DNA of 64,000 nt from Amoebidium appalachense (Eukaryota > Protista > Ichthyosporea). Positions 1 through 64,000 of the stretch are shown one piece after another. Location of the stretch: assembly GCA_963693365.1 (NCBI GenBank), contig CAVNZM010000017.1, forward strand, positions 4,702,708 through 4,766,707, read 5' to 3'. The stretch's first letter is position 1; each line of letters opens with the position of its first letter. Position numbers and translations under genes: made by a program. A model generated the notes under the pieces. It ran no database searches. It saw only the letters and a list, made by a program, of their open reading frames with translations, and had not been told where the DNA came from.

Positions 1-20
1 TGCGTACTTTCAAACCCCCC

Positions 21-462
21 CAGTCTTCTTTCAGAGGTGTCCTTTCAGGACAGACCACTATGTGGAGACCGCTTTACTTCCATGCAACCGGGCATGGTTG
101 CTCTGTGTCGTGCATCTGTAAGCACATACGCATTTTTCGCTGCACTGCTTTAGTTTGCACACACATCTTTACCGTTTTGCTCACCTTGCTTGCATAAGCA
201 ACCCTGCTCGTCTTTGATTAAGACAGGTTGACCCTCCCAAGTTCAGTTGATGCTGCTGTCTGAGTTGGAGAGTCGTATATACGCAGCTAAGGGGTCGAAA
301 CTCAGACGCAATTGATGACTTGGGCCCTCCCTGAGGATGGGCTCTGCTTATGACGCATACTGTGCGCATGGCTGATGTTGCATACTTGAATGCGCCTTTG
401 CATGTGTCCTGCACCATGCTTCTCATCGTGTATATGTACTTCGTACCGTGGTCCGCATTCAA
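21..462 (+). mobile_element. Dispersed structured non-coding repeat, subfamily A (SINE/LINE-3'UTR-like), ending GCATTCAA + poly(C)
   Basis: Near-identical to the reverse complement of 25803-26202; its 3' part also matches 3112-3259. Internal stems: CATAAGCA 193-200/TGCTTATG 345-352, CCCAAG 236-241/CTTGGG 319-324, GTCTGAGTT 258-266/AACTCAGAC 299-307. C-runs on both sides. Confidence 0.75.
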
Positions 463-726
463 CCCCCCCCCCCTCCCCCTTCTTCCTGTACCGAGTATCG
501 AATCTCTTCAATGAAAGTCGATACACATCTGAGAATGTTTCAGTTAAGACATCCAAAAGCACGTTGAAAGACACTGCACCTCTATAGCAAAAAGGTAGAA
601 AGCACCGGCTTGCTACCTCTGCCCAACCTGCGTGCGAAAGAATGTATATTATGAAGATGTTTTCCCTACACCCCACTCGGTACGTGACACACAATGCTAA
701 TGCTGGACAGAGATTTGGGTGCCTGG

Positions 727-740
727 TTTTCCCGCCAAAA
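727..740 (+). promoter_or_regulatory. E2F-type site TTTTCCCGCCAAAA upstream of the FAN1-like gene
   Basis: Matches the TTTSSCGC E2F consensus, about 370 nt upstream of the ATG at 1108. A reverse CCAAT (GATTGG) lies at 957-962. Function is inferred. Confidence 0.45.
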
Positions 741-1107
741 ATGAAATCCTGCCCGGAGCGTGTTCAGTCGAACATAAACACACCTTCGCGCGGAGGCTCG
801 AGCAGTCTGTATGTAAAGGTTCATCGCTGATACTCTAGCTGCTCTGGTGTTGACGAAAGCATTTATGTAGCACATTTATGTAGCACATTTCCTATCTTTT
901 TTTTTTATAATACAGGGTACATCTCGGGCTTTTTGCCTTTCAAGTGTTCAGACGTTGATTGGCATGGTGACGAGTATGAATGGCCCTGCATAAATGTTAG
1001 TATGAAATCCTCTTGACAAAAGTAGTCGGTTTACGTAGAGGCATCACTATGCATTTTTATGGGGTTTAGTGCTTCCTAGTGCTCGTTTCCGGGCGAGTTC
1101 CCTCAGT

Positions 1108-1652
1108 ATGTCTATTAGCAACAAAAAGGCAAAGAATGGAGAAAGCGGTGGATTACAAGCTGGGGGACAGAGGACCAAGCAGACTACATTATCTTCGTTT
1201 TTCAACCGGAACAAGACAGGAGATGACAACAGTGGCGCAGGTATGTGTTTTCTGCACTATGCACGTGCACGTGTGTGTGCTTGTGTGTGCTTGTGTGTCC
1301 ATGCTCAGCCACGGGATCGCGCCTCTTGTCAACTCGTGGCACTCTTGTGCATGTGGTTGCATGGTCTGTGATGGGAGATGAGGTGTGGGAGAAGGAGGGA
1401 TCGTGGTAATACGGGTAGAGGGGGGGGGGGGGGGGGGGAGGGAAGGGGGGTTGCAAGCTCCCCAAAGGGTTACTCTGATTATTCCTTTGCATGTTAGTGG
1501 TATTCTCCCAACACTGCTGCACCTTGTGTGGCGACGTCCGAACGCCAACCTTGTGCTCAACAAGATTTGACATATGACTGGTGCGGATGTCATGTGTGTT
1601 TTATAATTCACGGCAAGAATCTGTGTTGCAAGATCTTGAAGAACTCCTCCTT

Positions 1653-1684
<32 letters not shown>

Positions 1685-3752
1685 CTCCCCCCTTTCCCAT
1701 TCCCCCGGCCCCTTTTAACTTTACTGTGTGAGATTGTACTTCATACCGAGTGCGCATCTTAACCCTTCCCCCCGGGCTTTTGTTTGCACAGCCGGCCCAG
1801 ATCCGTCAGTTCAGGCTACACCCCCAGAGCAGCCCAAAGCCAATTGGGGTGCGCTGGTTGACAAGAAAAGGCGCTGGGATGAGGCCATTGGAACACCCAA
1901 ACATGAACATGCACAGAAGGACGGTAGTAGCCAGCTCCTTGGCGGGCGCTCCTACGGCAAGAACTATGTCAATAGGTTCCAGGTAAAATCTGTAACACTG
2001 ATTTTCCGGAAAGTTCTAGGTTTTCTGTATCCAGATAGACTACGCAGAGTGCAATTTTGCTCCTTCCCCCCCTCGCCTCCTCCCCCCCCCCTTCCCCCAA
2101 AGCGTCTTCCTTCAAGCCCCCCCCCCCTCCCCCCCCCTCCCCTCCCCACCCCACCCCCCCCTTTCCCTTTACTCCTGAGCGATAGAGGGATATAGTCATG
2201 CGGGGCACTTCCTGCTTCCGGTGCCCCAAATTGGAGGGTTTACTTCTTCTCTTAACAGCAGCAAAAACGCTGATACGGGCATGAATACGAAGATGAAAAG
2301 GGTTAGTGGCCGGCACGGGGGGAGGGGGAGGGGGGGGGGGGGGGGGGGGGGGGGAGAGAGAGAGAGAGAGGGGGGGGGGGGGGGGGGGGAGCTGGATGGG
2401 AGAGGGTGCTTTTTAGCTACAGAAGGCAGGCGGGCATGTGTGGGGAGTTTGGTAAAATGAGTGGCTCTTCATCTTCGGGGGGTAAGAAGGGGGAAGGGGG
2501 GGGGGGGGGGGGGGGGGGGGAAGGGGTAGAAAGGTTGGGAACTAGGAGTGTACAGGGTTTATAACTTTTGTCGGGAAGAGAAGAGGGGCCGGTGTGTGTG
2601 TGTGTGTGTGTGTGTGGGGCGGGGGGAGGGGGGGAGGGGGGGGGAGGGGGGGGGGGGGGGGGGGGCAGCAAGTCATTGGTATTATGGGGTTTGTTGAGGT
2701 TGTGTTTTTTGCAGTTTCAAGGGTGAAAGGCTGCGTGGGGTGGACTGTTTTTTTTTTGTTTTTTTTTGTTTATCTATGACTGACTACATCTATGGCTGCA
2801 GGTATGTGTGGACGGATAGTTAGGAAAAGTGGTGGTGGTGGTGGTGGTACTCGTGTTCAACCGGCGGCGGGAGGGCTGGGGAGGGGGTGGTGGTGTATGT
2901 TTTCTGATTTCTCCTATTTCAGGACAACCGGCCCCCGGGTGTTGGTCCAGGGGGTGTAATGGACGGAATTAGGTGTGGGGGTTGGTGGTCACGTGCCGGA
3001 GATTATCGAGAGACGGGCCACCACAGGCCTTATGAGGGCAGCAATATGGCCATAATTGTGTCTGTGGCTATAAATAGCACGTAGTTTACCCCCCCCCCCC
3101 CTCTCTCTCCCCTTGGGCCCTCCCTGAGGATTTGCCCTGCCTATGACGAATACTGTGCGCATTGCTGATATTGCATACTTGAATGTTTTCCTTTGCATGT
3201 GCCCTGCACCATGCCTCTCATCGTGTATATGTACTTCGTACCGTGTTCCGCATTCGAAACCCCCTCTCTCTCTGCTCCCACCCCCCTCCCCCTTCCCCCC
3301 CCCCCCCCCCCCCCCCCCCCCTTGGCGGCCCAGCGGGACACAAATGCGCATACTGCCACCACCATCACCCTTCGTTCATATCCCTCCACACACATACATG
3401 CAGCTGTATATATCCTATTGGCATATAGACCTCTTATAAACCCCTGTGAAGATCCTACACTTAAGGATTCCTCCCCCCCCCCCCCCCCCTCCCCGCCCCG
3501 TTTTCCAAGGGTAAAGGAAAGAAAGAAAGAAAACAAAGGAATGTAAAAGGAAGGGGGGGGGGGGGGGGTGGGGGGGGGGGGAGGGGGGGGGGGGGGGGGG
3601 GGGGGGGGGAAAGGAAAGAAAAAGGGAGAAGAAAAAAATGAAAGAATTAACGAAAGAAACAAAGCTTAGGAAGAAAGGAAGCAATAGCTAACTTTGCCCG
3701 TCGTTTACCCCCACCCCCCCCACCCCCCCCCCCTCCACCACCACCATCATCA

Positions 3753-3787
<35 letters not shown>

Positions 3788-6700
3788 AAAGCAAGAAAGA
3801 AAGATAGAACGAAAAGAAAAGAACGAGCAGGCGGGGAGAGGGAGGGAGGGGAGGGGGGGGGGGGGGGGGGGGGGGTAAAGAAACAACGAAAGAAACACAC
3901 TAACATAGGAAGGGAGCAATTGTAACCATTACGCCCTATTCTCTCGTCTTCCTGCTTCCCCTTCCCTTCTCCCCACCCCCCTCCCCCCTCCCTGCCTTTT
4001 TTCCCTGTGTTTAACCCTCTCACTACACACACATAGGAGCACCAGCCACCTCTTCGACCAATCAGAACTGTCTACAGCCGCCGACATTCTCTCTCTCAGC
4101 CAATCCGCTCTCTCCCTTTTTTCCGAACTTTTTTACGGAAACGGCCGTACGCCCGTAAGGTGGACACGCGCATGTTCTCTTCCTTCTTCCTCTCTTCCTT
4201 CGTTTTCTGAATCTTTGGAGGAGATAAGGAGGGCGGGGTTGTGTGTGGTTGCACGAACATGGATGGATGAAAACGAACAGAATAAAGGTGCGTATTTATA
4301 TTTTCTTTCCCTGCCCCTTTCCCCTCCCCTCCCTCCGGCCCCCCTCCCCTCCTCCCCCCCCCCCCCCCCCCCCCCCCCCTTCCCTCCCCCTTCCCCCCCA
4401 CGCAAAAAAAGAAAATAAAGGGGGGGGGGGGACACACACACGCGCGCGCGCGCGCGCGCGCACAGATCATCCCTGTAGCTTCTCTGAGTGTGACGGCATG
4501 TGTCTAAATTAGGCAACGAAGATAACTTTGGGCAACTGTGGACAAAGATGGATTCCTTACTCGTTTAACCACTAAACAAGCGCTTGTTTTTTTTTGTTTT
4601 TTTTTTTTTTTTTTTTTTTTTTTGGTTTAGTACAACTGTGTACAGAGATGGATTCCATACTTAAATAAACCAGAACTTATTCTGTAGATCTTATAACTCT
4701 TGCAAGTCTCTAATACATAGGACTGTTTTTATGCATGAATGTACTCGTTTTGGAGGCAGACACACACAAGCACGTACACAGAGACACAACCTTACCTGGT
4801 GCACACATGTGCACTCATGTACTCGCTTTAAGCTAAGACGAATAAACTATGATACTATCGGTGCTTCATCTCCGTCACTCTCTAACCCCCCCCCCCCCCC
4901 CCTAAACCCCCGCCCCGTCCCCTCCCCCCTCTTCCTCTGCCCCCCCCCCTTCCCCCCCCCCCCCCCCCCCCCCAGGATGCGCCTGCTAATTATGCATACT
5001 CTTTTATGTATGGTTTGCACTCTGCATCGTGTTGTCCGTTGTTTATGTGTACTTCGTGCTTAATGACGCATTCACCCCCCCCCCCCCCCCTCCCCCCGCC
5101 CCCTTTCCCCGTCTGTCATGCATTGTATACTTCACACTCTGTAAAACACCTTTTACCCCCCCCCTCCCCCCCCCCCCCCCCCCATCCTCTAACACTTGTT
5201 CTGCTGTTAGGATCAAGGGCGCCCGTTCTTACTGTGGAAGAGGAGATAGAACTCTCATCTCAACTGCTCCAGCGCGATCTACGTTTATTGGCCAATAGCA
5301 TCGGGGCACGCCCAGTAATCAACCAATCAAACGCAAGCGCCCACAGATCGGGATCACCCTCTACTAACGGCAGCAACCATACGCCGGCGAGCTTTGAACG
5401 AAAATCGAGCTTTGGGGGTTGGAAAGATACAAAGGGAGGGGTTCTTTCGGTTTTGGCGACGAAAATTAGGGAGTGTGGGCAGTATAGCATGGCAAAGAAA
5501 ACACAAACGACAACGAAAAAAATGAGAGGCGGGTCGGGGAGTAGAGGGGGAAGGGGTGCGGGTGGGGGTGCGAGTAGGGGGTCTGTTGGAACTTCGGGGG
5601 GGTCTGATGGGCCGGAGTGGAGGGTGAAATTGCACGAGATGATTGGGTTGTGCCTGGCCCTTGATATGGAGAAGGTGAGCGTCGTGGCAGCAAATTCACC
5701 TCGATTTCTTTCTGCTCCCCAAATTATTCTTTTTCTCTTTGATGACGGGTCTGCTAGTTAGCCTTGATGCCAGCACAATTATTTTGGGCTTTCCTAGTAA
5801 AGAAAGGGGGGAAGGGGGGGAAGGGGAGGAAGGGGGGGGAGGAGGAGGAGGACTTGTATGGATGGGATTTGAGGCAGGAGCAAGGGAGGAGATTTGAAAG
5901 AGAAGATGCACGTTATTCGTGCACGTCCATGCATACACTACACGCTCACACATGTGCACACACGGGGATTTATGTACAGATACATACACACACGCGTGCA
6001 CACACACGCACTCATACACTCCCACTTGTGCACACACGTATACACACAGGCACGTGCACACACACACACACACACACGTATACACACATGCAAACACACA
6101 CATATATATGTATACAGGCAGAGCGCGTCTTCCGCATGCACCGTGCCGTTCTCATCAGCTCCAGCTACAATCCCGACGAGGCAGCATCACTTTTAAAACA
6201 ACCAATCAGCGAACTCTGTTTGCCATACAGTCACGTGCTACAATCACTGGTACTTCAAAAATATATCTCTCTCGAAAGTTTCTCTTCGGAACATGGAGGA
6301 CATGGGGTGTTGAGTGGACAACCTAGCAATGAAATCGAGGTAAATGATTTGTCAGCGAAAGAGGAAGATGTAAACGAGGCCACGGGAGATTTTTTCGAGA
6401 ATAGGGATGGTGCAGACGAATCCGCTGCCCGATCCCCTTCAGCACTCGACTACATGGATTCCACCAACGAAACGAAAGATAACAACGAAATCGAATGTGA
6501 ATCTAATGAGGAGCACGTAGGCCGCTCCGCAAATATTAAAACTAACAACGAGAGCTTATTGGTGATTTCTTTTGACGAGAGTTTCGAGGAGCACGAATCT
6601 GTTTTGGAGACAAAAGAGGAAACGAGGGAATGCACCCTGAATATGACGGGTTTGATCGATTCGGCGGTGGGGATGGAGTCTAACGGGTCGGGGGATGGAC

Positions 6701-8413
6701 GTGCACGTGATTTGCCGGAAGAGGTATACGATATCTACTCCCCCCCCCCCCCCCCCCTTCCTTCCCCCCTTCCACTTCTTTCATTCTTACCCCCTCCCCC
6801 CTCCCCCCCCCCCCCCCCCCCACCCACCCACCCACCCACCGCCCGCTGCCCCCCTAGAGAATGGGCTCTCTACGGTTGGATACTCATTTCTGTGTACTTT
6901 TTATTGCATGTCTGCATAAGGTTGTTCTGTGTGGATTTGTACTTCGTATTGTGTAACCGAAATACCCCCCCCCCCCCCCCCCCCCCCCCCTACCCCCCAC
7001 CCCACCCACCCACCCACCCATCCCCATCCCCCACCCCTCCCCCCGCCCCCGACTTTCATGTTCGTCTCTACACTATCGTTCATTGCCACCACCCTTGTCC
7101 GATATTGAACAGAAAGGAACACACGTTAACGCCCCCGCACAGACGCGCACAAGCACGCACCCGCACCCGCACACGCACACGCACACGCACAAGCACACGC
7201 ACATACACACACGAACACATCGATATCGCGTGAAAACTTTGGAGGGAGAAAAAAAAAAGAAAAAAAAAACCCCACCACTTCATGTCCCCAACACTGACTC
7301 ACCCCCCTCCCCCCTCCCCCCCTTTTTCCCTCAGGAACAAAACCTGTCCGTTCCACCCGTCGCTTCTTCGCCCAAAAAAGAAACCGATTACTCTCCATCG
7401 TCACACAATTCACCCGCCGACCCACAGAGCAACCAACCATCAAACCTCGTTTTCCCCACGCGTTATTCCCTTTTGTCATACGAATCTGCTCTCGCAGCTT
7501 CCGACACGATGGAAACAGCCGTAGGAAGAGGCGACTCATCCGTTGCGTACGAAATTCTACACATGGCGAGTGACGTAATTCTCGACGCGCCTCCGCTAAA
7601 CTCCGCTTTAACCACGTTAAACACTTTGAACGCTTCAATTTTAACCGGCCAATCGCATCGCCACGGGGGTGCGGATGCAATGAGTGTGTGGGTGGTTACT
7701 GTTTTTCGCGGTGTAGGTCTATTGGAGAGGGAGAAGAGATATGGGGAGGCTTTGCACTATTTGGGAATTGTTCTTCGTTGGGCGGGGAGGGTGTTGGAAA
7801 GGGTGGATGGGTGCCCCCCTCCCCCCGGGATCGATCTTGTTCCGTTGCCGTGTGGGTCGGTGTTACTTGGGGAGTTGTGGCTGCGATATGCAAAGTGAGC
7901 ACTCTTTAAACTAACCCCCCCCCCCCCCCCCCTCCCCCCGGCCTTTTTTTTTTTAAAAACCTTTGTGGTTTTTTGCATGCTTTCTTTTTTTCATGGTTGC
8001 TGCTCTCTAATGCATCAAACCCCCCCCCCCCCCCCAACCTCCCCCCAAAGGGCGCTCTCGTAGTTTTTACGCACATTCCGTGTGTGTTCCTCTCATTGCA
8101 TATCCGCCTTGTCTTACCTTTTGAATTTGTACTCCCTGCCGTCTATCGTGAACCTCACACTTAACCCCCCCCCTCCCCCCTTCCCCCCCCCGTCTTCGCC
8201 TTTTCCCCCCAACACCCCTTCTAGGATGGGCTCTGTTATGATGCATATTTTTTGCGCTTTTCAATCTGCATTATGTTGGCCGTAGTGCATGGGCTACTGC
8301 ATATCCTGTAACACCTTCTAACCCCTCCCCCCCCCCCCCCCCCCCCTCCCCTCGCACACACACACACACTTAAACCCCCTCCTCCGACCGCCTTCCCCTC
8401 CCCGCCCTTCAAG

Positions 8414-8453
<40 letters not shown>

Positions 8454-8574
8454 CCCCCATCCCCCTCCCTCTTTTCCCTCTCTCCCCTCCCCCCTCCCCC
8501 CCCTCACCCCTTCCCCCCTCCTCTTTTCTCCCTCCCCCCTCCCCCCCGCCCATCCCCTTTTCCCCTCCCCTCCC

Positions 8575-8641
<67 letters not shown>

Positions 8642-8728
8642 GCCCATCCCCTTTTCCCCTTCCCCGTCCCGCTCTCTCTCTCTCCCCCCCCCCCCCCCCC
8701 GCCCATCCCCTTTTCCCCTCCCCCGTCC

Positions 8729-8767
<39 letters not shown>

Positions 8768-8965
8768 CCCCCTCCCCCCCCCCCCCCCATCCCCTTTTCC
8801 CCTCCCCCCGTCCCGCTCTCTCTCTCTCTCTCTCCCTCACTCTCCCCCCCCCCCCCCCCCCCGCCCATCCCCTTTTCCCCTCCCCCGTCCCGCTCTCTCT
8901 CTCTCTCTCTCTCTCTCCCCCCCCCCCCTCCCCCCGCCCATCCCCTTTTCCCCTCCCCCCGTCCC

Positions 8966-9056
<91 letters not shown>

Positions 9057-9882
9057 CTCCCCCCCCCATTACCCTCTCCCTGCAGGGATCTCGACCATAC
9101 AGGGCGTAGGCGGGAGTCACTGTGTGCATACGAGGCCGGATCACGTGACGTGCACGTGGGTGGAGCGCAGCTGGTGAGCATGCAGAGGGCAATAGTGCGA
9201 CTAAGTGTGCCCCCACTGAGGTGGACTCGGCCGGTGTTCCCACTGCTCGACGGGTATGTAAAATATGTGTATAAAATATAAAAAATAGTAAATGTTACGT
9301 TAAACTTTACATAAGTAAATGTAAAATATAGCTCCCCCCGGCAATAGCGAGGCTCAGTGTGCCCCCACTGAGGTGGACTCGGCCGGTATTCCCACTGCTC
9401 GATATGTAGGCATAAGATATGTTTATAAAGTTAAAGAATTTAAAATGTTAATGGAAAAATATGCAAATGATATCGCAAAATACTTCCCCGTCCTCCTCCC
9501 CCTCCCTCGTCCCTCTACCTGCCTCACCACTCCGCTGATTATGTTGCATTCTACGTTTTGTTGGTGATGTTGTATACTTACATTTTTGCTGATTATGTTC
9601 CATTCTACGTTTTGTTGCTGATGTTGTATACTTACATTTTTGCTGATTATGCTGCATTCTACGTTTTGTTGGTGATGTTACATACTTACATTTTGGCTTT
9701 TGCATGTCATTGCGTGTCCTGTGTCCTGCACCGTGTTTCTCATCGTGTACTTGTATTTCGTACTGAGTTTCACATTCTACTCCCCCCTCCCCCTCCTCTT
9801 GCCCTGGTGTATGCTCTTTTGGCAAGATCTGCAATGTGTTGGCTGGCGTGAACGTGTACTTCACACTCTGGACCGCATTCCG

Positions 9883-9921
<39 letters not shown>

Positions 9922-9955
9922 AACTCCGGGGATTGATGTGGTCTGCTGATGTTGC

Positions 9956-10037
<82 letters not shown>

Positions 10038-10488
10038 GCATGTGTACTGTGTTATCCTTTGCTTTTTTTGATGAATACACGTGCTATTACTGAGCATACC
10101 TGCATTCATGCACGTACTGATATAGTATAAACACACATGCTCTGTATTACTGTCCGTGCCTTCTCATAAACACACACACACACACACACACACCTCGTGC
10201 TATGTATAAATATAAGTGCGCAAAATCGTCTTACACCTTCTATTTATTTATAGAGACGTGCTAATTATAAACACAAATGCAGGTTTAATGAACGGAAGGT
10301 TTGCGGTGTGAGGGTGGATAATGGGTCTGGGGGGACGACGTGGGTGCTTGGTGACGGACGGACGGGGTCGGTGGAGGACGTGGCGCTGTGTTGGTACCTG
10401 GAAAATACAAAACCCCGTAAGTGTTATGGCTTTTTTTTGGTTTTTTTTGTTGGGATTTCCGGGCTTCGATTATCGTTATCGATCTCCT

Positions 10489-10533
<45 letters not shown>

Positions 10534-10653
10534 CTCCCTGATTTGGAAGAAGACCTATGCATATTGGTGGCACTGTGTTGGAACCTGGAAAATACAAGAC
10601 CCTGTAAGTGTTTTTGGGTTATTCGTGACGGAGTTTCTGGTTTCGGTATCGTT

Positions 10654-10691
<38 letters not shown>

Positions 10692-10720
10692 TGTATGTGT
10701 GTGTGTGTGTGTGTGTGGGT

Positions 10721-10751
<31 letters not shown>

Positions 10752-11604
10752 GACAAAGGCTCTTTGTTGGTGTTGTGTTGCTTTTCAAATTAGAGAAACG
10801 GAGAGATGGATGGGTGGGAAGGGGGGGGGGGGGGGGGGGGGGGAGGTAAGGAGCAGAGGGGGAGGAAAAAAGGAGTGGGAAGGAAAAAAGGGTGGATGGT
10901 GTGTGAGTGTGTGTGTTTGGGGGGGGGGGGGGGGGGGGGGGGGGGGTCTGTGTTTCTATGATTTGTTTGACTGGTTGCTGATGAATCATTCTGTTTCAGC
11001 CGTAGGAGTGGATGGGACATGGCGAGGAATCCACGGAGAGAACGGGCCATTTCTAACCCTGTACGCAATATTGCTGTGGGATATACTTTTTCCTGCCAAA
11101 TATCCCGGACCCCCCTACTTTCAGACCCCCCTTCAGGATATGCCTATATGCCTGGCAAAGGGATTGATGCCAGATGGAAAAATGGCGGGGTTGGTTGAGG
11201 AAAGATGTAAGGAATTGAGCGACAAAGAGGGTGGTGTGTGTAGGGCGGTAGCGTTAATTCGTAAAGCGTACGCGAAATTTCTTGGGGTTCAATGTGCGGG
11301 TGTAAATTGGAAAAGAATGACTGAAGATGAGCTGGTTCAGTACGCTATCGGTCTTGGACCCCTCGCTCTAGGGGGAATTTGCAGACTTTTCTCCGAGGGG
11401 TGGGAGCAGTGGATGGGTGGGCTGCCCGATTTGTGCATGTGGGTGGAAGGGAGCGATGTGATTGGGCAAGGCAGAGGGGGGGCGAAGTTGGTGGAGGTGA
11501 AGGGGCCGGGGGATAGGTTGAGTGATAGGCAGATTGCTATGCTGGGGCAGTTGATTAGGTGGGGGGTGGAGGTGGAGGTGTGTTATGTGGTGCTGGCAGA
11601 GTGA
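1108..11604 (+). CDS. FAN1: Fanconi-associated nuclease 1-like protein (VRR-NUC domain), 10 exons
   Basis: Phase-consistent GT-AG exons: 1108-1240, 1792-1982, 2923-2972 (least certain), 4037-4287, 5211-5674, 6118-6723, 7335-7894, 9086-9253, 10283-10416, 11000-11604. FAN1-like motifs: [82 protein letters not shown], and the PD-(D/E)xK core GLPDL...[13 protein letters not shown]. Confidence 0.9.
3112..3259 (+). mobile_element. 5'-truncated subfamily A repeat in a FAN1 intron
   Basis: Aligns to 319-462 (CTTGGGCCCTCCCTGAGGA...GTACTTCGTACCGTG..CGCATTC); flanked by C/CT runs. Confidence 0.75.
4973..5074 (+). mobile_element. 5'-truncated subfamily B repeat in a FAN1 intron
   Basis: Aligns to 17396-17500 (TTATGCATACTCTT..TCTGCATCGTGTT..GTGTACTTCGT..GACGCATTCA + poly-C). 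Confidence 0.7.
6855..6964 (+). mobile_element. Diverged 3' fragment of the poly(C)-terminated repeat superfamily
   Basis: GAATGGGCTCT...TTGCATGTCTGCA...TGTACTTCGTA between C-runs. Confidence 0.5.
8221..8321 (+). mobile_element. Diverged 3' fragment of the poly(C)-terminated repeat superfamily
   Basis: AGGATGGGCTCTGTTATGATGCATA...CTGTAACACCTTCTAA + C-run. Confidence 0.5.
8450..9060. repeat. Compound minisatellite: about 7 units of CGCCCATCCCCTTTTCCCCTCCCCCGTCCCG-(CT)n-(C)n
   Basis: Unit visibly repeated about every 60-90 nt inside FAN1 intron 7. Confidence 0.85.
9341..9402 (+). repeat. Intronic duplicate of the 3' part of FAN1 exon 8
   Basis: GCAATAG..AGTGTGCCCCCACTGAGGTGGACTCGGCCGGT.TTCCCACTGCTCGA copies about 9189-9250. 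Confidence 0.85.
9533..9882 (+). mobile_element. Diverged subfamily A copy containing a 3 x 54-bp tandem repeat, followed by a further 3' fragment (9805-9882)
   Basis: GCTGATTATG recurs at 9534, 9588 and 9642. It is followed by TGTCCTGCACCGTGTTTCTCATCGTGTA..CACATTCTAC, then a second fragment ending GACCGCATTCCG + poly-C. Confidence 0.6.
10565..10618 (+). repeat. Intronic duplicate of the FAN1 exon 9 3' end including its GTAAGT donor
   Basis: GTGGCACTGTGTTGGAACCTGGAAAATACAAGACCCTGTAAGTG copies 10380-10423. Confidence 0.85.
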
Positions 11605-11636
11605 TGGGGCAGGGGGGGGGGGGGGGACAACTTTTG

Positions 11637-11679
<43 letters not shown>

Positions 11680-12290
11680 CGTGTGTGCGTGCGTGCGTGT
11701 GTGTGTGTGTGTGTGCGCGCGCGCGCGCATGTGTGTGTGGTGTTTGAGGGGATGGGGTGGGGGGGGGGGTTTGCTTGTGAATGTAGTGGTGGTGGGGTGG
11801 GGGATGGGGGTAGTGGTGTTAAGATTACTGTAACCGAATGCATTCAAAACACTTGGAATCTCACAGCTGCGTGATATGTACTCATTTGCTGGTATGGTTA
11901 TATGGTATCTCGATACATATTGCATATATTATCCTGAGAAATAAGTTGCTAAGCACAAACTCGTATGCCCCTGCGCGTATTAAATGCAATGATCCCATGT
12001 AATATAATATACTGTACACTCCAATCAATCAGTATTTTACATGGCCTCCGTTTGGTACCTTCAAAATTGGTTTTTTTTTTTTTTTTTGTGGTTTTTCTTT
12101 TATTGACGACTTTTTAGATCATGACTTTTTAATCATGATATTGCATGCATATATATGTACGTACATACAGGTACAGCCATATCAAATAGAGCACGTGTTT
12201 TTCTATTTACCAATGAATATACCACATGCAACATTGCGTCGTTATTAAAGTTCCACCCCCATTGGGCCGGGAGCCCCCCCTCCCCCCCGG

Positions 12291-12369
<79 letters not shown>

Positions 12370-13598
12370 CCGTCACGTACACGACCACCTGCACCACAAA
12401 AAAAGAAGAAGAAGAAGAAGAAGAAAAAGAAAGGAAGAAGAAAAAAAAAGAAAGGAAGAACGAATCAAAACATGGACTTAGTCTACACGAGTCACATGAC
12501 GTCATTGTTGTGCCTCATTTTTGATCTCCAGCCTCGTTGTGCGAGGCTACACATAGTCTACAATTTGGCGCCATTTTGGACTCCTGATCCGGGCCACAAC
12601 GTTAACGGCCGGGCAGTTTCCTTTCCACAAAACTGTTTTTGCTCCGCCGAGTACACTTCGTCCATGCCGGTTTTCACTCAAACGCCTTCAGGCATTAAAT
12701 AGTCACTCATCGCCTTCTAATGTGCTGCTGTGTGCATGTTTCATGTTCCCAAGCACATGTGGAAGTCTATGCATATGCAGGCTTGCATGGCTTGTCTGTG
12801 TAACATGGCCTCCTTCTGAGCCGGGCATTCATTCCTAACTCTGATGGTCTTGGTCTAAACAAGAAAGCGACTGTTTTCTTGACTTTCGCATCTCAGAAGT
12901 CTGGTAACACTTTCTGGTTAAGGTATGTAAGTGCTGGTTCTTTTCCCCTTTAATTTTAGTTAACATGTCTTTCGGTGCCAAAATACAGCGTGTTTTTGAC
13001 TGGTGTGGGTTGAAGTGACTCTGGAAGCCTTCGTCTTTGTGTTAGCTTCAGTGAGCATGCTTTGTTTGCGTGTGCATGTGTGGGTGGATGGGTGTGGGTG
13101 TGTGGGGTGGGGGTGTGTTTGTGTGTGTGTGTGTGTGTGTGTCGGGGGGGGGGGGGGGGGGGGGGGGGGGGAGGGGAGAGGGGAGGGGGGAGGACGCGGG
13201 GAGACGGGTGTGTGTATTTGGAGGGAGGGGAAGGGGGGTGAGAGAGTGGGGGGAGGGTTGTGTGTGTGTGTGTGTGTCTGTGCGCTTGTGAGTGCGGGTA
13301 TGGCCTTGCTGGAAACACGAGAGAGAAAAGTTAAGCCCATGTGTATACATACTGTTGGAGGCGGTGTATGTGCTCCACCCCCCCTCTCCCCCCGTCCCCC
13401 CCTCCCGCTCCCCCCCTCACACTCTCTTCTCACATTACAAAGAGGGCGGCTTTTCTTAGTGTTATTCACAGAGGGTGCATGTGCAAAGAGGGCGGCTTTT
13501 CTTAGTGTTATTCACAGAGGGTGCATGTGCATGTGCCCCCCCCCTCCCCCCCCCCTCTCCCCATCCTGCGCCCCTCTCCCCCCCGGCGCAGCTCCCCG

Positions 13599-13652
<54 letters not shown>

Positions 13653-13754
13653 TTTCCCCCCTGCCTGTGTACAAATAGGGTTCTTTCCTCCACTCCCATT
13701 TTGCACACCATTTGTAACCAAATAACGCTAACACTCTCTCCTCGCATCACAAAG

Positions 13755-14949
13755 ATGGCGACTTTCCATGTTGTCATCCACCATGGCTGTGTGCCTGTTC
13801 CCGAGCTGGAGACTGGGGGTGTGGCATATGTTGGCCTGCGTTGGACTGTGTGGGAACAGAGACCCATTGAGGCTCTCATCGCTTCTCTGGCTATTCAACT
13901 CAACGCACCCAAGGTGTGTAACAAGCACCCCTGACCGAACAACCCCCCCCTCCCCCTCCCTTTCTCCCCCTCCCCCCCCCCCCCCAAAAAAAAAAAAAAA
14001 AAGAAAGAAAGAAAGAAAAAGAAAAACGAAAGAAAGAAACATCCCCTAGGCCGCCTTCAGAGTTTTTTCTGATTTTTCCTGCTTCCTGATGTAACCTAAA
14101 TCCCATTCTTTTCAATTCTCCTACCTGCGACGTCTACCCGCATATGTAGCCCAGCTCGCCTCGTGTGCAAGCTTTCTTGTTTGCCTAAGGTGAGGCATGT
14201 GTTTCCTTGCACTGTGTGGTGTGAATGCGCATGCTCCTGCGCACACACACACACACGCAGCATGCACAGACGGGAGGGTTTGCACGCCTGTGTAGTCCAT
14301 GTCCCTACTTAGCCAAGCAATCAAACACATGCGCGCTCGCACACACAGTCATTCAACGAACACACATGCACATGCTTGCACGTTGGCGCGTACGCACACG
14401 TGCGCGCACGAACACACACACACAGGCACACACAGACACATGCGCATGTACATGCACTCGTAATATCGAGATAGGTGTCTTTTCTTTCGCTTTCCTTTCT
14501 TCTACTTTGCAACGGACACAAACCTCTTCCCCCTCCCCCCCCCCCCCCCCCCCCCTTCACCCCGGGCACACACCCACACTATCTATTTTCTTATTAAAGA
14601 AATAAAAAAATAAACAGGCTTGGGGGGGGGGGGGGGGGGGGGGGGGGTTCGCTTAATTCTGTTCTTTCTACCGCATGAATTCACACTCCTTGTATTAGAC
14701 ATATCCGTTAAAACACCTGGCCAATCTACCATGGTACAGTGTATAGTTTCTGACCCAAAAAACCACTACATGCACCCCACCATACAGGGTGTGTATTTCC
14801 GGCTTGCTTTAACTACGGGGGAGATACCCAGGAGAGACTATGACTGCTTGCTCTCTCGGCACGGGGGGATTCTGCCTGGAGCACTGCTGTTGCTGATGGT
14901 GTGTGCACCTAACTGCTCATGTAAGGTACGTGTGCCTCAATCGAGTTAA
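13755..14949 (+). CDS. Small hypothetical protein, possibly ubiquitin-like fold
   Basis: Exons 13755-13913 (MATFHVVIHH...IEALIASLAIQLNAPK|GT) and 14788-14949 (AG|GVYFRLALTTGEIPRRDYDCLLSRHGGILPGALLLLM..) join in phase 0. The hydrophobic pattern resembles a beta-grasp domain (inference). Confidence 0.45.
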
Positions 14950-15625
14950 AGCATCAGAATATAAATTAGATTAAAATAAGATGAAGCACTAAATGATGCT
15001 GTAAGTGGTGGTGTGTGCACCTAACTGCTCATGTGTGCTATGTGTGCGGCAATTGAATCAAGTCGTCAAAGTTTAAAATGATGATAAGAAAACAAATGAA
15101 ATTATGCTGTTGCTGATGGTGATGTGCGGTACGTGTGCCCCAATCAAAATATATCTTTAAATTCAAAGCAGTAATAAAAGTAAACAGGAAATTTTACTGT
15201 TGCTGATGGTCTGCGCACGGATGGGTGCCCCACTGGAATTAAAGGGGGTTTCTTTTTTTTTATAGCTTTCCGGGTCGGGTCGGGTCAGAGGGATTTCTTG
15301 CTATGTGATTGGCGTGCTGCGCATCAGCTGCGCACCATCGTTTGGCCGGAAGCATGTTACAGATGCGCCAAAATACAACAAAAAGAAAAGAGAAAAGAGA
15401 AAAAAAAGAAGGAAAGAAGGGGAAAATACTAATCAAGCGTCAGGGAGAAGATTGCAGCTCCAGATTTTGATTTATGTGCTGGAGCGGCGACAATTAATCG
15501 GTCTAAAAGAAACCCCCTTTAAATCATAAAATATTAAACTGATAAAAATAAGCTAAAAATGTTGCTGTTGCTGGTGGTGTGAGCTTGCAGCTTACTGTTT
15601 CCTGTTTCGTGTATGTCCCCCAATC
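14884..15625 (+). repeat. Five diverged ~100-110-bp tandem copies of the 3' end of the upstream exon
   Basis: CTGTTGCTGATGGT...GTG..CCCAAT-like unit at about 14884, 14996, 15105, 15197 and 15563; the fourth unit is interrupted by the MITE. Confidence 0.75.
15243..15518. mobile_element. 276-bp non-autonomous TIR element (MITE), Kolobok-type
   Basis: Terminal inverted repeats AGGGGGTTTCTTTT / AAAAGAAACCCCCT, flanked by TTAA at 15239-15242 and 15519-15522. A TTAA target with purine (AG) termini is the Kolobok signature; piggyBac ends begin with CC. Confidence 0.7.
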
Positions 15626-15743
15626 AAAATAGATAATTAAAATTAGCAAGTTGTTAAAAGAACATAAGAAACAATGCTGCATACGTTCCAACATGACGGT
15701 TTGTCCACTAACAGTGTCCGAATCACGTGCTCGCTGTAAAACG

Positions 15744-19166
<3,423 letters not shown>

Positions 19167-19335
19167 AGTTTTTTTTTCGTTTTTATGTTTGGGAAAAAAA
19201 CCCCCCTCTGAAAATATGATGTTTTGAATTGGGCTTATGTAGTTTGCGTTTGGAGTTGATGTGGGGTTGTTGTATGCGCATGTATCACGTGGATGGGTGG
19301 GTGGGTTCTTTTTTTTTGTTTTTTTTTTGTTTTTT

Positions 19336-19366
<31 letters not shown>

Positions 19367-20428
19367 GGGGTTGGTTGGCCGAACGTTTTGTATTCTTGGG
19401 TTCGTTTGCAACGTAAATTGTCTTTGATCATTTAATTCCGTTATTCTGAAAAATCCTTACTATGCAACATAATATTTCTTGTATGTACATATATGGATAT
19501 AAACATTGGAGCCCTGAAACGAAGAATACCAAAGTATAGCTTTAATAATCATCCGAAGGTTAACCGAATTATTAACCATTTGCAAATGTAATTATTGGTT
19601 GTTGGTAACAAAAATGTCAAAGTTGTCGCAAGAGAAAATACAACAGTCAAAACCGAAAGAAAAAAAAACAAAAAAAAAAAAAAAAGAGACGGTCCTTCGA
19701 TAATCTCTCTTTGCAAGTGAAATTGCAGATACAAACGCACACATTCACAATCACCAGCTCACGTGCATTCATACACACACACAGCCTTGCTAACACTCAC
19801 GCGCACGTGCACACATGCAAACACATACACACCTCCGCGTGCACACACACACACGCACGCACACCTGTACACATACACACACAAGGCTCACAAGCACGCG
19901 TGCACACAGGCACTGGGCGCGCGGGCGCACACACAACAAGAACACACGCACCCACACATGACACGCTGTACACAGACACATCAGCTCCATCAACCCCAGC
20001 AGCCCCCCCCCCCTCATCACCACCACCACAGCCACCATAACCACAACCACAACCGCAACAGAAAAAAGAGAAAGAAAAAAGAAAAAGAAAGGAAGAAAGA
20101 GAGAAAGAAAAAACATGCAACAACAATTGCAACGTTTCATCCAAACCCCCACCCACGCTGCCCTACACCCCAATCCTCAACCCCTGCCCCTAAAAAAAAT
20201 AAAAATAAAAATAAATAAAAATAAAAATAAAAATAAAAAAAATAAAAAACGAAAGACCAGACAAGCACACGTATCCACTCTACAAGCATGCACACAACGT
20301 TAACGTATCATTTTTTTTTATTTTTTTTTTGCTTTTTGAGATTTCTGTACGATTTCGCTGCTGAGTACTATACAAAGATCCCCTTCCTCCGGTACCAAAT
20401 AAGGCTCCTCCATCCCCTCTCTGATTGG

Positions 20429-20494
20429 TCAACTTGGCTCGACGCATGGTGACCTGTACCGACAGCGAAGATGTAACGATTTCAGCAAATGCCT

Positions 20495-20567
<73 letters not shown>

Positions 20568-21095
20568 AGACTAGAGAAAGAAACCTATAAAAGGAAAACG
20601 AGAGAGATCTAGAAAGAAAAAAACAAGAAGCAAAAAGAAAAAAAAGAAAGGAAAAAAGAGGGGAAGGGGGAAGGGAGAGAAATCAATTGACCGCCACATC
20701 CTCAAAGTGCCCTCTCTTTCCCTCTCTCCCCGTCTCATCCCCCCCCTCCCCCCCTACCCCCCCTCCCGCTTCCTCATTCAATCCCTCTCTATCTCTCTGC
20801 CCCTCCCCTCCCCCTCCTGCCCTCCCTCCCTCCCTCCCTCTCCATCCCCCCCCCCGCCCCCTCCCCCCCCTCAACCCCACCACCGCCACCACCACCACCA
20901 CCTCCACCCACCCACCAACCCACCTCTGTCAACCCGCACACAGAGGCGCACATCAGAACCTTTGGTACATGCCACACGTACACGGCATGTGCACAAGTGG
21001 TGAGTGGGTGGTAGTGGTGGTTTGTGGGTTTTTTCACTTGCGTGTATGCGTGCGTGCGTTGCGTGCGCGCGTGCGCGCGTGCGTGCGTGGCAGGG

Positions 21096-21127
<32 letters not shown>

Positions 21128-21556
21128 ACACGGAGCAGGGGGGGGAGGGGGAGGGAGGGGGGGGGGGAGGGGGGGGGGGGCGGGGAGGAAGCAATTTGCA
21201 CCTTATCTGCTCGAGGATGTCAACCAGACGGAGCACTCCTATTGGACGAAAGTCATCATCAACAACCCACAGTCGGTGGAATTTCGTCGGGGCAATCTGA
21301 AAGGGACCAATCACAAAGCAGGATCTTGAGTCAGTGCAAAATAAACCGCTAGCAAGAAAACACTCCAGGCGTCAACACAGGAGGCTCACTAAGTCGTGGT
21401 ATAATATATGTAACACCCATATTCCAGATCTCCCGTTTTTCTCCATATATCCGATTCAGCAATATGATCTCTAAGTCAAGGTGGTATCTAATCGGGGAGA
21501 AAACCCAGAACAAAATAAAAAGAGGAGGGCAAAAGGGGGCACGGGGTGTGTTGGGA

Positions 21557-21593
<37 letters not shown>

Positions 21594-22122
21594 CTGTACC
21601 AGTTTCGGTACACGGAGGCCAAAAAAGAAGAGAAAAGGGAAGGGAAAGGGTGAGTGGGTGGGTGGGTGGGTGGGTGGGTGGGTGGGGGGGGGGGGGGGGG
21701 GGGGATGTATGGCATCAAAGGACAAAGTATAGTACGTTATAAACATAGAAAACCCAAAATCGGTTTATAATTCGTAACTTGAAACTAATCAAAAAACGTG
21801 CAGGCAGAAATTGCTTGAACAGAGCAAGTCATCAGAGGGGTTCCTACATCCCACAAAGAATTTTTATTTTGGGGGGGGATCTTTACCATTTTCAGCGCAT
21901 GGCCCAAAGTGTCACCAATGCGCACACACCCAGGATGGGTACCAGGGAGGGTGGTGGCAGGGTCTATGTTCAGGTACTGCTCTAGGGGGAGCAGCACGCG
22001 GTCTAGGGTGTCCACGGCCAAACCTCGGGTGTCGGAGGGTGAGAGGGTGCCGATGAGTCGGCCGGATGGGTCGGTGAGGGCTACGGCATCGGAGTGGCTG
22101 TGGGTGAGTTGCTGGTAGGCCT

Positions 22123-22155
<33 letters not shown>

Positions 22156-23931
22156 GGGGGGAGATAAGTTTTTATGCTCAGAAATTCGGGGAAAGGGGGG
22201 AGCTGGGAGGAGGGGGCGGGGGGAGGGGGGGGGGGGGGGGGGGGGGGGGAGGGGGGAAGAGGAGGGGTAAAGTGTGTAATTTGTTTTTTTTTGACCTTTT
22301 TGTTTTTACTGAATATGATAATGGAAAGGAGGCGAACCGTGGAGGGGGGGGGGGGGGGGAGGGGGGGGGGGACGGATGGAGTGCATCATGATACATAGTC
22401 GAAACAAAGACCACAGTGCAGAGAGACTCATGAAATGTCAAGGGGACGAGAGGGAGGGGGGGGGGGGGGGGGGGGGGGAGGGGGGCAAGGTGAAAGGGGG
22501 GAAGGGGGAGGGGGGGGGGGGGGGGGGGGGGGAGGGAAACCTGGAGGGCGGTGGCAGTGCCGACAGGGACAACCACAAAGTTCTTGCCGGGGGCAACAAA
22601 GGAACCAATGGGAATGTCGAGAACAGAACCTAATTTGTCCGTGTGGCCTGGGTGGTGGGTTGTAATTGGTCAGATATCAGTAATATCAGTAACACATATG
22701 GAGGTGTAGGTGTGCGGGTGTGGGTATAGACACGCATTTGTGCGCGTGCGCGTGCGCGTGCGCGTGCGTGTGCGCGTGTGTGTGACACACTGTGTGTATG
22801 TGTGTGTGTGTGTCTGTGTGTGTGTAGGTGTTTGTGTGTGTACGCACATGTGTATGTGTCTGCGCGCCAGCGTGCGCGCGCACCCATGTGCCACAGTGTG
22901 TGTGCGTGTGTTTGTGTGTCTTTGCGTATGGAGACTCTGCCATAAACCACGTGTGGTGGCATAGTGAAATTATGCCTGTGCACCTTCCCGACCCACTCCA
23001 TTCTTCTCTCCATCCCGTTGTTTTAGGAAACGAGATTTTCCCCTTTTTTTTCGAATTTTTTACAAAAAAAAAAAAAAAAAAGGACAGGGAAGGGTTGCAT
23101 TTCTTTTTTAAAAGATAAAATCCCTAGACCTTGCATTCGAACTATCACCTCTTCAACCCCAGACCTTAACTAAATAGCCGGCCAAAACCGTTCACACAAG
23201 ACGACACCACATTGATAATCATACGTTACGGGAGTTTCGTTTAGGCCGATTTATGAGCCCTTCCCGGTCAGGCCAAAATGCTGTTGGCTGATTTATGAGC
23301 CCTTCCGGGTCAGGCCAAAATGCTGTTTGCTGCGCATCACACCAATCCTAATGAATGAATCTCTTTCGGGTCTGACCCGACTCGGAATCATAAAGAAACC
23401 TTCCTTTAACATCAATCCAAAGCCAATGAACATTGGCCCGGTAGTCCACTAATCTCATGATCCGAGTTGCGCTAAGGCCATGTTCCGAATTTCCAGCAAT
23501 TTTTTATTAAAAAAACGTTCTATTTACAATAAAAAGATTGGCTTTTTCCTTATCTTCATTTGTGTGTGTGTGGGTGTGGGTGGGTGGGTGGGTGGGGGGG
23601 GGGGGGGGGGGGGGGGGGGTGATCTGTCGAAGGCGCGGGGGGAAAGGGGGCGGGGAGGAAAGGGGGGAGGGGGGGGGGAGGGGGGAGGGGGGTGAGTGGC
23701 TTTTTTTGCGTGATTTGGGGGGGAGGGGGGAGGGGGGGGGGGGGGGGGGGGGGGTGGAATGCGTCAAAAAGTACGAAGTACACAAGAACAAACGGATAAC
23801 ACGATGCAGAATGCAAGCCATACATAAAGAGTATGCATAATAAGCAGAGCCCATCCTCAGGGGGGGCCCACGTCATCCACAGTACCCGAGTTTCGACCTA
23901 TTTACCTCGTTAACGAAACCCAACTCAGATC

Positions 23932-23964
<33 letters not shown>

Positions 23965-24142
23965 GTACGTGCCAGAAACTTGACGATGTCTGTTGCAGTC
24001 AGGACACGGAAGAGAGACTTCCGCAGATCTGTGTGTGTGTGGGGGGTGGGGGGGGGGGGGGGGGGGGGGGGGGGGTTGGGGTGGTGGTGGTGGTGGTGTG
24101 TGTGGGTGGGTGTGTGTGGGTGGGTGGGCAGGTGGGTGGGTT

Positions 24143-24192
<50 letters not shown>

Positions 24193-25038
24193 GGATATGT
24201 GTGGTACATGTTTGTGTGTGTACGTGTGCACGGGTTATCTGATGCATGATGCATGTAAATCATTAAGGATGTATGGGAGGATCACGTTGAAATAATGCAG
24301 GGTAGGTGGGGGGGGGGGGGGGGGGGAGGGGGGGGTAGAAGGAGGAACGAGAAGGGTTTGACAACCATTATGAATAGTTACTATAACATGTCAGCCGTAC
24401 AGAAAACCGCTCCCATTCAAACTAAGTCGATAGTGACAAATACATGTCCGTAGAAAGCCCGGACGATCAGTGCAAGAAAAACCAACTGGGGTTCAGAATA
24501 CTAGCAGGAATCTCAATTGATAATCACTTGATAGAACTTAATAGAACTTACAGTGTGAACATCAAAATGGGGCTCCCACGGGGGGAGGGGGGGGGGGGGG
24601 GGAAGAAGAGAAGGAGGAGCCTCGAGGGAAGGGAGGGGGGGGGGGGGGGGGGGGGGGGGAGGGGGCACCACGAAGAGAGCAGCAGAAGGTAAGAGAGTGA
24701 GAAGACAAGGTAGGTTAAAAGACGTGGGATGGAGTGTGTGTGTGGGGAGGGGGGGGGGGGGGGGGAAGAGGATGAGAGGGGTCAAAGGGGAAGGGGGAAG
24801 GGGATGGGGGGAGGACTTGGGGAGGGGATAGAGGTAAAGGGGGTTGGGAGGGTGGTGGGGAGGGGGGGGGGGGGGGGGGGGGGGGGGAGGGAGGGAAGGG
24901 GGAAGGGGGTATGGTATATACTTTCACGGTCGTAGCCGAGAGAGACGAGCAGGCGGGGCACTTCGGCCAAAGAATCAAGACAGTCACTGAGAGGGGTGGT
25001 GGAGGGGATGGCTCGAAGCCCCCGTGTCCTCTTGCCCT

Positions 25039-25083
<45 letters not shown>

Positions 25084-26732
25084 ATGGGTGGGTGGGTGGG
25101 TGGGTGGGTGGTGGTGGATGTGTGTGTGTGTGTGCGTGTGTGCGCGCGCGCTCGCCCGCACGCGTCAGAATGTGTGTGCGTGTGTGCGTGTGTGCGTGTG
25201 TGCGTGTGTGCGTGTGTGCGTGCGTGTGCACGCGTCAGTGTGTGTGTGCGTGTGTGCGCGTGTGTGCACGCATGTGTGTGTGCGGTTGGGTGGGTGGGTG
25301 GGTGGGTGGCAGGCAGAGTGTGTGTGTGGGGAGAGAATGGGAGGGAGGGAGACGAGGGGAGAGAGGGGGGGGGGGGGGGAGGGGAAGGATGAGGACCTGT
25401 ATATGCAGCAGTAAGCTAGAACCGCTGAGAACGGGCGTGGCCAACTAGCCACATGCAATAAGACTGTGTGATCATAATTGAAGAGAACCAAACCCCCCCC
25501 CCCCATTTTTTTTGCGTGTATGTGTGGGGGGGGGGGGGGGGGGGGGGGGGGGAAGGGGGGGGGGAAGGGGGGGGGGGAAGGGGGGGGGGAAGGGGGGGGG
25601 GGAAGGGGGGGGGGGGAGGGGGGGGGGGGAGGGGGAAGGGGGGGGGGGGGGGGGGGGGTTGTTATTGATTGCCGTCTCGGGGAAGGCTTTCCGTTGGAAG
25701 GTAGACACGGTGGGGCCTTTTTGTAGGTGTGTAGGAGCTAAAGGTCGAAAAGGCACACAAATCGGGCCCCCAGGGGCCCCCCGGGGGGGGAGGGGGGGGG
25801 GGTTTTGAATGCGGAACACGGTATAAAGTACGCATACACGACGAGAAGCATGGTGCAGGACACATGCAAAGGCAAACATTCAAGTATGCAACATCAGCCA
25901 TGTGCACAGTATGCGTCATAAGCAGAGCCCATCCTCAGGGAGGACCCAAGTCATCAATTGCGTCTGAGTTTCGACCCCTTAGCCCGCGTATATACGACAC
26001 TCCAACTCAGACAGCAGCATCAACTGAGCTTGGGCGGGTCAACCCGTCTTGATCAAAGACGAGCAGGGTTGCTTATGCAAGCAAGGTGAGCAAAACGGTG
26101 AAGATGTGTGTGCAAACTAATGCAGTGCAGCGAAAAATGTGTATGTGCTTACAGATGCACGACACAGAGCAACCATGCCCGGTTGCATGGAAGTAAAGCG
26201 GTGGGGGGGGAGGGGGGGGGGGGGGGGGGGGGAGGGGGGGTGGATGGAGAATGGAAAGGGGGGAGGGGATGAATGAGAGTTCAATCCATAACAAAGGGTG
26301 AATGGGGTGGAGACTAAGATTGGTTATTTGGTTGGAGGGGAGGGGGAAAGAGTTGGGGGGGAGGGGGGAGGGGGCGGGGGGGGGGGGGGGGGGGGGGGGA
26401 GGGTTGGATCGCGTTACAGAGTACCGTGCGAAAGGGGGGGGGGGGGAAGGGTGTAGGGGAGGGGTTCATGAATGGAAATTCCAACATGCACATACCGTCA
26501 ACAGTCCGGCGCCAATTCCGATGATATTTGCCACTGGGGTTTTTGCGAGGACCGACCCGTTCAGATGCTCCCCGCTTTCGTTCTTAATGTGGGCACCAAC
26601 CGTCTGGTCCATGTATAAAACAACATCCATCACACTGACGATCCCGGCATAAGCTCCTGTGTCGGTCTCATAGACGGGAAGGGAGAGGATGTGGTGTCTG
26701 TTTTTTTTGTTTTTTTTTTGTTTTTGTTTTTT

Positions 26733-26783
<51 letters not shown>

Positions 26784-26950
26784 GGGCATGGTGGAGAGGG
26801 GATGGTGGAGAGAGGAAGGGGTGAGTGGGAAGGAAGGCTTTAGCTAAATAAATAATGTGACTCCCTAAAGACTTCTAGGTACTGAAAGAGTTAAGCTGGG
26901 GAGGACCCTTTGATAACCATCCTAGGGGAGGAGGGGAAGGGGGAGGGGAA

Positions 26951-26984
<34 letters not shown>

Positions 26985-26985
26985 T

Positions 26986-27031
<46 letters not shown>

Positions 27032-27421
27032 AATTTTGATTAGATTATTGGTAAATGTGATGTATCATCAGCAAGAGACAATCATTGCGTGATGCCTTTC
27101 GTTACAAACCCCCCCCCCACCCCACCTCCTCCTCCCCCCCCCCTCCCCCCCCCCAAAAAAAAAAAGAAAAAAAAAAAGAAAAAAAAAAGCATTCAAAACT
27201 TTATTACATTGAACTTCAACTATCACCTTACCTTATCATCGCATAAACATACACCCTGACAAATCCCCCCTGGTTTCCCCCCCTTTCCCTCTCCCCCTCC
27301 CCCCCCCCCCCCCCCCCGCCCCCCCGCCGGCCCCCCTTCTCCCCTCGATACAAATTAATAAATAAATAAATAAATAAAATAAAATAAAAACACGTACACC
27401 CACACACACACACACAACACA

Positions 27422-27509
<88 letters not shown>

Positions 27510-27708
27510 GCCCACACAACACACACACACACACACACACACACAAGCCCACACAAACACAGGCGTGCGCGCGTGCACACACACAGACACAAACGCACAC
27601 ACCGTGTCACACATACATACACGTACTGGTTCATTAACTCCATAGCTCCTTGCACCGATGTTGTCACCGTGACCTCCAAAAGATCCAGCTTTGTCACTAC
27701 GAGTGATC
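20429..27708 (-). CDS. CBS-domain protein (4xCBS; SDS23/AMPK-gamma-like); 5' end unresolved
   Basis: Phase-consistent exons 27708-27627, 26697-26496, 25036-24922, 24028-23969, 22629-22541, 22120-21887, 21296-21202, and a tentative last exon 20453-20429. Motifs: [92 protein letters not shown] further 5' exon probably lies near 28050-28250. Confidence 0.8.
23250..23409 (-). mobile_element. One end of an element related to the 15243 MITE, with a 38-bp internal tandem duplication
   Basis: Reverse complement reads TTAA-AGGAAGGTTTCTTT..TCCGAGTCGGGTCAG..GATTGGTGTGATGCGCA..TTTGGCC, matching the left arm of 15243-15350. I found no second TIR. Confidence 0.55.
23755..23932 (-). mobile_element. 5'-truncated subfamily B repeat in a CBS-gene intron
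   Basis: Reverse complement of about 17325-17498; G-runs on both sides. Confidence 0.8.
25803..26202 (-). mobile_element. Subfamily A repeat in a CBS-gene intron
   Basis: Reverse complement of about 68-462; G-runs on both sides. Confidence 0.8.
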
Positions 27709-27961
27709 CTGAGAGGCAAAAGAAAGATGTATGAGCGTAAACGGGGGCCCAGGGGAGGGGGAAGGGGGGGGGGGGGGGGGGGAGGGGGGGGAGGGGGGGG
27801 AGGGGAGAGGGCTTTTCTTATAGCATGATGCTGCCCTGTTTTTTTGCATTTCATTTTTTTGGCTTTTTTGGTTTTTTGCAGGTGTGTCAGGGTCAGCTTT
27901 TGGTTGGGGAAAAAAGAAAGGCGGGAAGGGGCGAGAGGGGGAGGGGGGGGGAGGGGGGGGG

Positions 27962-28029
<68 letters not shown>

Positions 28030-31000
28030 GCAGTATAGGTACTCCACTTGGCTGCCGGTGGGTGTTGCAGAGAGCTGGTTTTCAAGTAGGAAATGCAAGA
28101 AGGAAAGGTTCTGTGCACCAGTCCTGAGATGTTGGTTGTGGTGCTTGCAGGCAGCTTGCTTTTGCTTGTATGGTGTAGAGATAGACAGTGTACAGCGAGT
28201 GTCGCAGGGATGTCAGAATGAGAAAGGAAGGTGGTTCTTGTGACGCAAAGCTGCCTACAAATGCAAGGGGCGGGACAAACGACGAGCTAAAAGCGTTTGG
28301 ATCCCCACTACAACCTCAGTGCATGATGTTGACATGTAACACAGTTTTCTCCAAACTAAACAAATGCCACGGAAAAAAAAATTATGGTAGCAAAGGTCGG
28401 TGGAGTGGAGAGGGGAGGGGGGCGGGGAGGGGACTCACGCACACACAAACACTGTACCTGCAGTAACGCAGTCCAGAAAGGATTGGTACGGCAAATTGGC
28501 CTTCATGGTGTCTAATCAAACAAACCTGGTGATGTCAGGTGCAGATGAGCTTAATGAATGTTTCAGGACCTTTAGTAATTAGTCTACGCCTATAATAATC
28601 TTAACACCCATATACAGAAGAACAAAAAAAACTAAGTTGTCTTCACTTCCCCCACCCAAACATTGGAAAACTTCACAAACGTCCACAAATCCGTCGGATG
28701 TTGTCCTTTGCAGGAAGCATCCTTTGCAGAAGGCAAGCTTGCAGGTGTTTACTTTCACAAAGAGAAAATACAACAGTCTACAATATACACTTTGCCGAAA
28801 CACTGAAACTTTTTTTCTTTTTTTTTTTTTTTTTTTTCTTTTGACTGAAAATGCTTTGCTTTTTATTTTCTGGACTTGTTCGACTTTGACATTTCAAATT
28901 TTCAGCTGATAGTGCTTTTTACCCCCCTCTGTGTGGGCACTGGTTGGCTCATGTAACAGCCAATCATTCGCGCCTTCTTATCAGGGTAGGGATTACGAAA
29001 AAAAATTGTCGTAATTACATTTACGATTAACGAGAGACCCCGATACGAATAAGGTCAGGGTACCGTCGTAACAGCTTTCGTATCAGGTGTGGAGCATTAT
29101 AAACGCTTAAATATGTAATTTTCCCTATTTTTTCCAATATTTCTGTTCAAGAACAGCACATTCCCCCCCAAGAACATATCTACAGCGCTTCTCATGTGCA
29201 ATATCGAGCCCCGATAAGTTTTCAGGGCTTGTAATCTTGCGGTATTCAATTTGTAAAAACACGTATTTTGAGTTTTGCGACTGGAGGGGCGTTTTAGGTG
29301 GGGCTTGCAGCTCCCCAAGAACCCACCCGTTACGATGAAGAAATTGTCCGTTACGATTGGCCAAAGGGCGATACGGTTAAGCTGGCGAACCCCAGCCAGC
29401 CCAACCCTGCTTCTTATCTTTGAAAGTTTTTCTCTTGACTGGGATTTCCAGTGGATATGAAGGCAACGTGCAGCCACAGGCTACATGACCACCATAATAA
29501 CCGACTTCGAAAGAGCCACAGCGATGAAATAAAAAATAAAACAACAAGTGACCAAAGGACACCAGCGGGTAAAGGTACAAGTGCACGTGTATGCGTGAAA
29601 CTAGTTTGCTCCAACTAGTCATATGCAGCGATGATGACCAGGCCACACTCCGCAAGAAGACATCATTACTGCTGCCCCCCAACAGGCCCCCCTCAAAACC
29701 TACCGGGGCACAGCAAGCAAGTCAGCCCTTTAAAGAGCAATGCAGACCAAATCCGAGCGAGAAAACAATCCCCACGGGCCCGTCCCCTAGAAAACCCGCA
29801 GAAGCTGTCTCTAACTCTTTGATAAGGTGGCCTAGTTGTGGCAGGACACACAGGAAAAGACAACTACAGCCACAAGGAAAGCTCCTCGACGACCCAGTAG
29901 CTACCCCTCCACTCACGCAGCGCAGAAGCAGTTGAAGAAGTTGCAGCAGCCCACCGCCAATAGCTCGCGTAGAAGCGTAGATAGCGTGTAGAAGTCACCG
30001 TAAGTTGCAGTGGGCCACCAGATGTCGAAGAAACCACTCCTCAAGCGAGAAACTCCGCGGAAGGGAGATGTCCCCACACTCTCACAACAGTAGGAATAGA
30101 CAAGACCGCACTACACACACACAGTGTCACGTTCCCCTGAGTGGGACCCCTTCCCACCACAAAAAGAAAAACGAAAGCCTTTATATACCTGCCATGGTGA
30201 AGAATGGGGGGGAAAAAGTTGACGTGACAGCTAAGAGATGGAAGTAAAAGTGAAGTCCCACAAAAAGGAAGAACGAAAGCCTTTATATACCTGCCATGGT
30301 GAAGAAGTTGAAGTTCTGGCGGAAACTTACAGCTTACGGCACGCTAGGGGGTCTGTGCGCGCGGGGCGACGCGGACGCATAGCCACTGGCCCGGCGTATT
30401 TTGTGACGCACGCGTGTGTGTGTGTGTTTTTTTGGAGGGAGGGGGGAGGGGTGGGGGAGGGGTGGGGGAGGGGCGGGGAGGAGGTAGGAGCAAGGGGAGG
30501 GGGGAGGGCAGCGTGAAAGGGGAAAGAGAAGGTGTTGGTGGTGGTGGTGGTGGTGATGGTATGTAGTGCACATGTTGCCTAGGGACTTCGGAGACGGGGG
30601 GGGGGGGGGGAGGGGGGGGGGGAAGGGGAGGGGGGAGGGGGGGGAGGGGGCGGGAGGGGGGAGGGGGGCCGGAGGGGGTTGCAGATCTGGCAATTGCGGA
30701 GCCGTAGCCGTGCGTGCATGCTTGCTGGGCCAACGCTGGCACTGCAAGCGGCAGTTTTTGTGTGCGTGCCGTGGTTTAGATGTGTGGTCACATGTTGCAT
30801 GCTACGTGCCAGCCTATGATTGCTTTTGTCTGGTGTCTTCGTATTGAACGTAAATTGTCTCAATGCTTAGAGGTTTTGTCTCATGCCCAAAGTCCCATCA
30901 CAAGGGTAGATGCAGTTAAAAAAAAAAAAAAGAGAAAATTCCCCCCGTGCAAAAAAAAAAAAACCTCTCCTCCAACGGTGTAAATTGAACAATCCTCCCC

Positions 31001-31365
31001 CTCGCGGCCGTGTGTCTTTCACTCCCTTCGTGTATGTGTTTGAGTTCCCTCGCATTCCTTCCCGAGGTATGGCTGTCGACCTGTCAGGATCATGACTGCG
31101 CTCAACAAAAATTCAATTTATAATGCGAGTTGAGTTACATTATCCAATGGTATAACTTGCGTTTGTGTGCATACCGGGGCATAAAAAATAAGTGATTGTG
31201 TTAGGAAATACGTGGCCCACGCATGCACATGATGCACGTAACTAACAGAGCAATAATTCGGTATAATAGAATAACTTTGCGCAGATGCGAATGCAGGAAC
31301 CAACACACAAGCTTGCTATTGAAACCGTTCCCCCCTTCATCCTTATATCCCCCCCCATCCTTATA

Positions 31366-31414
<49 letters not shown>

Positions 31415-32361
31415 CATACACACACACACACACGCGCGCGCGCGCGCGCGACCACGCATGCACATGCACACACATACACACGTAAAACTGGATAGATACA
31501 GGTTTGCAATTGTGAGAGAGCAAGGATCAACACACTCTCATCTTTAAATTTATCAACCTTGTATGCGTTAAAAACGAAAACACCTTCTCAAGGAATAGTC
31601 AACGGACTGTTTAGCAAAGCGCGAAGGTGTTGTGTGCACCTCCTGGCTACAGCACACACAATTTTAAAGGGTGCTGTGAATAGCACAGGTGCCTTGCATA
31701 GGCCCTAGTATCACAAATAACGTCGGTCGGTTGAGATGCATGCTGATAATGAAAAGCACATTCCTCACGGAAATTAGTAACCAGCAAACGGACACATTTT
31801 CGCGAAGTGTCTTCACAGGTGTGTGTTCTTCATAAAGCCCTGCATGTAGAGTACAGACACCCATAAAGACAGGTATGGACACGAACAGCTTCACGTGCAA
31901 TGTCTCATTTATTCGGCATGGACACGAACAGCTTCACGTGCCATGTCTCATTTATTCGGTGGCAAATGTGTCGTAGTGGCTCTCGCAGCACACATGGTAA
32001 ATACAAAACGAGGCCTAAATTCCGGCCTTTGCCCTGCCAACGTCAAGCGTATTTTTCACTTTCCGTTGATTTCCGGTCATAAAAACACAGGATTCGTGTT
32101 CTTTAAGTTAACCATAAACGGAATCACAAGATAGATTTCAAGCGTCCACACTTCATACTACGTAAACAATTTCAGTTTTCAAACAACAAATATATCTAAA
32201 TTGGGCATATACTATTTCCAAAAAAGGGGTGAATTATTCACACCGGCGTACAGACCCAAGTTGGCTTTCGCACGCAACAGAAAAAAATTACGACTATCAT
32301 TTTTGCTTAATACATCACTTGCATTCCAAGTCAGCAAAAAGAAAAAAGCAAAAGGAATTCC

Positions 32362-32905
32362 CTATGCTACGGAACTGATCGGAACATACGTGAAAGGGGT
32401 AGCGCTACGTGCTGGTGCTGCATTTCTCGCACCAAAAAATACTGTATTCGTTTGCTTCGGTGCAGGCCGGAAAGAAACCACCAATTTTTCTTCTCCGCTT
32501 TGGTAAACGTAGCGTGGAGGACAGTATTCGTTCGTCTTGTAGCATACACAACCTGGGTCAACCCAGAATACGAGATCCTTCGGGAAGCAAACTACGATTT
32601 TTCGCTGCTGAGAATCCACAAATGTCGGCGCTCTGCTGGAGCAACGGGTCGACCACGCGCGAGTGAAAGCGTATACACCTGTTTCCAGAACCACGGAGAG
32701 GTTGGTCTGGGTACCATGAGCGCACGTAAAGGGTTTCCATAGTTTTGACAAGCGCCAATTTGTATTGCCTTCCTTGCTCCTCCGTCAACCCGTTGGCCTG
32801 CACAATTGTGCTGGTCAAAAACTCCGCTGCTGCGACAAACTCGGGAGTAAGTGACAGGGAAGTGGGCTCGTATGGTATCGGTTGCATTCTGATGTTGGGA
32901 GCCAT
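32362..32905 (-). CDS. BTG/Tob (APRO) family protein, single exon, with one apparent frameshift
   Basis: EFVAAAEFL, box A (YVRSWYPDQPLRGSGNRCIR) and DPLLQQSA are in one frame. Box B (PKDLVFWVDPGCVCYK) is in the next frame, implying one extra base near 32580-32602. Confidence 0.85.
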
Positions 32906-32995
32906 CTTCAAGTGATAGAAAACGGGAAAAAAGAGAAACAAGAATGCATGGAAAACTACAAAGCGAGACGGGCCTGACGGGGGCTTGCTTTTGCC

Positions 32996-33003
32996 CTTTT
33001 ATA
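32996..33003 (-). promoter_or_regulatory. TATA-box-like TATAAAAG upstream of the BTG/Tob gene
   Basis: About 90 nt upstream of the ATG at 32905. Confidence 0.4.
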
Positions 33004-35108
33004 TGCCGTTGGCGGCTGGTGAGCCACCTGTGGTTGCGGTACTGCCTAATTTGGAAGGCTTAGCGCCTATGCCCATAAAGGAATTCAGCATAAGCATATA
33101 GTTTGCTGCTGTAGAAGTAGTTCTAGCAAAATACTTATTTAATAAAGATATATAAATATTATTATATTGTTTTTCAACCGCTAGTCTTTCTCACGAGCTT
33201 TTTCGGGGTTTTACGGGCTCAACAAATGAGCTGAACTAAGCTTCTAGGCTTTGCTCTCTTCACGATTGGGAATGTTATCGTTGACCAATCATTTGACGAA
33301 ACCAAGCGGTGTTACACTCCGCTATCGACCACTCGCGATTGGCTCGGTTGTGTTTGTGTTTTCTGGACGTTTGAGCCGCGCATAAGAGCAACATTCCTGT
33401 AGAAGTTCTGATCATGATCTTAGAAAATAAATGTATATCGCAGGTGAATGCCAAGCAAAACTTGCTAGATATAAAAAATATCCTTGATAAATAAAAATTA
33501 AACATTGATGGCTATTTTTCCTCTTTCATAAACCTAATTTAATTTCTATGAGTTTTTCGTTCCTATGAGTTTATATCTTATATTTGGTAAACTATGACAA
33601 CCAGTCCACGTTGCAGATCCGGTTTAAAGCAACATTGTGCCGCCCATTATTATGATCTAAATTTTAGATCAAGGAATATTTGTAACTAATTATCATTATC
33701 ATTTTTTAATATTTATTGGGTATAATCCCATGCATTTAGAGAGCAATCAGTGATTACTGCTCAGTTGCAGTCAACCTACCTGAAACCTACTTGAGAAATT
33801 GGCGCCTTACCATTCGCTACATATCACACACCTTACTCACCCTATTAGCTGATTGGTATCCAACGCATCCGCTTTAGTGCAGCAAGCGTCCAATCAGCTT
33901 GCGTTGCGGTGACACAACTGCTTTCCCAGTCGTGATCTTGCCGCGCCCGGGCAAGGCGCCGCCGGCCGGATGCACCAGTAAAGCACATGCATAGGCGAGG
34001 CGAAATCAGTTTACCTTGAGTGGTGGGAGAGGGGGCGGAGTTTAGGGTGTGGGGTGAGAGAGAGAAGGGGGGGGGGGGGGGGGGGGGAGGGATCAGGGAG
34101 GAAAGTCCCCTTCAGAAAGGAAGAAAAAACGAGCAGCTCTACATGTGGGTTCGAGTAACCGTGACAGCGGCCAAGGTTGGAAGCAGCCCACAATCATGCT
34201 GGTTTGTGAAGGTTAGTTCTGGTAGAATGATATATGCTGACATGGGCAACCCAAGGGAGCGAAAATCAATTTAGAAGAGGGGCGGGGAGGTGTGTGTGGG
34301 GGGGGGGGGGGGGAGGGGGGGGGGGGGGGGGGGAGGGGGGGAGCATTGGGGAAAGGAGGGTGGGCAGAGGGAGGGGACGGGCGGGGTTTGACTTACGGTT
34401 TAAATTACATTACCTGAGGTGGTTTGTGACTGGTAGATATGTAGGGGGAATTAGTGGGGCAACCAGGTTGCCGCTGTAAGGATTGTGATCGTGAACAGCA
34501 GTGGCCTTGTTTTTTGGAGTGCTTCAGAGTAACCAAGGCTGGATCTGTGCTGAGTTCAGGGGGAAGATATGTAAATAAATACGGCTGTTGTGTGCTGAAA
34601 AAGATGTTGGAGTGAATATGCTGCTGATGTATCCGAAGCAATAAACGGGGACTTGCCGAAGCGTTGCGGAGGCGCACTCTATGGTGGTCAGATCGGATGT
34701 GGGTTGGTAATGGATCCTCTGGTTGGAATTATACAAACGTGTGAAGTGCCACCGCCGGACACACTGTCCATGTGGTTACGCTTTAGATTCGGTCCCAGGT
34801 AAAAGCATTGTGGTCCTAGGCAAAAGCCTGCGCATAGAGCCGCATTTTTTTTTTTAGTCGGACAGTTTTTAATGTTAAGTGTTTTAAAACTATAAGTAAC
34901 GGTGGGTGTGTTTTCAAGCATCACGTGCACGGTATTGTGAGGGCCCGGACATAAAACCGAACACCAAGTCAGTGGCCGCACAGATTCACACACTAAGCAT
35001 GCGAGCGATTGAGTAATGCTCTAGCTAGAAGGCCTTTTGTTCAGCCCCCGACGGTTTTTCTTTTTTCTTTTTTCTTTTTTCTTTTTTTTTTTTTTTTTTT
35101 GCTGGGGG

Positions 35109-35146
<38 letters not shown>

Positions 35147-36145
35147 GGGGGGGGGGGGGGAGGAAGGAGGATTTTGGGGTTGAGGGAGAGGGAGGGAGGG
35201 AGAGGGGGGGGGGGGGGGGGGGGGGTTGTTGACCGTGCGGCCCTCAGTCTTGAGTACGAAAATCTTCACATGACAACAACAAACACTGCCAGAGCACCAC
35301 TAATAAAGATTATTCAAGCATTGATTGATATGATAAATTTTACTCGGGGAAAGGTTACAGAAAACCACAGAAAAGGGTGTATTTCGAGAGATGAATGGAG
35401 TGCCATCCAAAAGTTCGCTGAACCAAAGAAAAAACGTGTGTGTGGGCGTTTTGAGTGCAAGGCCGGCGGCAGACAAGGGGGAGGGGGGGGAGGGGAGGGG
35501 GAAGTGTGGGGGGGGGGGGGGTGGAGGGGGAGAAGGAGGGAGATGCTCGAGGCTTGGATCCCCCGACCCATCCACTCACCCACGCACTCTTCCATCCAGT
35601 ACCCTATCCACTGCTTGCTGATGTGTTGTTACTGTGTTGGCTTTGCTTCACGCACCTGCAGCATTATTAACCCCCCGGTTCCTTCCCCCCCCCCCCCCCC
35701 CCCCTCCCCCCCCCCCCCCCCCCCCCCCCCCCCACTCCCCCCTCATTAATTCACTTTACCAAAAACGGGAGGTTGGGATGCTGGGCAGAGGAGACATGTG
35801 CATTAATGTGAAACGTCCCCCCCTCCCCCAGGCGGCCCCCTCCCCCATCCCACCCCACCGCCTTCCGCTCTGCTTGGTATTTGCACTCTCTATGCACATA
35901 TAAAGAAAGCCATGAAATGTCTGGTTCGCACTCTGCATTTTTTTGTCCAGTGCTCAGCTACCGGGCGCACACTAAACTGTTACCCCCCCTCCCCCCTCCC
36001 CCCTCCCCCCCCCCCCCTCCCCCCCCGCCCCTTCCCCCCCTCCCCCTCCTCCCCCCACCACCCCACCCCCCCCACCCCGGAAAGGGGGAAGGGATCCACT
36101 GGTTTACTGTGGCATTAGCACACCGTGCACACACGCGCACACACA

Positions 36146-36192
<47 letters not shown>

Positions 36193-36403
36193 CACTATGT
36201 ACATGACATTTGCGCAGTGAACTTTTACCGTTATTATTATTTTCACTAATATTTTGTGTTAATCGGGTTGTTACCGTACAGTAAGATTTTAGTTCAATGT
36301 TACTAATCCACGAGCTTAGTCCACATAGATGAATTAAGGGCATGCTTGAACGTTGCACATTGATTTATTTTTTTTGGTGGCTGGAAAGGGGGGGGAGGTG
36401 TGT

Positions 36404-36434
<31 letters not shown>

Positions 36435-36448
36435 GGGGGAAGGGGGGG

Positions 36449-36486
<38 letters not shown>

Positions 36487-36694
36487 GGGGGTGGGGGAAA
36501 AATTTAGCGCATCATAGGCACAACAGGAAATGCATGCCGACCCACGTGAGATATCTGGTTTGATCGCACGGCTGGTGGATCATCACTGGCATTTTGCCCT
36601 TTTTGATACTTTGAAATTACATTTGCAAGCTATGCCAAACTTTGCAAGAGGTTGCATATTGAACTATTACACAGTGTGGGGGGAAGAGGGGGCG

Positions 36695-36747
<53 letters not shown>

Positions 36748-36748
36748 G

Positions 36749-36872
36749 AAGGGGTTATGATCAAGGCCGGACAAATATTCGGCTGTTGATGCCGTAGCCG
36801 AACGTTTATTTTCTTTGCTTTTGTATGTGCACGTGGTGGTGTGAGTGTTTGTAAATACGGTGAATGTGTTAT

Positions 36873-36905
<33 letters not shown>

Positions 36906-36925
36906 ATGTGTGTGTGTGCACGTGT

Positions 36926-36996
<71 letters not shown>

Positions 36997-37227
36997 CGCG
37001 CAGTACGCGTGCACTGGGGTGTGTGCGTGCACGCGGGCGTGCAATATCGGAAGGGGTTATGATCAAGGCCGGACAAATATTCGGCTGTTGATGCCGTAGC
37101 CGAACGTTTATTTTCTTTGCTTTTGTATGTGCACGTGGTGGTGTGAGTGTTTGTAAATACGGTGAATGTGTTATTATGTGTGTGTGTGCGTGTGTGTGTG
37201 TGTGTTTATGTGTGTGTGTGCACGTGT

Positions 37228-37284
<57 letters not shown>

Positions 37285-37337
37285 CGCGCAGTACGCGTGC
37301 ACTGGGGTGTGTGCGTGCACGCGGGCGTGCAATATCG
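36749..37337. repeat. ~300-bp tandem duplication containing (TG)n
   Basis: AAGGGGTTATGATCAAGGCCGGACAAATATTCGGCTG starts at 36749 and again at 37051; the copies differ mainly in microsatellite length. Confidence 0.9.
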
Positions 37338-37600
37338 CGTGACTGCTTAAAATTTCTTTTGGGTACCACAGTCTGTTTGTAAGTCGACGTCAGCCGAAGG
37401 AGTTTGAGATATGCACATTTTCTTCTTTACCCCCCCCCCCCCCTCCCCCCCCCCCCCCCCCCCCCCCCTCTCTCTCCCCCCACAAGCACCACCACCACCA
37501 CCTGGTCCATCTTTTCCCCCCTTACCTCCTCCCTCAGTTACCTCCCTCCCCCCCTCTATTTGGAACTTCCGTGTGTGTGTGCGTGTATGCGTGTGCGTGC

Positions 37601-37665
<65 letters not shown>

Positions 37666-37764
37666 CGTGTTTTGTAACGTAGTGCCTGCAGCTGTGGTGC
37701 AGCTCTGGCAGCGCTCGGGGGGAGGAGGGAGAGAGGGGGGAGGAAGGGGGGGGGGAAGGGGGGA

Positions 37765-37885
37765 GTGTTGACATTTAAGGGATCCCTTAAAGGTTGCTGT
37801 AGTACTACGTGAAGTACACATTTAAGGCGGACAACACATGCAATGTAGATTTCGCAAACGTTGGCGCACTGGGCTGCATTGTGCA
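37765..37885 (-). mobile_element. Diverged fragment of the poly(C)-terminated repeat superfamily
   Basis: Minus strand reads TTGCATGTGTTGTCCG..ATGTGTACTTCAC.. and runs into a C-run. Confidence 0.45.
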
Positions 37886-38157
37886 TCATATCATGTACGC
37901 ATTAGCACCGCCAGCACATCATAGATAGGATATCTATCATGGGGACCCTAAGAGCCACGGTACTATGCGTGCCCCGGAGCTCTGCAGAGAAGGGGGGGGA
38001 GAGAGAGAGAGAGAGAGTGTGTGTGTGTGTCATATCATGTACGCATTAGTACCGCCAGCACATCATAGATAGGATATCTATCAAGGGGACCCTAAGAGCC
38101 ACAGTACTATGCGTGCCCTGGAGCTCTGCAGAGAAGGGGAGAGAGAGAGAGAGAGAG

Positions 38158-38188
<31 letters not shown>

Positions 38189-38190
38189 GT
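37886..38190. repeat. ~144-bp tandem duplication with (GA)n(TG)n tail
   Basis: TCATATCATGTACGCATTAG..GATAGGATATCTATC..GAGCTCTGCAGAGAAGGGG occurs at about 37886 and 38030. Confidence 0.85.
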
Positions 38191-38952
38191 GGTGGTGGTG
38201 GTGGTGGTGGCCGGCCGTGGGGGGGGGGCAAGACACAAGCGCTCAGGTTGTATATGTACACGTACCACAATGCGCAAGATCGGCGAGGATCGAATAGCCC
38301 CAGCCAATAATGCCAATACATGTACATGTCTTTCGTGTTTGTGCAGTTCATGCACATAAATGCACAGCCTTTTAAATTTATTAATTTAATGGAATTGAAT
38401 ATATGACTACATGCATGCAAGTGTCATACTGGTATTGTACGTAACAAACCGACACCAAATTATTTATGTGTTAGGGTCAGTGCGTCAAAAATATTAAGAA
38501 CGATTGGATTTTGGAAAAAAAACCACGAATTTCGCACACAGCATTTATGCGGGCTGGCAAATGAGTTGCTGTTGCTATATGCTGAAATATACAATACTGT
38601 ACTTATGTACTCAGTAATATCCTTACGAAAGTAAAATTTAAAAGATTCACTTAATCCAAAAGCAAGGGCTCTGATTGGGCAGCAATCGACACAAAAAACC
38701 ACCACAAACGCCTTTGTTTCTTACCATCGTACATGTATCCCCCCACCCATACTGTTTTGATTTTTGGGAATCTCGATATTTTGTGCGCTTCCTCTTATCA
38801 GAAAATTGATTTCAAAAAAAAAAAAAAAAAAAAAAAAACCCCTTCCACACATGAACCCCTTAACGCATGTACCGTTCAGATTAAAAGCATTTGGCACAAG
38901 TCTACCTACAAATATCGCGATCGGGCTCGGCAACCCCCCCCTCCCCCCCCCC

Positions 38953-38986
<34 letters not shown>

Positions 38987-39399
38987 ACACACACACACAA
39001 CACACACGTGCACGAACGCGCGAGCGTGCGCGCACGCACACACACGCATAAACATACACAAACACACATACGCATAAGCATACACACAGATGACTCCCCA
39101 ATTAGATCACCCACTTATCCTCAAACCTGCTCGAAAACGTCATCACTAACAAGTGCACAACATCTGAGACTCATGGGAGAAAAAAAAAGAGAAAAAAACA
39201 AAAAAGAAGAAGACGACGACCAAAAAAAAAGAAAAAAAGAAAAAAGAAAAAAAAAAAAAAAAAAAAAAAAAAGAAACATCACTTTACATGCTTGTTGCCC
39301 AATCGAAAAAGCCGGCCTCAAGCCAGCAACAAACAGCCCTCAATCATAACCTTCACAGTTTTCATTTTCTTCGGGAATGCATATTGGATTCAAAAAGTA

Positions 39400-40118
39400 T
39401 CATTCCACCCTCTGCTTCTTTCTCCTTGGCTCCTTATCATTGCTCTGAAACGCCGCCAAATCCACCCGATATCTCGTCATGAGTCTATCCGCCTCGCTGA
39501 AATACTTCCTCTTGTCCCCCTTCCCCATAGCCATCCACTCCCTCAACGCAAGCAATTGCAAAATACTATCCTCCAGTAAAGGATTTGCGGAACTCAGCGC
39601 GTATTTGAACAACATGTACGCGTCAGGGGGTTTAACAAGTAGCGTATCCTGTGTTGCCGCACGAGAATCGTTCCCTGAAACGGAATTGTTGTTCTCCCGC
39701 CCGTTTCCGCGCGATGGCGAGGGGGAATCGTTTGTTGGGGAGGGCGGTTGAGGCGAGGTCTTTCCGTTGCGTTTCTTGCCCTTGGGTTTTCCCTGCAGGC
39801 ACAAAAGAGGGGAAAACGTGTTAGTTTTCCGGTGATTTGAACTTTCCTTAAGTGAGTTTGGAAAATTCAGGTGATTTGGCCCCGTGCAGCAACATGGGCT
39901 GGGAGGAGGGATGTGCTGTTTGATAACGACTTGTATGAAGCTGGGATGAGGTGTCGGCACCAGGCCAACAGTACTTCCACCCAAAAAGATACACATGTAA
40001 AAGACGATGTGACAAAACATACATCCGTTATATGTGGAGATGTAACACTTCACCCAACAAGATACACAGCTAGACAACCACGTCACACTCGCACGCACGC
40101 ACACACGCACGCACGCAC

Positions 40119-40168
<50 letters not shown>

Positions 40169-40466
40169 TCTTGCGCACACAACACCACCACTGCTACTCT
40201 TCATTACTCCAATAAAGCTCTGCACTTCCACAATGAAACAAAGAAGCATTAACAGGACTCATTATCGAACAGAGGGTCCTGGTTACAGAAACCGGGGGGG
40301 TGTACGAGGCAAGGGCGAGAAGTTGGAGAGAAGAGGGTAGGGTGGGGAGGGGGGGGGAGGGGGGGTCAATGTGTTAGATGAGTGTGAAGTATACATTCAC
40401 GACTGAAACGCAATGTAGATCTTGCAAAGCACACATACACAGCGCATGTGCAGGAGTGGGGGGGCG

Positions 40467-40510
<44 letters not shown>

Positions 40511-41925
40511 ATGGAAAGTGAAGACAATCAAGCAGAAGTGGCAGGGACCAGCCATCATCCAATCAAATCACAAATTGCAAATTTAACGACACATCGGGTT
40601 GGGGAATAGGGGGGGGGGGGGGGGGGGGGAGGGCACATGCATTGAATGATATCAGTTTTATAAAACCCCTCCGTCACATCACGCTTACTACAATTCCCTC
40701 TCCCCCCCCCCCCCCCCCCCCTCAACCCCCCCCCCTCACCCAACTTCTCCCCCCACCCCTGCCCTCTTCTTCCACCTTTTTCTTTCTGCGCAGTCAGAAC
40801 ATATCACGCACACTTTTCTTGAAGTCACAGTGTCCATACCTTCTTGTTTTCTTTAAGGGTCATGTAGTTGTCAATCTTAGCCTTGTCAGCGTCAGCGAAT
40901 AGAAGAAGCGCTTTGCTCTTGCGTTGGTGGGTGGGATTGCCTGTAAGGAGGGGGCGATGGGTCAATAGTGGCAATGTTAAGGGACTCTCTTTTTCGTGTG
41001 GGGGGATGGCTGTGTGTGTGTGTGTGTTTGTGTGTGTGTGTTTGTGTGTGTGTGTGCGTGTGCGTGTGTGCGCGCGCACGTGTGTGTGTGTGTGTGTGCG
41101 CGTGTGCGCGTGTACATGCGTGTATGTGCACCCCTATGTGTGCTTGTGTATGTGTGTGGGCGCATGCATCCTAACTATGGTATTGTATGTGCTCGTGTTC
41201 ACGTGTGAATGTTGCGGCAGAAATCAAAGTAAAGAAGTCACCTGATTCCTTCATCTTTTGTGCTGTGCATGTTTGAAAACGTGGTTAGGTACACCATGCC
41301 ACTATGACAACAGTGAGTGTGTGCGCATACACAAGCACATCCCCCGTGTGCATGTGTGTACGTACTAGTTTAAATACGTGTGCAAGTGATCGTTTCTACT
41401 TCATGTCATTGTGTACGTGTGTGCATATGGTAGCCAGATTGTATGTGTACGTGTGTTTTCTGGGGATGATAGGCTTACACGCTTGCTAGCGCATACACAG
41501 GCGTTGTGGTCTATGCAATCCCCGGGGGGCCGGGAGGGGGGGGGGGGGGGGGGGGGGGGACGTTCATACATAAGTGTGTGTGTGTGTGAGTGTGAGTGTG
41601 TGTGAGTGAGTGAGTGTGTGTGTGTGAGTGTGTGAGTGTGTGTGTGTGAGTGAGTGAGTGTGTGTGTGAGTGTGTGAGTGTGTGAGTGTGTGTGTGTGTG
41701 CAGTATGAATGGCACAAATGTTAATGTGTTTGGTTGTTTGGCTGTGTGTGCTTGTATTCAGCCCATGCCCGCGTGCACCCGCACGCGCACGTATGCGTGT
41801 GCTGGACCGATCGAACACGTGTGTGCAGAGCTTGTGTGTTTGTGCCTGTGTGTACGTGTGTGCGTGGTTGTAGGGTGGGGTGGGGTGGTGGTGGTGGTGT
41901 TGGTGGTGGTGGTGTTGGTGGTGGT

Positions 41926-41982
<57 letters not shown>

Positions 41983-42218
41983 GGGCGTGTGCGTGTGTGT
42001 GCGTGTCTCAAGTATCTCGGAAGTGTGTGCACTCGGATGTATCTGTACGTGCATAGCTCAAGTGTCAACGCCCACGACACTGCCCGTTTGCAGAACACAG
42101 AATGTGTGTGGGCGGACATGTGTGTGTGCAGAGATTGTGTGTTTGTGCCTGTGTGTACGTGTGTGCATGGTTGTAGGGTGCGGTGGATGGTGGTGGTGGT
42201 GTTGGTGGTGGTGTGTGT

Positions 42219-42254
<36 letters not shown>

Positions 42255-43384
42255 TGCGTGTGTGTGTGTGTGTGCGTGTCTCAAGTATCTCGGAAGTGTG
42301 TGCACTCGGATGTATCTGTACGTGCATGGCTCATGTGTCAACGCCCACCACACTGCCCGTTTGCAGAATACAGAATGTATGTGGGCGTACATGTGTGCGC
42401 ATCCATGTATGTGCTTGCGTGTGACGTGCGCGTGTAAGCGTAAGAGAAAGTGTACGCCCATGCGTCAAGTGTGACATTTCTGTGTGTCAGTTGTGGTACA
42501 GCATGTAATACTATGTATGTGCACGTGTCACATGCATAGAGAGTGCAGGACCGTTTGCACGTGAGTGCTGTACACGGCGCGCTATGCTGGAACACACAAA
42601 TGTGGGCGTGTTGATGTACCAAACGATGGAACATCAAGACGAGTCAAAGTAGCTCTCTAACAATACGGGAGAGTTGGATTCCACTCTCCCTTAACACCCA
42701 GTACATGTAGCAGACGCACACGTGCCACAACATTTGAGAAGCACCTACAAGAACAGAAGAGGACATCCGGTAGTAAAACACGAAAAAAAGAAATAGAAAA
42801 AACACGAATTTGCTGTTACCTTTTGAGCACTCGGGGCAGAAGAACTCAAACGGGTCCGCCTCCGGCGTCTGCAGGCGGCGGTACTTCGTTCTGTCTATCC
42901 CCACGCACTTTCCGTGCGTCCACACACGACAGCGCTCACACTGCACCATATACGGTGTTTCGTCCTCGTACGCCTCCCCACAAACAGGGCACCACTTGTC
43001 CGGATTTACCACTTCCTCCTCTTCCACTCGTTCTTCCTCCTTCGGTTTTTCCTCCGTCACTTTCTTTTGCCCAGCCCTCCCGCCGTTCTCCTTCGATGTG
43101 GGTGTCTTTGGTGTGTTTCCGTTGCTTTCTCCGGTCTTTTTGGCTTGCTGGGAGCGTATTTGGGAGTATGAAGAGCGTCTCTTCGGGCCAGAATTCGAGT
43201 TTTCGGAATGATTTGTCCCTGGAGACACCTTTTTCAACGGTTCGTCGTCACTAAGGCTTCCGGGCTCCACTTTGCTGACAACTGCAACTTCTTCCTTTAC
43301 GTTTTCCCTTCCAGCGTACGCGTGTGTGCGTGCATGTGGATTTCTCAGTGTTTCCCCGAAGGGATTTCCTGTGAAAGTGGCCAT
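39400..43384 (-). CDS. PHD finger + HMG-box chromatin protein
   Basis: Phase-consistent exons 43384-42820, 40940-40840, 40278-40254 (tentative) and 39792-39400. PHD C4HC3 pattern: [30 protein letters not shown] box: [33 protein letters not shown]. Confidence 0.8.
40366..40450 (-). mobile_element. Diverged 3' fragment of the poly(C)-terminated repeat superfamily
   Basis: Minus strand TTTGCAAGATCTACATTG..CGTGAATGTATACTTCACACTC..ACACATTGA + C-run; resembles 9825-9882 and 5111-5156. Confidence 0.5.
41818..42400. repeat. ~290-bp tandem duplication in intron 1 of the PHD-HMG gene
   Basis: GTCTCAAGTATCTCGGAAGTGTGTGCACTCGGATG..CTGCCCGTTTGCAGAA occurs at about 42006 and 42278, each with the same upstream block. 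Confidence 0.85.
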
Positions 43385-45712
43385 TTTTTCTTTGCTGTGT
43401 TGGATTTCAAACACCAGCCGACCCGTGTGGATTTTTGTGGTGCCTGGCGTGCAACCAAACACCAACTACTTCAAATTTGCGCGCGTTTTGCTGATAAGAC
43501 AAAACTGTGTGAGAAAGAAAGGACAGAACACAGAAAGACCTTTCTCAAGTAGAGGAACATAGGGGGGGGGGGGGGGGGGGAAAGAAAGAGAAAGATATAT
43601 CTATTTTCAGTTGTAAGACTCCCGCTGGCTGTGACGAGAGCGCTCAAGAGCATGACAGATATCTGATGACTCAGCGCATATGTGCGTGTGCTCGTGTGTG
43701 TGTCCGATGCAAAGGGCCGTGCCTGGCACAACCAAATTCTCTTTTGATACCTCAGTTTTCAGTATGGCACGATACGACAACTTTGATTCCACTTGCTATG
43801 TGCACACAGATAAAACTTGTAAACTCTTTTGTGCCTATTCATTGATGTGCTTTTAGTGAGAGAGATAATTATAACCGGGAGAAACGGATTTTTGGGTGCA
43901 CTTGCAGTGGGCCGTGCCAGTGACGTTACTCCGCCGAGTCAACGTCCGTTCCGATGTGTGAGATCCGGTTGGCTGAACTTTCACGCCTTCGAAAAGCGGG
44001 ACAAAGTTGATAAGAAAAATGAATGTTTTTGTATGATTCACCTAATACAATGGCAAATAAGTCTCTATTTAGATATAAGTATATATATTTTTGGTACAGA
44101 AGAAAACGTGTAAAGCAGATGTAATAACATGTGATAACACTTCTCACGATCATTTGTACGGTTTATAACGTTAGGACCACCGTGATTGGTTGGAATGTAG
44201 CGGTAATTGGCTTCGGGCCGTACGCCATTTGGTTGGCCCATGAAATATTCGGCACGATAGGAATCCATTGAAGTCATCTGTAAGATTCCTGAATGGCATC
44301 AACATTGATGTATATTGAAACTAAAAGTGTGCATAATACAGTTTTCTACATTTGACTGAACTTTATAAAGCTATGAAAGCATAGTATCAATAAATAAATG
44401 CTTTTTTCAGTAACACGTTGTGCTGCAGTGAGCCAGGTGAACGCTCCCCGCCGCACTCCCACATACATAGCTACGCCTCAGTCGGGATCCAGTTATCGTG
44501 CGCATTCCACGCCCGCTAACCCTGCCGGCACCAACTTAATTGTGACAGCTTCTAGCGATTGGCTCCCAGGATATTATTCACAGTTGCATGACACTCCGGC
44601 TGTTGATTCTCCTTCTATTCAAAAGGTCACGGACGGTTACAGAGTATACAAATAATTGATTACATATATATAAATTCAAATTATTAATGAATTGAGTTTT
44701 AAAGTCACAGCTTATGTGCGTCCTTTGCCGACGGCCTTAATGCACAATACTGCAGTGCACTATCACATTTATCTATCATCATAGTTCAGCTAATCATTTC
44801 TCTTACTTATCATGCATTGTACCTGCCACTTCCCAGTTTGACCCTGCGGATACGCCAACAATTTTAGAACAAGGAAATGCTGTGAAGAAATAAGAGCGCA
44901 GGCTTCAGTAATAGCATAGTCTGTAGCTACATCTTCTTTACTCTTACATATAAGCTGTTTAAAAATTACTTCTTTTTTGATCACTTTCACTTGAATCACG
45001 CTGACGCGTTCACATCTACGCACAGGTCACAGCCTCACATGAACTTCAGAACTTTATTAAAATATGTCAAGGAGACATTGTTGGATTGGATAATAATCAC
45101 TTTTAGAATTAGCCTAAAGGGTGAGCTTTCCACCAATCGTCTCGGCGACTATCATAGCGGTGGGTATATAAAGTGGCGCCTCGTGTCCAGCTCTCGTGGC
45201 CTGCTCGGTCGCGCATCGGTGGGAAAGTTACAGTACAGAGCTCTGCAAATCACTGCATACGGTTAGTGAAGACCCTCAGCCAGGCTAGCTGTGCCAACAA
45301 CAACAACAGTAGAGAGAAAAAACAAACAGAACGAGTTTATACTTATGATGAATATGCTTCGGCTTTGCGAAGGTCATACTGTTATATATTCTGACTAAAA
45401 AATAAAGGTTTCGTCTCGACCGCGCGGACTGTCGCGGACGTTCAGCACGCACACTGTTGAATCCAGAATTGTCAAATTAGTACTTCTGCTGTTTTATGTT
45501 TATACCATTACTAGAATTAGTATATGTTAGTAACATATAGAATTAGTTATGTAGGGTAAAGGGCAGTCATATGTGTGCACATAAATTACAGACAATCCAC
45601 TTGCGTTGGCAAGCAGGGAAGCTTCGTGATGGAAATTCAAAAGAGCCGGGCTCCACGTGCACGTAGCCTACTAGTAGTAGACGGTCACCTCTGAGTGCTG
45701 TCTTCCCGGCGG

Positions 45713-45755
<43 letters not shown>

Positions 45756-45949
45756 TTGTTGTTTTTGTTGTTGTTGGTGTTGGTGTGGTAGTGCCCGGCC
45801 ACTTACGTAAGCAAGTGGGTACATAGCCTTGGAGACTAGGCCCCACGGGAAATTTCATGATCAACATGTAATGCTATGTAAGGCGTTAACGTCCGTAGGT
45901 TACAGTTAAGATCACATAAAATGATAGAACTAACCCATGGACGCCCCGC

Positions 45950-45987
<38 letters not shown>

Positions 45988-46128
45988 TTTCCAAGTTTCC
46001 AGCTCAGCAATATTAATACTTGAGTCACACAAGTTAGTACAATTGCGACTTAATCTGCATTCTATTTATCGGTGGTGGAGGTATGTTTACTCTGACACGC
46101 ATTCTACACACACACACACACGCGCGCG

Positions 46129-46253
<125 letters not shown>

Positions 46254-46261
46254 GCTCTCTG

Positions 46262-46298
<37 letters not shown>

Positions 46299-47080
46299 CA
46301 CAAGTGCACACACACTCTGTCGGTCTACACACAACTTGCGCACACGCACACGCACACAAATACAAGCAGAACATCTTAGCATAACGGGCACACAAATTGA
46401 ACGCATAAAAAATACCCACGCGCCATGAACACACACAGTATTGTATGCACACACATGCACGCACGTACACGCGTCGCGTGTCAGTGTGTGCAGGGACGCA
46501 ATTGCACATCGCCCGGCTTCGGACGAGCACATACCGTGCACATTAGCTACATAATGCCAAAAATATGCAAACTCTGGCACGCATGCGCGCATGTGCACAC
46601 CTGCACACATACATACACACATATCACACATGATAACACACACCACGCTCGCTCCGTATGTACTAGTCTCACTCCGTGTCAGCAACCCAACCCTCCCCCC
46701 CACCCCACCCAACCCCACCTCCAGCCCCCACGAGTCCTTTTTTCTCTTCTTCCCTCCACCCACCCCCCACCCCATTTACCCCCTCCCTCCCTCCCTTCCC
46801 CTCACCCCCCGACTCGAAACAACTTTGTGTTCCTCATAGGACACAATGTTTATACCGAGCACCGATTTTATCCTACACTCCTGAGGATGCTAAATGCATG
46901 CTGCAATTAGTAGGCTAAACTTATAATACACTGTTACCAACTTTAACAGTAGTATGTACACACTTAGTTCAGAGGTTTTTTTCCCCAGCCTCGCTCTGAT
47001 CCAGTGGGTTTTAACACATCCCTTTCACCTACTCTCTCTCCCCGTCCCTGCCTCCTTCAGAATGATCCCTTCCCCCCCCC

Positions 47081-47794
<714 letters not shown>

Positions 47795-48088
47795 ACATCA
47801 TTGTGTGTCACGTTGTGCGCAGGTGTGTGTGCCCCCATACTTTTTTGCAGCATTTGATCGTGTGGTGTGTGTACGGACACGATTATAATTATTGGGCTTG
47901 CTTAGCACTGAGATCGGATTGATATATTCAATAAGCAATATCCAAATGAAGAGGCATGCGCCGGCCGGCACACAGGGAAGGGGAGATGGGGGAAGGAGGA
48001 GTACGATGGGTGGGGGGGGGGGGGGGAGGGGGGGGGGAGAGAGAGGGGAGAGGGGGAGGGAGAGAGAGTGAGTGAGTGAGTGAGAGAG

Positions 48089-48169
<81 letters not shown>

Positions 48170-48196
48170 TCAGCCTCAGCCTGCCCGGACTTTTTT

Positions 48197-48227
<31 letters not shown>

Positions 48228-48272
48228 GGGAGGGGGGGAGGGGGGGGAGGGGGGGGGGGGGGGAGAAGGAGG

Positions 48273-48410
48273 GTCGGAATGCGGTATAGGTACGAAGTAC
48301 AACTACGTGGCACAACTCGAAACACGGTGCAGGACATATGCAAAGGCAAGATTCGAATTTCACATCGGCAATGTGTGCAATATGCAACAGAAAGGAAGCC
48401 CACCCTCAGC
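48273..48410 (-). mobile_element. Diverged subfamily A-like 3' fragment
   Basis: Minus strand CTGAGGGTGGGCT..CCTTTGCATATGTCCTGCACCGTGTTTC..GTACTTCGTACC..CCGCATTCCGA + C-run. Confidence 0.6.
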
Positions 48411-48468
48411 TGAAGAAGGGGGAGAGGGGGGGGGAAGGGGGCCCCCGGGGGGGGGGGGGGGGGGGGGG

Positions 48469-48834
48469 TTTGAATGCATCAAAAAGTACGAAGTACACAA
48501 GAACAAACGGACAACACGATGCAGAATGCAAGCCATACCTAAAGAGTATGCATAATAAGCAGAGCCCATCCTCAGGGGGGGCCCACGTCATCCACAGTAC
48601 CCGATTTTCGACCTATTCACCTCGTTAACGAAACCCAACTCAGATACTGTGTCACTTGAACATGGGTAGGTTACCCGTCTTGATCAGAGACGAGCAGGGT
48701 TGCTTATATATGCAGGCAAGGGCAGTGGGAAAGGCCGGGGGTTAAAGTTGCAGCAGTAAGCAGAAGCAAGAAAAATATAGATAGGAACTCAGGAGACGGG
48801 GCTTCTAGGAAGCTCCCCCCGGAGTCCCCCGTCG
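48469..48834 (-). mobile_element. Longest subfamily B copy (may extend to 49379)
   Basis: Reverse complement of 17167-17500, plus extra 5' sequence that closes a GACGGGG/CCCCGTC stem. Lies head-to-tail with the 48273 fragment across a G-run. Confidence 0.8.
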
Positions 48835-49178
48835 CTACCTAAGTCGATACTTCCCTGGCTAACACGCTCACACTATGTAGCTGAAAAGAATTGAGTCCCG
48901 AAGGCCGCAGAATTCGCAATCAGAGGGGAAAATATGATTTGACCCACGCCGCAGGCTGCCACCTACTGAGATGGCTCCTTATTTTTCCTTACACATTCAG
49001 CGAACATTGGACTCTATCGAACCGTCGAGGCGCCCCCGACAGAAAGCATGCACGCGGTCGCGAGAGTGTAAGGAAAAATCGCCCGCCTGCAGCGAACGTA
49101 AAGTTCATCGCAGCGCGTGCACACCGTCAGTACGTGTGAGCGCCGCAGGCTACCACCTACTGAGGCGGTGTCTCCCTT

Positions 49179-49214
<36 letters not shown>

Positions 49215-49449
49215 CAAAAGGGACGCCTCAAGTAGATGTATAACGTCGCACGTGCGGCAACACGTCAGTGCGTGTTAGCGCCGCTGGGTAGTAACACGCT
49301 TACTAGGGCGGAACTTTAACGTCTTCGAACGGAAAGCTATGCCCCCGGATGTCAGCCGGAAATGTGGTATCACTCAATTGGGGGGGAGGGGGGGGGGGGG
49401 GGGGAGGGGGAGGTTAAGCAGTAGTTAACAATCAATGAATAATGCAAAG

Positions 49450-50094
49450 TCTCCAAGCCTTAGGCTTTGTACCCGTTAATGCACCAATTTCACAAGTAGG
49501 TCACATTTGTTGTTCTTACGGGAAGCAGAATCGTAGGGAGCTCGAGTGCCGTGATGATCCCTGAAACGTGAGCACCTCCACCGTAGGCTACATGTCGTGA
49601 TTTGGCCAACCCATAATCTCAGGGACCATAGAAGACAAAACCCAAAGTATATGTAGTATCAACAGCCTATGTGTGGGCTAAGCCTTCTAAGGAGAACTCA
49701 CCGAGCACCACTTACAACAAGGCTACAGTCGATGCTTATTGGAAGTCTTACGGTACCGGTAGTTCGTAGGGACCAAGTTAAGGGACTTCCTCCCGCGAAC
49801 AAAACCCGGTAGGATAAAAAAAAGAATCAGAATAAAAAGAGGACCACTTCTACAAGACAATCATGTAGCAACGGGAGGCTTGCAATTGGGCGTCGCTCTT
49901 GTGTCTGTGTGTGTGGGGGGGGTGGGGAGGGGAGGGCCGGGGGAGGGGGGGGGGGGACGAAGCCTTCCCAGAAATCAAGGAGGGCCAGAGAGAGAGCTCG
50001 AGAGCGAGAGTTGAGCTCGAGGGGGAGGGAGGAGCAGGGAGGGAGGGAGAAGGAGGGAAGGGGAGAGAAGGGGGGGGGGGGAGAGAGAGAGGGG

Positions 50095-50149
<55 letters not shown>

Positions 50150-51163
50150 AGGGAGGGAGGGAGGGAGGGAGGGAGGGAGGGAGGGAGGGATAGCGCGGGT
50201 GTCAACGTAATTGACCATGACATGACATGGACCTTGCGGCACTCTTTATTACAAACTTCGTTGCGTACCAGCGGCTTTACAAATGCAAGTGCCAATTCAA
50301 GTTCAGTAAAGGCCTGGTAGCCATTACAACGTAACATTAGGCAATGACAATAATGGGTTCCCGTGGTTTTCGAGCTAATGTTATGTGTTTCCGGCGCCTG
50401 CTCGTAGCGTGTTGATTCTTACAAGCACAAATGCTCTCTATTGCCAAATCTGAGGGGCTTTGGGTTGCTAAAGCCAGCGCAGCTACCAACTTCGCATTTT
50501 CCTTTTCCCTTCGTCTACCCGCCGCTCTAATGTTAACAGCTCACTCTCTTCATCCTCCATGTTGCCCAACTTGTTTTGCGCACGCGCATTCTTGTTTTGT
50601 TTCGGGCGCTTTGCATGCTCCGTGTCAGCAATTTCGAGTTCCTGTGCTTTGCGCTTTTTCGGTGTTTTTTGCCTCGGCTCACTTTCCACGTGTGGCGTCG
50701 CTTCTTGTCTATTTAGGAAGGTGGCATCTTCACCTTCCTTATTTGGCATAATGCTCTTTTTCGAGCCGCCGTTCTTCTTCTGCTCGTTGTGCCAGTGAGG
50801 GGGCATGTGTTTCTTGGAGATGACGAGATTGCTCAACTTGGGGAACCTCTCATCCTTTCCCGGTCTCCCACGGCGCCTTTTGGCTGCTGTTTCGTGTTGG
50901 CCAGTTTCCCCTCCCCTTTTCCTCCCTCCCTCTCTTCCCTCCTGTTCCTGATCCTGTTGCTCTTTCTTTTCCCTTTCCATCGTGCGTGCAATTTCGAGAC
51001 ATTCTTCCTCTTTCTTCAGGTCTAAAGGTCCTTTGGGGTGCAATATTTTCAGCCACTCTATCCTTCTCTGTATCCCCTTTACCGTCAATTCAGACGGAAT
51101 GCACACCGTGTTACCCTTCGTTAACTTCGTTTCGGTACACCACTCAGCGTAGCACGCAGGCAT
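49450..51163 (-). pseudogene. THAP-like domain protein; probable decayed DNA-transposon transposase (ISL2EU/Harbinger- or Kolobok-type)
   Basis: MPACYAEWC..RRIEWLKIL..(charged insert)..LVISKKHMPPHW resembles the THAP C2CH pattern with the third Cys replaced. The frame continues after one-base shifts in A-runs to CNGYQAFTELELALAFVKP. Fragments below 49850 (DSFFILPGFVRG.., IMGWP) weakly resemble HTH_Tnp_4/DDE_Tnp_4 regions but contain stops. Confidence 0.4.
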
Positions 51164-51841
51164 TTTGCGGATCTCGCAATGTTCGTTGAAATGATATATT
51201 GTATTTTTTTTTTTTCTTTTCCTTAATGGTTGCGAAGGCCTACAAACTCGTTTCACTCAGTTGTGTGTATCTTTTTTGGGCCCGGGCCGGGCCGGGGGGT
51301 TCAAATTTGAACACTTAGCTTTTTTTTTTTTTTTTTTTTGTTTTTCAAATTTAGCTTTTTTCTAGGGGTTGGATTGAGCGGTGATGATGTCAGAAGCAAC
51401 TGAAAACACCATAATAAGCCGTAAACATTGCTTGATAAAGGGTACTTATATACAGACTACATGAGCCAAGGCCTCCTACAATAATCTGCACTGAGCCGGA
51501 ATATGTTCACCAGGCCTTTTTTTTTTTTTTTTTTTGGTCAAGTACGAACACGCACCGGCCGACACACGCATGCGCATGCACACGCGCACTCATAACCACC
51601 ATAAATACACAATGCACACAAAAGAGAGAGTGTAAAAGACACCATTTTTGCCTTTTAGGTCTGCAGACTGCAGTTGTACTCAGTAGTGAGAGTCTCCCTG
51701 CCTGGTTCGGGTCCTTGAGTTCTCCTTCACATGTGGATCTCGCTTCCATCTTTCAAATCTTAAACACGAAACAAATTTTCATTCCTTCAACTACCACAAC
51801 TCATCTTCTCCACACACATCTTCCGTTCCAACCTGGAAAAA

Positions 51842-52180
51842 ATGACCTTCGTAAAGGTCGTCCGCGGTGCTGCTTCCGCGACCCTTTCTCCGGATGGAAC
51901 CAAAGTCACGCTCGAAGGATGCCAAGGAATAGTTCATGCTGCCTTCGAAAAAGATGCTCCTGTTGCTCCTCGGCTCGAGTTCAATCTTTCTCCGTGGGGA
52001 GCGCGCGTGGAGGGGCTTCAGTTTTTCTCGCTAGTAGGGGTGATGTGTGATGTTGGTGAAGAGGAAGGGAGAATTTCGTTTGAACACGAGGACAACAAGG
52101 GCGTGTTGGTGGTTGGTAAGCCCCTGACTGACAGGCTCAGGGAGGGAGGGCTCTTGATTATCATCGACTTTTGGAGGTGA
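51842..52180 (+). CDS. 112-aa single-exon hypothetical protein
   Basis: Clean ATG-to-TGA ORF with ordinary globular, beta-rich composition and no repeats, ending LIIIDFWR. Family not recognised. Confidence 0.65.
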   Translation: MTFVKVVRGAASATLSPDGTKVTLEGCQGIVHAAFEKDAPVAPRLEFNLSPWGARVEGLQFFSLVGVMCDVGEEEGRISFEHEDNKGVLVVGKPLTDRLREGGLLIIIDFWR

Positions 52181-54054
52181 TAAGACATGAATTCTGGAGG
52201 GGAGGAAGTATAGATGTGCTTTGACCTTCAATTGTATGTTCGTGTTTCGGCTCCTATTTGCCTCAAACACTCACTCTGTAGAGCAAAAAACGGATGATGT
52301 GGCCTTTTCGATATGTTATACTGCTTATAATTGTTAGACTATGCTATGTTGCTGGAGGTGTTTCGGCATGTCACGACTATAATGCTGACTACCAGGGTGT
52401 TAGTTTGAATGCATAGATGACTATCTAGATGTACATCATACCCAGAGACTCTGGAGCCTGGTGTGCCCAGTAAATTGGTGGAGTAAAGGGCTTTCTGTTG
52501 GCCTTCCCTCCACCTATTTTCCCGTTCCCCCCCCCCCCCCCCCCCCCTCCTCTCCCCTCCCCTTCCACACACCCACACACACACACGTACAGGCGCGCTC
52601 GTGTAGACCCCATCCTCCCCCTCAACTTCCCCAGACCCCCCCCCCTCCCCCCCTTCGCCCTCTTCTCCCCCCCCCCCCCTCCCCCCCTCTTCTTTCCCCT
52701 TCCCTGCACCCCCCCCCCTCCCCCCCCCCCCCACACACAAAAACACCCCCGTTACCCACTTCCCCCCCCCCTCTCCCCCCCCACCTTTTTTTTTCTTCTT
52801 TTTTTTTGGGTTTTGCCCCGGCTCGGGAATTTCTAGTTTCTGGTTTGAGAAGGCCAGTCTGCACCTTTGAGTTTTCGCCCATGTTCCAATCCCGGAGGTC
52901 AGAGCAGGCCAGTGTGTGCCGCGGTGTACGGTGGCTTTCAATTATTTGGCAGCACAGGAGCATGAGCGGCAGGTTGAGCTTAGTTGTGGAACTAATATTG
53001 TTACACACTAAGGGCTGTAAGCTGATCTGCACACAAGGTTTGAAGCGCTGGCAGGCTTCTCACATATGTAGGGCTTCTAGGTGATAAAGAATTACACAAG
53101 TGTGGTGGCAGCAACGCTTTAAGCTGTCTTGGAATGAGTGCACCATGCACCCAGCTCGATGAGTTTCGTTTCAAAAAGCAGACTGAGTTGAGGAAATTTT
53201 TTTCAGCAGTGCCTTGTGTGTGCCGCGGCGCTGAACGTGTATGCTTGTTGGTTGCTGCATGTGTTTTGCGTGTACGTGGGCGGACACACGGGAGCACGTG
53301 GGTGTGTGGGTTTCGAGTGGCGTGTGTGTGCACGTGCATACAAAGGTGACTGCGTGTATGTAGGATGCCTTGAACAGCTTGTTGAGGATACCGTATGTGT
53401 GCAGAGGCTCTCAGGTGAGCATGCGTGTGTATGTGTTTGTGTGTGCCGACCGTCTTGTGTGTGTGCATGTGTGTGTGTGTGTGTGTGCGTGTGCGTGTGT
53501 GTGTACTGTGTGTGTGTGTGTGTGCGTGTGTGGGTGCTCGTGCGTGTGTGTGCGTGCGTGCGCCTGTGTGCGTGTGCATGCGGATACGTACGTGTGCCCG
53601 TTGGCACTTTCAATCATCAGAGTTAGTGATTAACTTAATCAAGCACAAGCCAACAAGTAGCATCCAAAGTCGCACGAGTTTGTTTCGCTACAGCCTCAGG
53701 GGCATAAAGAGAGGTTTTGAGTTTAATCACAATGAACAGCCTTTAACTTAGGGAAGGGTGGGTGGCGGTTAAGGTTTGTGCAAACATCTCATTCCTAAGG
53801 CTTAATGTTCAGAATCGTTCGACGAAGTGTTGGACGGGAGGTGCACGCTTTACTCTGCTTCAACTTCTGTATTGCTGCACATCGATCTGCGACAGCTAAT
53901 AGTTGCGCTGTACTATTTTTTCGATTTGAATGTACAAACGACTGGCATATATGAAGTGACCTTCAGACTTCAATTTTTTTTGTTCGTTTTTGTGCTGCAA
54001 CTTCAATAGTTCTTTCCAAGTTTAGGGGGCCTACTAAGGCCTACTATTGTAGGC

Positions 54055-54159
54055 TTTTCGCGCAATTCGTTAGATGTTTTCGTCCACCTAAGTGAAGCCG
54101 GGCGTCGCCCGTTTTAGGTCAACCAATCACCCGGAGCTATGCAATTTTTGGCGCGAAAA
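54055..54159 (+). promoter_or_regulatory. E2F-type sites plus CCAAT box
   Basis: TTTTCGCGC 54055-54063, CCAAT 54123-54127 and overlapping double site TTTTGGCGCGAAAA 54146-54159, about 1.4 kb upstream of the NNF1/PMF1-like ATG. Confidence 0.5.
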
Positions 54160-55385
54160 CTTGGGATCTGTGAAAACAGGCAGAGGAGAGAGAGCAAGGG
54201 CAGAGTACAGGAAGCAAGCTTGAATGAAAGAGTGCCGCGCTTTACGCAAAAACACTTGTCCTCTCTTCTCTTTTCCTTTTTTGTTTTTCTTTATGAAGGG
54301 TCACAAGAAATTGTTTTTATTTCATGCTATGAACACACTACCCATTGTTTAATGACAGGAAGGCACAGAAAGGTGATAGAGCAAGAGCCACGGATGTTGT
54401 AGGGCAACCTCCTCCACATCATTCTCTACCCCGATATCCGCCTGTCATGTTTTACCAGTTCTAGCATAATTCACGTTGGTTTTGCTCTCTCAACTGTCGG
54501 ATTATAGTCAAATTCCCGATCCATGCAGGCTTCAGCCTTTCACACACATCCTTACCCTGCAGTGCTATGTCTTCCTCGCCTTTCCGTTAAAGTTGGCAAA
54601 ACACCGACACTAGTGTTGATTTAGAAGCGGCCCAACCACCATCTACTCGAAGGTACGTCTTCAACAAAGGATTCAGGAATTGCATGTTTGTTGGGTTTAT
54701 GATAGTGGTAAGAAAAGATGGGGGGAAGGTTTACGTGGATGGAAGAAACACTTAACCTATGTACGTACTTGTCATTAGGCTCTCACCCACCCACCCATAC
54801 ACATACCCACACGCTCACACGGGCACATGTACATACGCACACACGGACAGATATCCCTTATCCACACTCACACAACACAGGCGACAGCATCATATGCACA
54901 CAGACACACAGGCACACACACAAGCACACACACACACACATACACACACACACGGGGAGGGGGGGGGGGGGACGCACACACTCATGGACAGACAGACATA
55001 CACACAAAGAAGACAGACACAAGTACACACCGTCACACATCCAGAGACAGCCTCCCCCCCCCCCCCCCCCCCCCCCCCCTGCCCTCCAACCACACACACA
55101 CACACGGGCGCACACGCACGCGCACACACACACACACACACGCGCGCGCGCGCTCACACACTGTGCCCCCGGGGGTGGAGGGGGGGGGGGGGGGAGGAAG
55201 CGCTCGGGGGACAAAAAGTGAAAACACATAGTGTATAGCCCTCCGACACAACCCCATCTCGATGTTTGCTATCAGAAAACACAACTTAAACTCTGCACGA
55301 TTTTGTGCCCCTTCAACCCCCCCCCCCCCCCCCAAAAAAAAAAAATAAAAAAAATTGGGGGGGGGGGGAGGGGGGGGGGGGGGGG

Positions 55386-55428
<43 letters not shown>

Positions 55429-55541
55429 GAAAAAAAAAGCAAAAAAGCGAAAGAAAAAAGGGAAGAAAAAGAAAAGAAATGAAAATTTGCCCTCACGCTG
55501 CCACGCAGCAGCGAAAATAGTCCCCCAAGATTACATCGAAA

Positions 55542-62725
<7,184 letters not shown>

Positions 62726-63375
62726 GACCCCCCCCCCCCCCCCCACCAAAATGTATATATGCGGCTAACACCATCACCACTACAACATCGCTAACAAGTT
62801 CCGTGGGGGGGGGGGGGGGGGGGGGGGGGAGGGGTCTTTCGTCCATATAAAGTTGAGGGGTCAATGTAATCCCCCCCCTCCCCCCCCCAAAAAAAGAAAA
62901 CAAAAAAAACCAACCAAACCAAAACAAAAAAGGAAAAATCAACCAATCAACCAAAACAAACCAAAATAAACCCCACCCCCACCCTCCAAAAGAACAAAGA
63001 GGGAGAATGGAGACAAAAAGAAAACACGGCCACGAAACACTGTTTTCATGGCCCCACTCTTGAACGTTAACACCATATTTTTTTTTGACATAGAGAATAA
63101 ATGTAGGTGATACATGGTGTCATTGGATTGGTGGTTCTTGATCAAATCCCATTGTTTGGTTCGAAAATGAAGCAACGAGTTAAATAAAGCGTTAGACTCT
63201 TGTGTGAAACTTTAAGTTAGAACACGGGCACACACACCGTGACACAGACGGCATACACACTGGCGCCTCGAACGTTGCACATACACACTTGCATATACAT
63301 TCCGAAAATATTAGACATGATCACATACACCCGTACACATGTGCGTGGGTGTGCACACACACACACACACACAAA

Positions 63376-63532
<157 letters not shown>

Positions 63533-63849
63533 CACACACACACAGGTGTTATTGAGGATTAAGCTTAATGGAAGATCACCTACAAAACAATTAGTACCCG
63601 ATTGTTTGAAAAAAATAAAGATTCTGGGAGCCTAGCAAAGATGAACGGGGTGGGAGATACCCCTCGGGGGGGGGGAGAGGGGGGGGGGGGGGGGGGGGGG
63701 GGGGACAGCAGCTTCCCTATACACAATAAAAAGACAAGTTCGAGCACAGCAGATCGTAATTCTGCGGAAGCCTTTTGCTTCGTTACCAATCATCGACAAT
63801 AGGCCGAAAATTTCAATGTGTGATGGTCTGGCAGCATATATAGGTCTCA

Positions 63850-63960
63850 CGTGCTCTCTCTCTGCCACATCCACGTGATGCATTTCTTCACGTGTGCTTT
63901 GCAATCCGCATTGTGTTATCCGTCATGAATACGCACCTTGAACCCTGTAACGCATTCTAA
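63850..63960 (+). mobile_element. Diverged subfamily B 3' fragment
   Basis: GTGTGCTTTGCAATCCGCATTGTGTTATCCGT..CTGTAACGCATTCTAA + C-run. Confidence 0.55.
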
Positions 63961-64000
63961 CCTCTCCCCCTCCCCCCCCCCCCAAACACACACACAAACA

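What the first reader, a model, noticed from the sequence alone, without database searches (positions are those of the whole stretch)
190..356. Conserved ~170-nt RNA fold with a candidate pseudoknot, supported by covariation between two repeat subfamilies
Seen: subfamilies A (190-356) and B (17259-17420) differ strongly in sequence but keep the same pairings. (1) Closing stem ATAAGCA/TGCTTAT. (2) Hairpin TCGTCT/AGAC(G/A)G. (3) Long hairpin, outer stem CCCAAG/CTTGGG in A versus CCCATG/CGTGGG in B. (4) Inner stem GTCTGAGTT/AACTCAGAC in A, ACAGTATTTGAGTT/AACTCGGGTACTGT in B, and GCGGTATCAGAGTT/AACTTTTGTACTGT in the 59850 copy. (5) Linker-to-loop pairing GACCCT 230-235/GGGGTC 291-296 in A versus GACCTA 17297-17302/TAGGTC 17354-17359 in B, which would be a pseudoknot. 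GGTCGAAACTC and CCTGAGGAT are shared by both subfamilies. Many pairs are G-U on this strand, so the functional molecule should be RNA of the strand ending in CATTCA-poly(C). Inference: this is a selected RNA structure I cannot assign to a known family. It could be an RT-recognition element of a non-LTR retrotransposon 3' UTR (as in R2), a ribozyme, or an OMEGA/Fanzor-like guide scaffold.
Basis: partly seen in the sequence, partly recalled or inferred. Interest (0 to 1): 0.85.

Follow-up and report, generated by a model that had tools for sequence, protein, structure and literature searches.

The report
Split-core hammerhead ribozyme in a retrotransposon
A high-copy repeat carries all the conserved bases of a hammerhead self-cutting RNA in a rearranged, split order that also appears at the ends of animal Naiad retrotransposons; it likely cuts its own RNA, which would explain why those elements seemed to lack this ribozyme.

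Summary
The stems are real, and the fold is assignable. It sits in a ~440-nt, high-copy, 5'-truncated repeat inserted in poly(C), likely a non-autonomous Penelope-like element. Copies A1, A2 and B1 hold all 13 hammerhead core positions. A descriptor for it hits only these 3 copies (1 hit in 60 shuffled windows). Read by eye, 8 of 19 Naiad consensus 3' ends in a published supplement show the same order with different helix sequences, and 3 more look like plain type-CSG hammerheads; that paper reported no canonical hammerhead in Naiads. Predicted cut: between 266 and 267. Cleavage is untested, no partner reverse transcriptase was found, stem I is short (3-4 bp), and copy C keeps two stems without the core.

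The parts
22..461 (+). Element copy A1, about 440 nt, non-coding unit between two C runs; preceded by the 3' end of another unit (head-to-tail)
   Evidence: depth rises in bin 19-36 and falls after 450 in runs X1, X2, X20, and a loose end in X11 before position 9 is the 3' end of another unit
194..351 (+). Closing helix P1 (194-200 with 345-351, 7 bp) and inner clamp P1b (202-204 with 339-341, 3 bp, directly after CUGAGGA-U)
   Evidence: identical in A and B (one mismatch in B1 P1b); equivalent P1b helix of 4-10 bp in Naiad ends
207..227 (+). Hairpin P2 (7 bp, 7-nt loop with a 6-nt palindrome), 1-2 U before stem II
230..234 (+).
236..324 (+). Outer clamp helix (236-243 with 317-324, 8 bp) joining the far ends of stems II and I
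258..266 (+). Stem III 5'-side strand with G16.2-U16.1-H17 (264-266, GUU); predicted cleavage between 266 and 267
   Evidence: cleavage site by analogy, untested
267..270 (+). Stem I strand after the cleavage site; pairs with 327-330 (4 bp in A, 3 bp in B, third pair A-U versus G-C)
271..291 (+). Linker between stem I and stem II strands, 21 nt in A and 18 nt in B, with a palindromic mini-hairpin
292..307 (+). Stem II 3' strand (292-296, C296 = C11.1), GAAA box (297-300) and stem III 3' strand (300-307)
327..338 (+). Stem I second strand (327-330), CUGAGGA box (331-337 = C3-A9) and the conserved U after A9 (338)
25808..26202 (-). Copy A2, 5'-truncated; complete core (G10.1 26040, H17 26004, G12 25972, C3 25938)
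17167..17499 (+). Copy B1; complete core (G10.1 17297, H17 17332, G12 17360, C3 17394)
48470..48806 (-). Copy B2; G10.1 changed to A and C15.2 to A, so likely inactive; its true 5' end may lie further upstream
23758..23930 (-). Copy B3, 5'-truncated about 9 nt upstream of the predicted cut; lacks the stem II 5' strand
3112..3258 (+). Copy A3, 3' fragment starting just before the CUGAGGA box
4972..5074 (+). Copy B4, 3' fragment
48277..48409 (-). Older A-like 3' fragment directly downstream of B2 (tandem arrangement)
59808..59950 (+). Copy C: stems II (8 bp) and III (13 of 14) kept with changes; GAAA altered, no CUGANGA, no stem I
61622..61844 (+). Copy X, decayed, interrupted by a C run; followed by a short duplicated 3' tail ending near 61890
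63735..63960 (+). Copy Y, decayed relative (3' tail matches X and B)
   Evidence: the structured part read by eye only

Best explanation
The fold is likely a self-cleaving hammerhead ribozyme of a new split-core architecture, carried near the 3' end of a likely non-autonomous Penelope-like retroelement (Naiad/Chlamys type) that sits in poly(C), and it is predicted to cut the + strand RNA after the GUU at 264-266. Shown: all 13 core positions and the three core-adjacent pairs in A1, A2 and B1; 5'-to-3' order stem II strand, cleavage block, GAAA block, stem I strand with CUGAGGA-U; two helices (P1b, P2) flanking the break between A9 and G10.1; an outer helix joining the far ends of stems I and II. 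Inferred: P1b and P2 stack and bring U338 next to G230 so that the core closes; the long rod either hinges at its internal loop (cis) or the tip of one unit docks on the base of another (tandem or dimer); cleavage is slow or conditional and trims read-through or tandem transcripts that an autonomous element's reverse transcriptase then copies into poly(C).
For: Core and stems in register; core definition from PMC3088659 passages. Descriptor hits only A1, A2, B1; 1 hit in 60 shuffled windows, 1 of 20000 and 0 of 20000 shuffled elements (descriptor written after seeing the copies). A/B identity 78% in the domain, 47% and 52% in the flanks. In 4 runs no letter change of 5% or more falls in 230-234, 258-270, 291-307 or 329-341. 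Independent support read by eye in the supplement of PMC8557442: 8 of 19 Naiad consensus 3' ends (ctenophore, hydrozoan, coral, box jelly, acanthocephalan, three cephalopods) show the same order with unrelated helix sequences, for example Naiad_Amil P1b 8, P2 6, stem II 6, clamp 10, stem III 11, stem I 6 bp; 3 more parse as uninterrupted type-CSG hammerheads, one with a U between A9 and G10.1. Type CSG and SGC cleave in vitro and have the same clamp helix (PMC10085705). The A9-G10.1 step tolerates insertion: conserved extra base in PLE hammerheads (PMC4209133); an extra U there raised cleavage 3-4-fold in a viroid hammerhead (PMC3705267). Element hallmarks: C-rich 3' flank in 11 of 12 pieces, C-rich 5' junction in 7 of 12, head-to-tail join; (C)n targeting, 5' truncation and head-to-tail non-autonomous copies are described for Chlamys.
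Against: No cleavage or probing data. PMC10085705 states that no known alignment has more than 1-2 nt between CUGAnGA and its stems. In the window stem I is only 3-4 bp, P1b 3 bp, and the stem I-II linker is 18-21 nt against about 1-7 nt in the Naiads. Keeping the core strands free costs 8-11 kcal/mol against the free fold, against 13-17 kcal/mol of duplex energy for stems I and II without loop costs. The fully zipped rod of about 25 bp cannot coexist with stems I and II in one molecule without a sharp bend or fraying (inference from helix geometry). Copy C keeps stems II and III with changes but has no core. None of the 5' ends seen in the window lies at the predicted cut. Conservation is weak evidence: about 30 of 440 places vary at all. 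No RT or endonuclease match in 136 window reading frames. None of 11 Chlamys 3' ends read showed the fold in the last 600 nt, and 8 of 19 Naiad ends gave no parse in the 420-600 nt shown.
Confidence: 0.7

Rival explanations
1. A hammerhead-derived fold that no longer cleaves in this lineage and is kept as a recognition or packaging structure for the partner reverse transcriptase (or as a dimerisation element through its two palindromic loops).
For: Copy C keeps stems II and III without the core; short stem I and P1b; genomic units end at the poly(C) junction and start near 22, not at the cut; metazoan PLE hammerheads cleave poorly in vitro (PMC4209133); palindromes in both small loops in A and B.
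Against: All 13 core positions plus G10.1-C11.1 and the U after A9 are identical in A and B while flanks are about 50% alike, and the same core recurs in 8 Naiad families from five animal groups. C may simply be a decayed copy.
Confidence: 0.2
2. An ordinary structured 3' UTR of a LINE/SINE-type non-LTR element (R2-like RT-binding signal); the hammerhead boxes are coincidence.
For: 5' truncation and a fixed 3' end fit target-primed reverse transcription of any kind; no Rfam match.
Against: Chance rate of the full arrangement 1 in 20000 or less per shuffled element; same arrangement in known Penelope-like elements; only 0-4 A before the C run, no poly(A) tail; tandem joins.
Confidence: 0.05
3. 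An HDV-like (delta) ribozyme variant: the segment before the stem II 3' strand resembles the J4/2-P2 end of HDV ribozymes (resemblance recalled, not from a call).
For: A has a C-N-A-A step before the crossing helix, preceded by a small hairpin and GG (direct reading).
Against: B, C and X have U at the would-be catalytic C; no P3/L3/P1 in the required order on either strand (direct reading); no Rfam HDV-type match in 1-480 even at E 10; the Naiad versions lack this linker altogether.
Confidence: 0.02
4. An OMEGA/Fanzor-like guide RNA scaffold at a DNA transposon end.
For: Structured RNA near an element end with a crossing helix.
Against: No terminal inverted repeats or transposase/TnpB match in the window; nested 5' truncations with one fixed 3' end in poly(C) indicate an RNA intermediate; hammerhead core present.
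Confidence: 0.01

Closest known systems
Type-CSG and type-SGC non-circularly permuted hammerhead ribozymes (Eckert et al. 2023, PMC10085705; parts 3 and 4 of 8 of the text and passages read)
   Same: Same cyclic block order (cleavage block, then GAAA block, then CUGAnGA block), a strand running from stem I into stem II, an extra helix tying the other sides of stems I and II, full core.
   Different: Here the CUGAnGA block is cut between A9 and G10.1: the stem II strand lies at the 5' side, CUGAGGA-U at the 3' side, and P1b plus P2 bridge the gap. The paper assumed that this block cannot be interrupted; in the passages I read its examples came from metatranscriptome, metagenome and RefSeq searches, with no mention of retrotransposons.
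Naiad Penelope-like elements, 'HHR_core' and 'HHR_half_core' 3' ends (Craig et al. 2021, PMC8557442; passages, sections 9 and 10, parts of the supplement read)
   Same: 8 of 19 ends read show the identical split order and the same accessory helices; location near the 3' end.
   Different: The authors reported no canonical hammerhead and did not describe this fold. Naiads are autonomous, animal, mostly (TA)n-targeting or without stated preference; the window element is short, non-coding and poly(C)-targeting, with a longer stem I-II linker and a weaker P1b.
Chlamys Penelope-like elements and their non-autonomous derivatives such as MRC1 (PMC8557442)
   Same: (C)n target, 3' ends running through a few A into a C run, frequent 5' truncation, head-to-tail non-autonomous copies.
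   Different: No split-core fold seen by eye in the last 600 nt of 11 Chlamys consensus sequences; no Chlamys-type reading frame in the window.
Type I and minimal hammerheads of Penelope/Hydra pLTRs and non-LTR retrozymes (PMC4209133 passages; bioRxiv 10.64898/2026.07.22.740005 abstract and passages)
   Same: Hammerhead core in a Penelope-type repeat, base between A9 and G10.1, G10.1-C11.1 pair, stem III ending in the same four pairs as some Hydra motifs, tandem units of a few hundred bases.
   Different: Those are circularly ordered type I motifs with short stem III; this one is pseudoknotted, has a long stem III and a broken core strand.

Membership tests
Hammerhead ribozyme (class) | Core C3 U4 G5 A6 N7 G8 A9, G12 A13 A14 A15.1, U16.1 H17 | tested here: met
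   All present in A1, A2, B1, also B2 and B3; definition from PMC3088659
Hammerhead ribozyme (class) | Core-adjacent pairs 1.1-2.1, 10.1-11.1, 15.1-16.1 and stems I, II, III in register | tested here: met
   A1 4/6/8 bp, A2 4/5/8, B1 3/6/12; B2 has lost 10.1-11.1
Hammerhead ribozyme, any of the six published permutations (CGS, GSC, SCG, SGC, CSG, GCS) | CUGAnGA followed within 0-2 nt by the stem II strand | tested here: not met
   Offsets 0-3 after CUGAGGA give no helix shared by A and B (a wobble-rich 6-pair match at offset 2 in A shrinks to 4 in B); plain CSG descriptor found nothing in the window
Hammerhead ribozyme (class) | Site-specific self-cleavage after H17 | not testable with these tools
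   Needs in vitro transcription; contig data cannot show RNA ends
Hammerhead ribozyme (Rfam families) | Match to a covariance model | tested here: not met
   0 matches at gathering score in the window, 0 at E 10 in 1-480; nested models cannot represent this order
Naiad/Chlamys Penelope-like elements | Reading frame with N-terminal GIY-YIG endonuclease, CxC motif and RT | tested here: not met
   No RT or GIY-YIG Pfam match in 136 unmasked frames of 70 aa or more; expected for a non-autonomous copy; whole genome not held
Naiad/Chlamys Penelope-like elements | Insertion into simple repeats, (C)n for many Chlamys | tested here: met
   3' flank at least 64% C in 11 of 12 pieces, 5' flank at least 68% C in 7 of 12 (boundaries set by me from alignments)
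Naiad/Chlamys Penelope-like elements | 5' truncation with fixed 3' end; partial tandem or head-to-tail copies | tested here: met
   tandem join in run X11; B2 followed by another fragment; duplicated short tails near 9772/9875 and 61838/61881
HDV-like ribozymes | Nested double pseudoknot P1, P2, P3, P1.1, P4 with catalytic C in J4/2 | tested here: not met
   Direct reading of both strands; catalytic-C position is U in B, C, X; no Rfam match
OMEGA/Fanzor guide RNA | Linked TnpB/Fanzor gene and DNA-transposon ends | tested here: not met
   (window only)

The most novel reading that the evidence does not exclude
A seventh natural hammerhead architecture: the catalytic strand is broken between A9 and G10.1 and re-closed by a two-helix clamp, giving a pseudoknotted ribozyme that standard searches cannot see. 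It is the missing ribozyme of the Naiad clade of Penelope-like retrotransposons, interconverts in evolution with the rare type-CSG permutation (also present in Naiads), and occurs at very high copy number in this genome.
Probability: 0.6. Interest if true: 0.87.

Novelty: new variant of a known kind. Interest (0 to 1): 0.8.

Why it matters
[quoted passage not shown] It would also turn type CSG, known from two sequences, into a widespread genomic motif. The open question of what hammerheads do in Penelope-like elements becomes testable with one 175-nt transcript and a base-exact prediction, and a core that depends on an inserted helical clamp is a natural place for regulation and for ribozyme engineering.

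Tried and rejected
Rfam: nothing at gathering score in the window or at E 10 over 1-480; three weak matches in 48460-49200, judged chance. No whole genome is held, so the genome-wide alignment and the autonomous partner could not be sought. Pattern scans: 0 in viral contigs; 23 of 23 metagenome loci were chance matches with no similarity beyond the pattern. Sequencing runs: no RNA holder listed; run X20 is only guessed to be RNA, so expression is not shown. One loose-end consensus in run X2 (43 records, agreement 0.68) has a C run joined within a few bases of the predicted cut, but X1 does not show this; inconclusive. Population variation and 5' extent of subfamily B remain open. Host lineage not determined: one protein search found nothing, one found a single unnamed EukProt relative; a literature search on a guessed genus found nothing. 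A covariance model of the nested part found the 7 training copies plus A3 and nothing else in the window. Earlier scan findings: none. Rejected readings: type SGC with stem II formed downstream of CUGAGGA (not shared by A and B); type CSG using the P2 loop as core (G8 is C, C3 mostly U, and P2 sequesters it); HDV-like on either strand; C/D box or kink-turn reading of the internal loop (spacing and pairs do not fit, direct reading); tRNA-derived SINE (no A/B boxes by eye; ARAGORN not run). Literature searches for a prior description found none; subscription papers, Weinberg 2015, Lunse 2017 and the supplements of PMC10085705 were not read and could bear on novelty.

Full report
Observation. On an alignment of the 7 copies that overlap the fold, a 43-pair structure is paired in 88.3% of 230 cells; 7 pairs change on both sides (4 of 500 shuffles reach that), and slid registers pair 29-47%. 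Two of the 7 lie in a 3-bp helix and come from decayed copies; the remaining 5 are in the crossing helix (2), the outer stem (1) and the inner stem (2). The closing stem and the small hairpin are identical in A and B and add nothing. G-U pairs outnumber A-C 25 to 4 on the + strand. The domain is the only part that A and B share well: 78% identity against 47% upstream and 52% downstream. Folding energy alone is weak (z -1.73 and -0.57). Rfam has no match.

The element. The window is eukaryotic, low in complexity (202 C or G runs of 10 or more) and holds about a dozen pieces of the repeat on both strands. They share one 3' end that runs through 0-4 A into a C run and differ in 5' start; the 3' flank is C-rich in 11 of 12 pieces and the 5' flank in 7 of 12. 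In public runs the A family is very abundant: 11258 contigs of run X1 and 7685 of X2 lay on window 1-520, depth rises at 19-36 and falls after 450, and a loose end in X11 shows that A1 is preceded by the 3' end of another unit. So A is a unit of about 440 nt that occurs singly and head-to-tail. No RT or endonuclease was found among 136 unmasked reading frames. PMC8557442 describes (C)n targeting, 5' truncation and head-to-tail non-autonomous copies for Chlamys Penelope-like elements, and (C)n-targeting Chlamys consensus sequences end in the same kind of A-then-C junction. I infer a non-autonomous Penelope-like element; the partner was not found because no genome is held.

What the fold is. In A1: G16.2-U16.1-H17 at 264-266, C11.1-GAAA at 296-300, C3-A9 at 331-337 followed by U; the same letters stand in A2, B1 and B3. 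The inner stem, shifted by one pair, is stem III. The crossing helix starts with G230-C296 right next to GAAA and is stem II. The order along the strand is: stem II strand, cleavage block, GAAA block, stem I strand with CUGAGGA-U. What is unusual is that CUGAGGA is not followed by the stem II strand; no offset of 0-3 nt gives a helix shared by A and B. Instead the three G after the U pair with 202-204, which leads through 2 nt into hairpin P2 and then through 1-2 U into G230. A descriptor for this order finds A1, A2 and B1 and nothing else in 64 kb on both strands; shuffles gave 1 hit in 60 windows, and 1 and 0 in 20000 elements. The descriptor was written after seeing the copies, so these rates are optimistic.

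Independent evidence. PMC8557442 says that Naiads lack canonical hammerheads but notes 'core' and 'half-core' motifs. I read by eye the last 420-600 nt of 19 of its 54 Naiad consensus sequences (names inferred from the following header and the order of the metadata sheet; the choice leaned to those flagged as core or half-core). Eight show the same order as the window: Bfor, Chem-3, Amil, Movir-2, Plae, Obim, Ovul and Esco. Base pairs for P1b/P2/stem II/clamp/stem III/stem I are 8/6/6/10/11/6 in Amil, 8/8/4/8/4/5 in Chem-3, 5/9/5/7/5/4 in Movir-2 and 10/7/5/16/6/2 in Bfor; Plae has 6/8/5/6 for the last four with its upstream part out of view; Obim and Ovul (close relatives) have 6/5/4/6; Esco has a mismatch in stem II. 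Helix sequences differ among them and from the window while the core, G10.1-C11.1 and the 1-nt step from stem II into the clamp recur; 0-2 U follow A9. Three others (Hpol, Nbra-3, Smim) parse as uninterrupted type-CSG hammerheads with a clamp helix; Smim has a U between A9 and G10.1. Eight gave no parse in the part shown (Dst-3, Adux, Parc, CGi, Mcor, Omin, Chem-1, Movir-1). None of 11 Chlamys ends did. These parses were not run through a program. The split form is the CSG form opened between A9 and G10.1 and closed behind stem III.

Mechanism. Shown: the arrangement, its conservation and the genomic pattern. Inferred: P1b and P2 stack, which puts U338 beside the U before G230, so the core closes with a side branch at the A9-G10.1 step. 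That step tolerates an extra base in PLE hammerheads (PMC4209133) and in a viroid hammerhead, where U raised the rate 3-4-fold (PMC3705267). The clamp corresponds to the helix that ties stems I and II in the SGC type, where all four helices were needed for cleavage (PMC10085705). Geometry matters: clamp plus stem III form a rod of about 25 bp in the free fold, and stems I and II join its tip to its base. In one molecule the internal loop (14 and 9 nt in A, 8 and 4 nt in B) must hinge, with some fraying in B; otherwise the tip of one unit docks on the base of another, which would suit tandem transcripts, as for dimeric PLE hammerheads. Freeing the core strands costs 8-11 kcal/mol and stems I and II give back about 13-17 before loop costs, so the active fold is reachable but not dominant, and cleavage would be slow or conditional. 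The likely role is trimming read-through or tandem transcripts before they are copied into poly(C); genomic units are not permuted at the cut, and none of the 5' ends in the window lies there, so the cut does not define the 3' end of the template.

Against. Nothing was assayed. PMC10085705 knows no insertion above 1-2 nt at this place. The window version is weaker than the Naiad ones (stem I 3-4 bp, P1b 3 bp, linker 18-21 nt). Copy C keeps stems II and III without the core, and B2, X and Y are damaged. The lack of common variants in the core across four runs is expected in part from the youth of the family. A non-catalytic role for the same fold therefore stays at about 0.2.

Novelty. Nine literature searches and passages of PMC10085705, PMC13725137, PMC3088659, PMC10162972, PMC4209133 and the 2026 retrozyme preprint showed no split-core hammerhead and no permuted hammerhead in Penelope-like elements. 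PMC13725137 mentions variants with additional helices, citing Weinberg 2015, which I did not read; subscription papers and the supplements of PMC10085705 were not seen. It works like a hammerhead and meets the core and stem criteria, but fails the contiguity criterion of all six published permutations. Verdict: new variant of a known kind; interest 0.8.

Noticed in passing
Supplement of PMC8557442, 3' ends of Naiad_Hpol, Naiad-3_Nbra, Naiad_Smim: Each reads by eye as a complete type-CSG hammerhead with a clamp helix, a permutation so far reported from two sequences only.
   Followed up: partly
window 48906-48990 (-): Weak Rfam match to the CPEB3 HDV-like ribozyme (16.1 bits, E 0.24) 100 nt upstream of the shared start of B2 on the same strand; by eye P1.1 and L3 do not fit. 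A 25-nt stretch of it recurs near 49140-49165.
   Followed up: partly
window 214-220 and 274-283; 17282-17288 and 17339-17346: Both small loops carry palindromes in both subfamilies (the second with different sequences in A and B), which could allow loop-loop dimer contacts.
   Followed up: no
window 59950-60500: Copy C is followed not by the usual tail but by an array of about 65-nt imperfect tandem repeats.
   Followed up: no
window 9530-9890: 3' tail of another relative of the element with internal duplications and two ends running into C runs.
   Followed up: no
window about 5200-11600 (+): Intron-split gene ending in a VRR-NUC domain (FAN1-like nuclease), with element fragments in its introns.
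   Followed up: no
window 18000-19166 (+): 388-aa frame made of many Cys/His 'C-x-H-G' type repeats with no Pfam match in the pieces scanned.
   Followed up: no
window 32365-32998 (-), 39400-40200 (-), 42644-43465 (-), 50483-51256 (-): BTG-family gene split over two frames, a weak HMG box, a PHD finger, and a 257-aa frame without Pfam match that starts like a THAP finger (recalled resemblance). PHD fingers are accessory domains of some Chlamys elements, but no link to the repeat was seen.
   Followed up: no
window 322-335 and equivalents: Several 5' truncations (A3, B4, the fragment at 48409, the second part of X) start at or just after the internal C run before CUGAGGA, suggesting joining by microhomology to the poly(C) target.
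   Followed up: partly
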